From NCBI GenBank assembly GCA_965222155.1, contig CBDCTH010000012.1, positions 1,824,001-1,888,000 of the forward strand: a DNA stretch of 64,000 nucleotides. The letters run 5' to 3'. This document shows, in pieces, positions 1-64,000 of this stretch. This DNA is from Gammaproteobacteria bacterium (GTDB lineage Bacteria; Pseudomonadota; Gammaproteobacteria; Eutrophobiales; Eutrophobiaceae). Every line of letters begins with the position of its first letter. Position 1 is the first letter of the stretch. Both the position numbers and the translations under genes were made by a program. The notes under the pieces are model-generated. The model saw only the letters and a list, made by a program, of their open reading frames with translations. It was not told the origin of the DNA and made no database searches.

Positions 1-1960
1 CGCCACTGTAAATTTCATCTCCGTACCTGTCCGTGCCAGGGCTCAAAAAGCTGATTGCCGGGCGCGCCAGGACTCGAGAACCGGCAACTCTGACGATAAT
101 GTCTTCGGTTGGGAAGAAGTTGACGTTGGCTGAGGGCAATACTTCGGTGTATTTGTCATTGGTTGAGATGGGCATTTCAACCCCATCGACGTTGGTAGTT
201 CCCTGCGTATCAGCGTCGGTAGTGACGATACGAACGCCAAAGTTGCCTGAGGCAGGAATACCAAAAAATAGGTCGGTCTCAAAGTCCGCCTGAACATAGT
301 AAGCCTTGAGGTCTTCCTCGATAAAATGCCCCCCGCTGGCTTGATCTTCTGCCTCAATGCCGGCAAAAACCGTATTCCATATTGCCCGGGTATCCAGCAC
401 GAGAACCGGATTGGCATCAAAAGCCGAGTCTGCCCCTGACTGATCATACGCATCGAAAACAAAATCAGGATCGATTGCAACAGAAGAGTCAATGTCTGCC
501 GGCGCAGGATCAAGGCGGGCATCACGCCTGACCAGGAGGTTGTCACGATTCACCAGTCGTAAGCCCGCCTTGAAGGCCGTAAAGAACGGATAATCAACAG
601 CGTATTCGGCGTCGAATTTGTAAGTAAAAATCTCATCCTCCCGCTCGTTTTCGATGAGACGAAAGGCATCAACCCGGTTCGTGGCAAGGTCGGTAAAATC
701 CAGGGGCGACGTCAAAAATCCGGCGCCCTGCGCATTTTCTCCGAACGTTGAAACAGGCCGCACCAACTCGAGCGAACCCGGCAAGCCGCTGTATGGTCGA
801 TAACCAACGGTAGTGTAGGTGTCTTCACCGTCCGCTTTAGAGTAGGAAAAGTCATACACCAGTGTCAGCGCACCTGCGGACCATTTTCCTTCGATGCCAT
901 AGCTGTGTAACTCACTGTTCCCATCATCCAGTGAATTGAACGCTGCAAGATCCTGCCCCCGCTTGCGCATTACACAGTTGTTGGTTTGTTCATGCAGGCA
1001 GGTAACAGTTGCCCCAACCACATTAAAATCATCTGTTTCCACGTTCCTCCACCTGTTGCCGGATGAACCAAGCCCGCCTGCCAAGCGCAAACCAGCACCG
1101 GTGTTGGTCTGTTCGAACGTGGAAAAGAAACCATCGAAATTGACTTCAAAATTCTCAACGGGTTTCCATTGAATGGTAGCTAAAACGGAGTGGCGGTCAC
1201 TGGTACCGTTGAAAACGCTGTATTCGGCTCCATACGGGATGTTGAAACTGTTATGGTCGCCAAAACCATTCGGGAGTCCATCAATCGCTCCACCCTGCCC
1301 GACTGTCCTGGATTCGTATATCTGTGAATCGGCGCCGACCAGCGGTGCGTATTGCCCGGCATAGCCGATGGCAATACCCAGTGTATCGTCGGCGAATTGA
1401 TCAAGATACGCAGCGCTGCCGCGATAACCAAACTCTTCACCGTCCGGTAAATCACCGGCCAGATCGTTGTAGCGGCCGCGAACATTAACGGTAACATACT
1501 GTTCGCCCCACTCCAGAGCCCGCGCAGTTCGCAGGTTCAGGGTACCGCCTATACCCCCCTCAACACGACTCGCGGAGGGCGCTTTATACAAGCTGGCGCG
1601 GGAAATCAATTCAGCCGGAAACATGTTGAAAGCTACGCTTCGGTCGCCCCATTCACTGGCAATGTCCCGGTCATTCAACGTGCCATTCGTCAATACCGCG
1701 CCCAGGCCGCGAATGGAAACATTATTCGCGCCGAAGGCATTGCGCGTGTAAGAGACGCCGGGCAGTTTCGCCAGCGCTTCTGCCACGCTGGTGTCCGGGA
1801 GTTCGCCGATATCCTCGGCAGACAGAGCTTCAATGATCTCGGATGCCCGGCGCTTCTCGTCCAGTGCGTCACTCAAACTGCGCTGGAACCTGTTGCCGAT
1901 GACTCGAATTTCCTCGATTTCTACTGCCTTCTCATCTTCTTCCACTTCCGTTTTCACGGT
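1..1960 (-). other. TonB-dependent receptor moiety (TonB box, plug, partial barrel) of the giant protein
   Basis: Translation EEIRVIGNRFQRSLSDALDEKRRASEIIEALSAEDIGELPDTSVAEALAKLPGV...SIRGLG...MFPAELI...YKAPSASRVEGGIGGTLNLRT, typical of the Xanthomonas/Caulobacter-type TBDR plug, followed by beta-strand sequence (IEEDLKAYYVQADF...GNFGVRIV). Confidence 0.93.
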
Positions 1961-4900
1961 TTCAGCATCCTCTGCTTGAGCCAGAATCCTTGCAGTACGT
2001 CGGCTATGGCTATCGCTACCCGTCGTTGGTAGCCCCTGCAATTCAGCAGTTAACCATATTTCGTGTGACGGACTCGTATCCGTATCAATTGCTGAGATGC
2101 CATGGACAGGCAGCGCCGTTAAGTTGGATGAAAGTTCGAGCTTCACCTTATTTCCGCCCGATACCAGGTGATAACGAGCACCTGATTTCGCCCTGTAACC
2201 GGCTTCATCGGTAACGTCAAATTCAGTGAAAGGTGTTATTACACCGCCTGTATTCGGTGCCAGAAAACCGTAACTGAGTTCCGTGTGAAGTGACCCGAGA
2301 CGACGCTGCTCCTGTATGCCCCTGTGTAATAACCCGGATACGTTCGGACGCCACATGGCCTCCGTGCCCTCAACCGATCCACCCCACCGAGGCGATAGTA
2401 ACAGTGACAACCCTGTACCATCACTGTACGGCTGCAATCCGGCCGACAGGCTGAAGCCCTGCTCCTCATAATCATCATCCTCCGAGTGCAACACCAGTAT
2501 GCGACCACGCGCCTCCAGCCAAAATCCGGATGCTGCACTGTCATAGCGCAAGCCACTGGCAAACTCGATCCCGGCGCCTGTGTTATCACCGTCACCCCCG
2601 TCGTAACGGACACCGACGTCTGCAAAAGGCCTCACCATTGCAGAGTTTTTCAGCATGAACGGGTGGGAAGCTTCAAGACCCAAACGCAACTGGCTGGCGT
2701 TAACCGCCAGGTCGTCAACCGATTGCATACCATCGTCAGTCCACAGCCGGATAAATGCCGCATCAGCGCGTAGTGCCCAGTTCATGCCGCCGGAATCTGC
2801 GCTGAACATCCGCCGTCCGCCGAAGGCGCCCAATGCAACCGACAAATCCGTCGACTCCCGCACCGAACCATCAGTGTGTTCGGCTTCTCCCCAGCCGGCG
2901 CCCAGGATCGCCCACACTTCGGTGCGCTCATTGAGCAGTAGCCTGGTATATGGCAGGATAGTGGTCAGTTCCGTGTCCAGTTCTCCCTTCTGGTTGTCAA
3001 TAACATAATCTGCCCCACTGACACTGTGTGATACGGACACGCCGGCCAGCAAGTCTTCCTTGATGCGCAGATCCGCACCCAGGTATCCGGTGTAAATGTC
3101 ACCATCGTGTGAGTCGCCGTCAAACGATTGAATATCGCCGCTGCCCCAAAGATTCCACTGCCGGCTGTTTTGACCGCCGCCACCGAACGACATCAGGAAA
3201 GCGCTGTCTCGCAGTAACTGACGCCAGCTTACGGTCTGATCATGATTGCGCTGCGCAACTCGCTCAAATCCGAATTCACTGCTCGACATCTCTCCAGCGG
3301 TGATAAACCCGACGTGGTCGCTATTGGGAACAATAGCGTCCCAGCCGGTTTCATTCGACATCCGTACGGCTAACTCATCCAGGGTAATTTGTCTGCCAGC
3401 CAGAGAAAATTCCGAAGTATCCGACGTCGCAGTAAAACGATTCCCGATTGTAGAGACTACGCTGGATAACATGTTGCGACCTATTGTGGCTGAAACATCT
3501 TCCAATGCTGCTTGTTTATCTACAGGAGTGACCTCCGGTGTCTCGGGTTCCTCTGGCACAGGTTCGGCCTCATCCTGAGTCACCGCCGTCACCGTCTCAG
3601 ACTGCTCACTATTCTGATAATCCGGCGGGTAGGATGCCCCTACCGCATACAGGTAGGTGGCGCCCGCCATCACCCCGCCCGTGTCCCCACCGGTATCCGT
3701 GTAACTGGTCGGCGCAGGCGGCGCATCACCCTCGTTCGCCACCCAGGCATGCCACTCCAACTCACAGCTTGTCTCATCTTCCGGCACTTCACAGCGATAC
3801 ACGTTATACCCCAATATACCGTCTGCCGGCGCAGCCCAGCTCAGGCTGACTGATTCTGCGCTGGTGGCCGTCACTGTCAACCCGGTCGGCGCCGGCGGTG
3901 TCTCTGGTTCTGTCTCACTCTGAGCCAGCGCCGTCACTTCGTTTGACCAATCACTGTCTCCACCCCGATACGCTGCTACCGTATACCGGTAAGTCGTGCC
4001 GGCAACCACCGGGCTTTCGCCTCCCGCCTCATGTGCAGTCGAATCATCATGGGTATCAGTGAATGCCGTGCCGTCATCCACCCAGGCTATCCAGTTATCG
4101 GCTGTCAACTCACAAGACTCCTCACAACGATAGACGTTGTAGGCCTCAATCGGGCCACCGCCATCATCCGCCGGCGCCGTCCAGCTTAAGCTGATCGCAG
4201 TCTCACTGGTGGCCGTCACCGTCAACCCGGTCGGCGCCGGCGGTGTCTCTGGTTCTGTCTCACTCTGAGCCAGCGCCGTCACTTCGTTTGACCAATCACT
4301 GTCTCCACCCCGATACGCTGCTACCGTATACCGGTAAGTCGTGCCGGCAACCACCGGGCTTTCGCCTCCCGCCTCATGTGCAGTCGAATCATCATGGGTG
4401 TCAGTGAATGCCGTGCCGTCATCCACCCAGGCTATCCAGTTATCGGCTGTCAACTCACAAGACTCCTCACAACGATAGACGTTGTAGGCCTCAATCGGGC
4501 CACCGCCGTCATCCGCCGGCGCCGTCCAGCTTAAGCTGATCGCAGTCTCACTGGTGGCCGTCACCGTCAACCCGGTCGGCGCCGGCGGTGTCTCTGGTTC
4601 TGTCTCACTCTGAGCCAGCGCCGTCACTTCGTTTGACCAATCACTGTCTCCACCCCGATACGCTGCTACCGTATACCGGTAAGTCGTGCCGGCAACCACC
4701 GGGCTTTCGCCTCCCGCCTCATGTGCAGTCGAATCATCATGGGTGTCAGTGAATGCCGTGCCGTCATCCACCCAGGCTATCCAGTTATCGGCTGTCAACT
4801 CACAAGACTCCTCACAACGATAGACGTTGTAGGCCTCAATCGGGCCACCGCCATCATCCGCCGGCGCCGTCCAGCTTAAGCTGATCGCAGTCTCACTGGT

Positions 4901-7900
4901 GGCCGTCACCGTCAACCCGGTCGGCGCCGGCGGTGTCTCTCTGAGCCAGCGCCGTCACTTCGTTTGACCAATCACTGTCTCCACCCCGGATACGGTGCTG
5001 CTACCGTATACCGGTAAGTCGTGCCGGCAACCACCGGGCTTTCGCCTCCCGCCTCATGTGCAGTCGAATCATCATGGGTATCAGTGAATGCCGTGCCGTC
5101 ATCCACCCAGGCTATCCAGTTATCGGCTGTCAACTCACAAGACTCCTCACAACGATAGACGTTGTAGGCCTCAATCGGGCCACCGCCGTCATCCGCCGGC
5201 GCCGTCCACCGTAGCTTAAGCTGATCGCAGTCTCACTGGTGGCCGTCACCGTCAACCCGGTCGGCGCCGGCGGTGTCTCTGGTTCTGTCTCACTCTGAGC
5301 CAGCGCCGTCACTTCGTTTGACCAATCACTGTCTCCACCCCGATACGCTGCTACCGTATACCGGTAAGTCGTGCCGGCAACCACCGGGCTTTCGCCTCCC
5401 GCCTCATGTGCAGTCGAATCATCATGGGTATCAGTGAATGCCGTGCCGTCATCCACCCAGGCTATCCAGTTATCGGCTGTCAACTCACAAGACTCCTCAC
5501 AACGATAGACGTTGTAGGCCTCAATCGGGCCACCGCCGTCATCCGCCGGCGCCGTCCAGCTTAAGCTGATCGCAGTCTCACTGGTGGCCGTCACCGTCAA
5601 CCCGGTCGGCGCCGGCGGTGTCTCTGGTTCTGTCTCACTCTGAGCCAGCGCCGTCACTTCGTTTGACCAATCACTGTCTCCACCCCGATACGCTGCTACC
5701 GTATACCGGTAAGTCGTGCCGGCAACCACCGGGCTTTCGCCTCCCGCCTCATGTGCAGTCGAATCATCATGGGTATCAGTGAATGCCGTGCCGTCATCCA
5801 CCCAGGCTATCCAGTTATCGGCTGTCAACTCACAAGACTCCTCACAACGATAGACGTTGTAGGCCTCAATCGGGCCACCGCCATCATCCGCCGGCGCCGT
5901 CCAGCTTAAGCTGATCGCAGTCTCACTGGTGGCCGTCACCGTCAACCCGGTCGGCGCCGGCGGTGTCTCTGGTTCTGTCTCACTCTGAGCCAGCGCCGTC
6001 ACTTCGTTTGACCAATCACTGTCTCCACCCCGATACGCTGCTACCGTATACCGGTAAGTCGTGCCGGCAACCACCGGGCTTTCGCCTCCCGCCTCATGTG
6101 CAGTCGAATCATCATGGGTATCAGTGAATGCCGTGCCGTCATCCACCCAGGCTATCCAGTTATCGGCTGTCAACTCACAAGACTCCTCACAACGATAGAC
6201 GTTGTAGGCCTCAATCGGGCCACCGCCATCATCCGCCGGCGCCGTCCAGCTTAAGCTGATCGCAGTCTCACTGGTAGCCGTCACCGTCAATCCGGTCGGC
6301 GCCGGCACCTTCGGCTGTTCAGGCTCCGGGACGGGTTGGCCCTTCGCCGTCGCCGTCACTGCCTCTGACCGGTCTCCATTCCTGTAATTCGGCGGATAAG
6401 ATGCCGCTACCATATAGCGGTAGGTCGCGCCGGCAGTGACGCTTCCGGTCTCACCGCCGGTATCCGTATAACTGGTCGGCGCAGGAGGGGTATCACCCGC
6501 ATTCGCCACCCAGGCATGCCACATAGGTTCGCAGGACGTTTCGCCTGTCGACACACTGCAACGATAGACGTTGTAACCCAATATACCTTCCGCCGGCGCC
6601 GTCCAACTCAGGCTGATCGCAATCCTGCTAGTCGCCGTCACCGTCAAATCGGTGGGCGATGCATACCTCCCTCGTTGCGTCGTTACAGTTACCTGATTGG
6701 ACCAGGGACTCACGTCATCGGCCGACCGATACGCGGCCACCGCATAGCGGTAGGTCGTCCCCGGTTCTGCGTCGTTATCTCTATAGTCGGTCAGAGCAGG
6801 ATTCCGGCTGACCAAATGCAGGAATTCACTGCAATCCGGGGAGCGGTCTACGTTGCAGCGATAAATATCGTAAGCCTGAATCGGACCCCTGCCATCATCC
6901 TCCGGCGCGGTCCAACGTAACCTCACCGACGCTTCATCTACCTCCGTCACCATCAGTCCGGTCGGCGCAGACACCATCTGTGACATTTGCGCCACCACCG
7001 TGACCGCCTTGGACAGGTTATCTCTCCCAAAAGGATGTACTGCTACCTGATATCGGTAGGTCTCTCCCGGGGTCACTTCGGTGTCGGTGTAGGCATTGGT
7101 ATTTTCCAGGTAGGCAAGCCATAGGTCGTCGTAGGGTTCACAGGTCGACTTGCCCTCCCCCTCTGGCACCGTACAGCGATATACACTATAAGCGGCTCCA
7201 TCGCCGCTGCTGGGGGATGGTTTCCAGTGTAGGCTGACAGATTCTGCACTGACCGCCGTCACTTTCAACCCGACGGGTACGGCCGGTCCGGTTTCCTTGG
7301 GCGCTCGAGGCGTTCCCGTCGTTGCCGTCACATAAGCCCAACCGCCGTTCCCACTCCTATATGCCGCCACCGCATAGTGGTAAGTCGTACCGGCTACCAC
7401 CGGACTGTTGCCGCCCTTTTCATGCGCAGTCGAGTCATCATGGGTGTCAGTGAATTCCGTGCCGTCATCCACCCAGGCTATCCAGTTTTCGGCCGTCAAC
7501 TTGCACGGTTCCTCGCAACGATAAACGTTGTAGGCCTCAACCGGGCCACCGCCGTCATCCACCGGCGCCGTCCAGCTCAGGCTGACTGATTCTGCGCTGG
7601 TTTTCGTCACCGTCAACCCGGTCGGCGCCGGAGGCGTCTCCGGTTCCGGTTCTGGTTCTGGTTCTGGTTCTGTCTCACTCTGAGCCGTCGCCGTCACTGC
7701 GTTTGACCAATCGCCTACCACAGCCCGAGACGCCGCCACCGCATAGCGGTAGGTTGTCCCGGCGGCCACAGTCGTATCGGTATACTCGGTGTTACCGGGG
7801 ACTGCTACCCAGGCCAACCATGGGAAAACACTGCAATCGCTGGAACTGCTCTCGTCACAACGATATACATTATACCCTTCAATGGCACCGCCGCTATCGT

Positions 7901-10900
7901 CAGCCGGCGCCGTCCACGCCAGACTGATGCTGCTGTCACCCTCTGCCGTCACCGTCAACCCGGTCGGCGCCCCCACTGTCACCGCGGTCACTACTGTACT
8001 CCCGGACTTCATCCCCTCTCCCGCACTGTTACTGGCGCTCACCTGATAACAGTAGGTCGTCCCGCCCGTCACACTGTTGTCCGTGTACGTCGTGCCGGTC
8101 GTCGACAGACCGCTTCGCAAGACGCTCAACCCCGTGCAGGCGTTGCCTGTCCCCCGGTACAGTGTGTACGCCGTCAGGGCACTGCCACCGTCACTCCCCG
8201 GTACCGCCCAAGTCAATACCACCTTGGCCGCCGTCGCCTGGCCCTCCAGACTACCCGGCGCTCCCGGCGCAGTCGGCGTGCGCGCCGTCGCCGTCACTGC
8301 GTTTGACCAATCGCCTCCCGCAGCCCGATACGCCGCCACCGCATAGCGGTAGGTTGTCCCGGTGGCCACAGTCGTATCGGTATACTCGGTGTTACCGGGG
8401 ACTGCTACCCAGGCCAACCATGGGAAAACACTGCAATCGCTGGAACTGCTCTCGTCACAACGATATACATTATACCCTTCAATGGCACCGCCGTCATCGT
8501 CAGCCGGCGCCGTCCACGCCAGACTGATGCTGCTGTCACCCTCTGCCGTCACCGTCAACCCGGTCGGCGCCCCCACCGCCACCGCGGTCACTACCGCACT
8601 CCCGGACTTCGCCCCCTCTCCCGCACTGTTGCTGGCGCTCACCTGATAACAGTAGGTCGTCCCGCCCGTCACACTGTTGTCCGTGTACGTCGTGCCGGTC
8701 GTCGACAGACCGCTTCGCAAGACGCTCAACCCCGTGCAGGCGTTGCCGGTCCCCCGGTACAGTGTGTACGCCGTCAGGGCACTGCCACCGTCACTCCCCG
8801 GTACCGCCCAAGTCAATACCACCTTGGCCGCCGTCGCCTGGCCCTCCAGACTACCCGGCGCTCCCGGCGCAGTCGGCGTGCGCGCCGTCGCCGTCACTGC
8901 GTTTGACCAATCGCCTCCCGCAGCCCGATACGCCGCCACCGCATAGCGGTAGGTTGTCCCGGCGGCCACAGTCGTATCGGTATACTCGGTGTTACCGGGG
9001 ACTGCTACCCAGGCCAACCATGGGAAAACACTGCAATCGCTGGAACTGCTCTCGTCACAACGATATACATTATACCCTTCAATGGCACCGCCGTCATCGT
9101 CAGCCGGCGCCGTCCACGCCAGACTGATGCTGCTGTCACCCTCTGCCGTCACCGTCAACCCGGTCGGCGCCCCCACCGCCACCGCGGTCACTACCGCACT
9201 CCCGGACTTCGCCCCCTCTCCCGCACTGTTGCTGGCGCTCACCTGATAACAGTAGGTCGTCCCGCCCGTCACACTGTTGTCCGTGTACGTCGTGCCGGTC
9301 GTCGACAGACCGCTTCGCAAGACGCTCAACCCCGTGCAGGCGTTGCCGGTCCCCCGGTACAGTGTGTACGCCGTCAGGGCACTGCCACCGTCACTCCCCG
9401 GTACCGCCCAAGTCAATACCACCTTGGCCGCCGTCGCCTGGCCCTCCAGACTACCCGGCGCTCCCGGCGGTGCTTGTGCCGTCTGAGTGACTACATCGGA
9501 CCAATCACTGGCACTGTTAGGTTCTGCACTAGTGCCATCATACCGATATGCTGCTACCGCATAGCGGTAGGTTGTCCCGGCGGCCACAGTCGTATCGGTA
9601 TACTCGGTGTTACCGGGGACTGCTACCCCGGCCAACCATGGGAAAACACTGCAATCGCTGGAACTGCTCTCGTCACAACGATATACATTATACCCTTCTA
9701 TCGCTCCGTTGCCGTCATCTGTCGGCGCTGCCCAACTCAGACTGATCGAAGTGTCACTGGCCGACGTGATTGTCAATCCGGTCGGCGTCGGAGGCTTGGG
9801 TAGAGCAACCGGCGGTGCTTGTGCCGTCTGAGTGACTATATTGGACCAGCTGCTATGCTTCCCCGCCCGGGAGGCTATCACTCCATACCGATAAGTCTTC
9901 CCCTCCGTCACTTGATCGTCTGTGAAAGTCGTCGTCTCCGAAGTCACCCAAGCTAACAAATCCGACGACTCATCGGGTAAGGGATCAGTGGGCTTATCAA
10001 GCACACACGTACTCGTACCCTCCACACACCGGTACACACCGTAACCGTAACTATTCAACACACCACCGCCGTCATCTGCCGGCGCAGTCCAACTCAGACT
10101 GATTGCAGCGCCACTCGCCGCACTCACCCTCAAACCACCCGGCGCACCCACTGTCACCGCCGTGACTACCGCAGCACCCGACTGCGTCCCCTCTCCCGCA
10201 CTGTTGCTGGCGCTCACCCGATAACAGTACGTCTCTCCCTCCACTACATTGCTGTCTATGTACTCTCCTGTCGAAACTCCCGCGTCCAGAACGTTTCGAA
10301 TGACGTCTAACCCCGTGCAGGTATTACCCGTCCCCCGGTACACGTCATAACCCGTCAACGCACTGCCGCCGTCGTCACCAGGCGCCACCCAAACTAATCG
10401 CACCCGGTCCGCCGCCGCCTGTCCCTTCAGACTACCCGGCGCAGTCGGCGCAGTCGGCGCAGTCGGCGTGCGCGCCGTCGCCGTCACTGCGTTTGACCGA
10501 TCGCCTCCCGCAGCCCGAGACGCCGCCACCGCATAGCGGTAGGTTGTCCCGGCGGCCACAGTCGTATCGGTATACTCGGTGTTACCGGGGACTGCTACCC
10601 AGGCCAACCATGGGAAAACACTGCAATCGCTGGAACTGCTCTCGTCACAACGATATACATTATACCCTTCAATGGCACCGCCGCCATCGTCAGCCGGCGC
10701 CGTCCACGCCAGACTGATACTGCTGTCACCCTCTGCCGTCACCGTCAACCCGGTCGGCGCCCCCACTGTCACCGCGGTCACTACTGTACTCCCGGACTTC
10801 GCCCCCTCTCCCGCACTGTTACTGGCGCTCACCTGATAACAGTAGGTCGTCCCGCCCGTCACACTGCTGTCCGTGTACGTCGTGCCGGTCGTCGACAGAC

Positions 10901-12174
10901 CGCTTCGCAAGACGCTCAACCCCGTGCAGGCGTTGCCTGTCCCCCGGTACAGTGTGTACGCCGTCAGGGCACTGCCACCGTCACTCCCCGGTACCGCCCA
11001 AGTCAATACCACCTTGGCCGCCGTCGCCTGGCCCTCCAGACTACCCGGCGCTCCCGGCGCAGTCGGCGTGCGCGCCGTCGCCGTCACTGCGTTTGACCAA
11101 TCGCCTCCCGCAGCCCGATACGCCGCCACCGCATAGCGGTAGGTCACCCCCGTCGTCACGTCATCATCAGTCGTATGCGGTATACTCGTGTGTCGTACCG
11201 GTCGTGACCCGGGCTATCCACGTCGGCGTACAGGGGCTGCTCCTTCCACACAGCGATACACGTTATAGGCTTCAATGGCACCGCCGCCATCGTCAGCCGG
11301 CGCCGTCCACGCCAGACTGATGCTGCTGTCACCCTCTGCCGTCACCGTCAACCCGGTCGGCGCCCCCACTGTCACCGCGGTCACTACTGTACTCCCGGAC
11401 TTCATCCCCTCTCCCGCACTGTTACTGGCGCTCACCTGATAACAGTAGGTCGTCCCGCCCGTCACACTGCTGTCCGTGTACGTCGTGCCGGTCGTCGACA
11501 GACCGCTTCGCAAGACGCTCAACCCCGTGCAGGCGTTGCCGGTCCCCCGGTACAGTGTGTACGCCGTCAGGGCACTGCCACCGTCACTCCCCGGTACCTG
11601 CCCAAGTCAATACCACCTTGGCCGCCGTCGCCTGGCCCTCCAGAGTACCCGGCGCTCCCGGCGCAGTCGGCGTGCGCGCCGTCGCCGTCACTTCGTTTGA
11701 CCAATCACTGTCTCCACCCCGATACGCCGCCACCGCATAGCGGTAGGTTGTCCCGGCGGCCACAGTCGTATCGGTATACTCGGTGTTACCGGGGACTGCT
11801 ACCCAGGCCAACCATGGGAAAACACTGCAATCGCTGGAACTGCTCTCGTCACAACGATATACATTATACCCTTCAATGGCACCGCCGTCATCGTCAGCCG
11901 GCGCCGTCCACGCCAGACTGATGCTGCTGTCACCCTCTGCCGTCACCGTCAACCCGGTCGGCGCTCCCAGCGCTTGCACATTCACTGGTAATGAAACGAG
12001 GAACAGCAGACTCACTGATGAAAGGATCGGGGTTACACCAAACAAACCGGTGACAGCAGGTGGCAACCTGCGACATTGGACGTCTGAAGTGGTCCCCCTT
12101 ATGGCCATTTTCTGAAAAAAATGGGGGGGGGGGGGGGGGGGGGGGGGGAACAACCAGCTAATCATTCTTAACAT
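1..12174 (-). CDS. Giant (>4050 aa, 3' end beyond window) surface protein: signal peptide - ~26 FN3 domains - autotransporter-type beta-barrel - TonB-dependent receptor; apparent frameshifts at ~11599, ~11160-11245 and ~4936-5215
   Basis: ATG at 12174 has AGGAGA 7 nt upstream. Track ORFs 11584..12198, 11214..11522 and 5130..11159 are consecutive pieces. I read the frame codon by codon from ~3960 to ~1900 with no stop and spot-checked below that. The track lists no ORF for this frame, consistent with it being open from ~4935 to base 1. Confidence 0.8.
2036..3520 (-). other. Autotransporter-like linker helix and beta-barrel domain of the giant protein
   Basis: Helix KQAALEDVSATIGRNMLSSVVSTIGNRF, then WNLWGSGDIQSF...GYLGAD...RPFADVGVRYDGGDG...LEARGR...LSPRWG...ELSYGF...TPFTE...HEIWLTAELQ. 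Confidence 0.8.
3901..6305. repeat. 7 tandem near-identical 345-bp units, each one 115-aa FN3 domain
   Basis: Unit boundaries TCTCTGGTTC at 3901, 4246, 4591, (4936), 5276, 5621 and 5966. The 4936-5275 copy is 340 bp with several indels. Confidence 0.95.
7685..11965. repeat. 600-bp two-FN3 (A+B) repeat unit: ~3 tandem copies at ~7685-9465 and further copies at ~10470-11965
   Basis: Identical shadow ORFs recur at 8077/8677/9277 (600-bp period) and at 10873/11476. Protein repeats PGAPGSLEGQATAAKVVLTW... and GAPTGLTVTAEGDSSISLAW.... Confidence 0.92.
12123..12148. repeat. G26 homopolymer (C26 on the coding strand) at codons 9-18 of the giant gene
   Basis: Direct count of 26 G; encodes F-P8-H ahead of the signal peptide. 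Confidence 0.9.
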
Positions 12175-12734
12175 GATTAAGTCTCCTGAAATATTCACAG
12201 GTTACGCGCAGCGTAGTAATTGGGAGAGGGGAGTAATTAGCCATTTGCAGTCGAAGCTGTTACATGGGCCGGGAGTCCTTACTCTTAGCATTGCCCTGTC
12301 CGATACAGACTGTTGGAAACAGGCAGACAAAAGCGGCTGTTATCAGCGACGGTAGCAACTGTAATTGGGACTTCATATCAACAATACTACCCTCGTGGCT
12401 ATCAAGCGCTAAAGAAAACAGAACTATCCATTTGCTTTTGCAAGGCTTAAACAGACTATGCGTTGCTGATAAATGCACTTCGACTGAATAAATAATATTA
12501 CAAAAAATTAAAAAATCATCATATATATGACTTTAAATTACATTTTAACCTATTTTGTAATTTATGTGCATAAAAAGATGCCTGAACAAGACCTGAATAG
12601 AAGAATTTAAAGCTTATTTTGATGCTTAATGTAGATTGTTGACTGGATATCTATGATCTTGCCTTGGACCGCAGGTAGCAATCAGCCAAAATCAACCAAA
12701 ATTCGGGGGGTTGGTATTAAACTTGGGTTAACTA

Positions 12735-15700
12735 TTATTGGCACATATTCGGAGTCAGCTGTAGAGAGATTTCAGCAAGTTGGGCTTGCGCCCGATTGAT
12801 GAGGTCGCCGGCCCGACCGGCCATCAATGGGCCACTGGAAAAAGTATCCACTGTTCTTTCTAATCGACTCAGCCACCTGCCGGGGAGATTGTTCCGACCG
12901 CATCCTGACAGACTGTTACGTAATACCTTTACTTTCTCAAAGTCTTCTATCCCTTCGCGCAGCAACTCCGAGCGAATGCTGGGCACGACTGTCATGTCCC
13001 TGTCGTTACTGCTCCGGTATACCAGTGAGAAATCACCCGCGCTATAGGCGCCCTCACGCAAGTCCAGCGGATCAGATGACCTCCAGTTATCAAAGGCCCA
13101 GCGCAAATAACCATCCTGGCGTCTTTGCAGGGCATGCCAGGGTAGTGCTGCCATGTCCAGTGGATCTGCATTGGCGGCAACGAAGCTGTTGGGGCGGGGT
13201 TGCACACAGCTTGTGTAGAAAGTGCTTATCTGGTCCGGGTAGTTAGTCCGGTTATCTGCATAGGTCCAGCCCAGGTACGCTGTGGGAGTACAGGTTTCTG
13301 ACCCCATACAGCGATATATGTCATAGCCTGTAGTAGCATTCCCAGTCCAACTCAGCTGGATTGCCGTGGCGCTTGCTGCCAGTGTTGTCAACTCAGTGGG
13401 TATTGTGCCGGTATTGCCTGGTTGCGCTGTGTCTGCTGCAATACGGTCATCTCGTTGGACTGGCTGTCGCAGACGGTCCCATTACACGCCTGCAACGCAG
13501 AGGGATAGGCCGATGCCACAGAGTAGTTGAAATCCCACCCTGACCACGAATCCCACACTTGGTGATTAACCATATCAGCAGCCATCGCCGTTATCTGGTG
13601 AGATCGGTTCCCGCAGCCGCTCCTGTTACATGCTTGCACCGTATAACGATAGGTCATATTCGCAGCCACATCAGAGTCGCTATAGGTGATACCGGATGCC
13701 ACCCAGTCCAACCAGGCAGGGATACAGGGACCATTCTCGTCCACACAGCGGTAGATGTTATAACCAGTCAGAGCGCTGCTGCCGGTTGCCGACGGCGCCG
13801 TCCAGTTCAACGTAATCCCCGTAGCGTTCATCGCAGTTAAGCCAGTCGGTTCCCCCGGAACGGTCGGTGTCTGTGCCATCACCGTCACGGGGGGTGACGG
13901 AGCACTGCAGACATCATTGCACGCGTCCACTGCATAGCGGTAGGTCTCGCCCGTTATCAACCCGCTGTCAACATAAGTGGCGCCGACCAGCACCATCGAA
14001 CCGGAGCTATCATAAAGCTTGCTGAGAACATGGTCATCAGGACCGTCATGCCCGTAACCAATATAAGCCAATCCGATTTTCCAGTTTTCATCAATGGCTC
14101 GAACCAGATTGATCACTGCCTCCGTATCGTCCTCAGAAGATTCGTCCATGTAGAGAACCGTTTTATCGAGCCATTCTTTTTCCAGCAGGTGAGCTCTGAA
14201 GTCAATTAAAAAATGTCTCCAGCGTGTATTCCAGGCAGATGACCCTACATCTGCTCGAAATGTTTTCTTGCTTTGAGTGGTCTCGTCCCAATAGGGGATG
14301 TCACCCCAGTTCCAGCCCACCGGAGAGAAAGCGCTGATCTGTTGATCAAGACCCCAGGCCGCAAGACGACTCACGTAGGTATCAAAAACAGAATAGTCGT
14401 ATTCCCGACTGCCGTTTCTTTTCAGCGTCCAACGGATCATGGACGGTGCGCCCAAGGCACCCTCTTTAATGTAAGTAGTCACGGTTCGCTGACCCAGTTC
14501 GGCCAGATAACGGTAGGTGGGTTCCAGCAGCGCATAATGTTCTTCCGACCAGAGTTCTATCCGACCTCCCGGATTAGCATCGTTGTATCGGTCCAGCACG
14601 GAGACGGGAAACTGCCACAAATCCAGGTGGAACTGCCGCTCTGCTGTTCCGGGCATAGTCCAGGTAGTAACCTGAAGCGAAACTTGAAGCGTTGTCCGGG
14701 CAACTGGTGTTGCCCCTGATACTGCATTGATAGTCACTGTAGCTGAGTATTCTCCAGCGGGAGTATCAGATGGGATATCCACTGACATCCACACCAATTC
14801 AGGCCAGGATAGCGGCAATGTCTGGTCCGGTCCGGAAAACAGCGCATCGGACAGGTATACAGTTGTATTCTCTTGCTCATAATTCTTATTGCAGCTACGT
14901 ACCTCGGTATGCCCGGCGACAAAACGGGGATAGCGGAACGATACCGCACTGGCTGGAATGACGTCATTCGTCACGCTTGTAAGATCAGTGGAAACCAGAG
15001 ATATTCGACTATTTGACGGGACGTGTTTGACCAGGATATGTTGCTGGATACGTTCGCCTTTCCAGGCGATGCTGTTCCATGTGGTTATACCAGATAGTTC
15101 AGGTAAAACATCTCTTCGGAACCATTGAGACCCGGATTCAAATGAAGCCTCAAGTTCGCCCAGGCAGGAACATATAGTCCCAGGTACAGCCGAAAGGTCA
15201 CTACATCCGGCAGATGCGCCCTTGAGTGCCTCATTCACCGCGCGCACCGAAAGCGAATACTGAACACCATCAATCAAACCGGTAACCGTATACGACTTTG
15301 TTGTCGTACCGGTGGGTATAATACTGATCCAGCTTCCATTGTCAGTCCCAGTCCTGATTAGAAGCTCCCATCCCGTGACAGGGCCTGATGGGGGCGTCCA
15401 ACTCAACGTGATTTGCCCATCAGCCGGTGTGGCTATCAGATTCGTCGGTGCATCTGGCGCGGACGCAATGGGCGGAGGTATCTCCCGTGCCACCGCCGTC
15501 ACTGCTTCAGACCGCTCTCCATTTGCATAATCCGGTGGATACGACGCTGCCACTGCATACAGATAGGTGGCGCCTTCAGTCACCCCGCCGGTCTCTCCAC
15601 CGGTGTCGGTGTAACTGGTTGGCGCAGGGGGGGCATCACCTTTATTCGCAACCCAGGCATGCCATTCCAACTCACAGGCCACCGCACCGGACTGCACACT

Positions 15701-16237
15701 GCAACGATACACGTTGTAACCCAATATGCCGTTTGCCGGCACCGTCCAAGTCAGACTAATCGAGGTCGTACTGGTGGCCACGATCGTCAGACCGGTCGGC
15801 GCCGCCGATAACGGCTTCTCCGGCTGCAGGGGCGACTCACCCTGCGCCACCGCCTCCACCTCATTCGACCAGTTACCTTCTTCAGCGCGGTAAGCCGCCA
15901 CCACATAACGGTGAGTCGTGCCTGAAATGAAGGGCTTGTCTGCCGTGCCGCTGTCCGTGTAGGTCGTGCCGCTCGTTACCCAGGCCAGCCAGTCGCTGTC
16001 GGCGTCGATGACACAACCCACCCCCTCACAGCGATACACGTTATAGGCTTCTATCGCACCGTACCCATCATCCGGCGGCGCCCTCCAACTCAGTACAATC
16101 CGGCCATCAGCGGATGCGGCAGTCAAATTCGTCGGCGTACCGGGAGCTACAGCCAGCGCCAAGGGAGAAACAACAAAAAACAATACACCATACAGTAACA
16201 GAGCAAAGCGGTTTGTTGCCAAGTTAGACTCTTCCAT
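12735..16237 (-). CDS. Secreted FN3x3 - GH123-like (DUF4091) beta-N-acetylgalactosaminidase with internal FN3 insertion; one frameshift near 13441
   Basis: ORFs 13388..16237 and 12735..13391 join with a 1-nt shift (...EMTV|AADTAQPGNTGTIPTELTTLAAS). Motifs HLDLWQFP, LYMDE, FYTSC, DGYLRWAF and LREGIEDFEK are collinear with the neighbouring paralog. Confidence 0.8.
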
Positions 16238-16414
16238 ACCAAATCATCTTTAATCTGTAATTTAAGTTACACTCCCCCTTCGGTCCCGCAAATCAGGGGA
16301 ACACGGAAAGACAAATCCTACCGTTAAGGAGATTAAAGGGTTGAATATTATTGGCATATATATAGACACCAACTTACTATTGAACAGCAATATTTATTCA
16401 CAGATATCGCTTTT

Positions 16415-16458
16415 AATGTAATAAGATTACATTTTAGGCCATAATCAAAGCAAGTCAA
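16415..16458 (-). promoter_or_regulatory. sigma70-like promoter (TTGACT-16-TAAAAT) overlapped by palindromic operator AATGTAAT-AAG-ATTACATT
   Basis: Perfect 8-bp-arm palindrome at 16415-16433; same geometry as the 20515-20558 site. Confidence 0.7.
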
Positions 16459-16474
16459 TTGTTATCGGCAACTG

Positions 16475-18727
16475 CTATCGACACATATCGGGGGTTACTG
16501 ATTGCGACATTTCATGGAGTAACGCACGAGCTTGGGAAATAAGTTCAACTGACTGCCCGGCCATCAACTGCCCGGTTGAAAAAGTGTTGACTGTCTCTTG
16601 CAACCTGGTCAGCAAATCTTCTTTTTCACACCGTAACATCACATTACGTAGTACTTGAACTTTTTCATAATCCTCAATCCCATCACGCAGCAATTCCGAC
16701 CTGGCGCTGGGGATTACCGTCATGTCTTTGTCGTTGCTATTTCGATAAACGAATGAGAAATCACCCGCGGTAAATGAACCATCACGCAAGTCCAAGGGAT
16801 TGTGGGATTTCCAGTTGTCGAAGGCCCAGCGTAAATAGCCGTCATGTTCCCTGACCATGGCATACCAGGGCATTGCTGCCATATCCGCCGGATTGGCGTC
16901 AGCGGCAACGTAATTGTTCGGGCGCCTGAGCGAACAACTCGTGTAAAAAGTAGTTACCTGGTTTGCGTAAGTCTGTACATCTGTTTCACTTTCGTAATAC
17001 CCGGACACGTCGTAAAGACTGGCGATGACGCTCTCACCTGGGGCATGGCCGTAGGCCAGGCCGATTTTCCAATCCTTGTCATTGAAGCGAATCAGGCCGA
17101 TAACCGCTTCCATTTCTTCCTTGGGCACCTCGTCCATGTACAGGACGGTTTTCTCAAACCAGCCCTTTTCAAGCAAATGTTCCTTGAAACCGGTGAGAAA
17201 GTGATTCCATAACGCGTTATATTCTTTAGATCCTATGCTAGTCTTGAATATTTTCATTTTTCCACTGGCCTCATCCCAGAAGGGGAGTTCGTCCTTATTC
17301 CATCCAACCGGGGAAAAGGCGCTGATCTGATCATCAATGCCCCACTCGGCAAGACGCTCGACATGTGCATCAAAAACCGAATAGTCGTATTGCCAACGTT
17401 TTCCGTTATCCAGTGCAATCCAACGGATCATTGACGGTGCGGCGAAGGCTCCCTCCTTGATATAAGTAGTAACGGTTCGCTGGCCCAATTCAGCCAGGTA
17501 GCGATAGGTGGGTTCCAAAAGAGCGTAATGTTCAGCTGACCAGGTCTTTATCCGTCTTCCCGGGTTGGCGTCGTTGTATCGGTCCAGTACGGATACCGGA
17601 AATTGCCATAAATCCAGGTGAAACTGCCGTTCGGAGGCTGGTGGTATGCGCCAGGGGGTCACCTCAAATTCAACATGGAGGGATACCTGCTCGCCTGAAG
17701 TCGAACTGACGGTAACACTGCCAACGTAGTCGCCGGGTTGGGCGTCACCAGGGATATCTATCGACATCCAAATTATCGCGGGATAAGAACGCGGCCGGTT
17801 TCGAGGCTGTTGCGGAAACAACGCATCTGACAAGTAGACAGCTTCGTCCCGCTCCGGGTAACCGTCGCAATCACGCGCCTCGATATCGCCGATAACGAAT
17901 TGCGGGTATCGAAACGATACCGCGCTGGCCGGGATAATATTTGCTCGACTTTTGAAATCACCGACAACCACGGAAACTTTTTTGCGTGACAGGACACCCG
18001 TCACCAGTATTTGTTTCTGTATGCGTTCACCTCTCCAGACAACACTTTTCCACGCTGATACCCCTGAGAGCTTCGGTATATTGCTTTTTTGAAACCATTG
18101 GAATTCGGATTCAAAAGATGCCGCAAATGTATCGGCAGTGACCTTAGCGCCTTTGTTGTCAGCCTGTTCGGTAGTGTCTGTCTCATTAGCGGAACTTTGC
18201 GCCTCTTCATCTACGACTTCAATGGTGAAACGCAGGGAATCCGCATCGCCCGTGGTCCAATTCTCATCATCGTCATGGACCCATAAATGGAAGGTTCTCT
18301 TCTTTAAAGCGTATTTTGGCGTACCGCTCAATACGCGTGTGAATCGATCGAGGCTCAACCCTGGCGGTAATTTAGCCGGATCAAAGCTGTAATCGCTGAG
18401 TTCGTTATTGTTGATATCAGGATCAATGTTCCCACCTGTGGCTGCGGGAAGGGTTATCACGTCGATGGGTATCCCCTTAATAAAGACAAGGTTGCCGATT
18501 TTGGCGGTGCCAGGAAAGGTCGGTGCAGTGTCAGTTTGTGCGCCGGCTTGTCCCATCCACAAGCTTGCTATAAGCGTCAACATGATCAGACTCCCCACAA
18601 TTCGACGACTTTGCAGTGGGGCAGCTGCTTTACATATTGATATCCACATCGCTTGTCGGAAAGACAGAATGATCAACAAACTGCTGAGAGCGTTCAATTT
18701 GCCATATACGTGAAATCGCTGGGCCAC
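16475..18727 (-). CDS. GH123-like (DUF4091) glycoside hydrolase with N-terminal Ig/cadherin-like (He_PIG) domain; true start probably downstream of 18727
   Basis: Signal-like segment ending AGA-Q, Ig motif LPPGLSLD...LSGTP, then LDLWQFP, YMDE, DGYLRWAF, AGDFSFVY and LRDGIEDYEK. Confidence 0.85.
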   Translation of the reverse strand: MAQRFHVYGKLNALSSLLIILSFRQAMWISICKAAAPLQSRRIVGSLIMLTLIASLWMGQAGAQTDTAPTFPGTAKIGNLVFIKGIPIDVITLPAATGGNIDPDINNNELSDYSFDPAKLPPGLSLDRFTRVLSGTPKYALKKRTFHLWVHDDDENWTTGDADSLRFTIEVVDEEAQSSANETDTTEQADNKGAKVTADTFAASFESEFQWFQKSNIPKLSGVSAWKSVVWRGERIQKQILVTGVLSRKKVSVVVGDFKSRANIIPASAVSFRYPQFVIGDIEARDCDGYPERDEAVYLSDALFPQQPRNRPRSYPAIIWMSIDIPGDAQPGDYVGSVTVSSTSGEQVSLHVEFEVTPWRIPPASERQFHLDLWQFPVSVLDRYNDANPGRRIKTWSAEHYALLEPTYRYLAELGQRTVTTYIKEGAFAAPSMIRWIALDNGKRWQYDYSVFDAHVERLAEWGIDDQISAFSPVGWNKDELPFWDEASGKMKIFKTSIGSKEYNALWNHFLTGFKEHLLEKGWFEKTVLYMDEVPKEEMEAVIGLIRFNDKDWKIGLAYGHAPGESVIASLYDVSGYYESETDVQTYANQVTTFYTSCSLRRPNNYVAADANPADMAAMPWYAMVREHDGYLRWAFDNWKSHNPLDLRDGSFTAGDFSFVYRNSNDKDMTVIPSARSELLRDGIEDYEKVQVLRNVMLRCEKEDLLTRLQETVNTFSTGQLMAGQSVELISQARALLHEMSQSVTPDMCR

Positions 18728-20322
18728 TCTCCGTATACGCGGTAGTTAATTCCCATCGCTGCATAGCGCTGACATTGAATTTCAATGCGTTTTCTGAAAT
18801 CGTCCAGGTCTTTTTCCCCCTTGGGACTCCAGGCAATCTCGGCCAGGGCAGACAGTCTTGGAAAGATCATGTATTCATAATAATCATTTGTCTTGATAAA
18901 CTCCGTCCATAGGTTGGCTTGCAGCCCGAGGACCTGTGCCTCTTGTTGCGGCGTGTACGTATCGGGGATCGGCTCCCACTGGTAAATAAGCTCAACCGAA
19001 TTGGGGCCGTTATCATTCCCTTCCCAGGGAGCGCCCGGCTCTCCCACGTAATTGGGGTAGTCGAAATAGAGGTAATTGGTGGGCGAGATAATGACACGAT
19101 GACCCTTTTTGATGGCAAGGTCGAGCGCCTCAGGCCGTAGGTGCAGCCACCACTGCACAACTGCCGCAGGGTTCACGTCAAAGTTAACTATTTCATCCCA
19201 GCCGATGGGTGTATAACCTTGGCCCACAATGAAGTCAGCCACGAACCGGTCGAAGTGCCCCTCCACCTCGTGCAGGTCGGTGTAGCCGTGTTCCTGCATG
19301 AAGGAATCTATTTCCGGTAATTTGGCCCAGTGATGGTTTCGAACTTCGTCACCGCCGAAATGAAGGTAGCCGGAGGGGAACAACTCCATGACTTCGGTCA
19401 GTATGTTCCTGACAAATTCATAGGTCTGCTTATTCCCGGGATTGAAGGTTTTGTCACCATCGAAGAATTCCGGATAGGCCCTGGCAGCCGCCTTGGAATG
19501 GCCCGGCATGTCAATTTCAGGTACAACCATGATGTGGCGCTGCCCGGCATACTCGATAATTTCACGGATTTCCTCTTTCGAGAAATACAGACGAGCAGGA
19601 CCTTCCGGGTTGGACATATCCCCGACAGCACCCACGTTGATGAGTTTTGGATACTGTTCTATCTCAAGGCGCCAACCCGGATCGTCCGTCAGGTGGAGGT
19701 GGAGTACGTTGAGTTTATGGATGGACATCGCATCAATGGTCTTTTTTAACTGCTCTTTGGAGAAGAAATGACGAGAGACATCAATCATCAGGCCTCTCCA
19801 TGAAAACCTCGGACGGTCGGTTATGTCAACGCGTGGGATTGACAGTTCATCAGGTCTGAGGAGATCGGGTTCCTGCGCGTAAATGCTTGGAGGGAACATC
19901 TGCAGTAGCGTTTGAACTCCATAGAACAGCCCTGCCGGGTCGGACGCCGAAATGTCGATTTGTTTACCGGTCACGCGTAGATGATAACCCTCCTTGTCTT
20001 GATCAGACATTTGCGGCGATGAAGCAAACAGACGCAAATTAATTGTGACCGAATCACTATCAGCCTTGCGTTGACGTATGGGCAACTCGAAACCGGCGGC
20101 TTTTCGCAGCCGCTCGGCAAGGTAGGATGCCGACGTGTGTGCGCGGTCATCAGCAACGATTGATGTTCGAGCATCTATCGAAAACGATCCCGAGGATTTT
20201 TTCAGTGAGAATGGCTTTGGAATAATCGTGAATTCAGGGTCTTCACCCTGTGCTAATAACGGTGTGCTGGAAAGGATGAACACGAAGGTAACTTTAATAA
20301 TAGGCAGAAGATAGCTTTTCAT
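18694..20322 (-). CDS. GH20 beta-N-acetylhexosaminidase, secreted
   Basis: DRPRFSWRGLMIDVSRHF, HLHLTDD.GWRLEI, PEIDMPGH, HFGGDEV and LWTE motifs; signal peptide from MKSYLL (ATG 20322). Confidence 0.95.
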   Translation of the reverse strand: MKSYLLPIIKVTFVFILSSTPLLAQGEDPEFTIIPKPFSLKKSSGSFSIDARTSIVADDRAHTSASYLAERLRKAAGFELPIRQRKADSDSVTINLRLFASSPQMSDQDKEGYHLRVTGKQIDISASDPAGLFYGVQTLLQMFPPSIYAQEPDLLRPDELSIPRVDITDRPRFSWRGLMIDVSRHFFSKEQLKKTIDAMSIHKLNVLHLHLTDDPGWRLEIEQYPKLINVGAVGDMSNPEGPARLYFSKEEIREIIEYAGQRHIMVVPEIDMPGHSKAAARAYPEFFDGDKTFNPGNKQTYEFVRNILTEVMELFPSGYLHFGGDEVRNHHWAKLPEIDSFMQEHGYTDLHEVEGHFDRFVADFIVGQGYTPIGWDEIVNFDVNPAAVVQWWLHLRPEALDLAIKKGHRVIISPTNYLYFDYPNYVGEPGAPWEGNDNGPNSVELIYQWEPIPDTYTPQQEAQVLGLQANLWTEFIKTNDYYEYMIFPRLSALAEIAWSPKGEKDLDDFRKRIEIQCQRYAAMGINYRVYGEWPSDFTYMAN

Positions 20323-20326
20323 AATT

Positions 20327-20800
20327 GGCGGCTTCAAGTCATAATCGCTACAATGTGGTATCGTTCAGCTTCAGTCAGCTGTGTGTATCTCTTGGCTCTC
20401 AGAAATCACTCTTGAGTTGGTTTCAGTCAACCTGTGACATAGTCCAGCTGACTGTCTTCTTCGGGTGTTGCACTTATTATCTGAATTTGCGAAGTAATAT
20501 TTATTCATAAAATAAACGTAATAAGATTACATTCTAGGACATCTTCAACAGGTGTCAAGTATCCTGTAGGGTTTCCAACACGGCGATTGCCCAGGGCATG
20601 GGACGGTACCGCACGACCATCTGGCGCGAGTTACAACGCAATACCGATCGTTGACGGCAGGCTGCCGTCAACGAGATGAACCATCGGCCACGCAAAAGCT
20701 TGGGGTTTAAGACCCCGTGGGAAGTATTTTCTGAACCGGTTCAGAAAAATACCAGTACCAAACCACCACTTGTGTGTTGCACTTATGACTTGAAGCTGCC
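20327..20800. mobile_element. IS30-family relics: three terminal-IR-like ends and an internally deleted transposase
   Basis: 20327-20352 and 20775-20800 are inverted repeats (22/26 match), with a third end at 20466-20491. Peptide relics AIAQGMGRYRTTIWRELQRN (HTH, ~20583-20642) and MNHRPRKSLGFKTPWEVF (IS30 C-terminus, from 20676). Confidence 0.82.
20515..20558 (-). promoter_or_regulatory. sigma70-like promoter (TTGACA-16-TAGAAT) for the GH20 operon, overlapped by operator AACGTAATAAGATTACATT
   Basis: 18/19 identical to the 16415 palindrome, with consensus -35. Confidence 0.72.
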
Positions 20801-21466
20801 AAAGATGGCCCCAAGGCTACTAGTCCTTATCCTAACAGATGGGCTAAATTTAACGATTATGCATCAGAGTATGGCTGGAAAGAGAGAGAGAATGATCAAT
20901 ATGTTTCAATTTCTCAACCTCCCGAAGTGATTAACTTTGTAAATCACTATGATTTCACCACATGGTTCTGGGACAACTGGGCTTTGCATTACTCAAGTAA
21001 TTGGCGCGACAAAAACCCTGATGGACTGCCCAATTATGTGCCGAATAACGCGGTGACCCGAGTGAACGACCTGGAGCTTGATATATTTTCCGACTACATC
21101 AAGGCCCATCTGTTTACCCCAACACCTGTGGCCAACTGGCAGTCTGTGGTTCCGCTGGTTTCCTACACGGACTATCAGGGTAATAGATTGCGCACGAATC
21201 CGAGTTGCATCTATGACATTCACGCTGTATGGGATAATCAGACAGGCGCTTTTTCAGGCAAGCCTAAAATTCCCAGCGACCCGGCAGCAATCCAGGCGCC
21301 TGATATTTCGGATGATGATAAAGACAGGCAAGAGCTGTATCATGACTTGAAATCCAACCGTAAGTTTCTCCTGACAAAAGCCACACAAACAAGCTACTTG
21401 GCTGTCTATAATGTAGCTCCAAAAGGTGGAGAGACATTTATTGCCGTCAAAAATCCCAGTGAGTAA
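20801..21466 (+). pseudogene. 5'-truncated hypothetical gene (aromatic/Asn/Asp-rich)
   Basis: The frame of ORF 20927..21466 stays open back to the IS30 end at 20800 (KDGPKATSPYPNRWAKF...), with no ATG start in the extension. Confidence 0.55.
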
Positions 21467-21553
21467 TGTCGCCAGAACCCCCCCCCTGTCCTGTCCTGTG
21501 CTGGCTAAGTTAATTCGTACGCGCACTATCCGACACTGCAGGCATCTTTTTCG

Positions 21554-21720
21554 ATGTTGCCTCCACGTGTTTACGCCAAAGAACCCCGCCTTTTGGGGCC
21601 GGGTGAGCGGTCGATTTCAAAAAACGTCTCCACACCCAATGCCAACGTTACAAGGCGATGGGCATCAACTATCGCGTCTTCGGCAATTGGCCCAGCGACG
21701 TCTCATATCCGACACACTGA
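21554..21720 (+). pseudogene. Internally deleted relic of a second GH20 gene
   Basis: MLPPRVYAKEPRLLGPGERSI matches GH20 MFPPSIYAQEPDLLRPDELSI. It is joined out of frame to DFKKRLHTQCQRYKAMGINYRVFGNWPSDVSY, which matches the GH20 C-terminus. Confidence 0.85.
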
Positions 21721-21832
21721 ATGTGATAATACACTACTCTAATCTTGAGTTCCGTCTACCCCAAGTTGATCTTAACCCGCATATATGATCAGCCCCGGTT
21801 TTACAAGGGTTGAATGGGTCTGTGGGAAGCAG

Positions 21833-22873
21833 TCAGTTGCTGCCATATATCCGGCCTCTGTGTGGGGGTGGTTGACCTCCCCCGGGCACCGGGATTGGCA
21901 CTTCCCTATAGGTTTCTACAAGAAAAGCATCGATCCCATTGTTGCGTTGGACCGGAACGTGGGGAATTCCATTCAAGAGTGACAGGGCGTTGCTATCCGC
22001 GGTCCTGTAGGAATCAACACCGTTTTTCAGAAGATTGGACTCGGTCTTCCCGGGCTCAGCCAGCCGGCGACGTGTCAGCTTCACAGCCTCAGCAGACGCG
22101 TCAATACCAATGGCTGATCTGCCAAGCAGTTTCGCAGCCACAAGGGTAGTTCCACTACCGCAGAATGGATCAAGTACGATATCACCCTCGTCAGTCGCGA
22201 GGCAGATGATCTGCTCAAGAAGCAATACAGGCTTTTGAGTTGGATAGCCCGTCCTTTCTTTCGCCTTTGGATTCAAAAACGGGATCTCCCAAACGTCGCT
22301 CAGTGGGACTCCGCGTTTGCTGCCGGAAATAATAACGTCTCCGTTCTGGTCCCGCGCGTATACCGACTTGTTTGCCGCGTCACGACTGCGGCGTTGAAGA
22401 ATCTGGTCGACGTTGGTGGTCGAGGAGTAGTCCTTAAAGATCGGGTTGAACTTATAGCCGCGGATCTTCGCGTAGAAGATAATGGTCTGATGTGCCGGCA
22501 GGAGTTTTCGCGCGGAGTTTGACCATCTCTTGTAACTCCAGATAATCTCGGACTGGAAACGCTCCGCCCCAAATACCTCATCAAGGATGATTCTGGCAAC
22601 ATGAGAGGCCGTTTTATCGCAGTGAAAGAAAATAGAACCGGTTGATTTAAGGACTCGATGCAGCTCCGCGATGCGGTCACACAAGAAAGACGCATAATGC
22701 GAAATCGAGTTCCAATGGTCGTCAAATGAGAATTCCTGGCTTCGGTCCCGGGTTTTCAGACGTTGTTTGCGTTGCGTGAAAAAGGGAGGATCAAGGTACA
22801 CCAGGTCGATACCGGCCCCGGCCCGAGAGCGAAGTATGTCGATGCAATCGCCTTGATGGACTTCTGTTTCCAT
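21833..22873 (-). CDS. Site-specific DNA methyltransferase (N4/N6, beta class); C-terminus possibly truncated
   Basis: DPPF catalytic motif precedes YPTQKP and VLDPFCGSGTT. Confidence 0.9.
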   Translation of the reverse strand: METEVHQGDCIDILRSRAGAGIDLVYLDPPFFTQRKQRLKTRDRSQEFSFDDHWNSISHYASFLCDRIAELHRVLKSTGSIFFHCDKTASHVARIILDEVFGAERFQSEIIWSYKRWSNSARKLLPAHQTIIFYAKIRGYKFNPIFKDYSSTTNVDQILQRRSRDAANKSVYARDQNGDVIISGSKRGVPLSDVWEIPFLNPKAKERTGYPTQKPVLLLEQIICLATDEGDIVLDPFCGSGTTLVAAKLLGRSAIGIDASAEAVKLTRRRLAEPGKTESNLLKNGVDSYRTADSNALSLLNGIPHVPVQRNNGIDAFLVETYREVPIPVPGGGQPPPHRGRIYGSN

Positions 22874-22874
22874 T

Positions 22875-22960
22875 TTATCTGGTATTCTCCTGAGCCAGCT
22901 CTCTAAGAATGGCCAGCAGGTCCACCTCAGTTCGGTCTTTCACGAATTGCCAATTTGTTA
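22875..22960 (-). pseudogene. Possible 3' remnant of the cognate restriction endonuclease (ApaLI-like C-terminus)
   Basis: WQFVKDRTEVDLLAILRELAQENTR* ends immediately before the methylase ATG, with in-frame stops upstream. Family resemblance is from memory only. Confidence 0.4.
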
Positions 22961-23220
22961 CCAGGTCGCATCATTACTTGGTGATGAGGCCGAGAAATCC
23001 CTCCAGCGAGTGCGCGCCAGCGTCGTTTCCCTGCATGGCATCGTCCCACAACAACCTATCGGCGATTGACCCTGGAAGGTATCCAGGTGGCCCGGCAGGG
23101 GGGGCAGGCACCAGGCATTGCGGATAACCTCGGCAGAGCCGGTGGTTTCGGGCATTAAATGACAGACAAGGTTGGTTTGTTCACTGGATTCCGGCAGGCG
23201 CCGTCATGACATGTAGTCAC

Positions 23221-24513
23221 TCATTGCTCCAGCCTATTACGGTAAACCTTGCCGCCTTTCATCACCAGCAGGATATTGCGTAATGCCTTGATGTCTTTGG
23301 TCGGGTCCTTGTCCACGGCAACGAGATCGGCGTATTTGCCCGACTCCAGTGAACCGATCTCACCCTCCGCCTCCAGCAGTCTGGCAGTTTCTATGGTTGC
23401 CGAGCGCAGTGCCTGTAGCGGCGTCATGCCGGCTTCGACATAGTATTGCGCCTCGCGGGCGGTTGCCGTGGTCCCGTCATTGGGTTCGGAAGGCAACTGG
23501 TCGGTACCCAGGGCAATGTTGACCCCTTCTTCAATAGCCATCTCCAGTGCCTTCCAGTGTGACTTACCGGCGGAATTACGCCGTTCCAGGTACCACGGAG
23601 GAGAACCGATCCGCTCAAAAAACGGCTGTGTTGCGGGCGCGGTGACAACGATGGTAGGCACCAGCCAGGTGCCGTGTTCTTTCATTTTCTTCAGGGTCTT
23701 TCGATCCAGGAAATAACCGTGTTCGACACAATCAAGCCCGGCGTCTACGGCAATGTCCGTCGCTGCCGGGGACCCGGAGTGGGCCGTCACCTTCACACCG
23801 AAGCGATGGGCCGCATCGATCACTGCATGGATTTCCTCGGGCGTCATCAACGCCGCGGCAAGACCGCCGCCGTCGGTCGCTATCCCGCCCGATATCAGTA
23901 TCTTGAGCCACTTAGCCCCGGCGCTGATCTGTGTGCGCGCCGCTTTTACCAGTTCGTCCGGGCCGTCATAACTCTTCTTTCCCGGCTTTTTCGAACCGTG
24001 TCCCGCGGTAATGGTGAGCGTTTCGCCAGCGCTGAAGATACGCGGACCGTCGGCCTGACCCTTGTTTATCGCTCTCATCAAGGCCAGGTCGGCATGGGCC
24101 CGGCTACCCGTCAGGCGAATAGTGGTGACGCCGGCCTGCAGGCTTTCACGCGCGTTCGCAGCCATGCGCAGTGCCAGTGCCGCCTCGCTTTCATTGTACA
24201 GTTCAGCCGTCATCTTGCCGGGCATAACGAGGCCTAGGTGGACGTGCATATTCATCAGGCCGGGGATCAGCCAAGTACCCCTGGCGTCTATCTGTTCGGC
24301 CCCATCCGGGACGTTCACGCTGCCTGCTTCGCCGATTGCTGCGATCCTGTCCCCTTCAACGAGAATAACGGCATTCTCAATCGGCGCTTTACCCTCCAGG
24401 TCTACCACCGTGCCACCGACAATGGCAGTGGCTACAGCCGTATCTGCGGCCTGGGCTGATATCGCAAGAAAAATCAGAAATATAATGCTGAATTGTGACT
24501 GGGTTAAATTCAT
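23221..24513 (-). CDS. Secreted metal-dependent amidohydrolase (Xaa-Pro dipeptidase/imidazolonepropionase-like), copy 2
   Basis: PGLMNMHVH, VTAH, VEHG, ALGTD and GKYADL motifs; signal peptide from MNLTQ. Confidence 0.9.
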   Translation of the reverse strand: MNLTQSQFSIIFLIFLAISAQAADTAVATAIVGGTVVDLEGKAPIENAVILVEGDRIAAIGEAGSVNVPDGAEQIDARGTWLIPGLMNMHVHLGLVMPGKMTAELYNESEAALALRMAANARESLQAGVTTIRLTGSRAHADLALMRAINKGQADGPRIFSAGETLTITAGHGSKKPGKKSYDGPDELVKAARTQISAGAKWLKILISGGIATDGGGLAAALMTPEEIHAVIDAAHRFGVKVTAHSGSPAATDIAVDAGLDCVEHGYFLDRKTLKKMKEHGTWLVPTIVVTAPATQPFFERIGSPPWYLERRNSAGKSHWKALEMAIEEGVNIALGTDQLPSEPNDGTTATAREAQYYVEAGMTPLQALRSATIETARLLEAEGEIGSLESGKYADLVAVDKDPTKDIKALRNILLVMKGGKVYRNRLEQ

Positions 24514-24593
24514 TTCACTTGCCTCCAGTTCGGGTATGGCACCCTCTCCGTGCCATCCGGTATGTCGCAAACCGGGGGGCAGGCTTAGTGTCC

Positions 24594-24625
24594 GGGGACG
24601 GATTTCAAATCCGTCCCCTTTTTTT
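24594..24625. repeat. Perfect palindrome GGGGACGGATTT-C-AAATCCGTCCCC with adjacent T-run (REP-like or terminator)
   Basis: 12-bp arms, located between the two amidohydrolase genes. Confidence 0.65.
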
Positions 24626-24633
24626 ATTTATTA

Positions 24634-25920
24634 CTACAGCTTATTACGGTAGACCTTGCCGCCTTTCATCACCAACAGGATATTGCGCAGTGCCTTGATG
24701 TCTTCCGTGGGATCCTTGTCTACTGCTACGATATCGGCATATTTGCCCTCTACCAGCGAACCGATCTCATCGTCCGCCTCCAGCAACCTGGCAGTCTCTA
24801 TGGTTGCGGAGCGCAAGGCCTGCAGCGGCGTCATGCCTGCTTCCACGTAGTATTGCGCTTCGCGCACGGTTGCCGTGGTCCCGTCATTGGGTTCGGAAGG
24901 TAACTGATCCGTACCCAGAGCAATATTGACCCCTTCTTCAATGGCCATCTGAAGTGCCTGCCAGTGCGCCTTGCCGGCAGAGTTACGCCTTTCCAGGTAC
25001 CATGGAGGGGAACCAATCCGTTCAAAAAACGGTTGTGTTGCGGGTTGGCTAACGACGATAGTCGGCACCAGCCAGGTGCCGTGCTCTTTCATTTTCTTGA
25101 GGGTCTTTCTATCAAGAAAATAGCCGTGTTCAACACAATCAAGCCCGGCGTCTATGGCGATATCCGTCGCCACCGGAGAACCGGAATGGGCCGTCACCTT
25201 CGCCCCGAAGCGATGAGCCGCGTCAATTACTGCGTGTATTTCCTCGGGCGTCATCAGGGCATTGGCAAGACCTCCACCATCGGTGGCTATACCGCCCGAT
25301 ATGAGTATCTTGATCCATTTTGCCCCGGCGCTGATCTGCGTACGCGCCGCCTTTACCAGTTCGTAGGGGCCATCATAATTTTTCTTCCCATCCTTTTTCG
25401 AACCGTGCCCTGCAGTAATAGACAGCGATTCGCCGGAGCTGAATATTCGGGGGCCATCGGCCTGACCTTTATTTATTGCCCTCATCAGGGCCAGGTCGGC
25501 ATGAGCCCGATCGCCCGGCAAACGAATGGTAGTCACACCGGCCTGCAGGCTCTCCCGCGCCGCTGCAGCCATGCGCAGAGCCAGTGCCGCTTCGGATTCG
25601 TTGGCCAATTCCGCTTTCATCTTACCGGGTAGAACAAGACCGAGATGAACGTGCATATTCATAAGACCGGGGATCAGCCAGGTACCCTTGGCGTCTATCT
25701 GCTCGGCCCCGTCAGGGATTTCCACACTGCCGGCTGCGCCGATTGCCGCGATCCTGTCCCCCTCAACGACAATAACAGCATTTTCAATCGGTGCTTTACC
25801 GTCCAGGTCTACCACCGTGCCGCCGACAATGGCTATAGTCCCGGCAGCGTTTGCAACCTGGACAAATGCTGTGAGAAAAACTATAAAAACAACGCTGATG
25901 TGTGTGCGGGACATATTCAT
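24634..25920 (-). CDS. Secreted metal-dependent amidohydrolase, copy 1 (tandem paralog)
   Basis: Same motifs; highly similar to 23221..24513 apart from the signal peptide. Confidence 0.9.
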   Translation of the reverse strand: MNMSRTHISVVFIVFLTAFVQVANAAGTIAIVGGTVVDLDGKAPIENAVIVVEGDRIAAIGAAGSVEIPDGAEQIDAKGTWLIPGLMNMHVHLGLVLPGKMKAELANESEAALALRMAAAARESLQAGVTTIRLPGDRAHADLALMRAINKGQADGPRIFSSGESLSITAGHGSKKDGKKNYDGPYELVKAARTQISAGAKWIKILISGGIATDGGGLANALMTPEEIHAVIDAAHRFGAKVTAHSGSPVATDIAIDAGLDCVEHGYFLDRKTLKKMKEHGTWLVPTIVVSQPATQPFFERIGSPPWYLERRNSAGKAHWQALQMAIEEGVNIALGTDQLPSEPNDGTTATVREAQYYVEAGMTPLQALRSATIETARLLEADDEIGSLVEGKYADIVAVDKDPTEDIKALRNILLVMKGGKVYRNKL

Positions 25921-25962
25921 TTCAAGTTACCTCCCCCTATATGGTATGACACGGTTCCCTCT

Positions 25963-26002
25963 GTCATTCCGGCTTCCGCGTTATGGCGAAAGCCGGAATC
26001 TC
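25963..26002. repeat. REP-like palindrome GTCATTCCGGCTT...AAGCCGGAATC; relatives at 23184-23210 and 61977-62031
   Basis: Intergenic stem-loops beginning GTCATTCC (or its complement) located near gene ends. Confidence 0.6.
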
Positions 26003-26024
26003 CTCCATGTACAAGAAAAACAGA

Positions 26025-28325
26025 CTACTCGCCGTATGTATATCTCATGCGAATGCCGTAAGTCCGGAAGGACGGTTCAACTGACATACCGCTGGCCCAG
26101 GCCTTGACGTAGGCGTTCGGGTAATAATTACTATCAAACAGGTTCTCTGCATACCCGGTTATGGTAAAGTTCTTGTGGCGAATGCCGGCACGCAGGTTGA
26201 AGAAATCGTAGCTGGGCACATCATAGGGAAAGCCCTCGTGTATCAGCCCGGCAACATTGGTTTTAGTCCCGTCTCTATAAGTCCACTCAAGTTGGGCGAA
26301 ACCATCGTAATTCGGACTGATATTAAACATATATTCGGCGTCCGCAGCCAGGGTCCACTCGGGGGCTAGAGGCGTCCTCTGGCCATCCAATACATTATTC
26401 TGCCCTTCAATAAAGATAACGGCTTCGTCAAACTTTGCGCTCAGATAACCGATGTCTAAATTCACTCTGAGGTTATCGATGGGTAAGGCAGTAAGTGAAA
26501 ACTCAACGCCTTTGGAAATCGCGGATTCTGCGTTACTGACGATATCAAATCCCGCCAACGCGCCATCTATCACTACGAATTGCAGAAAATCCGCCTGCAT
26601 ATCAGTCCATTTCATGTAAAACACGGAAGCGTTGAGTCTCAGTCTGTTATCAAAAAGGTCCGCCTTTACACCGAGTTCATAGTTCCACATAGTCTCCGGT
26701 TTAAAGAACCGCGTCAGTTCCTCGGAACCGGTCTCAAGCGAAATTATTGCAGCATCGGTATTTATGCCGGCAGACTTGAAACCCTTTGAGATCGTTCCAT
26801 AGAGGTTAATGTCATCGGTGACACCATAGTTAACCGAGAACCGTGGAGAGAAATTAGTAAATTTTTGCTTGACCGTAGCGATTTGCCTGAAAGTTGCTGC
26901 AAGATAATTAACATCCGCATCCATAGTTTCTTCACTGTACCGTCCACCCAGGGAAATAGTCAGATTTTCCGTGAACTCCGCGTCAAACTGTCCGAATACG
27001 CCCCAAGTTTCAATCCCTTCAAAGTCATTTCCGTCACTGACAGCTATACCTGCAGGCGCTCCAAACCCATTATCCACGCCGGTAAAGGTTTTACTCCTGA
27101 TATGTCCGTTGTCATCGGCATACAAGGCCCCTATATTCCACTGAAAGCGACCTTCATTGGTGTTCTGTATACGTACTTCCTGGCTGAAGCTGTCGCGTTC
27201 AATATTCCGAAATTCATTCCATGCATCAATACTGGCGCCATCCACGTCGCCATTCAGGTAAAAGTCGGAGTTGATATAGCCGGAGATGCTCGTGAACAAC
27301 ACGTCCCCCAGTTCATAATCCACTCGCCCGGTTATCATCCGGTAATTGGTACCCACGTTCTGGGGATGGTCAAAATTCACCCTGTTTCTGTTTTCAGGAT
27401 AAAACCCGACTCCATCATGAAGCGGCTCCCGGATACCATCATTATTGGCATCCGGAAATCTTATGCTGTCTCTCTGAAAAAGAAAATTACCAAAATTCGA
27501 GAATACACCCGACGGGACGCCTTCGCGCATACCCGCTTTCTCAGAGACAAGCGTTCCCGTGATATCTACCGTCAGGTTTTCGGTAGGGGTGAAACGAATT
27601 ATCGATCTGGCGTATTTATACTCCGAGTCATTACCACCGCCGATAGGATTGATATTTTTGATATTCCCGTCAGATTCGGTATATTTGATGTTACCGCGCA
27701 CAGCCAGAACGTCTTTCACGATTGGGAGGTTCACAATAGCTTCAACGTCCTTGGTGTCAAAGCGGGAATAATCCACCATGACAGACCCCGCCAGGTCGTT
27801 ATGGGGTTTTTTTGAGGTAATACTTATGCCGCCTGCCAGGGCATTCCTGCCGAAGTAAGTCGCCTGGGGGCCGCGCAACACCTCTATGCGCTCGACGTCC
27901 AAGATAGGCGGGTTGCCTGAACTGCCAATGATACTGAAATCATCCAGGTAAAAAGCAAACGTGGAAGGTCGCATCGTGCGATTGACATTCAACAGGTTCG
28001 TCGCTCCCCGAATGGCCAGTTCCCGCCGTGACTTGGAACCGACAGAGGTCCAAGCAGCGTTGGGAGTGCGGACAAGATAATCCGTTACATCCTGAAACAT
28101 AAAAGACTCGACGGCATCGGCGCTGAACGCGGAGATACTGATCGGCACATCCTGCAGGTTCTGCTCGCGTCGTTGCGCGGTGACCACCACCTCTTCAATC
28201 CCGACGCTGTCCTGGGCAACGATAGCGCTCGAAAACCCCAGCAGCAGGATTCCGAAACTCGTGATCAACAGTCGCACAACGCTACCTGAATTATTATTAA
28301 TATTATTAACATTTTTTCTGCTCAT
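26025..28325 (-). CDS. TonB-dependent receptor
   Basis: IEEVVVTAQRREQNLQDVPISI, ERIEVLRGPQATYFG and terminal RTYGIRMRY motifs. Confidence 0.95.
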   Translation of the reverse strand: MSRKNVNNINNNSGSVVRLLITSFGILLLGFSSAIVAQDSVGIEEVVVTAQRREQNLQDVPISISAFSADAVESFMFQDVTDYLVRTPNAAWTSVGSKSRRELAIRGATNLLNVNRTMRPSTFAFYLDDFSIIGSSGNPPILDVERIEVLRGPQATYFGRNALAGGISITSKKPHNDLAGSVMVDYSRFDTKDVEAIVNLPIVKDVLAVRGNIKYTESDGNIKNINPIGGGNDSEYKYARSIIRFTPTENLTVDITGTLVSEKAGMREGVPSGVFSNFGNFLFQRDSIRFPDANNDGIREPLHDGVGFYPENRNRVNFDHPQNVGTNYRMITGRVDYELGDVLFTSISGYINSDFYLNGDVDGASIDAWNEFRNIERDSFSQEVRIQNTNEGRFQWNIGALYADDNGHIRSKTFTGVDNGFGAPAGIAVSDGNDFEGIETWGVFGQFDAEFTENLTISLGGRYSEETMDADVNYLAATFRQIATVKQKFTNFSPRFSVNYGVTDDINLYGTISKGFKSAGINTDAAIISLETGSEELTRFFKPETMWNYELGVKADLFDNRLRLNASVFYMKWTDMQADFLQFVVIDGALAGFDIVSNAESAISKGVEFSLTALPIDNLRVNLDIGYLSAKFDEAVIFIEGQNNVLDGQRTPLAPEWTLAADAEYMFNISPNYDGFAQLEWTYRDGTKTNVAGLIHEGFPYDVPSYDFFNLRAGIRHKNFTITGYAENLFDSNYYPNAYVKAWASGMSVEPSFRTYGIRMRYTYGE

Positions 28326-28353
28326 ATTCCTCCCCTCTCTGACGTGGCATTTG

Positions 28354-28899
28354 CTATTGAGTATCTGTGGACATGGCCACCGCATCAGCGGCAGCCGGTT
28401 GGTTGTATCTCACAAAATTGATCAATGAGATCCTGCCGTCTTCTACAGCGGCATAACCCATTAAGTGAGAAAGCCGGTCTGCACCGTTAGCACGTGCGCG
28501 GACCAGGTGATAAGTAAAGATTCGGTCGCCGGACGCAGTTTCAAACTCCTCTTCGAACGGCAATACAATTTCTATCGATTCGGAACGCGCCTGGACGCCC
28601 CTGAAATGTTCGACCATGGGTTTGATGCCTCGCATCAGTTCATTGCCATTGATGATAATGGCCGCATCCTCGGTGTAATACTCACGAAAAGCCTCTTCCG
28701 TCAAGCCGTCGGGAGTATTCATGGCAGCGTTCCACCAGTCAAACATCCGTACCAGTACGTTGGCATCACTCTGTTCTGCGAAAACAGGAGTTCCCAACTG
28801 GCACAGCAACGTTATGAATATTATTTTTATAAAATAAATTATCAGCAGGCATCCCCTTACCAATGAGGCACGGAACTCGTCTACCCGTTCCGTTGACAC
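28354..28899 (-). CDS. Secreted NTF2/SnoaL-like protein (start uncertain)
   Basis: Signal-like segment, YYTEDAAIIING...GIKPMVEHF and DGRISLI pattern. Confidence 0.65.
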   Translation of the reverse strand: MSTERVDEFRASLVRGCLLIIYFIKIIFITLLCQLGTPVFAEQSDANVLVRMFDWWNAAMNTPDGLTEEAFREYYTEDAAIIINGNELMRGIKPMVEHFRGVQARSESIEIVLPFEEEFETASGDRIFTYHLVRARANGADRLSHLMGYAAVEDGRISLINFVRYNQPAAADAVAMSTDTQ

Positions 28900-29255
28900 G
28901 GGAGTCCCTGTCCCCTACCCAATATTTAGATTACGTGTAAGTTTAACCCACACATATTGTTGTTTCAATACATAACACAATAAAATATTGTTGGTTGTTC
29001 ACAACAATACAGGAAAATCTTTCATTGAGCCTCACCTGCGAACCAGACACCTGTAAATTGATGGATATTTTGGGTCAGAGTAAAAATACAGTCAGTTTGG
29101 CAAGTGGTAGTGGCTTGTTGTTGAGTATTTTTACTCTGACCCCATGCATTAGGTTATTGAGAAGTTACCTTTTCGCTGTTACCTTTTCGCTTGACAAGTC
29201 ACAGCCAATCCTTATATTAACCATCATCAGCTTAAGAAATTTCAGGAATTACGAC

Positions 29256-29486
29256 ATGGATAAGCAAACAGTCACTACAGTAGTATCCGTTGCACTTGGC
29301 GTTTTTACTATCATCGGTACAATCCTGCCCTCTGTATTCTGGTCCCACGGCAGGTTATCCGACCAGATTACAACCATAGAAACCCGTTTGGACGATATTG
29401 ACAACCGTCTTGTTGCGGTGGAAACCACCCTGGAAGTGCGTCAATACGGTCAATTCGTTGAACCTGAAGTTCCGGGTGGTTCCTGA
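29256..29486 (+). CDS. Small membrane-anchored coiled-coil hypothetical protein (76 aa)
   Basis: AGGA RBS before MDKQTV, one TM segment, heptads ITTIETRLDDIDNRLVAVE. Confidence 0.6.
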   Translation: MDKQTVTTVVSVALGVFTIIGTILPSVFWSHGRLSDQITTIETRLDDIDNRLVAVETTLEVRQYGQFVEPEVPGGS

Positions 29487-29536
29487 TCACTTCATCCCGT
29501 CATCAACATTAACCTGATTGAGGTTGGCTGGCCCGG

Positions 29537-31018
29537 TTAACGGGCTTTGTCTCCAATAAGCTTTTTGATGGGCTTTGCTGCCGCCAACAGCAACAGTCCC
29601 GACCCCATCGCTACGGCAATGATTTGCAGGAACAGACCCGGCATATCACTCAGTGATTCCGGGTCGAACCGCCCTGCCAGCAGGCCTGCAATCAGGTTAC
29701 CCAGTGCCGAACCGAGAAACCAGATGCCCATCATCTGACTCAGGAACCGCTTTGGTGAAAGTTTACTGATGGCGCTCAAACCTACGGGACTCAGGCATAA
29801 TTCACCGGTAGTGTGTAACAGGTAGGTGAAAAACAGCCATGTGGGTAGAACACTTTCTCCACCGGCCACGAAGCGGGACGCCAGGAATATGACAATAAAG
29901 CCAAGACCAAGCTGTATCAGTCCCAGCGCAAATTTTGTCGGCATGGACGGATCAAGATTTTGTTTCCCGAGATTTACCCACAGGGCCGCCATAAACGGAG
30001 CAAGGATCAGGATAAACATGGGATTCAGACTCTGGAACCAGCCTGCCGGTATGCTGAAACCCAGTATTTCCTTTTCCGTATAGCGTTGGGCGAACAGGTT
30101 CAGGGACGAGCCTGCCTGTTCGAAACCTGACCAGAATATGGCAGCAGCGATCACCAGGATAACAATGACGGCCACACAATTTCTTTCATCCCTGGTTAAT
30201 TCGCCGAACACAAAGATCCAGGTGAAATACAATGCCACAAGGGCAGTGATCAGGTAGGTGGAGTTTTGCGCCAGGCGCACCGGGTCGAAGCTGATAACTC
30301 CGGCTAAGCCCAGCAATACGGTAAAAATCACCAGACCCAGACCAGTGCCGATAATTAACCAGCCAAAACGCGGCGCGCTTCCGGTCCCGGTACCGTCGCG
30401 CAAATGGGCAGGATATACACCGGCGTCACGTAGGCGATAGCGAGTAAAACGGTACTGGATTAACCCCAGTAACATTCCGATTCCGGCAGCAGCAAACCCG
30501 TAGTGCCAACCGAACCTGTCATTTTCACCCAGAGTACTGCATACCAGCGGGCCAAGCATCGCTCCCAGGTTGATACCCATATAAAAAATGGTATATCCGG
30601 CATCCCTGTTGGACCCGCCCTGTGGATACAACTCACCGACGATGGCGCTGATATTCGGTTTCAACAAGCCGGTACCCAGGACTACCAGCATCAGACCGAT
30701 ATAGAAGGTCGGTTGCGCCGGGATGGCCAGGGTAAAATGCCCGAACATAATGACAATTCCCCCGTACCAGACGGCAGTCTGGGCGCCGATCATCCGGTCA
30801 GCTATCCAGCCACCCGGCAGTGCCGCCACGTAGACGGCTGCCGTGTACAAGCCGTAAATTGCAGTAGCCGTCACGTCATCCAGGCCGAGCCCGCCTTCAG
30901 CGATAGTGGTGGTCATGAACAGCACCAGCAAAGCGCGCATACCGTAATAACTGAAGCGCTCCCACATCTCCGTGAAGAACAGGGTACGCAGCCCCGGTGG
31001 ATGAACCTGCACCATCAA
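29537..31018 (-). CDS. POT/PTR family proton-dependent oligopeptide transporter
   Basis: EMWERFSYYG, GGWIADR, FYMGINLG and GELCLSPVG motifs. Confidence 0.95.
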   Translation of the reverse strand: MMVQVHPPGLRTLFFTEMWERFSYYGMRALLVLFMTTTIAEGGLGLDDVTATAIYGLYTAAVYVAALPGGWIADRMIGAQTAVWYGGIVIMFGHFTLAIPAQPTFYIGLMLVVLGTGLLKPNISAIVGELYPQGGSNRDAGYTIFYMGINLGAMLGPLVCSTLGENDRFGWHYGFAAAGIGMLLGLIQYRFTRYRLRDAGVYPAHLRDGTGTGSAPRFGWLIIGTGLGLVIFTVLLGLAGVISFDPVRLAQNSTYLITALVALYFTWIFVFGELTRDERNCVAVIVILVIAAAIFWSGFEQAGSSLNLFAQRYTEKEILGFSIPAGWFQSLNPMFILILAPFMAALWVNLGKQNLDPSMPTKFALGLIQLGLGFIVIFLASRFVAGGESVLPTWLFFTYLLHTTGELCLSPVGLSAISKLSPKRFLSQMMGIWFLGSALGNLIAGLLAGRFDPESLSDMPGLFLQIIAVAMGSGLLLLAAAKPIKKLIGDKAR

Positions 31019-32742
31019 TGAAAGGTTAAAGCAAGGGCATCAATGGGTATCGGACCTGCCTGCAAAACGCCGTCAACGAATTCGCGAGTGCTGAAATTGC
31101 CTCCTAGCCGGGCCTTTTCTTCCTGCCACAATTTCCTGAAACCATGAAATCCAAGAAAATAACTGGTGATCTGCAAGGGATTGTTCATTACCCGGTTCCA
31201 TAGATTAATTGCAAATTGTGGCGCCAGAAGTCCGCGTTGTGTAGCAAATTCCATGAGTTGGTCCTTGTCCCAGCCCTGAACATGCACCATGACGCTCACA
31301 TAAGCGCGCGTCGCATTTTCGAGGCGTTTCCTCAGGTGTGCAAGGCGCGTCAGTTTTTGGTAATCACCCCAGCCGGCATTCAGCATTAACTCTTCGCTGA
31401 AGGTGCCCCAACCTTCAACGTAGACACCATTGGCAAATAGAGAGCGTATGGCCGGCGCCGTGCTGACTGCCACCTTGTATTGCATGTAATGGCCCGGATA
31501 GATTTCATGGGCAATAATCATCGTGTTGAAGTGATTATTGAATGATCGGTAAAAACCGACTTTCTGTTGTGCAGGTGAATCATCGGGGATAGTGGGCAGA
31601 TAAAACAGCGTATCGGCGCCGGGATTAAACGGACCTGTCGGGTAGACGCCGCCATAGGCCGCACCGGAAAAGTGATCGGGTGACAGACCGATAAACAACG
31701 TGCGCGGAGCAGGTACCGTCGCCAGTTCTTTTTCAAAGAGAAACGCCTCTGCCCGCTCTGTCAACTGCGCGAAGAATTTCAGGAAATCCTGGCGATTGTC
31801 TGACCTGTCTTCTTCCATTACCGCCATAACCGATTGCAATAATTCATTCTCATCCGCCGGTATTTCTACCTGTGAATTTTGTTCTTTCCACCAGGCCCCT
31901 GCCTTGCCGATCATCAGCCTCCGTACTTCATCAATCTCTGATAAAGCGATATCCCTGAGTTGTGCCGGAGATAAATCACTATCCACGAAAATCCTTAACT
32001 TCCGTGCATAATCCTCATCGTCAAATTTGTCCGGAATGGAAGCCTGCGGCAAAATATTCTCGCGCAGGTGGCGTGTCAGACCATCCACAGAGCTGGTGGC
32101 ATCATGAACGACCTGCGCCACCTGATCGTGCTGTTTTCCTCCAGACCAGTCGCGACCCAGTCCCGGCAGACTGTCTTTATAAAACGCTGTTGTACGTTCG
32201 AGGATCTCTACGGCACGTTGTGTTCTTTCCCTGCTGCCATTTTGCAGTCTGTCTATTCCGAGTTCACACAATGATTGCACACCCTGAAGTCGTTGCACGG
32301 TAGCGTGCAGTTTTTCTTCAGGGGTCAGCTGTTCCCTTACCACGATATAGGTCAAGGCCTGGGAAATTAACTCAGCGTACCAGATGGGTTGATTTGCCAG
32401 CACCAGGTCATGCTGCCAACGCTCCAGTTCCAGCTTTATTTGACGGCGTAATACCCGTTCGTCAATACGCTCGTTTACGGACAGGTTTAAGAGAGAGTCG
32501 ATGTCTGTCAGGGTGTCATGATTATAGGCAATCCATTCTGCAACCCGCTCGGTGGAAAAGTTTTCAAATTCCCATGCTGCCGATCTGAGCCCGTTACTGA
32601 AAGCCTCGCTGGGGTAAAACGCGGCCCACCTTTTTATATAGGATTCAGATAAGGCATCCAGTTTTGAGCCTGCCTGCACCATCCCGGTGGACAAACAAAA
32701 AACTAGTGCCAGTGCGCATGAGAATATTTTTGATCCGGTCAT
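31015..32742 (-). CDS. DUF885 family secreted protein (metallopeptidase-like)
   Basis: HEIYPGHYMQ, YVEGWG and PLQITSYFLG motifs; overlaps the POT start. Confidence 0.88.
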   Translation of the reverse strand: MTGSKIFSCALALVFCLSTGMVQAGSKLDALSESYIKRWAAFYPSEAFSNGLRSAAWEFENFSTERVAEWIAYNHDTLTDIDSLLNLSVNERIDERVLRRQIKLELERWQHDLVLANQPIWYAELISQALTYIVVREQLTPEEKLHATVQRLQGVQSLCELGIDRLQNGSRERTQRAVEILERTTAFYKDSLPGLGRDWSGGKQHDQVAQVVHDATSSVDGLTRHLRENILPQASIPDKFDDEDYARKLRIFVDSDLSPAQLRDIALSEIDEVRRLMIGKAGAWWKEQNSQVEIPADENELLQSVMAVMEEDRSDNRQDFLKFFAQLTERAEAFLFEKELATVPAPRTLFIGLSPDHFSGAAYGGVYPTGPFNPGADTLFYLPTIPDDSPAQQKVGFYRSFNNHFNTMIIAHEIYPGHYMQYKVAVSTAPAIRSLFANGVYVEGWGTFSEELMLNAGWGDYQKLTRLAHLRKRLENATRAYVSVMVHVQGWDKDQLMEFATQRGLLAPQFAINLWNRVMNNPLQITSYFLGFHGFRKLWQEEKARLGGNFSTREFVDGVLQAGPIPIDALALTFH

Positions 32743-32784
32743 TTATCAGGACTGTTATACGGAAAGTTTATTGTTGTCATTCAG

Positions 32785-34038
32785 TCAACCCTGCGCCGGT
32801 TTTTCCCAGTCAGGATACTTGCCCAGGAAGGCGGCCAGAATGACGGCCAGGATATTGATCCCCACGCAAATCGTCAGGATACCTACATAAGAGCCGGTGG
32901 TATCGTAACCGATACCGAACGCGAGCGGTCCAATGGCCGTGCCTACCAATACGGCAGAGAACAGGAAGCCGTAGGTCGCGCCGAATGATTTCAGGCCGAA
33001 ATAACGTCCGGTCAGGTAGGCCAGCAAGTCCACTTCCGCGCCCAGGCTCAGCCCCACGCAGATGGCGCCGACGAATGCCATGGTATCCACCGCACCCAGC
33101 GCAAAGATGGCGATGCCGACTGCAGATAAACTGAAAAACACCATGGCGACGTAAGGCGCAAAGAAGCGATCGATCAGGTAGCCGATGACGATACGGCTGA
33201 AGAATACCGTGATGCCCTCCGTTGCCGCCACGGCAGCCGCGGTGCCGGTATCCATCCCCCGGTCCGAAAGCATAGGCACCAGGTGAGCCAGCATGCCGTT
33301 CAGTACGAACGACAGGACTATGAAGATCGAAACCAGCATCCAGAATTCACGATGTCTCAGGATTTCCTTCACCTCCAGTCCCACGTCTTTCCTGGTTGCT
33401 TCAGGCGGCTTGCCGGATACTTGTCCGTCAGGCATTAAACCCATCTCCGCGGGCGATTCTCTCAGGAAAAAGTAAACCAGCGGCAAGGCGATGAACAGGA
33501 CTATTGCGCTCAAGGCATAGTAGCCGTAACGCCAACCTGCGTTATCAACCAGGTACTGAATAAGCAACGGTACATAGGCATAACCCAAACCGATGCCGGC
33601 GATGGAAATGCCGATAGCAAGGCCGCGATATTTAAAAAACCAGGCGGATAATACAGGCATGTAAGGCACACTGTTTGTGCCCGCAGCGATAGTGCCGATG
33701 AGGAAAAAAATCAGCACCAGGTGCCAGAGTTCCGAGACAAAAGCGGGTATGGCCGCCAGGCACAGCGCGAATATGACCAGGGAAGGGAATAAAATGACTC
33801 GCGACCCCTTTTTATCCACATAGCGACCGATGATAGGAAGAGAAACGGCGGTTGCCGCAACCAGCAAGGTCAGACAGGCGCTGATCTGGGTCCGCTCCCA
33901 GCCGAATTCCGCTTCGAACGGGAGAATGAACAAACCCAGTGCGGCAAAAGCAAAGGGACCGGGGCCGGTAGAAATGCACAACATGGCTGCCCCGACTACA
34001 AACCAGCCGAAAAATATACCCTGTTTTTGTTGCTTCAT
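32785..34038 (-). CDS. MFS transporter (OFA/MCT-like)
   Basis: About 12 hydrophobic segments; GRYVDKKG and WFFKYRGLAIG motifs. Confidence 0.9.
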   Translation of the reverse strand: MKQQKQGIFFGWFVVGAAMLCISTGPGPFAFAALGLFILPFEAEFGWERTQISACLTLLVAATAVSLPIIGRYVDKKGSRVILFPSLVIFALCLAAIPAFVSELWHLVLIFFLIGTIAAGTNSVPYMPVLSAWFFKYRGLAIGISIAGIGLGYAYVPLLIQYLVDNAGWRYGYYALSAIVLFIALPLVYFFLRESPAEMGLMPDGQVSGKPPEATRKDVGLEVKEILRHREFWMLVSIFIVLSFVLNGMLAHLVPMLSDRGMDTGTAAAVAATEGITVFFSRIVIGYLIDRFFAPYVAMVFFSLSAVGIAIFALGAVDTMAFVGAICVGLSLGAEVDLLAYLTGRYFGLKSFGATYGFLFSAVLVGTAIGPLAFGIGYDTTGSYVGILTICVGINILAVILAAFLGKYPDWEKPAQG

Positions 34039-34054
34039 GCTTTTTGTCTCCGTT

Positions 34055-35269
34055 CTATGGAGTTTCTGTAATACCGGCGAGTATCAGGTTTGGCAACCGG
34101 GTATCATTCCATTCCCAGGCAAGTACGCCGGTCCTGACGATAACCAGTTCTGCTGACGGAATCACGTATACCCGTTGTCCCCCCAGGCCGTCGAAATAGA
34201 TGATGTCCCCCGCATCAAATGGAGTTTCCGCAACCGCGGCAAATCCCTCGAAGGCTTCCAGGGTACGCTCCTCCACGTAGTCCGTCCCGATCCAGATCAG
34301 TAAACCGTAACGGGGATTTGTCGGTGAGGGTGTGGTCATCTCTACCAGCCAGTCTTCGGGGATGATCTGCATGCCGTTTGCCCAACCCTTGTTGATCAAC
34401 AGGTGTCCGATGCGTAACCAGTCCATCGGTTTTGCATACAATGAGGTAGCGCCCCGCGCCAATCCTCCGGGGTGATCCAGCCAGACGCCGGCGTCTTCAT
34501 TGCCCACCGGCTGCCACAGCTTCCCGGACAGGTAAGCCGCGTAGCGCTGACCCGTTGACCGCTCCAACACCATGACCAGTAAGGTCGGGTTAACGCCGTT
34601 GTAGCTGAATACGCTGCCCGGTTCGTCGTGCAGGAGAAAACTCAAGGCAGTGCCGGTGAGGTCAGTCCCGATCTGCCGCTTGACGTGTTTTGAAAAGGGA
34701 TTTACCGGAAAACTCATGGGCTCAAGACCGCTGTTCATCTGCAGGGCGTGGCGCAGGGTGATCCGTTCACGCGGGTCGCCGCGCCATTCCGGTATATACT
34801 TTGCCAGCGGATCATCGATACCGGCAATTTGACCCTCATCAATAGCTATGCCGAGCAACAGGGCGACAATGCTCTTGTGCATGGAAAAAGAGTAGACAAC
34901 CTGGTCGGCGCCCTTCCCCTTCCAGTACCTTTCCAGCTGTATGACCCCCCTGTGGGAAACAATAAGCGAGGTTGAACCACTCGCCTCCGCAAAGGCCACC
35001 GCCTCATCCAGGGCTGTGGATGAAATCGCCCGGGATGCCGCTTCAGCATGGGGAAAAGTAACAGGAGTTTGCGCACCGGGCACTGTTTCCTGCGGATATA
35101 ACCGATCCACGGTCGGGAACGGATTCTCTACGAACGTATTGAACGTGTAAGCACGCAGGTAGCGATCCCAGTACAACACGTCGGAAAATATCCCCAAGAT
35201 TAATATAAGCAGTAATCCGGTTGCGACCATCAGGCTGGCCTGAAACAACTGTTTGTCGGTTTTTTTCAT
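34055..35269 (-). CDS. Serine hydrolase, beta-lactamase/NylB-like family
   Basis: SMHK (SxxK), PGSVFSYNG, GLGGQRVYVIP motifs; N-terminal anchor. Confidence 0.9.
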   Translation of the reverse strand: MKKTDKQLFQASLMVATGLLLILILGIFSDVLYWDRYLRAYTFNTFVENPFPTVDRLYPQETVPGAQTPVTFPHAEAASRAISSTALDEAVAFAEASGSTSLIVSHRGVIQLERYWKGKGADQVVYSFSMHKSIVALLLGIAIDEGQIAGIDDPLAKYIPEWRGDPRERITLRHALQMNSGLEPMSFPVNPFSKHVKRQIGTDLTGTALSFLLHDEPGSVFSYNGVNPTLLVMVLERSTGQRYAAYLSGKLWQPVGNEDAGVWLDHPGGLARGATSLYAKPMDWLRIGHLLINKGWANGMQIIPEDWLVEMTTPSPTNPRYGLLIWIGTDYVEERTLEAFEGFAAVAETPFDAGDIIYFDGLGGQRVYVIPSAELVIVRTGVLAWEWNDTRLPNLILAGITETP

Positions 35270-35387
35270 GTTATGAGTGTGCCAATCAGGTATATATCCG
35301 CCTGATATATTACACGGATATTGTCAACAAAGGTGTGTTGTCAGCAAAGGTGTTGCATGTGGCGGTCCCACGCACTAAAATGATTTC

Positions 35388-35768
35388 ATGAGTGAAGCTA
35401 TCGCATTTGATACCCATAGATTCGTCAAAAATCTGACAGAAAGTGGCTTTACTGAAAAACAGGCAGAGGCTCTTGCAAATGAGCAGGTCCACCTGCTCAA
35501 CAGCAACCTGGCAACTAAGGCTGATATTATGGCAGTCAAGGCTGATATTATGGCAGTCAAGGCTGATATTCAAACCACCAATGCCAGGATTGAGACTGTT
35601 CACGCCGGACTCAAGGCTGATATTCAAGCCGCCAATGCTAGGATTGAGACTGTTCACGCCGGACTCAAGGCTGATATTCAAGCCGCCAAAGTCGACCTGT
35701 TGAAGTGGATAGTTACGGCAATAATTGCCCAGGCTGGTCTGGTTGTTGCCCTCATCAAACTGTTATAA
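35388..35768 (+). CDS. DUF1640/CCDC90-like coiled-coil protein with internal tandem duplications
   Basis: AFDTHRFVKNL.ESGF.EKQAE...LATKADI...LLKW pattern; 21-bp and 60-bp internal repeats. Confidence 0.8.
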   Translation: MSEAIAFDTHRFVKNLTESGFTEKQAEALANEQVHLLNSNLATKADIMAVKADIMAVKADIQTTNARIETVHAGLKADIQAANARIETVHAGLKADIQAAKVDLLKWIVTAIIAQAGLVVALIKLL

Positions 35769-35840
35769 CACCGTCTCAAGGTTATCGTCGGGATGCGTAT
35801 CCGGATGCCTGAACAGTGAACCTGCACGGTTCAGCAAGGC

Positions 35841-36650
35841 TTGGTCATGACATATCAAACCATTGAGGTGGCCCCGCTGACACCCCGGATCGGGGCAATC
35901 GTAACAGGTATCAACCTGGCAGAGTCGCTGGCTGATGCCCAGCTTGAGGACTTGCACAATGCGCTGGCCGCGCACCTGGTGATTTTCTTTCGCGACCAGG
36001 CCCTGGACCCCGCCTCATTGAAACGGGTCGGACTCTACTTCGGACCCTTGCAAAAGCACGCCCTCAAAGGTCTGCCCGACCATCCGGAAGTACGCAAGCT
36101 GCATGCGGATGAGAATTCCAGGCACGTATCCGGTGAAGAATGGCATACCGATATGTCCTGTGTGGAAGTCCCGCCCATGGGCAGCATTCTCTACCTCCAC
36201 ACGTTGCCGCCGATGGGCGGCGATACGGTCTTCTCCAGCATGTATGCGGCGTATGACGCGCTTTCAGATGGAATGAAGGATTACCTGGAAGGACTGACCG
36301 CCACCCATGACGGTATGCTGGCCTTTGGTCGGTTTGATCCCCACGGCAAGTATCCTAAAGCCGTGCATCCGATTATCCGGGTACACCCCGTCACCAAGCG
36401 CAAAGTCATTTACGTGAATCGCGGTTTTACCAGCCATATCAATGAACTGAGTGAGCGCGAGGGCCGCCATATTCTCGAATTCCTGTACCAGCAGATTGAA
36501 GACCCCTACTTCCACGTCAGGTTTCGATGGAAACCCCATTCAGTGGCATTCTGGGATAACCGCTGTACCCAACACCTGGCAATCTGGGATTACTTTCCCA
36601 ACGTCCGCTCGGGTCTCCGGGTACAGGTAGAGGACAGACGGCCAATCTGA
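35841..36650 (+). CDS. TauD/TfdA family Fe(II)/2-oxoglutarate dioxygenase
   Basis: WHTD, GGDT.F, HP...HPVT and WDNRCTQH motifs. Confidence 0.93.
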   Translation: MVMTYQTIEVAPLTPRIGAIVTGINLAESLADAQLEDLHNALAAHLVIFFRDQALDPASLKRVGLYFGPLQKHALKGLPDHPEVRKLHADENSRHVSGEEWHTDMSCVEVPPMGSILYLHTLPPMGGDTVFSSMYAAYDALSDGMKDYLEGLTATHDGMLAFGRFDPHGKYPKAVHPIIRVHPVTKRKVIYVNRGFTSHINELSEREGRHILEFLYQQIEDPYFHVRFRWKPHSVAFWDNRCTQHLAIWDYFPNVRSGLRVQVEDRRPI

Positions 36651-36662
36651 GAGGAGACAGCA

Positions 36663-38009
36663 ATGGCATTTAAAGATATGCGCGACTTCCTCAACCACCT
36701 GGAGGAAAGCGGTAGGCTGGTCCGAATTCAGGATGAGGTAGCGCTCGAATACGAACTGGCGGCTTACCTGCGCAAGGCCTCGGATATGGGTGATGATGGC
36801 CCGGCCCTGCTGTTTGAGAAGGTCAAAGGACATGACTTCCGGGTTGCCGGGGGGCTTTATGCAAACCGGCAACTGATGCTGGAGGCCCTGGAAACCACCG
36901 AGCAGGAAGCCAACGCCAAATATCTCAATGCCATAGACAACCTGAAGGAACATACATTACTCGACCGGGGGCCCTGCAATGAAATGATCCGCCTGGGCGA
37001 CGAGGCAGACCTGACTGCGCTCCCCATTCCAACCTATTGCGAACTGGACGGGGGTCCATTTATCACCCTGGGCATCGCTATCAGCAAGGATCCCGAGGAC
37101 GGCGGCAAGAATGCCTCCATCTATCGCCATCAACTGCTGGGCAAACGCCGCCTGGGAGTGCTGTCACCACCGCCCCATCACCTGGGCGTGCATTACAAAA
37201 AAGCCGAAGCGCTGGGTAAACCGCTGGAGCTTGCGATTGCGCTGGGGGTCGCCCCCAGTACATTAATCGCAACTCAATGGGAAGCGGGCTACGGTGTTGA
37301 TGAACTGACCCTGGCGGGAGCGTTCCTGGAAGAACCCCTGGAGGTCGTCAAATGTCAGACACTGGACCTGGAAGTACCCGCGAGCGCGGAGATTATCATA
37401 GAGGGGAAGATGCTTCCCGGAGTACAAGAGCATGAAGGTCCCTTTGGTGAATACACCGGCTACTATACTCAGGGCTCATCTAAACCCGTGCTGGAAGTCA
37501 GCGCAATAACCCATCGCCACGACCCCATCCTGCTCGCCGGAATGAGTGGTGTGCCGACGACGGACAACCACGTACTGAAAATGATACCCATGGAGGCTTC
37601 CTGCTACGCCATGCTGAAACGCAAGTTTGCCGGCATCAAGCGTGTTCATTTTCACGGCGCCGGAGGTGTGGGACTGATGTGCGTCGTCGCCATGAAGCAA
37701 TATGCCAGGAATGAGGCCAGGCAAGTACTGGCAACCCTGCTGGGTTCCCAGGGCAGCAAACTGGCCGTGGTCGTGGACGAAGACATCGACATCCACGACA
37801 TGGACAAGGTGATGTGGGCGATATGCACCCGGGTACAGGCGCAAAAAGACGTCATGATTCTGCCGCAGATGACCCTCTGGCAGTTGGACCCTTCAGCACC
37901 GGACGACGGCAGCTATTCCGTCATGGGCATTGATGCAACCCGGCCATTCGGTGAAGACTTTGAACAAGTGGCGCTGGTTCCGGACGTAGATAAGGTCCCC
38001 GATTTTTAG
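36663..38009 (+). CDS. UbiD family prFMN-dependent (de)carboxylase
   Basis: PALLFEKVKG, NASIYR, EGPFGEYTGYY and VVVDEDID motifs. Confidence 0.93.
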   Translation: MAFKDMRDFLNHLEESGRLVRIQDEVALEYELAAYLRKASDMGDDGPALLFEKVKGHDFRVAGGLYANRQLMLEALETTEQEANAKYLNAIDNLKEHTLLDRGPCNEMIRLGDEADLTALPIPTYCELDGGPFITLGIAISKDPEDGGKNASIYRHQLLGKRRLGVLSPPPHHLGVHYKKAEALGKPLELAIALGVAPSTLIATQWEAGYGVDELTLAGAFLEEPLEVVKCQTLDLEVPASAEIIIEGKMLPGVQEHEGPFGEYTGYYTQGSSKPVLEVSAITHRHDPILLAGMSGVPTTDNHVLKMIPMEASCYAMLKRKFAGIKRVHFHGAGGVGLMCVVAMKQYARNEARQVLATLLGSQGSKLAVVVDEDIDIHDMDKVMWAICTRVQAQKDVMILPQMTLWQLDPSAPDDGSYSVMGIDATRPFGEDFEQVALVPDVDKVPDF

Positions 38010-38073
38010 GCAGTTGTTTCCGCTGACCGGGTTTTGGGGACTGTTTTTCCTTCCTGTGGAGTTAGATCGGCTA

Positions 38074-39696
38074 TTACGTGTACTTTTCGAATACCGATTG
38101 CATTTTTTCCATCATTGCCGGATCCGGAGCCGGTTGAGTATATGATTCGCCGATATCCCGGGTCGCCAATATGCCCAGTTTCGTCACCCGCCAGTGCTGG
38201 TCAATCTCCGGGTCCATCTCCCAGGTCGGCATCTGTGGTGAGACAATGTAATCCTCGGGTCGGCGACCGGCGCGGGTTGCCTTGGCCCACTCTACCTGCT
38301 CACTGTTATGGGGGTCGATGTCATCATCCACGACCGTCACAAACTTGAAATACTGGGTTGCCAGCAGGTACTGGAGCACCTGCCGATCCTCACCTTCATA
38401 GGTCTTCTTCATCGAGACAACCGCGTGAAACCCATGGGAGCCGGCAAAAATACCGATATCCACCACGTGAGGAAACTGTTTTTTAATCTGTTCCAGGCCC
38501 ATTTGCTCATAACCGAAAAAAGCCCAGATACAACCCACCCGATGTTCTTCGGAATTACCTGACATACAGGTATGAAAAATGGGATTTTTCCTGCAGGTAA
38601 TCGCAGTGACTTCCATATAGGGAATTGCCTCAACGACGGTGCCCGAATAATCGGTAAACTCCATCATGGGTCCTTCATCTATCTTGTTATCCGGAGGAGG
38701 AGGCGATAATCCTTCAATCACGATCTCCGTGTTCGCCGGTACTTCGAGGTCGATGGTCTTGCATTTCACCAGTTCCAGAGGCTTGTTTCGGATCACGCCG
38801 GTCATGTCGAACTCACTGTACGGGGGTTCCATCCAATAATGCGGTGATGAGTAGGTCGATAATATCTGCGTAACCGGATCCGGGCCGAGGCATATCGCCA
38901 TGGGACACGGCTCGCCTTTGTCATGATACTTTTGAATGATCTTCCCGCCTGGCGTTTGCGTGCCGATCTGCACGCCTACCTGGTTGGGCGCATAGCGTTC
39001 ATGACTCACCATGTGCCGCCTGACACCGATATTAAGCAAGCCGTTATCCGGATCTTTTTGTACCAGACCTCCCGGGGTAATATATGGACCGGCGTCTTCT
39101 TTCAAGTGCCAGACCACAGGCAACAAGCCCAGGACGTCGATATTCTCTCTGATTACGACTTCCTGGCAAGGCGCGTTATCCACCATAACGTAAGGCTTCT
39201 CCTTGTTATAGGCTCTGCGGTCGGTATCCGTCAGTAACTCCTTGATCAGGATCAGTTCGGCCCGGGAGCGCGGGTCCATGGAAAAACCATTCATCTTGCG
39301 ACCGGACATCCCGGCCAGTGAACCGGGACTGCCGCGAGGATCGTCATAGTATTTTTTTACCTGCTCCTCTGTAGGCACTATACCCAGGGCCATAGCAGTC
39401 CGGTGTATGGTGCCATACAGGTTTGCTACGACCGGCATATCGAAACCCTTGACGTTTTCAAATAATACCGCTTTGTTCGACCCGTTTTCACTATGCTGGA
39501 CAATGGCGGATAGTTCAAAATTCCGTGGGTCGACTTCCTCCTTGACTACGATGATCTCATCGGTTTCCCGCAACCACTCGATGAACTCGCGCATGTCATC
39601 CCGCACTGTTTCAGGATGATGGCTGTTTTCAATTTCCGTGTTGCGCGTTTGATTTTTTTGCTCGTTATTCATCAATATTCTCCCCCAACCGTTCAA
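38074..39696 (-). CDS. Divergent UbiD family (de)carboxylase
   Basis: AVLFENVKG, DAGPYIT, NIGVRR, EGPMMEFTDY and VVDDDIDP motifs, with an insertion near the N-terminus. Confidence 0.88.
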   Translation of the reverse strand: MNGWGRILMNNEQKNQTRNTEIENSHHPETVRDDMREFIEWLRETDEIIVVKEEVDPRNFELSAIVQHSENGSNKAVLFENVKGFDMPVVANLYGTIHRTAMALGIVPTEEQVKKYYDDPRGSPGSLAGMSGRKMNGFSMDPRSRAELILIKELLTDTDRRAYNKEKPYVMVDNAPCQEVVIRENIDVLGLLPVVWHLKEDAGPYITPGGLVQKDPDNGLLNIGVRRHMVSHERYAPNQVGVQIGTQTPGGKIIQKYHDKGEPCPMAICLGPDPVTQILSTYSSPHYWMEPPYSEFDMTGVIRNKPLELVKCKTIDLEVPANTEIVIEGLSPPPPDNKIDEGPMMEFTDYSGTVVEAIPYMEVTAITCRKNPIFHTCMSGNSEEHRVGCIWAFFGYEQMGLEQIKKQFPHVVDIGIFAGSHGFHAVVSMKKTYEGEDRQVLQYLLATQYFKFVTVVDDDIDPHNSEQVEWAKATRAGRRPEDYIVSPQMPTWEMDPEIDQHWRVTKLGILATRDIGESYTQPAPDPAMMEKMQSVFEKYT

Positions 39697-39942
39697 TTAG
39701 CATGTACCAGCAGACCTTCTTGCCGATGATTTTTACAGTTTAATCATCTATGATTTGATTTACAATTTCAAAAAATACTACATCTACTTGTGTAAAAACA
39801 TAATAATTTTTTTTAAGAAAATATTGTATCAATTTGATATTTATGTCATTTACTAAAAAATACTATAATAGTGATTGAACTTTTATTATTTACAATTTTG
39901 TATATAATCCCTAATTGTATATTCCATTATCGGGGGAAAACC

Positions 39943-42327
39943 ATGCGGAATTTCAGTAAATTTCTAATCTGTGCAGTGATCCCTGTTCTTGCTCCGGCTG
40001 ACGTTTACGCCCAGACAAGCATTGAAGAAATAGTCGTTACCGCAACTAAACGGGGAGAAGTATCCGTACAGGACATAGCAGGTGGAATCACCGCTATCAC
40101 CGGCGATACTATTGATAAATATGACCTGCGTTCCCTGGAAGATTTTTCCCGTCTGGAACCCGGGCTGCAATATGCCACCCAGGGTGTCGGTGATACCCAG
40201 TTGATCATCCGCGGTATTTCATCTCCAGGCGACAGCACCGTAGGCGTCTATTTTGATGAGTCCCCGATCACCGGCGGCAATTTTCAGGACGGCGGCGGCC
40301 GCACCCCTGATATCGGCGCCTATGACATTGCCCGCATCGAGGTGCTGAAAGGCCCGCAGGGTACATTATTCGGCGCCAGTTCCATGAGTGGCGCGGTAAG
40401 AATTATCACAAACAAGCCGGATGCCTCCGGTTTCAATATGAATATTTCCACGGGGTTTGAGTCGGTCGAGCATGGTGATGAGGGTTACTCGATCAACGCC
40501 GCGGTCAACGTTCCGCTGGTCGCGGACACCCTGGCCCTGCGCCTGGTGGGCTGGCAAAAGGAACGGGGTGGGTATATCGACCAGTCCGCCGGACTGAACG
40601 GCGTCACTGAACTGGACGACGTGAATGATTCGGAAATCACCGGCGGCCGCATTATGGGGCGCTGGACGCCGAATGAGAACCTGACCGTTGATGCATTTTA
40701 CCAATTGCAGGAAACCGAGGTAGATGGCGCCCAGCACTATGCGCCCGTTGCCAGTGGCCTGCTCACGCCGACCCAGGTGATCGTTGTGCCGTTCCCGCAT
40801 TTTATCCCGGCGTTTGAGGGTTCTTTCGGTGATCTGAAGACTTCAACCGCCCACCAGGAACCCTATGGTGACGACATCGATATGTACGGTTTTACTATAG
40901 ATTATGACCTGGGGTTCGGTTCGATTCTCGGTACCATTTCGAAATTCGAGCGTGACATTGAATTCCTGGAAGACACCTCGGCTACCGCCATGTCATTCGG
41001 CTTCCCACCGGCTTTCGGCCCTCCACTCGGTTCCTACGGTATTCACCAGTTTCAGGACCGCGACGTATTCAATGCCGAAATCCGTTTCAGCTCGGACCTG
41101 GACGGGCCCATCAACTTTGTCGGCGGTTTCTTCTATGAAGACGATGAGACGTATTCCGAACTGGATATCCTGGCCGGGGATATCGTGACCGGCATTCCCG
41201 TATGCAATAGCAGGGACGAATGCATTACCGACCCGGCGCTGGCAGCGGCTTCCCTGGCATTCGCCCGCAGCCAGGATATCAATTTTGAATTCTTTGCGGT
41301 ATTCGGCCACGTCGATTACGAAATAACTGAGCAAATCACCCTGGGCGGCGGGGTCCGGTATTTCGATTCGGAACAGGAAAACCTGGAACAGACCCTGCAG
41401 GCCTTTCAGGGCAGTATCGCTTTCACCATCCCGCCATTATTCGGTGGGCCGATCCAGACCACACCGTTCGTCACCGTCGATAGTACAGCAAAGGAAGATG
41501 AGGTTACCTGGGATGCGAGCCTGTCCTACTCGCCGACTGACAACCAGATGTACTATGTCCGCGCAGCAACCGGATTCAGGCAAGGCGGGATCAACGACGC
41601 CTCGACAGCCTCTGTTTTCGGCATCAGCATCCCTGCTTCGTTCATTTCAGACCAAGTCCTCAGTATTGAAGTTGGCGCCAAGACCGCCTGGTCCGATGAT
41701 CGGGTAACCCTCAATGCGACTTATTTCAAGATGTTCTGGGACGATATGCAGGTGCCGGGCGTTGAACCTACCGGCGCCGTTGAATTCATTTCTAATGCAG
41801 CAAAAGCGGAAGTGGACGGGGTTGAGATTGAACTGGCGGCACGACCGACGGATCAATTTTTGCTGCACCTGGGCGCCACCTGGATTAATGCGGAACTGAC
41901 GGAAGACCAAATCATAGATCCGGGCCTGGCCGCGCCGGGGTTTACCCCACCCCTGGGTGTGGATGGCGACAACATACCCAAAGTACCCGACTGGGCTTTC
42001 TCCGGGACTATGGAATATTCGTTTCCGCTGACCATGCTGGGTAACGTCGAAGGGTCGTTGCGCGGTAATTTTTCCTACACGGGGGAATCGGATACCTTCT
42101 TCAATGACAACTTCCCCGGCTTTGTTGAGATCGGTGATTATTTCCTGTTGAACCTCAGCGCAAATTTCCAGCATAACAACTGGGGGCTGCGCTTCTTCGT
42201 GGATAACCTGACCGACGAACGGGCAAAAGTTGATATAGACGGCTCCTGGGGACCGGATACGTACAGGCTCTTCACCGTGAGGCCGCGCACTTTCGGCGCA
42301 CAGGTAAGCTGGGCTTACGGACAATAG
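39943..42327 (+). CDS. TonB-dependent receptor
   Basis: IEEIVVTATKR, RIEVLKGPQGTLFGA and terminal RPRTFGAQVSW; start MRNFSK after GGGGG RBS. Confidence 0.95.
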   Translation: MRNFSKFLICAVIPVLAPADVYAQTSIEEIVVTATKRGEVSVQDIAGGITAITGDTIDKYDLRSLEDFSRLEPGLQYATQGVGDTQLIIRGISSPGDSTVGVYFDESPITGGNFQDGGGRTPDIGAYDIARIEVLKGPQGTLFGASSMSGAVRIITNKPDASGFNMNISTGFESVEHGDEGYSINAAVNVPLVADTLALRLVGWQKERGGYIDQSAGLNGVTELDDVNDSEITGGRIMGRWTPNENLTVDAFYQLQETEVDGAQHYAPVASGLLTPTQVIVVPFPHFIPAFEGSFGDLKTSTAHQEPYGDDIDMYGFTIDYDLGFGSILGTISKFERDIEFLEDTSATAMSFGFPPAFGPPLGSYGIHQFQDRDVFNAEIRFSSDLDGPINFVGGFFYEDDETYSELDILAGDIVTGIPVCNSRDECITDPALAAASLAFARSQDINFEFFAVFGHVDYEITEQITLGGGVRYFDSEQENLEQTLQAFQGSIAFTIPPLFGGPIQTTPFVTVDSTAKEDEVTWDASLSYSPTDNQMYYVRAATGFRQGGINDASTASVFGISIPASFISDQVLSIEVGAKTAWSDDRVTLNATYFKMFWDDMQVPGVEPTGAVEFISNAAKAEVDGVEIELAARPTDQFLLHLGATWINAELTEDQIIDPGLAAPGFTPPLGVDGDNIPKVPDWAFSGTMEYSFPLTMLGNVEGSLRGNFSYTGESDTFFNDNFPGFVEIGDYFLLNLSANFQHNNWGLRFFVDNLTDERAKVDIDGSWGPDTYRLFTVRPRTFGAQVSWAYGQ

Positions 42328-42378
42328 TTCTGCCGTATTTATTGATGCCAATCGTATATTCCGGCAAAATTCCTGACC

Positions 42379-43587
42379 GTGAGTGAGATAAGCTACAGCA
42401 ATGCACCCTGGCCGGTGCGCGAGAATTTTGCCGCAGGTCATAATCGCTACTGGCAACGTCTGGCCGCGCCGGGAAACTGGTTGACGAGCACTGAACGGGT
42501 CAATGTAGCCAGGGAAATCCGCCAGGCGCGACAATGCAGCCTGTGCCGCCGACGTAAAGAGGCGTTGTCACCTTACCAGGTTGACGGGACTCATGACGTT
42601 GTAACCGATCTGCCCGAGGTCATGGTCGAAGTCATCCACCGCGTGGTCACCGACTCGGCTCGTCTCACCAAAAACTGGTTTGACGGGATCATGCAGCAGG
42701 GGCTCAGTGAGGAACAATATGTTGAGATCATCGGCACCCTGGTTTCGGTGTTCATGATCGATGAATTCTGCCGTGGTATTGGCCTGCCCCTGAACGAACT
42801 ACCGGAACCACAACCCGGCAATCCAAGTCGTTACCGCCCTGCCAATGCTTCCCATGACGGCACCTGGGTACCACTGCTCCCGGCGAGAGTCGATAGCGGA
42901 CCTGATGCCGATTTGTGGGAGGGACGCGTCGGCGGCTATGTCATCCGGGCCCTCAGCCTTGTCCCTGATGAAGTGCGTACCCTGATGGATACCTTGAAAG
43001 CGCATTATCTCAACAGCGCAGAAATCTGGAACGTCACAAAGTCCCCTCAAGGAACGCTGACCCGCATTCAGACAGAGGTGGTAGCCGCGCGAGTATCCGC
43101 ACTCAACGGCTGTTTCTACTGAACCGCCTCACATGTGGTGATGCTCCGTGAGAGCGTCGAGCTGACAGGCGGGTCCATCGACTTCGACGGTCTCACTGAT
43201 CCCTCCTGTACAGAGATCAGGGGCGTACCGAATTCCCGTGAATTGCTGCAGCTCGCCAATGCCTGTATGGGTGACGACAGTGCCGCCCTGGCCACTGCGC
43301 GCCAGGCCCTGGTAGATACAATGGGTTCTGCGGCGATGATCGATACGGTCGGGGTCATATCGAATTTTCAGCGCATGGTGCGGATTGCCGATGCGACAGG
43401 CATCCCCTCCGACGACTCAATGCAGGTGATGTCCGAGGACCTGCGGGAGCAACTGGGAATTAACCGGTATGTCTCCGCTGCCAACTCCGAGCGACCATCC
43501 TTTTTTCAAAGGCTACTGCTCAAATTCGTAGGTATCCGCCAGTTCCGCAAGATGGTTCGGGAAGCAAGCCAGAATCCAGTGAAATAG
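42379..43587 (+). CDS. AhpD-related selenoprotein (~402 aa; C-F-Y-U motif, Sec at TGA 43120-43122)
   Basis: ORFs 42379..43122 and 43135..43587 share a frame and are separated only by TGA in ...NGCFY*TASHVVML. A SECIS-like hairpin follows and selA is adjacent. Confidence 0.88.
43140..43158 (+). promoter_or_regulatory. Bacterial SECIS-like hairpin
   Basis: GATGCTC-CGTGA-GAGCGTC: 7-bp stem with a G-containing loop 24 nt after UGA. Confidence 0.72.
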
Positions 43588-43612
43588 ACAATTCTTTATA
43601 AGGAAGGTTCGT

Positions 43613-45034
43613 TTACTGGATACCGGCATTCGCCGATATGACGGGATACTGATCTAGCTGGGCTATAAATTCACCTTCCCGGTCCAGACAACGCAGGTCC
43701 AGGAAATACGCGCCGTTATTGATCCGGCCGATAACCGGGACAGGCAACCGGCGCAGTGATGCAGCCAGTTCCCGGATAGCCTGGTCTGAATCATCTGCCG
43801 CGTTGATCCTGACGCCGACACTGGGCAACGTTTCAACCGGCAAGGCGCCACTGCCGACCTGGCTGTGACATTCTGTTATCGCCACTTCATAACGCGGCGC
43901 CAATACTTCCGCAATCCGTGGCGCAACCCGCTCAGCCTGGGAGCGTATCTCGGCAATCGGCCGGGTTAAGGCTGCAAGAGTCGGCAGTTTTTTCGCCAGT
44001 TGTGAAGGATTTTGATAGAGTTTCAGCACCTCAGCCAGGGCTGCCAGGGTCATCTTGTCGACGCGCAGGGCGCGTTTCAGCGGATTATTCTTCATCCTGG
44101 TTATCAAATCCCGTTTGCCGGCGATAATACCGCACTGGGGGCCGCCCAACAGCTTGTCTCCACTGAAAGTGACAATATCCGCGCCTCTCTTCACCGTCTG
44201 CGCAACGGTGGGTTCATCGGGCAGGTTGAAAGCGGAAAAGTCGATCAGGTTACCGCTGCCCAAATCGATCACAAAAGCTAAACCGTTCTCATGGGCCAAT
44301 TCCGCCAGGTCCGTTTCGGCAACGCTATGGGTAAACCCCCAGATTTGATAATTACTCGCATGTACCTTCAGCAATAACGCAGTATTGGTGTTTATAGCGT
44401 TTTTGTAGTCTTTCAGGTGGGTGCGATTGGTTGTTCCGACCTCGACCAGGGCGCACCCTGAACTCCGCATGATTTCGGGGATGCGAAAGGATCCGCCAAT
44501 TTCGACCAACTCGCCCCGGGATACGGGTACTTCGGCATGATTCGCCAGCGTGTTCAACACCAGTAATACCGCCGCGGCATTGTTGTTTACCACTGTCGCC
44601 GCCTCTACCCCGCCAAGCTCACAGATCAGGCGCTCCGCGTGAACGTCACGATCACCGCGTTTACCGGTTGGTAAATCGTATTCCAGGTTAGCCGGTGTTT
44701 GTGCTATGGCCAGCACCGCATCCAGTGCTTCACGGGGGAGCGATGCGCGGCCCAGGTTTGTATGTAAAACAGTACCCGTGAGATTGAATACACTGATTAA
44801 ACTGCTATTAGCGGTATTTTCCAATTCAGTTTCAACGGAACAGACGACATGGCTTAAAAATGAAGTCTTATCAACAGGAGTAAACGTTTCCATGTTATTG
44901 CGAATGCGATCAAGCTCATTGCGGATTGCAGTCGTCACACGCTCATGTCCCCAACGTTCAGTAAGATGAGGAGCCTCTCGCAGTACACGATCTACTGACG
45001 GCAAGTCCCTCAGACGCTGCTTGTCACTGCTCAT
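43613..45034 (-). CDS. selA: L-seryl-tRNA(Sec) selenium transferase
   Basis: LPSVD, NLTGTVLHTNLGRA, VNNNAAAV, SRGELVEIGGSFRIP and FSGDKLLGGPQ motifs. Confidence 0.97.
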   Translation of the reverse strand: MSSDKQRLRDLPSVDRVLREAPHLTERWGHERVTTAIRNELDRIRNNMETFTPVDKTSFLSHVVCSVETELENTANSSLISVFNLTGTVLHTNLGRASLPREALDAVLAIAQTPANLEYDLPTGKRGDRDVHAERLICELGGVEAATVVNNNAAAVLLVLNTLANHAEVPVSRGELVEIGGSFRIPEIMRSSGCALVEVGTTNRTHLKDYKNAINTNTALLLKVHASNYQIWGFTHSVAETDLAELAHENGLAFVIDLGSGNLIDFSAFNLPDEPTVAQTVKRGADIVTFSGDKLLGGPQCGIIAGKRDLITRMKNNPLKRALRVDKMTLAALAEVLKLYQNPSQLAKKLPTLAALTRPIAEIRSQAERVAPRIAEVLAPRYEVAITECHSQVGSGALPVETLPSVGVRINAADDSDQAIRELAASLRRLPVPVIGRINNGAYFLDLRCLDREGEFIAQLDQYPVISANAGIQ

Positions 45035-45072
45035 TTCTGAATTAATTCGCTAATGCGACTAATATCTAAAAC

Positions 45073-45146
45073 CAAAGGGGTCAGACTCGATTGATATTAT
45101 AACAATGCAAAGGTGTCTGGAAAATCAATCGAGTCTGACCTCTTTG
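45073..45146. repeat. Long inverted repeat (REP/REPIN-like)
   Basis: CAAAGGGGTCAGACTCGATTGAT ... ATCAATCGAGTCTGACCTCTTTG, 22/23 complementary with a 28-nt loop. Confidence 0.75.
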
Positions 45147-45263
45147 ATTACGGTAATGCGAAGATCGTTGAAGCTCTGAGCGCTGAAAAGTAGCTTTGAA
45201 ACAGTTTCGGTCTATATCCAATTGTTTTCACTTACTGCCTTGCCTGATAAATGCCGACTTGAC

Positions 45264-45319
45264 GCCTAATACTAAATTCAGCGGTGGCGTTAGCCGTCCG
45301 CTGAAGTGTCTTGTTGTGC
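45264..45319 (-). mobile_element. Integron attC site 1
   Basis: Minus strand GCACAAC...TTCAGCGGACGGCTAACGCCACCGCTGAA...ATTAGGC; R' has G>A. Confidence 0.78.
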
Positions 45320-45550
45320 GATGCGGCACTTTTCGTAAACAAACTCAGGATCAAGATCAGCGCCGGATTCCCATGCAATTGCGTCAAAAGAGACATGAAC
45401 AGTTTTGAAGACACTTGGATCTTGTATTTTATTAAAAACCCCAAAATTTAAGTACGGTTTCATATCCAGTAATCCATTCTCTCCATTATCAAAAACTACT
45501 GACAGGATATAATCATCTTCACACTCAACAGATATTACAGCAGGGTGCAT
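45290..45550 (-). CDS. DUF2442 family protein (antitoxin partner)
   Basis: DYILSVVFDNGE...F.TVHV...IAWESGADLDPE pattern. Confidence 0.85.
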   Translation of the reverse strand: MHPAVISVECEDDYILSVVFDNGENGLLDMKPYLNFGVFNKIQDPSVFKTVHVSFDAIAWESGADLDPEFVYEKCRIAQQDTSADG

Positions 45551-45560
45551 CAAATTGTCC

Positions 45561-45827
45561 TCATTGTAGTGGTTGAATCTTAAACGGTTCTTCACCATTC
45601 ATGACAAGTTCCCAATCTGCCATGAGATCTTCCTGGTGGAGCTCTGCCCACGCCAAAACTAACTTGGTTTGCTTTTTTGGCAACTTGCCGTCAATAATCT
45701 CACAAGTGCGAATATCAACCCTTGCCTTATGTTCAGCGTAATAAACATGAAAGTGAGGCAGAGGGTGCTCGCGAGGGGCAAAATACATTCTAATGATGAT
45801 GCCATAAAACATCGATATAGTTGGCAC
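45561..45827 (-). CDS. DUF4160 family protein (toxin partner)
   Basis: MPTISMFYGIIIRMY...EHPLPHFH...LAWAELHQEDL...W motif. Confidence 0.92.
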   Translation of the reverse strand: MPTISMFYGIIIRMYFAPREHPLPHFHVYYAEHKARVDIRTCEIIDGKLPKKQTKLVLAWAELHQEDLMADWELVMNGEEPFKIQPLQ

Positions 45828-45862
45828 TCCGAAATTCCTCGTTTAGTCAATCAGTTTTTTCC

Positions 45863-45919
45863 GCACAACGATTTAACCAGACGCCGCGTTAGCGGGTCGG
45901 CTGAATTTGATTGTTAGCT
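45863..45919 (-). mobile_element. Integron attC site 2
   Basis: Minus strand AGCTAAC...palindromic core...GTTGTGC. Its R' is complementary to the R'' (GCACAAC) ending the next cassette. Confidence 0.85.
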
Positions 45920-45924
45920 TTCTA

Positions 45925-46260
45925 TCACCTATCCGCCTTCTTGAAATCTTCTGTTTTGGGAGGATCAAGCGCAAACCAATCATAATTGAAAACTTGCTCT
46001 CTATCGGAATTTACTTCGTTTAATGTACATAGTCCTTCACCTGGCAATCCAGTTTCTTGTTTAACAACCAGAACTGTAAGAGGAGGAAGACCGTTATCTT
46101 TGCAGTACCACATAATCGGCCCAGGAAACTGTGCCATTACACCCGCGCCTCCCATCCCAAGTATCTCTGCGATTTCGCCATAAGTGTATGACTTGCGCTC
46201 TCTTGCTGCACATACAAGCAACGTCCAGATTTGCAATGATCTTTGATATCTATTCACCAC
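45925..46260 (-). CDS. Cassette-borne hypothetical protein (111 aa, HTH-like N-terminus)
   Basis: Bounded by attC sites; GGAG RBS; TYGEIAEILG and LPPLTVLVV..TGLPGEG motifs. Confidence 0.75.
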   Translation of the reverse strand: MVNRYQRSLQIWTLLVCAARERKSYTYGEIAEILGMGGAGVMAQFPGPIMWYCKDNGLPPLTVLVVKQETGLPGEGLCTLNEVNSDREQVFNYDWFALDPPKTEDFKKADR

Positions 46261-46278
46261 GGTCTCCTTTGTTTGTGT

Positions 46279-46345
46279 AGCTAACGTTGGAATTGAGCTT
46301 GCCTTGGAGCACAGTGGAAGGGTAAGCGGTCAACTCGAATGATAT
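46279..46345 (-). mobile_element. attC site 3 (R'' end degraded)
   Basis: R' GTTAGCT is complementary to the R'' AGCTAAC of attC 2; internal imperfect palindrome present. Confidence 0.65.
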
Positions 46346-46483
46346 CATATGGCCTGATCGAGAATCCACAAGACCACGCTCGACCATACGTACGAACGTA
46401 AGTTCGTGCAGGGTTTCCTTATATGTCGCATCTTCCGGCTGCGACTCGATTACTTCCTTCATTTTCTCTTTCGCTATTGCCAC
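46340..46483 (-). pseudogene. Truncated antitoxin-like cassette gene (toxin partner lost)
   Basis: MAIAKEKMKEVIESQPEDATY...VERGLVDSRSG resembles RelE/ParE-partner antitoxins and runs directly into attC 3. Confidence 0.55.
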
Positions 46484-46504
46484 CGAATCTCTCCTCTACT
46501 TAAG

Positions 46505-46578
46505 GCATAACGCCGCACTTGAGCGATCGAGCTGGAGCGAGGTCCGAGCGCCGAAGGAGCGATCTCAAAGTGGGTAAC
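46505..46578 (-). mobile_element. attC site 4 (partial)
   Basis: Minus strand CACTTTGAGATCGCTCC...GATCGCTCAAGTGCGGC-GTTATGC; the R'' side abuts the repeat array. Confidence 0.6.
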
Positions 46579-46768
46579 AAATTGAGGACATCCATAAATT
46601 GGGGACAAATTCGGGACATCCATAAATTCGAGCGAGCAAATTTGGGACATCCATAAATTAGAGGAAGCAAATTTGGCAAATTCGGGACATCCATAAATTA
46701 GAGGAAGCAAATTTGGGACATCCAAGAGGAGGACAAATTCAGGGAGACAAATTCAGGACATCCATAAG
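46579..46768. repeat. Irregular tandem array of AAATT(N)GGACATCCAT units
   Basis: GGACATCC at 46586, 46614, 46645, 46685, 46716 and 46756, with a lone copy at 47019. Confidence 0.88.
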
Positions 46769-47114
46769 TAACCGATTTATCACATTATGACGATGGGTTC
46801 GTGAGTTCGTTGGGGGCGGCATCAAAGAGGAGACCGTTGTGCGGTTGGTCCGCCGCAACGATACAGACTCCGATGTTTTTTACACCAAAACAAGTAATTC
46901 ATTAACGAACTGCTCTGGTGCGGACGTCAGGTGACACCTCATCGGGCAGGAGGAAGGCGGCTACGTATCCCAGCATTTTAATCTTGTATATAATGTCATG
47001 TACTTTCAACATGAATCAGGACATCCAAATTCTCACCCCTCGCTGACTACCTGGAACAAATTAGAGAGTAAACCCTGCCACCCCACCCTTTATTATTTTT
47101 TGACATCTGCCTCA

Positions 47115-50100
47115 ATGCCCGAACCAGCCACTTTCTCCGACGTCTACGAGGCGCTTTCGCCTGTTGCACAGCTTGTCGCCCAAGTCTACGGCGTCGTGTA
47201 TCCACACGAGTTCACGACGGCGCGGGTTGCGGCAATGCTGGCTTTCGCCGGGATCGATCTTGGCAGGCGTCATATTCCGAATACCCGAACCAAGACAGCA
47301 GGTGATGAGCTTCTGAAAGCGGGCCTCGTATACTCTCCCGGACAGCAGCAGGAGATCAAGGCCATGAGCGCCTGGGCGCCGCGGCTCACGCTCGAGGCTT
47401 TCCGTCACCACAGGCTCGATAAGATGATAGCCGCTTTCGAGCGCGAGCGCCCGTATTCCCGATACTACTACAACGATCCCGACCAGGACGCGATGCGGTT
47501 GCGCTGCCATACCGTCGCAGGCCGTTTCAAGGAGATTGATAAACAACGCATCGGTATTTCCGTAGACGAGTGGCGCTTCCTGGCCGAGCCCGGCGCCGCC
47601 GAACTGTTGCCGAAACTGCCCGAGAAGTACCTGACCCCGGCGCTTACCGCCTGTCTTGCCCACGTCATCGAGACGGCCGCGCCATCGGTTCCGATCATAG
47701 CTGCCTGCCGGGCGTTGGCCCCGGATATATCCTTACACCTTGCCGACCTCGCGTTCATCCATATCCTGCAGGGCAGCTTGGACGCGGCCCTGGCGCTTTT
47801 CGACGACGGCCGGGCGAAGACCCGCGACAGCAAACGGATAAGAACCGAGCGCGCCGCCACCGGCGCACTCATCGCGACGTTGCGCGGCGATGACGATGAA
47901 GCAATCCGCCTCATCGAATCGGCCATTGCCGAGGAGAAGGCAGGAACGCGCAAACGCAGCGTGTTTCCAACAGCGCGGGCCTTTGTCCTGTCCTTGTTGT
48001 CCCTGGTGCGAAACGACACGCCCGCAAATATCGCAATGCTCGAGCAACTTCTCCGCACCGGTATTCGACAGAACGTCCACCCACGCATGACCAAGCTCGT
48101 CGCAGGCGTTGCGGGATTTCAATACGAGCAACAGTACGGCACGCCAACGCCTGAGCGAGTATCGATTTACTCGCTCCTGGACGGGTTCGCGTGCTGCTGG
48201 GCTGACGAACTCCAACTGTTGTTCTACCGCGGCGGCTCGCGTAATATTCTGTCCAGCCTCATGCGCCGCGCCACCGCCAATGGGTTCGACTGGGTCGCAG
48301 CAGAGTGCCTCGAGGTCATCCATCGGGCTGAGTCCGACAAGCGCAAGCCTGACAAACGCACCGAAACACTGGCTAAGCAAGCTGCCGACATACACGCCAG
48401 ACTCGGCACAGTGACGCTGGCCTCTCTAGTCAAGCCCTTGCCCGAGTGGGAATATTCTCTCAAGGAGATCGAGCGGTTCGCGTTCGAGACCAGGAACAGG
48501 AAAAAGCCGGTACGGGGGGATACTGCGCCAGGCCGTCAACGCCGGCTGGTGTGGGATCTCAACGCCGACGATCTCAACGACATCTGGGTTACACCGCGCG
48601 AGCAGCGCGCCAATAAGAACGGCACGTGGAGCAAGGGCCGTCCGGTGGCCCTGAAGCGGCTGGCCTCAGGGTTGGGCGAGATGGATTTCCTGCTGGAGCA
48701 GGACCGTGCGGCGGCGGCGAAGATCAGACAGAATAATTATGGCCGGCGCAGTTACCAGGAATTCTATCTGCCTTTAGCTGGCCTGTACGCGTTGGCCGGT
48801 CATCCCTATGTCTTCAACGCTAAAGGCGAGTTGGTCGACGTCGTTCGACGTGAGCCGGAGTTGCTGGTAGATGAAGACGCCAACGGCATGATGGTGGCGC
48901 GTGTTGAACCCCATGGTCTGGACGCTGACGAATCGAACTGTCAGGCCCGGATGGGCGGCAATAACCGCTGCGAAGTGACCCGGTTCACACCCGACCATAA
49001 ACGATTGTTCAACATCATCCCCCCGGAGGGACTCGAACTACCGATGGCGGCCAAGACGCGCCTGCTGGAAGCGGTTTCTGACCTTGCCGCCGAAATACGA
49101 GTGCAAGGCGTCATAGGCGAAACCACGGGGGTGGTAAACCAGATTGAAGCGGACCCGCAACCGTGGGTGAAACTCGAGCCGAAGGCAGCGGGGTTGGCCG
49201 TGGAGCTGGTAGTCGAACCGGCGCCGGGAACCGGGGCCTACTTCGAACCAGGCACCGGCGGAACCACGGTTTTCACCAATCGGAACGGTGAAGCGGTACA
49301 GGCCAGACGCGACCTTAAGGCTGAGCGCGCGGCTGTCGAAAGGCTGGCTTCCGTCTGCCCGATGTTGGGCGCGCTAGGCGCTGGACGACAATCGCTGGCT
49401 TTGCCCGCCCCCGCGGATTGTCTTGAACTGCTGGAACAGGTCGACGCTGCCGGGGCTCGTTGCCTGTGGCCCAATGGTGAACCGTTCAAGATCGTCGTCC
49501 GCGCCGAAACAGCAGCGCTCAGACTGTCGATAAAATCTGCTGCCGACTGGTTCCGCGCCTCCGGTGAACTCGAGATCGACGAGCAGCGGGCACTTGATCT
49601 CCGGCAGCTTTTCGCGCTGATGGATAAGAGTCCGGGGTCGCGCTTCCTGGAGCTGGACAGTGGTGAGTTCGTCGCGTTGACCGTGGCCTTCCGCCGCCAG
49701 CTTGACGACTTGCGCAGCTTGTCGGCGCCAGCCGGACAGGGTTCGATTCGGCTGCACCCCCTGGCGACCCTGGCACTGCAGGACTTCGTCGAGGAAACCC
49801 AGCTTAAGGCTGGCGCGGCCTGGCACAACCAATGCGACAAGCTGCGGGATGCGCAGGCATTTCAACCGGAGACGCCCAGCACCCTGCAGGCAGATCTGCG
49901 TCCGTATCAACTGGAAGGCTTTTACTGGCTTGCTCGACTCAGCCATTGGGGCGCCGGCGCCTGTCTCGCGGACGACATGGGACTCGGCAAGACCGTGCAG
50001 GCCCTCGCACTGCTGCTGCGCCGCGCCCCGGACGGTCCCGCGCTCGTGGTCGCACCGACCTCAGTCGTTGCCAACTGGACCGATGAGGCGCGCCGTTTTG

Positions 50101-51287
50101 CCCCGACGTTGAAGGTCACACCCTACACCGGCGCTGCTGCTACCCGCGCCAAGCTGTTGAAGACCCTCGGCCCCTTCGACGTGATAATCACCACCTACGG
50201 CGTCTTGCAGGTCGACACCGACAGACTGGCCGAGGTAGAGTGGCACAGCGCCGTACTTGATGAGGCCCAGGCAATCAAAAATCCGACAACCCAACGCGCC
50301 CGGGCGACGCGAATGCTCAATGCACGCTTCCGGCTCGTCACCACCGGCACGCCGATCCAGAATAACCTGATGGATCTGTACTCGCTGTTCGGCTTCATCA
50401 ATCCGGGGATGCTGGGTTCGATGGAGCAGTACCGGCGCAACTTCGCCCTGCCCATCGAAAGAGACGCCGATGCCGATGCGCGGGCGCGCCTGCGCCGCCT
50501 GATCGCGCCGTTCGTGCTGCGGCGGCTGAAGACCCAGGTCCTGGATGATCTGCCGCCCCGCACCGAGATCATCCTGCACGTCGAGATGTCGCCGGCCGAG
50601 GCGGCGTTCTACGAGGCGCTTCGGCAGCGGGCCGTTGAGGATCTCGAGACCCTGGCCGATGACAAAGTCGGCGACGGCAAGCACAGGTTGCAGATACTGG
50701 CTCACCTGACGCGGCTGCGGCTCGCCTGCTGCAACCCCAGGCTGGTGCAGAAAACCGGTGCCCCGGCAAGCGCTAAGCTGGAGGCGTTCGCCGAGACCTT
50801 GGACGAATTGCTTGCCAACCAGCACAAGGTGCTGGTCTTCTCCCAATTCGTCATGCATCTGAAGCTGATTGAAGATTACCTGGGCAAGACCGGCATAGCC
50901 TACCAGTACCTGGACGGCAGCACGCCCGCCAAAGCGCGCGCGGAGCGCATCACCGCATTCCAGGCAGGCCAGGGAGACGTGTTCCTGATCTCACTGAAAG
51001 CGGGCGGCATCGGCCTGAACCTGACCGCGGCCGACTACGTGATCCACATGGACCCATGGTGGAATCCGGCCGCGGAAGACCAGGCCTCCGACCGCGCCCA
51101 TCGGATTGGCCAGACACGCCCGGTAACCATCTATCGGCTGGTCACGAAAGGCACCATCGAGGAGCAGATCGTCGATCTGCACCACCACAAGCGCGACCTC
51201 GCCGACCGTCTACTGGAGGGCGCGGACGCGCCGGCGCGGCTGAACACCGATGAATTGCTGAACTTGCTGCGCCAGCCGCTGGCATAA
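47115..51287 (+). CDS. SNF2-family (DEAD/DEAH) helicase-like ATPase
   Basis: LRPYQ.EG, LADDMGLGKT, LDEAQAIKN, TGTPIQN, VLVFSQF, SLKAGGIGLNL and DRAHRIGQ motifs. Confidence 0.95.
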   Translation: MPEPATFSDVYEALSPVAQLVAQVYGVVYPHEFTTARVAAMLAFAGIDLGRRHIPNTRTKTAGDELLKAGLVYSPGQQQEIKAMSAWAPRLTLEAFRHHRLDKMIAAFERERPYSRYYYNDPDQDAMRLRCHTVAGRFKEIDKQRIGISVDEWRFLAEPGAAELLPKLPEKYLTPALTACLAHVIETAAPSVPIIAACRALAPDISLHLADLAFIHILQGSLDAALALFDDGRAKTRDSKRIRTERAATGALIATLRGDDDEAIRLIESAIAEEKAGTRKRSVFPTARAFVLSLLSLVRNDTPANIAMLEQLLRTGIRQNVHPRMTKLVAGVAGFQYEQQYGTPTPERVSIYSLLDGFACCWADELQLLFYRGGSRNILSSLMRRATANGFDWVAAECLEVIHRAESDKRKPDKRTETLAKQAADIHARLGTVTLASLVKPLPEWEYSLKEIERFAFETRNRKKPVRGDTAPGRQRRLVWDLNADDLNDIWVTPREQRANKNGTWSKGRPVALKRLASGLGEMDFLLEQDRAAAAKIRQNNYGRRSYQEFYLPLAGLYALAGHPYVFNAKGELVDVVRREPELLVDEDANGMMVARVEPHGLDADESNCQARMGGNNRCEVTRFTPDHKRLFNIIPPEGLELPMAAKTRLLEAVSDLAAEIRVQGVIGETTGVVNQIEADPQPWVKLEPKAAGLAVELVVEPAPGTGAYFEPGTGGTTVFTNRNGEAVQARRDLKAERAAVERLASVCPMLGALGAGRQSLALPAPADCLELLEQVDAAGARCLWPNGEPFKIVVRAETAALRLSIKSAADWFRASGELEIDEQRALDLRQLFALMDKSPGSRFLELDSGEFVALTVAFRRQLDDLRSLSAPAGQGSIRLHPLATLALQDFVEETQLKAGAAWHNQCDKLRDAQAFQPETPSTLQADLRPYQLEGFYWLARLSHWGAGACLADDMGLGKTVQALALLLRRAPDGPALVVAPTSVVANWTDEARRFAPTLKVTPYTGAAATRAKLLKTLGPFDVIITTYGVLQVDTDRLAEVEWHSAVLDEAQAIKNPTTQRARATRMLNARFRLVTTGTPIQNNLMDLYSLFGFINPGMLGSMEQYRRNFALPIERDADADARARLRRLIAPFVLRRLKTQVLDDLPPRTEIILHVEMSPAEAAFYEALRQRAVEDLETLADDKVGDGKHRLQILAHLTRLRLACCNPRLVQKTGAPASAKLEAFAETLDELLANQHKVLVFSQFVMHLKLIEDYLGKTGIAYQYLDGSTPAKARAERITAFQAGQGDVFLISLKAGGIGLNLTAADYVIHMDPWWNPAAEDQASDRAHRIGQTRPVTIYRLVTKGTIEEQIVDLHHHKRDLADRLLEGADAPARLNTDELLNLLRQPLA

Positions 51288-51488
51288 GCGCTCGACAGTA
51301 ATTATCGATAGCGTCATGGCATTGCGTGACCCTGCTCTCAATACCCCTGCACAGCACCAGGATGCTGTCGCAAAGCAGGAGCCAAGGGGTTTGGGGTCAG
51401 AGTATGCCCGAATCCGACAAAAATCACTATATTGACCTCGATTTAGCGGGAGCACCTGCGTTTGTATCAGCAAAGTGAGAGATGTGGA

Positions 51489-52801
51489 TTAAAGCGCGCA
51501 GGTCCTGAAACCCGCCATCACATCGCGCCGGTCCGGAGGGAAAAAATTACGGTACCGGCCTGTTACCATACGGCTTCGAGTTGCCCAGGCCCCGCCTTTT
51601 AATACCTTGGTGTCATAAAACAGCGGCTCTGAATATTCCTTGTAGGCATCCGCTGAAAATCCGGGAAACGGGGCAAACGTATCCGCTGTCCATTCCCATA
51701 CGTTGCCAAGCATCTGCCGGCAGGCAAACGCGCTGTCTCCCGCAGGCAACGCGGCCACATCAACACACCCCAGTGCGCGGCCATCAAGATTCGCCTGCCG
51801 TATCTCCGGCGCTTGTTCCCCCCAGGGGTAGGTGCGTTTTATCAGGGCAAGCACACTGTTGTCTTTTCAGGTTCACCCAATGCGGCGGCTTCCCACTCCA
51901 CTTCCGTCGGCAAGCGCCTGCCTGCCCAACGGCAATAAGCATTGGCTTCATACCAGTTCACATGAATGACAGGTTGATGCAGCGGCATAGCCTCGATCTC
52001 ATTAAAACGCCTCAGCCGCCATTCCCCCCGGTCACCGGTGAGCCAATATACAGGATGTCCGGCATGGGTTTGCTCCCGCCAGGACCAGCCTTCATCACTC
52101 CAGAACTCCCGGTGCCGATACCCCCCCGCATTGACGAAATCCATGAACTCGGCATTGGTGACCGGCGCTTTTGCCATGTGAAAGGGTTCAACAATTACTT
52201 TGTGCGCCCATTTTTCATTATCGAAGACAAACGGCGTTTCTTCAGTGGACCCTGGAAAAAACACCCCTCCCGGAATGGCTGCATCCCCCGGCCAGGCCCC
52301 GGCATCTGCATCTTCCGGGCTGAGAGCATTACCGAATGAGGGCTTTGGATAAGCCAATGTCTGACGCGACCAGGAATAAGCCTCGGTGTGCATGTCTTCA
52401 TGAAAGGTGGAAAACTGGTACAGGTAGCTTTGCGCCGGATCGGCCGTTCCGTCAGGTAACAGTGACAGGCAGTCGTGCAGGACATTCTCCGTATAATCCA
52501 GCGTCTCCTGCAAACTCAACAGTGGCAGGTCCCAACGCTGTTCGTGATGGATGGCGATGGAATCATAGATAGCGTCACCGTTTGCCAGTAGCGGGGGCCG
52601 ACCATACAGGTCGCGCAGGATGAACTTTTCATGAAACCAGGCCACGTGCCCGATTTCCCAGCGTAACGGATTGACGATGGGCAACTTCGGCCCTATCAGT
52701 TGCTCCTCATCCAGACCGGTGACCAGTTCCAGAGTCCTGTTATGGGCATCCGTCATGATTTCCTTCAAATAATTACTGCTTACCGGTTGCATCGTGACCA
52801 T
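51489..52801 (-). CDS. senA: Selenoneine synthase SenA (EgtB-like DinB + FGE-sulfatase domains); 1-nt frameshift at A-run ~51865
   Basis: NPLRWEIGHVAWF, FHEDMHTEA, FDNEKWAH, RLPTEVEWE | KRTYPWG, GNVWEW, YRNFF and GFRTC motifs; next to senB and selD. Confidence 0.85.
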
Positions 52802-52820
52802 AGTTACTTAAAGTATAAGT

Positions 52821-53771
52821 ATGAAGATTATCCTAATTACCCCCGGAAAAAAACAATCGAAAACGGGAAATCGTACTACGGCGGTACGCTGGGCGCGATT
52901 GTTACGGGATATCGGCCACAGGGTAATAGTTCAGACCGACTGGGACGGGACGCCGGCCGATATGATGGTGGCGTTACATGCGTGGCGCAGCGCGTCATCG
53001 ATAGAGAGATTTTTCCAGCGCTTCCCCGGCCGCCCCCTGGTGGTTGCCTTGACCGGCACGGACATCTACCACTTCCAGCACAGCCATCCTGAGGAAACCC
53101 TGCGCTCCATGGAAATGGCCGACGCCCTGGTATGTCTGCATGACCTGGTATACCGGGCGATCCCGGAAACATACCGTGAGAAACTGCGTGTAATCCATCA
53201 ATCGGCAGTACCGCTGAAACGCGAACGCAGGCCGTCAGTGCGCACATTCGATGCCTGTGTAATAGGTCATTTACGCGAGGAGAAAGACCCGTTCAGAGCC
53301 GCCTGCGCTGCCCGAATCCTGCAGGAAGAGTCCAATCTCCGTGTGATCCATCTCGGCAAGGCACATGATAGTGAATGGGCCGAACAGGCGCGCACCGAGA
53401 TGGAGATAAATCCCCGTTATCACTGGCTTGGCGAGGTTGGCGCGTGGCGGGTACGACGGGAATTTGTAAAGACACATGTGCTGGTGCATAGCTCGATCAT
53501 GGAAGGCGGCGCTAACGTCATTTCAGAAGCCGTGATCGCGGGTGTTCCTGTCATTGCCTCTGATATCGATGGTAATGTCGGTCTGCTCGGCGAGGATTAT
53601 CCCGGTTATTATCCCGTAAAAGACACCAGAGCGCTTTGCGCATTGTTACAGCGAGCGGAAACAGAGCAAAGCTTCCTGCGACGTTTGCACGAGCATGGAA
53701 ATGAACGCAAACAATTGTTTACCCCGGAACGGGAGATCGAGCTCTGGAAAATGTTGTTGGATAGCCTGTGA
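52821..53771 (+). CDS. senB: Selenosugar synthase SenB (glycosyltransferase)
   Basis: GNRTTAVRW, ALHAWRSA, LTGTDIY, GHLREEKDP and SIMEGGANVISEA motifs. Confidence 0.92.
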   Translation: MKIILITPGKKQSKTGNRTTAVRWARLLRDIGHRVIVQTDWDGTPADMMVALHAWRSASSIERFFQRFPGRPLVVALTGTDIYHFQHSHPEETLRSMEMADALVCLHDLVYRAIPETYREKLRVIHQSAVPLKRERRPSVRTFDACVIGHLREEKDPFRAACAARILQEESNLRVIHLGKAHDSEWAEQARTEMEINPRYHWLGEVGAWRVRREFVKTHVLVHSSIMEGGANVISEAVIAGVPVIASDIDGNVGLLGEDYPGYYPVKDTRALCALLQRAETEQSFLRRLHEHGNERKQLFTPEREIELWKMLLDSL

Positions 53772-53783
53772 TAATGACGATGA

Positions 53784-54191
53784 CTACCCTGTTTCGAATG
53801 GATTCAAGAATTCCACACCAAGTATGTCAAAATCACGCCCGTTTCTGGTGACGACCGTCAACCTGTGAACGATGGCCGTTGCAGCAATCATCGCATCCTC
53901 AGTTATGGTGTCTGACTTTCTGTGCATGAGACGCGCCCATTCTCGGAAAGCTGGCGCATTCATCGGTAGTACACTGTAGGAAGCGAGAACTTTGTTGAGC
54001 CAGTCTTCCAACTCCTCTGCCTTTACCACATCCTGCTCCCGGGTAATTTCGATGCCCGCCTGTATCTCCCCGACCGTAACTACAGATACAAAGAGTTGAT
54101 CCGAAGGTATGTTCGTAATCCAATCCAGAACCGCCCGGTGTGGCTGTCGACGTCGCAATTCTGAAACCACCTTGGTATCAAGTAAGTACAC
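53784..54191 (-). CDS. vapC: VapC PIN-domain toxin
   Basis: YLLDTKVVSE...DAMIAATA...VVTRN.RDF; the usual DTN is DTK here. Confidence 0.9.
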   Translation of the reverse strand: MYLLDTKVVSELRRRQPHRAVLDWITNIPSDQLFVSVVTVGEIQAGIEITREQDVVKAEELEDWLNKVLASYSVLPMNAPAFREWARLMHRKSDTITEDAMIAATAIVHRLTVVTRNGRDFDILGVEFLNPFETG

Positions 54192-54195
54192 CTGT

Positions 54196-54456
54196 TTACT
54201 CGACGACCGTTGGCGTCCGTCGGCGGTATTTCAGACGCGGTGGAGTAAGCGTGTCAGCCCGCGCTTCCGGTGTAAGAAGCAATTCCTTCAAGTCAGGTTT
54301 CGCCATCTCCTCTAATCTCCGCCACTGCCCAATAGGGACGAGCACTGCCGTTTCTACGCCACGCTTGGTCACGATCTGCGGTCCATCGGACAGACTAGCT
54401 TTAAGTAATTCGCTGAATCTCGCCTTCGCATCCTGAACCTGCCATATCTTGCTCAT
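54196..54456 (-). CDS. Phd/YefM family antitoxin
   Basis: WQVQDAKARFSELL...GPQIVTKRG motif; GACTAG repeats upstream (54481-54500) are a probable operator. Confidence 0.9.
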   Translation of the reverse strand: MSKIWQVQDAKARFSELLKASLSDGPQIVTKRGVETAVLVPIGQWRRLEEMAKPDLKELLLTPEARADTLTPPRLKYRRRTPTVVE

Positions 54457-54569
54457 ACCGCCCCCAATTATTTGTAAACTGACTAGGCATAAGACTAGTC
54501 TATAACACATGGAAGGTCAAGATGAAGAAGTGCAGTGTGAAAACAGGGCCGAATGGTCATCTTGAAACG

Positions 54570-56840
54570 TCATGACAGCAATCTTACCGGCTCCAACCGA
54601 TCACCCTCAGGCAACACCCTGCCGATAATTGCCGTTCGGGTATAGCCCAGATTACGCAGCTCGCTGAGACACGCTTGTGCCCGCTCTTCCGGGACACCGG
54701 CAAGTAATCCACCGGAGGTCTGCGGATCGAATATCAATGGGTAGCGCAGATATTTTGACGCGCTTTCAACATCACGTATGGCTCGGCGCAAACGCAGGTT
54801 CTCTGGTTGTAATGAGCTGAATATGCCGGCTGCAACCGTCTCCTCGGCACCGGCCAGAAACGGGATGGCGCCCAGGTCGAGCTCAACATCAACGTGAGAA
54901 GGCTTTATCATTTCCACCAGGTGTCCCAGCAGGCCAAAGCCGGTTACATCCGTGCATGCGGTTGCCCCGTGTGCGAACAAACACCCGGCGGCTTCATGGT
55001 TTGATTGCAACATGCTTGCCAGTGCGGCAGCGATCCAGGGCCCTTTTGCCTTGTATCGCATATCGGCCGCAAACAGGGTCCCGGTCCCGATGGCCTTGGT
55101 CAACAGGATTCGATTACCTGCATCCAGGCCGCTTTTATGCAGGATATTCTCCCGGTCAATCAGGCCGTTCACGGAAAAACCCAAAGACAACTCCTCGCCT
55201 TCGCTCGTATGTCCGCCGACCAGTGCCGTACCTGTCTCGTTCAATACCTTGAGGGCGCCTCGCAACATTTGCGAAAGCAATTCTTCAACCTTCTTTTCAT
55301 TAGCGTAGGGGACGGTCACGATAGCCAATGCCGTTTGCGGCTGCGCGCCCATCGCGTATAAGTCACTCAGGGCATGATTTGCGGCCACCTGTCCGAAAAT
55401 ATAGGGATCATCGATAAACGATCGGAATGAATCGACCGTGTGCACCATCACTTTACCGGCAGGAACACTCGCTACGGCAGCATCATCAGGTTCGTGTAAC
55501 CCGATAAGCACATCATCCCGGGAAACCGGTTCAAGTCCTGCCAGTGCGTTTTCAAGCACCGTAGCGCCCACCTTGGAACCGCAACCGCCACAGCGCATGG
55601 CAATGGCGGATATCTCCTTGATCGCGTCCTTATCGACTAACCCGCGGGGAATATCCTGCCGCACCTCCCCCTCCATATCGGGAAGCCGGTTGAACTTGCG
55701 CATGAAGCGGCGATCAATCCAGTCTTTCCAGTTCCACACCCAGCGTCCTTCCAGCGCCCACCAGGAGCGTGAGGCGATGGCATATTTATCTCCCGTGGAA
55801 ATCAGGCTGAGGAATTCTCTTTGCGGGAAAAAGGGTTTAAGGGGACGGTCCAGCAACTTGCGCCGGACATTCGATGACAGAGGCGGTCCCTGACGCACGG
55901 CGAACACACCGGATTTGGGCCGGGGATGGTTAACCACGTGGGCGCTATCACCGGCCGCGAAGATGTCCGCATGTGACACGGACTCAAGTGTATTGTTGAC
56001 TTTGATAAATCCCTGTTCATCAACGTCAAGCCCGGCCTTTGCCAACCACGTCTGGGCGCGGGCCATGGTCACCCATAGTATCTCATCCAGATCAAAGGTT
56101 GCGCCGTTGGCGCATTGCAAACCGCCGGGCCGGACTTCGACCACCTTGTGTCGCGTATGGACGTTGATCTCCCGCTCTGTAAGCACGCGCCGGAACTTGG
56201 CGCGTACAAATCGGTTGTGGGTGGTCAGGACGGCATCAGCATCGGTAAACAAGTGAAATTCAGGAGCTACATTATCCGGCCATTTTCCGGCCAGTAACTC
56301 TTTCAGTCGATATTGAACCGCAAGCGTCAGTTCAACGCCGCCTGCCCCCGCGCCGACGATGCCGATCCGCAAGCCACCCCGGCGCCGTAATACCCGCTCA
56401 CACAGGCTTTGCCAGTTGTCAACAAAACCATCGATGGGTTTGACCGGCGTTACATTGGCGGCAGCGCCGGGGACAGCAGAGATATCAGGCGCGGAGCCAA
56501 CGTTAATTGACAGCACGTCGTAACTCACGTCAGGCCGGTCGCGGCAGATCAGTCTTTTATTGTCCGTATCCAGACCGACCACCTCATCATGGAAAAACCG
56601 GGCGCCGGCAAATCGGGATAAGGGAACCAGGTCGATATGAGCCTCGTCGAAACTATAGTGTCCGGCTATAAATCCTGGCAACATACCGGAATAAGGCGCC
56701 TGCAAATCCCGGCATATCAAGGTCACGCGTACGCCCGGCATGGGCTTCATACCAAGCTTTTTCAACACGGTGACGTGGGCGTGCCCACCACCTACCAGCA
56801 CCAGGTCCTTCAAAACCGGGATATGATTGCTATTCATCAC
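54570..56840 (-). CDS. selD: FAD-dependent pyridine nucleotide-disulfide oxidoreductase - selenophosphate synthetase fusion
   Basis: N-terminal LVGGGHAH / GAGAGGVE. C-terminal MRCGGCGSKV, DDAAV, ALSDLYAMG, GGHT, TDVTGFGLLGHL and DPQTSGGLL. Confidence 0.95.
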   Translation of the reverse strand: MMNSNHIPVLKDLVLVGGGHAHVTVLKKLGMKPMPGVRVTLICRDLQAPYSGMLPGFIAGHYSFDEAHIDLVPLSRFAGARFFHDEVVGLDTDNKRLICRDRPDVSYDVLSINVGSAPDISAVPGAAANVTPVKPIDGFVDNWQSLCERVLRRRGGLRIGIVGAGAGGVELTLAVQYRLKELLAGKWPDNVAPEFHLFTDADAVLTTHNRFVRAKFRRVLTEREINVHTRHKVVEVRPGGLQCANGATFDLDEILWVTMARAQTWLAKAGLDVDEQGFIKVNNTLESVSHADIFAAGDSAHVVNHPRPKSGVFAVRQGPPLSSNVRRKLLDRPLKPFFPQREFLSLISTGDKYAIASRSWWALEGRWVWNWKDWIDRRFMRKFNRLPDMEGEVRQDIPRGLVDKDAIKEISAIAMRCGGCGSKVGATVLENALAGLEPVSRDDVLIGLHEPDDAAVASVPAGKVMVHTVDSFRSFIDDPYIFGQVAANHALSDLYAMGAQPQTALAIVTVPYANEKKVEELLSQMLRGALKVLNETGTALVGGHTSEGEELSLGFSVNGLIDRENILHKSGLDAGNRILLTKAIGTGTLFAADMRYKAKGPWIAAALASMLQSNHEAAGCLFAHGATACTDVTGFGLLGHLVEMIKPSHVDVELDLGAIPFLAGAEETVAAGIFSSLQPENLRLRRAIRDVESASKYLRYPLIFDPQTSGGLLAGVPEERAQACLSELRNLGYTRTAIIGRVLPEGDRLEPVRLLS

Positions 56841-57421
56841 ACCACAAATCCACCCGGGATGGCGCCCATCAACCAGTCCCGGAGAAAGCGCGCCACACTG
56901 CGGTCCACCAGGACGCGAAAGCGCGGTGTATCATCCAGGCGATGGATAATGACTGACAGGTGTTGCAAACGGGTCAATGCATAGCGGCCGGAGGGAAATG
57001 CCTTGCCATCGAGGTCGACCGAACATCCCTCCGCCAGCCTTGCTACAGCATCTTCACCGGATATGTCGATGATACTGTACGCATCGGTCAAATCAGTGAC
57101 GACATACGTGACCTCATTGGATGAATCCTGTAACGCGGTGTTGATACTGTCGATATCTGACGCCGGATTAACTAACAACCAGTCATTTGGCGCCAACCAG
57201 TAAGCTGAGATCTCATTATCCACATTTTCCTGCGGACCTGGCGGTAGTACGATTCCGGTCAGCCTTTCAAGAGGAGTGGTATTCAATTCAGCACCTGGCC
57301 GCGTCTGCAGGCGCAGTTTACGTATATTGTCAACCGCTTGCAGCTTCAGCCGCTCAGTCTGCAGCAACCATGACTGTCCGTCATTTCCTTGCAACGCAAA
57401 TGAAGGATTGATATCAAACAT
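56837..57421 (-). CDS. soxG: Sarcosine oxidase-like gamma subunit
   Basis: WLAPNDWL, VTDLT...ISG, GCSVDL and VDRSVA.FL..WL motifs; operon position. Confidence 0.85.
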   Translation of the reverse strand: MFDINPSFALQGNDGQSWLLQTERLKLQAVDNIRKLRLQTRPGAELNTTPLERLTGIVLPPGPQENVDNEISAYWLAPNDWLLVNPASDIDSINTALQDSSNEVTYVVTDLTDAYSIIDISGEDAVARLAEGCSVDLDGKAFPSGRYALTRLQHLSVIIHRLDDTPRFRVLVDRSVARFLRDWLMGAIPGGFVV

Positions 57422-60380
57422 GCAATCGTTCCCCTTTCGGGTCCCAGGCGGCCGGCACACTGATCACCGCGACATTAACCTGGCCATCGTCATACACGTT
57501 CACTGTCTCACCCAGTCGCTTACTGCCGTCCCGCACCAGTCCCAGCCCCACATAGCGTTGCAGGTTGGGACTGTAACAGGCAGATGTGACATACCCCTGG
57601 GTAGGTGCCGGCGCCGCCGAATGTCTTGCATCGATAACATGGGAGCCGGCAGCAAGCACCCCTCCGTCCTGCGCTGGAGTCAGCCCTACAAATTCCAGGC
57701 GTCCGTCGCTGACATTGAAGGGACGGCTTAAGGATCGTTTACCGAGAAACTCACCCTGCTTCCGGTCTGCCACGTGGCCCCAGCCGATATCCCTGGGCGT
57801 GGTATAACCGTCGGTATCACTGCCTACATGCAGGTAGCCCTTCTCGGTCCGCAATACCGTCAGTGTCTCGATACCGATCGGCATCACCTGCAAGTCTTCC
57901 CCGAGCTGCAACAAGGCGTTCCATAAGGTTGCTCCCCGGTCCGCGGGAACGTTGAGTTCATAACAAAGTTCACCGGTGAAGCTTGCTCTCAATACGCGTA
58001 GCGCTATGTTATCTATAGTACCGGTCGTGATAGCCATATGAGGCAACCCGTTATCGCTGAGATCGATACCGGTCTTCAGTCGCTCAAGCAGTTCTCCGGC
58101 GCGCGGCCCGGATACGGCCACATTCGCCCACTGGCTGGTAACAGGCGTCAGCAATACATCCAGATCCGGCCAGTCACCCTGCAGCAAAGCCTCCATCCAG
58201 GCGTGGATTCGGTTTGCACCGGCGCTGGTGGTATGTACCAGATAGCGGTTCCCGGCAACCCTGGCAAAAATGCCGTCATCGATGATAACGCCGTTTTCAT
58301 TCAGCATCAGGCCATAACGGGCCCGGCCTGTTTTCAGCGAGGTGACGTTATTGATGTAAACCCGGTTCAGAAATTCGGCGGCATCAGGTCCATATACTTC
58401 AAATTTACCCAGTGGCGACCCGTCAAAGAGAACCACAGAGGTACGCGCAGCCACGGCCTCCCGGGCTATGGCCTGCTGCTCGTTTTCACCATTGCGCAGG
58501 TAAACCCGGGGCCGGCGCCAGGGTCCGTAATCGTCAAATTGAGCGTTTAACTGTTCATGACAATCATTCAACGGGCTGCGCTGGACCGGCGCATAGAATT
58601 CACCGCTGTTGCGTCCGGCTATAGCACCCAGTGTTACCGGCAGATAGAAGGGGCGAAAGGTGGTAGTGCCTACTTCTCCGGGTGTCCGATCAGTGCGTTC
58701 CGCCAGGGCAATCAAGGCATTCACATTTGCGGTTTTACCCTGATCTATGGACATGCCCGTGGTGGTATAGCGTTTCATGTGTTCTACGGAGGTATAGTTC
58801 TCGGCTACCGCAATATCTATATCCTGCAGGGTTACGTCATATTGAAAATCAATCCATTGTCTGTCGCTGCGCTGTTCACGCCAGACCCGTTCGATGTGCA
58901 GAGCGTCATCACTACTCGATTGAGCGTGCGGGCGATTGTTTTTTGCTTGGTTGCCACTAGCCTTGTATCCGGCATCCCAGCCCTGCTCCAGCGCTCTATC
59001 CAGGGTCAGGGCGCCGGCCACCATTCCCGCCACATGCACATGGGGAGGAATCAGGTCCGGCAGGAATGCGCCCAGCGAGGAATCGTAGCGCAGCCTGCCG
59101 CGGGCCTGGGTGAAGAGGTGAACCGCCGGCTGCCAGCCTCCGGCCATGGCGACACAGTCACATTGCAGGGTCGCGCTACTCTCCGGATCGTCCCGTTTGG
59201 CGACGGACACGCTATGTACGCCTTTATCACCCCGGCAATCAAGGGGAATGGCATTCTGAAACACTGTCATGCTCTGCTCGCGCAGCACCCGCGCGCCTTC
59301 GCCTGCCGGCTTTTGCCGTGAGTCGATCATAGCCACAACGTTGACGCCTGCATTCATGAGTGCATCGGCAACGCCATATGCGCTGTCGTTATTTGTCGCA
59401 ATGACGATGCGCATTCCCGATGCCACTGCGTAACGGCTACAGTATTGTTGTACAGCACTTGCCAGCATGATGCCCGGGCGATCATTGTTGGGGAACACCA
59501 GGGGCTGCTCGATGGCGCCTGTAGCCAGGACAACCTCTTGCGCGTGGATCTTCCATAACCGCTGCCGCGGCCCTTCACCTGCCCCAGTGATGCGCCGGTC
59601 CTGTACCATTTCAGCGGCGATGACCATGTGATGGTCAAACCAGGCTGAGGCCGTGGTGTTGGTCAACAGTGTAACGTTATCCCGTTGCTGCAAAACGCGA
59701 ACGGTGTCTTCCAGCCATACGCTCCCCGGTTCACCATTAATGCTATCTTCGTTCCAAAGCAGACTACCGCCTAACAAGGTGTCCTGCTCAATCACAATGA
59801 CCCGCGCTGCGTGCTCACTGGCGGTCAGCGCCGCGCTCAGCCCGGCTGGTCCCCCGCCCACAACCAGTACATCACAATGCACGTTGTGGTGAATATATTG
59901 ATCGGGATCATCGTCCGGCGGCAGTTTGCCCAGGCCCGACATACGCCGGATAAACCCTTCGTACCAGCGCCAGCCGGGCCAGATGAAGGTCTTGTTGTAA
60001 AAACCGGCAGGCCACAGGAAATGCAAGTAATCCAGGCTGCGCCCGATATCGAAATTTACACCGGGCCAGCAGTTTTGACTGCGCGCGGCCAACCCCTGGT
60101 ACAATGGCTGCAATGTCGCCCGCACATTGGGCTCTTCCAGTGCGCCCTGCCCCACAGTCACCAGTGCATTACACTCCTCAGCGCCGGCAGCGAGAACGCC
60201 CCGGGGACGATGAAACTTGAAACTGCGTCCCACAACCCGTACCCCATTGGCCAATAATGCCGACGCCAGGGTGTCACCTTCAAATCCATCATAGCGTGTG
60301 CCGTTGAAAGTAAACGACAACGGCTTCTCACGATCTATCCGGCCACCTGATTCAAGCCGCAATGGCTGCGCTTCGCTCAT
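57414..60380 (-). CDS. soxA: Sarcosine oxidase-like alpha subunit
   Basis: GDTLASALLANG..VGRSFKFHRPRG, EHMKRYTTTGM..DQGK and GcvT-like C-terminus (LRTEKG). Confidence 0.95.
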   Translation of the reverse strand: MSEAQPLRLESGGRIDREKPLSFTFNGTRYDGFEGDTLASALLANGVRVVGRSFKFHRPRGVLAAGAEECNALVTVGQGALEEPNVRATLQPLYQGLAARSQNCWPGVNFDIGRSLDYLHFLWPAGFYNKTFIWPGWRWYEGFIRRMSGLGKLPPDDDPDQYIHHNVHCDVLVVGGGPAGLSAALTASEHAARVIVIEQDTLLGGSLLWNEDSINGEPGSVWLEDTVRVLQQRDNVTLLTNTTASAWFDHHMVIAAEMVQDRRITGAGEGPRQRLWKIHAQEVVLATGAIEQPLVFPNNDRPGIMLASAVQQYCSRYAVASGMRIVIATNNDSAYGVADALMNAGVNVVAMIDSRQKPAGEGARVLREQSMTVFQNAIPLDCRGDKGVHSVSVAKRDDPESSATLQCDCVAMAGGWQPAVHLFTQARGRLRYDSSLGAFLPDLIPPHVHVAGMVAGALTLDRALEQGWDAGYKASGNQAKNNRPHAQSSSDDALHIERVWREQRSDRQWIDFQYDVTLQDIDIAVAENYTSVEHMKRYTTTGMSIDQGKTANVNALIALAERTDRTPGEVGTTTFRPFYLPVTLGAIAGRNSGEFYAPVQRSPLNDCHEQLNAQFDDYGPWRRPRVYLRNGENEQQAIAREAVAARTSVVLFDGSPLGKFEVYGPDAAEFLNRVYINNVTSLKTGRARYGLMLNENGVIIDDGIFARVAGNRYLVHTTSAGANRIHAWMEALLQGDWPDLDVLLTPVTSQWANVAVSGPRAGELLERLKTGIDLSDNGLPHMAITTGTIDNIALRVLRASFTGELCYELNVPADRGATLWNALLQLGEDLQVMPIGIETLTVLRTEKGYLHVGSDTDGYTTPRDIGWGHVADRKQGEFLGKRSLSRPFNVSDGRLEFVGLTPAQDGGVLAAGSHVIDARHSAAPAPTQGYVTSACYSPNLQRYVGLGLVRDGSKRLGETVNVYDDGQVNVAVISVPAAWDPKGERLHV

Positions 60381-60670
60381 ACCATTTCTTCCGGGTCAAT
60401 ACCAGGGCGTGCTTCATCCATGCGATACACTGTCAGGATTTCATGACTCAGGGTATGACGCACTACATTGAACCACTGCCGGCAACCATGGCGGTGTTGC
60501 CAGCGTTCAAAATGCAGTCCCTTGGGGTTATCACGAAAAAAGAGATATTCAGCCCATTCCCGGTCCGATACCTGCCCCGCCGGTTCCGGCCGGGCGATAT
60601 GTGCTTGCCCGCCGAAAACGAATTCATTTTCATCACGTTCACCACAAAAAGGGCATGAAATACGCAGCAT
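60377..60670 (-). CDS. soxD: Sarcosine oxidase-like delta subunit
   Basis: CPFCGERDENEF...W.H.HGCRQWF motif. Confidence 0.95.
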   Translation of the reverse strand: MLRISCPFCGERDENEFVFGGQAHIARPEPAGQVSDREWAEYLFFRDNPKGLHFERWQHRHGCRQWFNVVRHTLSHEILTVYRMDEARPGIDPEEMV

Positions 60671-60683
60671 GACAATATCCGGG

Positions 60684-61928
60684 CTAGTGAGCGACACCTG
60701 CCGCGGCCGATTCATCCACCAGGGCGCCGCTCTCAAAACGCTCCAGGGAAAAGGCTTGTATCAATTCATGCGGACGGTCGTTAACGATGGTGTAGGACAT
60801 GGTGTCACCGCTTGCCGGGATGGCCTTGAAACCACCGGTCCCCCAGCCGCAGTTGATATACAGGTTCCGTACCGGTGTCTTACCCATAATGGGACTGGTG
60901 TCCGGCGAAATATCGACAATACCGGCCCACTGGCGCATGAGTTTTAACCGGCTGAAACGAGGATACAACGACAGGAACGCCTGTACATTGGCCTCGATTG
61001 TATTAATACCGCCACGCTGGGCATAGGAGTTGTATACATCGGCGCTGGCGCCCAGGACGATTTCACCGCGATCCGACTGATTCACGTACATATGTACGGA
61101 GCCTGACAAGGTAGCGATATTAAGTACCGGCTTGACAGGTTCGGATACCATGGCCTGCAACGCCATACTGGTGAGTGGTAAACGAAAACCGGCCATTTTC
61201 GCCAGTACACTGGTGTGGCCGGCTACCGTGACATGCACTTTGCCGGCCACAATATCACCCAGGGATGTACGCACTTCGGTCACCGTGCCGTTGCTGATAT
61301 CCAAACCGGTTACGCTACAGTTCTGAATAATATCCACGCCCAGGTTATCGGCAGCGCGGGCATAGCCCCAGTTGACCGCATCGTGACGAGCAATGCCGCC
61401 ACGTTTTTGAATAAACCCACCGACCACGGGAAAACGCGCATTGATATCCAGAAGCGGTTCAATCTCTTTGATCCGTCTTGGCGTCAGGATTTCAGAATCT
61501 ATGCCGTTCAGCTGAATGGCATTGGCCCAGCGCCTGAGCATTTCCATTTCGTGATCACTATGGGCAAGGACCAGCAGGCCGCGCTGGCTGAACATCACAT
61601 TGATATTCAGCTCGCGGCTCAGGCGTTCGTATAACTTCAGGGAATGCTCAAAGAAAGCGGCGCTTTCCGGATAAAAATAATTTGAACGGATAACCTGGGT
61701 ATTGCGACCGCTGTTACCGCCGCCCAGCCAACCGCGCTCCAGCACCGCAATATTGCGGACACCATGCTTTTTTGCCAGGTAATACGCAGTGGCAAGACCA
61801 TGGCCGCCGCCGCCGATGATGACCACGTCATAGGATTTCTTCAACTCCGGGGCACGCCAGGCCGGCTGCCAGCGCTTATGGCCGGTGAGCGCATGGTAGA
61901 CAATCCTGGCAAAAGAATACCTCTCCAC
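60684..61928 (-). CDS. soxB: Sarcosine oxidase-like beta subunit
   Basis: GGGGHGLATAYYLAK, GGNSGRNT, ARHDAVNWGYA and GWGTGGFKA motifs. Confidence 0.96.
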   Translation of the reverse strand: MERYSFARIVYHALTGHKRWQPAWRAPELKKSYDVVIIGGGGHGLATAYYLAKKHGVRNIAVLERGWLGGGNSGRNTQVIRSNYFYPESAAFFEHSLKLYERLSRELNINVMFSQRGLLVLAHSDHEMEMLRRWANAIQLNGIDSEILTPRRIKEIEPLLDINARFPVVGGFIQKRGGIARHDAVNWGYARAADNLGVDIIQNCSVTGLDISNGTVTEVRTSLGDIVAGKVHVTVAGHTSVLAKMAGFRLPLTSMALQAMVSEPVKPVLNIATLSGSVHMYVNQSDRGEIVLGASADVYNSYAQRGGINTIEANVQAFLSLYPRFSRLKLMRQWAGIVDISPDTSPIMGKTPVRNLYINCGWGTGGFKAIPASGDTMSYTIVNDRPHELIQAFSLERFESGALVDESAAAGVAH

Positions 61929-62031
61929 GACAAATTCCCGGTAGCAGTTTAATGTAAATTGATGGTTACATTAGCAGTCATTCCGTGCCCCGGCTTACAA
62001 CATGCCGGGGCAGGCTTGACACGGAAACCAG

Positions 62032-62235
62032 TTATTCCAGTTCGTTAACAACAACATTCTCATCCAAACTCCGTAATAACTCAATCCACCTGTCAACGTA
62101 TTCCTTATCCGAAGGCACAGGCGCTTCGCCTGCTTCGAGTTCACCGCTCATTATGGCTTCTACCACCAGCGAAACCGGAATAGAGACCAGTCTTGCCATG
62201 GCTGATCCTGCGTCGTTGCCGGCGCTGTCCAGCGA
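62032..62235 (-). pseudogene. Orphan 3' fragment resembling a saccharopine dehydrogenase C-terminus
   Basis: SLDSAGNDAGSAMARLVSIPVSLVVEAIMSGELEAG...VDRWIELL...*; in-frame stop directly upstream at 62236-62238. Confidence 0.55.
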
Positions 62236-62248
62236 TTAACCGCAACGG

Positions 62249-62578
62249 CTACCTCATGGCCTGCTCAATGGACCGTTTGACAAACTCATTCAGGTTGAGA
62301 TTGTTTTTTTTCGCTGTTATAAGTGCCTGCCTGTGCAATTCCGGACCAATACGGACATTAAATGAGCCTTTGCACGGTTTGGCGGGTTCCCTGCCAAGCT
62401 TTTCACAATCCAGCAGATAATCGTCAACCGCGTCCTTGAACGCCTGTTCCAGTTCTTCAATGTCTTGACCTTCATAGCTGACCAGCGGTTCGATGAATTC
62501 CAGTTTCCCGTACAGACAATTATCCTCTATGCTGGCTTGTGCAGAACCATAAAAGCCTTTGTATTTGAATAAACTCAT
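62249..62578 (-). CDS. hicB: HicB family antitoxin
   Basis: YKGFYGS...F.DAVDDYL..C...GREP.KP.KGSFNVRI.PELH motif. Confidence 0.93.
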   Translation of the reverse strand: MSLFKYKGFYGSAQASIEDNCLYGKLEFIEPLVSYEGQDIEELEQAFKDAVDDYLLDCEKLGREPAKPCKGSFNVRIGPELHRQALITAKKNNLNLNEFVKRSIEQAMR

Positions 62579-62823
62579 AACAATTTCGCCCGTGACAATT
62601 TGTCTACGACCAATTTGATTGCATATCGTTTTACCTGGTTGTACGGGTGTGGACGATGCAAGTTGATAGTATCGTCCGGGTCACCGTTATCGAATTTTAC
62701 TCTTGAACCATCTCCCTTAATCTCCCTGTATCCCAGTGATTTCAATAATGTGACTAACTCTTTCCAGGTAACAGCTTGTTTGCCATCCAACAATTTGGCT
62801 TTCAACCTATCACGCCTTCCCAT
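62575..62823 (-). CDS. hicA: HicA family toxin
   Basis: W.EL..LL..LGY....GSRVKF...LHRPHP motif. Confidence 0.92.
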   Translation of the reverse strand: MGRRDRLKAKLLDGKQAVTWKELVTLLKSLGYREIKGDGSRVKFDNGDPDDTINLHRPHPYNQVKRYAIKLVVDKLSRAKLL

Positions 62824-62851
62824 AGCTGGAATATATCAAGTGACAGTGTTA

Positions 62852-62876
62852 AATGCAACTGATAGTCAGTTGCATT
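62852..62876. promoter_or_regulatory. Probable hicAB operator palindrome
   Basis: AATGCAACTGA-TAG-TCAGTTGCATT, perfect 11-bp arms, 29 nt upstream of hicA. Confidence 0.7.
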
Positions 62877-62947
62877 GGAGTATAAATGCAGCAAATATCA
62901 GTGATAATCAGGCTCCCTGAATGAGCAACAGAAACAGGTGTCATTAC

Positions 62948-64000
62948 TCATTCTTCAGCCGGTTGTAGAGGGGTAACCGGAAGTTTATCTATTTCCGCCA
63001 CGATGTCAGCAGTCTTTATCAGAGCGACAATAATTCTCTGGTAATGCATAAGGTCATCTGATGTCAGTTTTCGGCCTATGCGATCTTTGAGCCATTTTTG
63101 TGCGGGCTGGTATCCGCCTATGTAATGTTCCCAGGCTATCCTGGGAACACCCTCAAAATATTGTGTATCGTTGATATGCACATTACCGGTAGGATCATTC
63201 GGCTTCCTGCTTTTAAAATCGATTTTTTCAACATTATTGCTGCCTGGGATGTTGTAGCCGGTAACCAGTTGCCGGAGAGCTGGACTTTCCATTAAATGAA
63301 GCGCGCGCAATTCACTTCCTGATATGACCAATCTCCAGAACAACCCTTTGTCAGTGGGACAGGGCACTTTCGGAAAATCCGTTTTCAGGAACTCCTTGTA
63401 GCGTTTCCGATACGCGGGTGAGTGCAGAACTGCATACACATAGTCCAGTATGTCAACCGGGGCGAAGCTGACATCATCTTCCTGTTTTTCGGGTGTAAAG
63501 CGCAGCCCGAGACTGTCCTCAATGGATTCAACAATGCTTTGCTCCAGATTGGAAATTCGCTCCTTTTCAATGTGTTGTTGGACGGTATCTGGATAAATAT
63601 AGAGAGGGAAACCGGAGCTTATTTCACTCGTTTTATTTGAAACCAGAGAAGATTCAAAAATATTTTTTGTAATGAACACATGTTGGTAATGTTTGAATGA
63701 TTTGAACTGCTTGCAAAGCATTAATCCTACATTTTCCCTTATGTCCTCCTCGCTGAGGAAATGCTGCATCACTTCACCGCGAGGCATACAATGAAATCCT
63801 TTTGAATTTCCCGTGTAGTATGTATATCGGGTATCAAAGGGACGATAGTTGATTGCTAAAGCTTCGTCGTTGCCCTTAGCGAAAATGTTATCTTCCAAAT
63901 CCTGTCTTGCCATAGCGACTTTCCAATCCCTGACATCACTACCAAGTGAAAATCTGGCGCGAGCTGTTTCATCATCCATGGCACGAAATTCAGCAATTGC
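62948..64000 (-). CDS. C-terminal (specificity) part of a type IIG/ISP-like restriction-modification enzyme; 5' end beyond window
   Basis: YRPFD.RY.YY, YVYAVLHSPAYR.RY.EFLK.DFP and W...IGGYQPAQKWLKDR motifs. Confidence 0.88.
   Translation of the reverse strand, partial: AIAEFRAMDDETARARFSLGSDVRDWKVAMARQDLEDNIFAKGNDEALAINYRPFDTRYTYYTGNSKGFHCMPRGEVMQHFLSEEDIRENVGLMLCKQFKSFKHYQHVFITKNIFESSLVSNKTSEISSGFPLYIYPDTVQQHIEKERISNLEQSIVESIEDSLGLRFTPEKQEDDVSFAPVDILDYVYAVLHSPAYRKRYKEFLKTDFPKVPCPTDKGLFWRLVISGSELRALHLMESPALRQLVTGYNIPGSNNVEKIDFKSRKPNDPTGNVHINDTQYFEGVPRIAWEHYIGGYQPAQKWLKDRIGRKLTSDDLMHYQRIIVALIKTADIVAEIDKLPVTPLQPAEE

Follow-up and report, generated by a model that had tools for sequence, protein, structure and literature searches.

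A recurrent chain of FN3 passenger, autotransporter-type beta-domain and TonB-dependent receptor without its own signal peptide

Polypeptides in which an FN3 passenger and an autotransporter beta-domain are followed by a TonB-dependent receptor (TBDR) without its own signal peptide represent a real, recurrent and selected architecture, one member of which is encoded at the start of the window (the whole stretch of 64,000 nucleotides analysed here). We give a probability of about 0.6 to the reading that its product is a genuine two-barrel outer-membrane protein, which stays uncut and belongs to a carbohydrate-utilisation locus. The minus-strand frame for the two barrels is open from window position 4954 through position 1 and runs on to 670 nt past the window start, with 1874 codons and a stop after ...LGASYRF. 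Pfam and NCBIfam searches of that single frame gave four fn3 stretches, Autotransporter (PF03797), Plug (PF07715) and TIGR01782, and thus bear out the first-pass annotation of this DNA in placing the last FN3 domain, the autotransporter helix and barrel and the TBDR in one minus-strand frame. Its further claim of a single ORF of more than 4000 residues over 1-12174 is contradicted, as the stalk is broken at about 4955-5235, at 11171-11240 and at about 11596.

Domain order and predicted structure of the chain

All features of the chain lie on the minus strand. An ATG at 12108-12106 begins a putative signal peptide (MAIRGTT...LLFLVSLPVNVQA, 11968..12108, recognised by inspection), and about 15 nt upstream of this ATG lies a run of 26 C in the coding strand (12123..12148; 26 G in the plus strand). 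The FN3 passenger, or stalk (3560..11967), has roughly two dozen modules by length and 1+1+12+4 significant fn3 stretches in Pfam. Within it, a 345-bp unit made up of one FN3 module and a Pro/Glu/Thr spacer is repeated 7.2 times in tandem (3825..6306; 96% matches, 2% indels), the damaged copy included. Next comes the autotransporter linker alpha-helix (QAALEDVSATIGRNMLSSVVSTIGNRF, 3431..3526), which is predicted to sit in the barrel pore and whose motif is conserved in three of the related genomes (G003, G005 and G006), and then the autotransporter-type beta-barrel domain (2036..3202), a PF03797 core (residues 591-789 of P0001) with about six extra strands as judged from Pfam, AlphaFold2 and Foldseek. 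The receptor half consists of the TonB box IEEIRVIG (1895..1918; by inspection, aligned with EEIVVTG or EEIVVIG of stand-alone relatives), the plug domain (1541..1855; residues 1021-1125 of P0001; PF07715 at 56.2 bits, cut-off 23.9) and a receptor barrel of the TIGR01782 subfamily (1..1540, then 670 nt beyond the window start). The TIGR01782 score was 340.5 bits against a cut-off of 310 for a query without the last 223 receptor residues. Plug, TonB box and C-terminal aromatic residue (...LGASYRF), by which a TBDR is recognised, are thus all present. Moreover, the window's own genome has 63 Plug matches and five TonB_C (PF03544) matches above cut-off, the latter being candidate TonB partners.

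The assignment of the first barrel rests on both profiles and models. PF03797 scored 47.8 bits with the isolated domain (cut-off 26) and 43.2 bits in the whole protein, and it was matched by 48 of 68 aligned family members at E <= 0.01. The AlphaFold2 model of the barrel domain alone (pLDDT 79, pTM 0.73) has a helix at model residues 7-38 (pLDDT 86-94) directly ahead of the barrel, an insert of roughly 75 low-confidence residues after this helix, and 18-19 strand elements between model residues 115 and 503 by DSSP (pLDDT mostly 80-98). Foldseek matched it to the beta-domains of EstA, BrkA and EspP (TMt 0.54 for EspP and 0.53 for BrkA), and the modelled barrel is probably wider than the canonical 12 strands. 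An earlier AlphaFold2 model of barrel, linker and plug (680 aa, mean pLDDT 60) serves as a pointer only, with linker and plug poorly modelled. The distance from the pore helix or first strand to the C-terminus is about 1300-1400 residues; a merged single large barrel would be unlikely, given the plug and linker between the two barrels. The alignment used for a profile search against solved structures included full-length proteins; FN3 matches therefore dominated the result, which gave no information on the barrel.

The genes upstream on the same strand (12735..20337) encode glycoside hydrolases: an FN3-GH123 that is split in two (13388-16237 and 12735-13391), a GH123 (16475-18727) and a GH20 hexosaminidase (18694-20337). 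The GH20 and the two GH123 genes justify the earlier description of the region as a hexosaminidase locus, and they suggest uptake of a glycan with GalNAc or GlcNAc. In related genomes, the fused gene has a GH123 gene directly upstream and a GH53 gene downstream (G010), or GH2 and sodium:solute symporter genes as neighbours (G003).

Recurrence of the fusion and breaks in the stalk

The same order of passenger, barrel, linker and receptor was found in four other species of the genus, where the fused chain is free of stops (G003, 2186 aa; G005, 3613 aa; G006, limited by its contig and with an LRR passenger; and G010) and its domains are confirmed by Pfam. The fused form is present in 5 of 41 genomes of one set and in 5 of 126 genomes of the family, all from one genus; none was found in the other 33 genera of the family, of which 103 genomes were searched. 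The database search proposed in the first-pass annotation was also productive, since at least eight database proteins have the fused architecture (34–83% identity). Seven of them (P0003, P0004, P0005, P0006, P0007, P0009 and P0011) cover 98–100% of the barrel-linker-plug query at 49–83% identity, and the complete ones among them run from an N-terminal signal peptide to a C-terminal ...YRF or ...YRP. Among the best 150 cluster representatives, five are fused: P0006, P0010, P0011 and P0153 by span, and P0135 by Pfam. As this rare fusion recurs in related genomes, it looks real and not like a sequencing error. We gave up the hypothesis that genes for autotransporters and receptors generally neighbour each other in operons, because a related receptor (E <= 1e-8) was found in the flanks of only one of 76 loci from other metagenome-assembled genomes, each holding a relative of the barrel domain, and that locus (L035) is the same as G005.

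A phylogenetic tree of the receptors (built in 'quick' mode with no mixture model, rows of less than 600 residues, namely P0006, P0117 and G006, being left out) places the fused forms in three separate, well-supported clades, which share 29–64% identity in the receptor half and have all their frames open; stand-alone receptor relatives are found at 62–68% identity. Between the window's chain and that of G010, dN and dS were 0.21 and 1.60 in the C-terminal part of the first barrel, 0.04 and 1.42 in the plug, and 0.10 and 1.23 in the receptor barrel, giving dN/dS of about 0.03–0.13 over both halves, ratios that are rough since dS is above 1 and near saturation. Judged from these codons, both halves are under purifying selection.

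Clade depth and selection bear directly on a less favourable reading, in which a deletion took the stop of the autotransporter gene and the signal peptide of the receptor, so that the fusion is neutral or decaying, its product is non-functional or matters only by its receptor half, and the whole gene in this genome is a pseudogene. The distribution in a single genus would suit such a history, and G010 has lost most of the autotransporter barrel by a 287-residue in-frame deletion relative to the near-identical P0007, so at least one genome either can do without the barrel or has lost it. In addition, about 6 of the 63 Plug-bearing frames in the window's genome are short, which together with the split GH123 neighbour indicates that broken genes are not rare there, and multi-barrel fusions often arise and vanish according to the main text of an in silico survey from 2021 (PMC8346858). 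However, three well-supported clades that remain open at such divergence, with low dN/dS in both halves, speak against it, and we regard this reading as rather improbable.

The breaks in the stalk of this assembly, which also speak for decay, need separate consideration. The frame changes within one FN3 repeat at about 4955-5235, which departs from the 345-bp unit by indels of +5, +3, +1 and -14 nt; a stop codon lies at 11214-11216 with shifts nearby, and another shift is at about 11596. These breaks put the start that bears the signal peptide (ATG 12108), and with it most of the stalk, in a different frame from the barrels, so that the 1874-codon frame as written has no export signal. By inspection, signal peptides comparable to that of the window begin the fused homologues P0003, P0007, P0009 and P0011. 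In public run X2, a contig joins 3866 to 6277 and skips 2410 nt, that is 7x345-5 nt, which brings the upstream and downstream frames into register; the depth across 4921-5330, zero in all four public runs, was used only alongside this contig. Furthermore, one base is missing at 11595-11597, where the window shifts frame, in the contigs of all four runs. Depth in the contigs at this site and at 11171-11239 is 3 to 9 times that of the unique flanks, and about 2% of the letters differ in the two listed there (records 15 and 31); these contigs may come from paralogous repeat copies and are a hint, not proof. The public contigs argue that at least some of the breaks are repeat-assembly errors, and the stalk breaks in this assembly are probably of that kind. 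As written, the gene may be in decay in this strain. Reads of run X1 seem to be cut at 12108-12159, around the 26-C homopolymer, which is a possible slipped-strand phase-variation tract. Promoter and terminator motifs were scanned for over 11900-12800; the 3 matches, against 1.6 expected, do not rise above chance and were disregarded.

The junction and the fate of the chain

The last barrel strand, HEIWLTAELQG (2033-2065), lacks a terminal Phe or stop and continues through a linker (1919..2032) into the TonB box, as the first-pass annotation had read it. The linker, predicted to be periplasmic, is polar as described there and also acidic, with a measured length of 38 residues instead of about 45, and it has neither Met nor hydrophobic core, its best 10-residue Kyte-Doolittle mean (KD10) being 0.05 against 1.94–3.69 in the N-termini of nine of nine stand-alone receptors. 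A hydrophobic core is absent from all 11 fused linkers compared, which are 30–126 residues long with best KD10 of -0.04 to 1.42. By comparison, F, W or Y stands at the stop in 64 of 74 loci of unfused barrel relatives, and the unfused P0008 and P0012 end in ...GELRF where the window's barrel reads ...AELQG. A start followed by a signal peptide was sought in every other frame of 1800-2400 and none was found; the reading of the junction as two genes was rejected on this ground, and the view that the TBDR has no export signal of its own holds. A barrel with an even number of strands has its end in the periplasm, and other receptors are known in which an N-terminal periplasmic extension precedes the TonB box, so the fusion is topologically coherent, as had been claimed.

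It might be asked whether two real genes were joined here only by an assembly or sequencing artefact that lost a stop or indel. The same gene does have errors or breaks elsewhere in this assembly, and the contig pieces listed for the public runs end at 1921 and 2090 and leave this interval unbridged, with depth present in those bins; one X3 contig diverges upstream of 2054. On the other hand, contigs from the four public runs (three studies) show substitutions only and no indel across 1-3900. Of the further runs, X5 and X6 contain small shares of the sequence words and X7 and X8 next to none, and no RNA run is listed among those with the sequence. The same junction occurs in independent assemblies at 49–83% identity and in the four other species. 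An artefact at the junction is already contradicted, and its chance is negligible in our estimation.

A more serious rival is that the fusion serves co-export only: the receptor would have borrowed the signal peptide of the autotransporter, and the linker would be cut after crossing of the inner membrane to yield an ordinary autotransporter and an ordinary TBDR. The linkers of clade A carry RRRR-x-x-R-I-[LMI]-AQA followed by D or E, similar to the end of a signal peptide, and RRTARILAQA in the window's linker looks like a signal-peptide relic; being polar and of low confidence in the model (pLDDT 26–46), the linkers should also be accessible to proteases. However, signal peptidase I needs a hydrophobic core, which the clade A motif lacks, the linkers of clades B, C and D (30–126 residues) are unrelated and do not carry the motif, and the lost terminal aromatic residue fits a strand that is never free as a C-terminus. 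We consider such a cut unlikely.

In the uncut two-barrel protein that we prefer, one Sec signal peptide would export the entire chain, the autotransporter-type helix and barrel would insert in the outer membrane, and the long FN3 fibre would be shown on the cell surface. The last barrel strand, having lost the usual terminal aromatic residue, would continue in the periplasm via the short acidic linker to the TonB box, the plug and the 22-strand barrel of a TIGR01782-type receptor, whose half would carry the only canonical C-terminal insertion signal of the chain. GalNAc/GlcNAc-containing oligosaccharides would most likely be imported, with the fibre beside the importer in a 1:1 ratio. In this model we infer the insertion of both barrels, the uncut chain, the help of the fibre in substrate capture and the identity of the substrate. 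The 'capture' role of FN3 is weak, because we know of no FN3 modules acting as glycan binders, and we know of no experiment in which an internal barrel lacking a terminal aromatic residue was shown to insert. More tentatively, and at less than even odds, the chain may represent a new branch of type V secretion that is coupled to TonB-dependent uptake, in which an enlarged barrel of about 18 strands and the receptor form one uncut covalent machine and TonB-driven plug movement possibly acts on the neighbouring barrel through the linker. If this were true, BAM would have to manage the insertion of an internal barrel that has no terminal aromatic signal, and export of a receptor would be possible without a signal peptide of its own.

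Comparison with known systems

In textbook accounts, autotransporters end in their barrel, with a C-terminal aromatic strand as insertion signal, and to our knowledge every TBDR is described there with its own signal peptide. The present chain departs from both rules and is under selection, which makes it a direct test of the way in which tandem barrels are handled by BAM. It would also couple a surface fibre physically to an importer in host-associated marine bacteria, whose giant surface proteins of FN3, cadherin and LRR type are presumed to act in contact with the host, and might be used as a scaffold for surface display beside an uptake channel. The source bacterium is of the marine symbiont type.

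The chain resembles type Va autotransporters (EspP, BrkA and EstA; PDB 2qom, 3qq2 and 3kvn) in its helical linker and PF03797 beta-domain. By inspection, the fused homologues also have a signal peptide and a passenger, whereas the candidate start and signal peptide in the window are out of frame with the barrels. It differs in that the beta-domain is not C-terminal, has no terminal aromatic residue, is followed by about 900 more residues and has 18-19 modelled strand elements instead of 12, with TM-scores of only 0.53–0.54. Receptors of the TIGR01782 'TonB-Xanth-Caul' type are typical of carbohydrate-utilisation loci in Xanthomonas, Caulobacter and marine Gammaproteobacteria; the receptor half is like them in HMM score, plug, TonB box, ...YRF end and glycoside hydrolase neighbours, but it has no signal peptide of its own and the entire autotransporter forms an extension before its TonB box. 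Such an extension is also tolerated in the TonB-dependent transducers FecA and FpvA, where it is an N-terminal periplasmic signalling domain, whereas here it is a membrane barrel with a surface fibre. SusC with its surface glycan-binding proteins likewise has a surface element beside an importer, but here the link is covalent. The likenesses to FecA/FpvA and SusC are of general description.

Multi-barrel outer-membrane proteins have been predicted in silico by Solan, Pereira, Lupas, Kolodny and Ben-Tal (PNAS 2021; PMC8346858), whose survey reports 34 architectures, with examples in its main text such as PagP-LptD (8-26), PLA1-PLA1 (12-12), FhaC-porin (16-16) and 22-8. The first-pass annotation knew of no described protein with this architecture. 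In our literature search, no publication on a fusion of autotransporter and TBDR turned up, and the survey was the only paper found to deal with multi-barrel chains. This combination is not named in the main text of the survey, the architecture list of which is in its Fig. 1 and supplement; the combination may thus be new, but multi-barrel chains as such had already been predicted (PMC8346858). As in the multi-barrel proteins described in that main text, two full, non-overlapping barrel-family matches with a delimiting linker are present in each chain, and the fusions are lineage-specific and arise repeatedly. They also share the question of how BAM inserts an internal barrel, which that survey left open. 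The linkers are longer here (30–126 residues against 22 +/- 13), and the first barrel is predicted to secrete a passenger as well.

The fused frame and its recurrence

The fusion of an autotransporter barrel with a TonB-dependent receptor is real. The minus-strand frame with an end at 4954 has no stop codon down to window position 2, and beyond the window start the contig extends it by 670 nt to a stop, giving 1874 codons that end in ...LGASYRF. This frame contains four fn3 stretches, an Autotransporter beta-domain and a Plug domain (Pfam), as well as the TonB-dependent receptor TIGR01782 (NCBIfam; 340.5 bits, cut-off 310). On the minus strand, the last strand of the first barrel, HEIWLTAELQG (2033-2065), is followed by an acidic linker of 38 residues (1919-2032) and the TonB box IEEIRVIG (1895-1918). 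The other frames around the junction were searched for a start codon with a signal peptide behind it and none was found, so the second barrel has no export signal of its own. The first-pass annotation was thus correct in placing two outer-membrane barrels in one frame, the second without an export signal.

The same annotation had proposed a search of related genomes and databases for the fusion, which did recover it, in four relatives of the same genus (G003, G005, G006 and G010) and in database proteins. Among 41 related genomes, stop-free single frames over barrel, linker and plug are present in the window's own genome, G003 (2186 aa), G005 (3613 aa), G006 (limited by its contig) and G010, and each of these four relatives has an fn3 or LRR passenger, a Plug domain and a receptor barrel (Pfam). 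Fused frames occur in 5 of the 126 genomes of the family (34 genera), all of them in the window's genus (5 of 23 there), while the same query found none in the 103 family genomes outside it. In a large protein database, P0003, P0004, P0005, P0006, P0007, P0009 and P0011 cover 98–100% of the barrel-linker-plug query with 49–83% identity, and P0010 is a deletion form; complete fused database proteins start with a signal peptide and end in ...YRF or ...YRP. Five fused proteins are among the best 150 representatives from 1.84 billion clusters. In the database protein P0135 (1431 aa), the barrel domain (residues 35-398) is followed, after a gap of about 190 residues, by Plug and receptor barrel; either this fusion has almost no passenger, or none at all, or the gene call is truncated at its N-terminus.

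Frame breaks in the FN3 stalk

The claim that 1-12174 is one ORF does not hold in the assembly, where the frame shifts at about 4955-5235 and about 11596 and a stop codon lies at 11214-11216 with shifts close by (all on the minus strand). Because of these breaks, the likely start ATG (12108, minus), with the putative signal peptide that it opens, is not in frame with the barrels. The change at about 4955-5235 falls inside one copy of a 345-bp FN3 repeat, which differs from the neighbouring copies by +5, +3, +1 and -14 nt.

Contigs from four public sequencing runs of three studies were compared with window 1-12300. Over 1-3900 they show substitutions only and no indels; the listed pieces stop short of spanning 1921-2090, although the bins there have depth. 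One contig of run X2 links 3866 to 6277, skipping 2410 nt, which equals seven repeat units minus the exact 5-nt net error, and this join brings the frames upstream and downstream of 4955-5235 into register. At 11595-11597, the site of the other frame shift, the contigs of all four runs have one base fewer; this is a hint only, since these contigs are of high depth and may stem from paralogous repeats. The stalk frame breaks are more likely to be repeat-assembly errors than real.

Broken genes are no rarity in the window's genome (4.55 Mb, contamination estimate 7.28%), and the GH123 gene adjoining the fused gene is also split. About 6 of the genome's 63 Plug-domain matches fall in open frames of only 94-451 codons, one of which is interrupted by a TAA, so several receptor genes may be broken or mis-assembled.

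The first barrel, the linker and their history

The middle domain was modelled with AlphaFold2 from a 68-sequence alignment (pLDDT 79, pTM 0.73) as a 32-residue helix, a low-confidence insert of about 75 residues and 18-19 strand elements. The Pfam autotransporter profile spans only about the first ten strands, which points to about six strands as an addition common to the whole family, and the autotransporter-like family (window 2036-3202, barrel-domain alignment A3) thus appears to extend by about six strands beyond the PF03797 core. With Foldseek, the model matched the beta-domains of EstA, BrkA and EspP (TM 0.53-0.54 for BrkA and EspP), and large plugged barrels too (TMq 0.36-0.41). From the model, we read the first barrel as autotransporter-type and wider than 12 strands, the strand number being provisional, and the family possibly makes up a so far undescribed subfamily of wide-barrel autotransporters. 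It is widespread (1392 representatives at E <= 1e-30), occurring, according to record labels, in MAGs of many phyla, several of them marked as sponge- or coral-associated, with FN3, cadherin, LRR and similar passengers. This suggests that the barrel domain has spread across phyla. By record labels, the MAGs with loci L017-L092 include Binatia, Nitrospirales, Latescibacterota, Gemmatimonadetes and others, and in contig C1 of the congeneric genome G009 (e.g. 800637-801605 and 1657619-1658752) the domain closes giant open frames that reach 21,139 and 15,554 codons.

In unfused relatives the homologous strand ends the chain on an aromatic residue (e.g. ...GELRF in the database proteins P0008 and P0012), and 64 of 74 unfused barrel loci terminate in F, W or Y. 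Stand-alone receptor relatives have ordinary signal peptides, and a hydrophobic core is absent from all 11 fused linkers. The linkers of the window's clade retain RRRR..RI.AQA, which looks like a signal peptide remnant whose core was deleted. One contig of run X3 matches receptor and linker as far as 2054 and then continues into 221 nt of unlike sequence, whose first 30 letters keep the reading frame (...FDPERYHQNE|LTAELQ); apparently this is a variant in which the first barrel ends differently.

In the receptor-half tree, the fused proteins fall into three distinct clades with good support, namely the window with P0003, P0004, P0005, P0007 and G010, then P0009 with P0011, and G003 with G005, and stand-alone receptors lie between them; in this half, G003 and G005 share only 29% identity with the window's protein. 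The tree requires three state changes, of which supported branches force at least two, so the fusion arose or was undone more than once. When the window is compared with G010, dN/dS comes to about 0.13 over the C-terminal portion of the first barrel, about 0.03 over the plug and about 0.08 over the barrel of the receptor, at a dS of 1.2-1.6, near saturation. Such low ratios indicate that selection has kept both halves and the open frame. A counter-example is G010 (locus L013, 4975-9225), which lacks 287 first-barrel residues compared with the nearly identical P0007 (1698 aa); either the barrel was naturally deleted in frame, or the assembly has collapsed there.

Locus context and comparison with known multi-barrel proteins

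The glycoside hydrolase genes upstream of the fused gene share its strand and encode an FN3-bearing GH123, another GH123 and a GH20 hexosaminidase, in agreement with the hexosaminidase locus proposed initially. The FN3-bearing GH123, directly upstream, is divided between the minus-strand ORFs 13388-16237 and 12735-13391, each with a part of the catalytic-domain profile, through a frameshift or through misassembly. At higher coordinates, this strand also encodes an N6/N4 DNA methylase (21833-22873), two amidohydrolases (23221-24570; 24634-25920) and, at 26025-28385, an ordinary TonB-dependent receptor of 786 aa. As for the relatives, the fused gene of G010 has GH123 immediately upstream and GH53 downstream, that of G003 is adjoined by GH2 and a sodium:solute symporter, and that of G005 by unknown genes and a transposase. 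Considering the glycoside hydrolase neighbours and the Plug and TonB_C complement of the window's genome (63 and 5 matches, respectively), the receptor half is most likely the glycan importer of a carbohydrate-utilisation locus, with GalNAc/GlcNAc-containing oligosaccharides as its probable substrate. We infer that the FN3 fibre would aid substrate capture; alternatively, the FN3 modules may be mere spacers.

At 12123-12148, about 15 nt upstream of the fused-gene ATG, 26 consecutive G (C on the coding strand) sit in an AT-rich intergenic region of 530 nt and form a candidate slipped-strand phase-variation tract. The reads of run X1 are apparently cut over it (12108-12159).

The fused architecture is firm, and its mechanism is one that we infer. 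The architecture had been regarded as undescribed, and a literature search for an autotransporter-TonB-dependent receptor fusion indeed found no description, but multi-barrel chains have already been predicted in silico by Solan and colleagues (PMC8346858), who predicted 34 architectures and asked by what route chains of this kind are inserted. Those named in the text of their paper include 8-8, 12-12, 8-26, 16-16, 22-8 and others; an autotransporter with a TonB-dependent receptor is not named in that text, the full list being in a figure and the supplement. Multi-barrel chains being thus already known as predictions, at least from that text, the combination of autotransporter and receptor is a variant of them.
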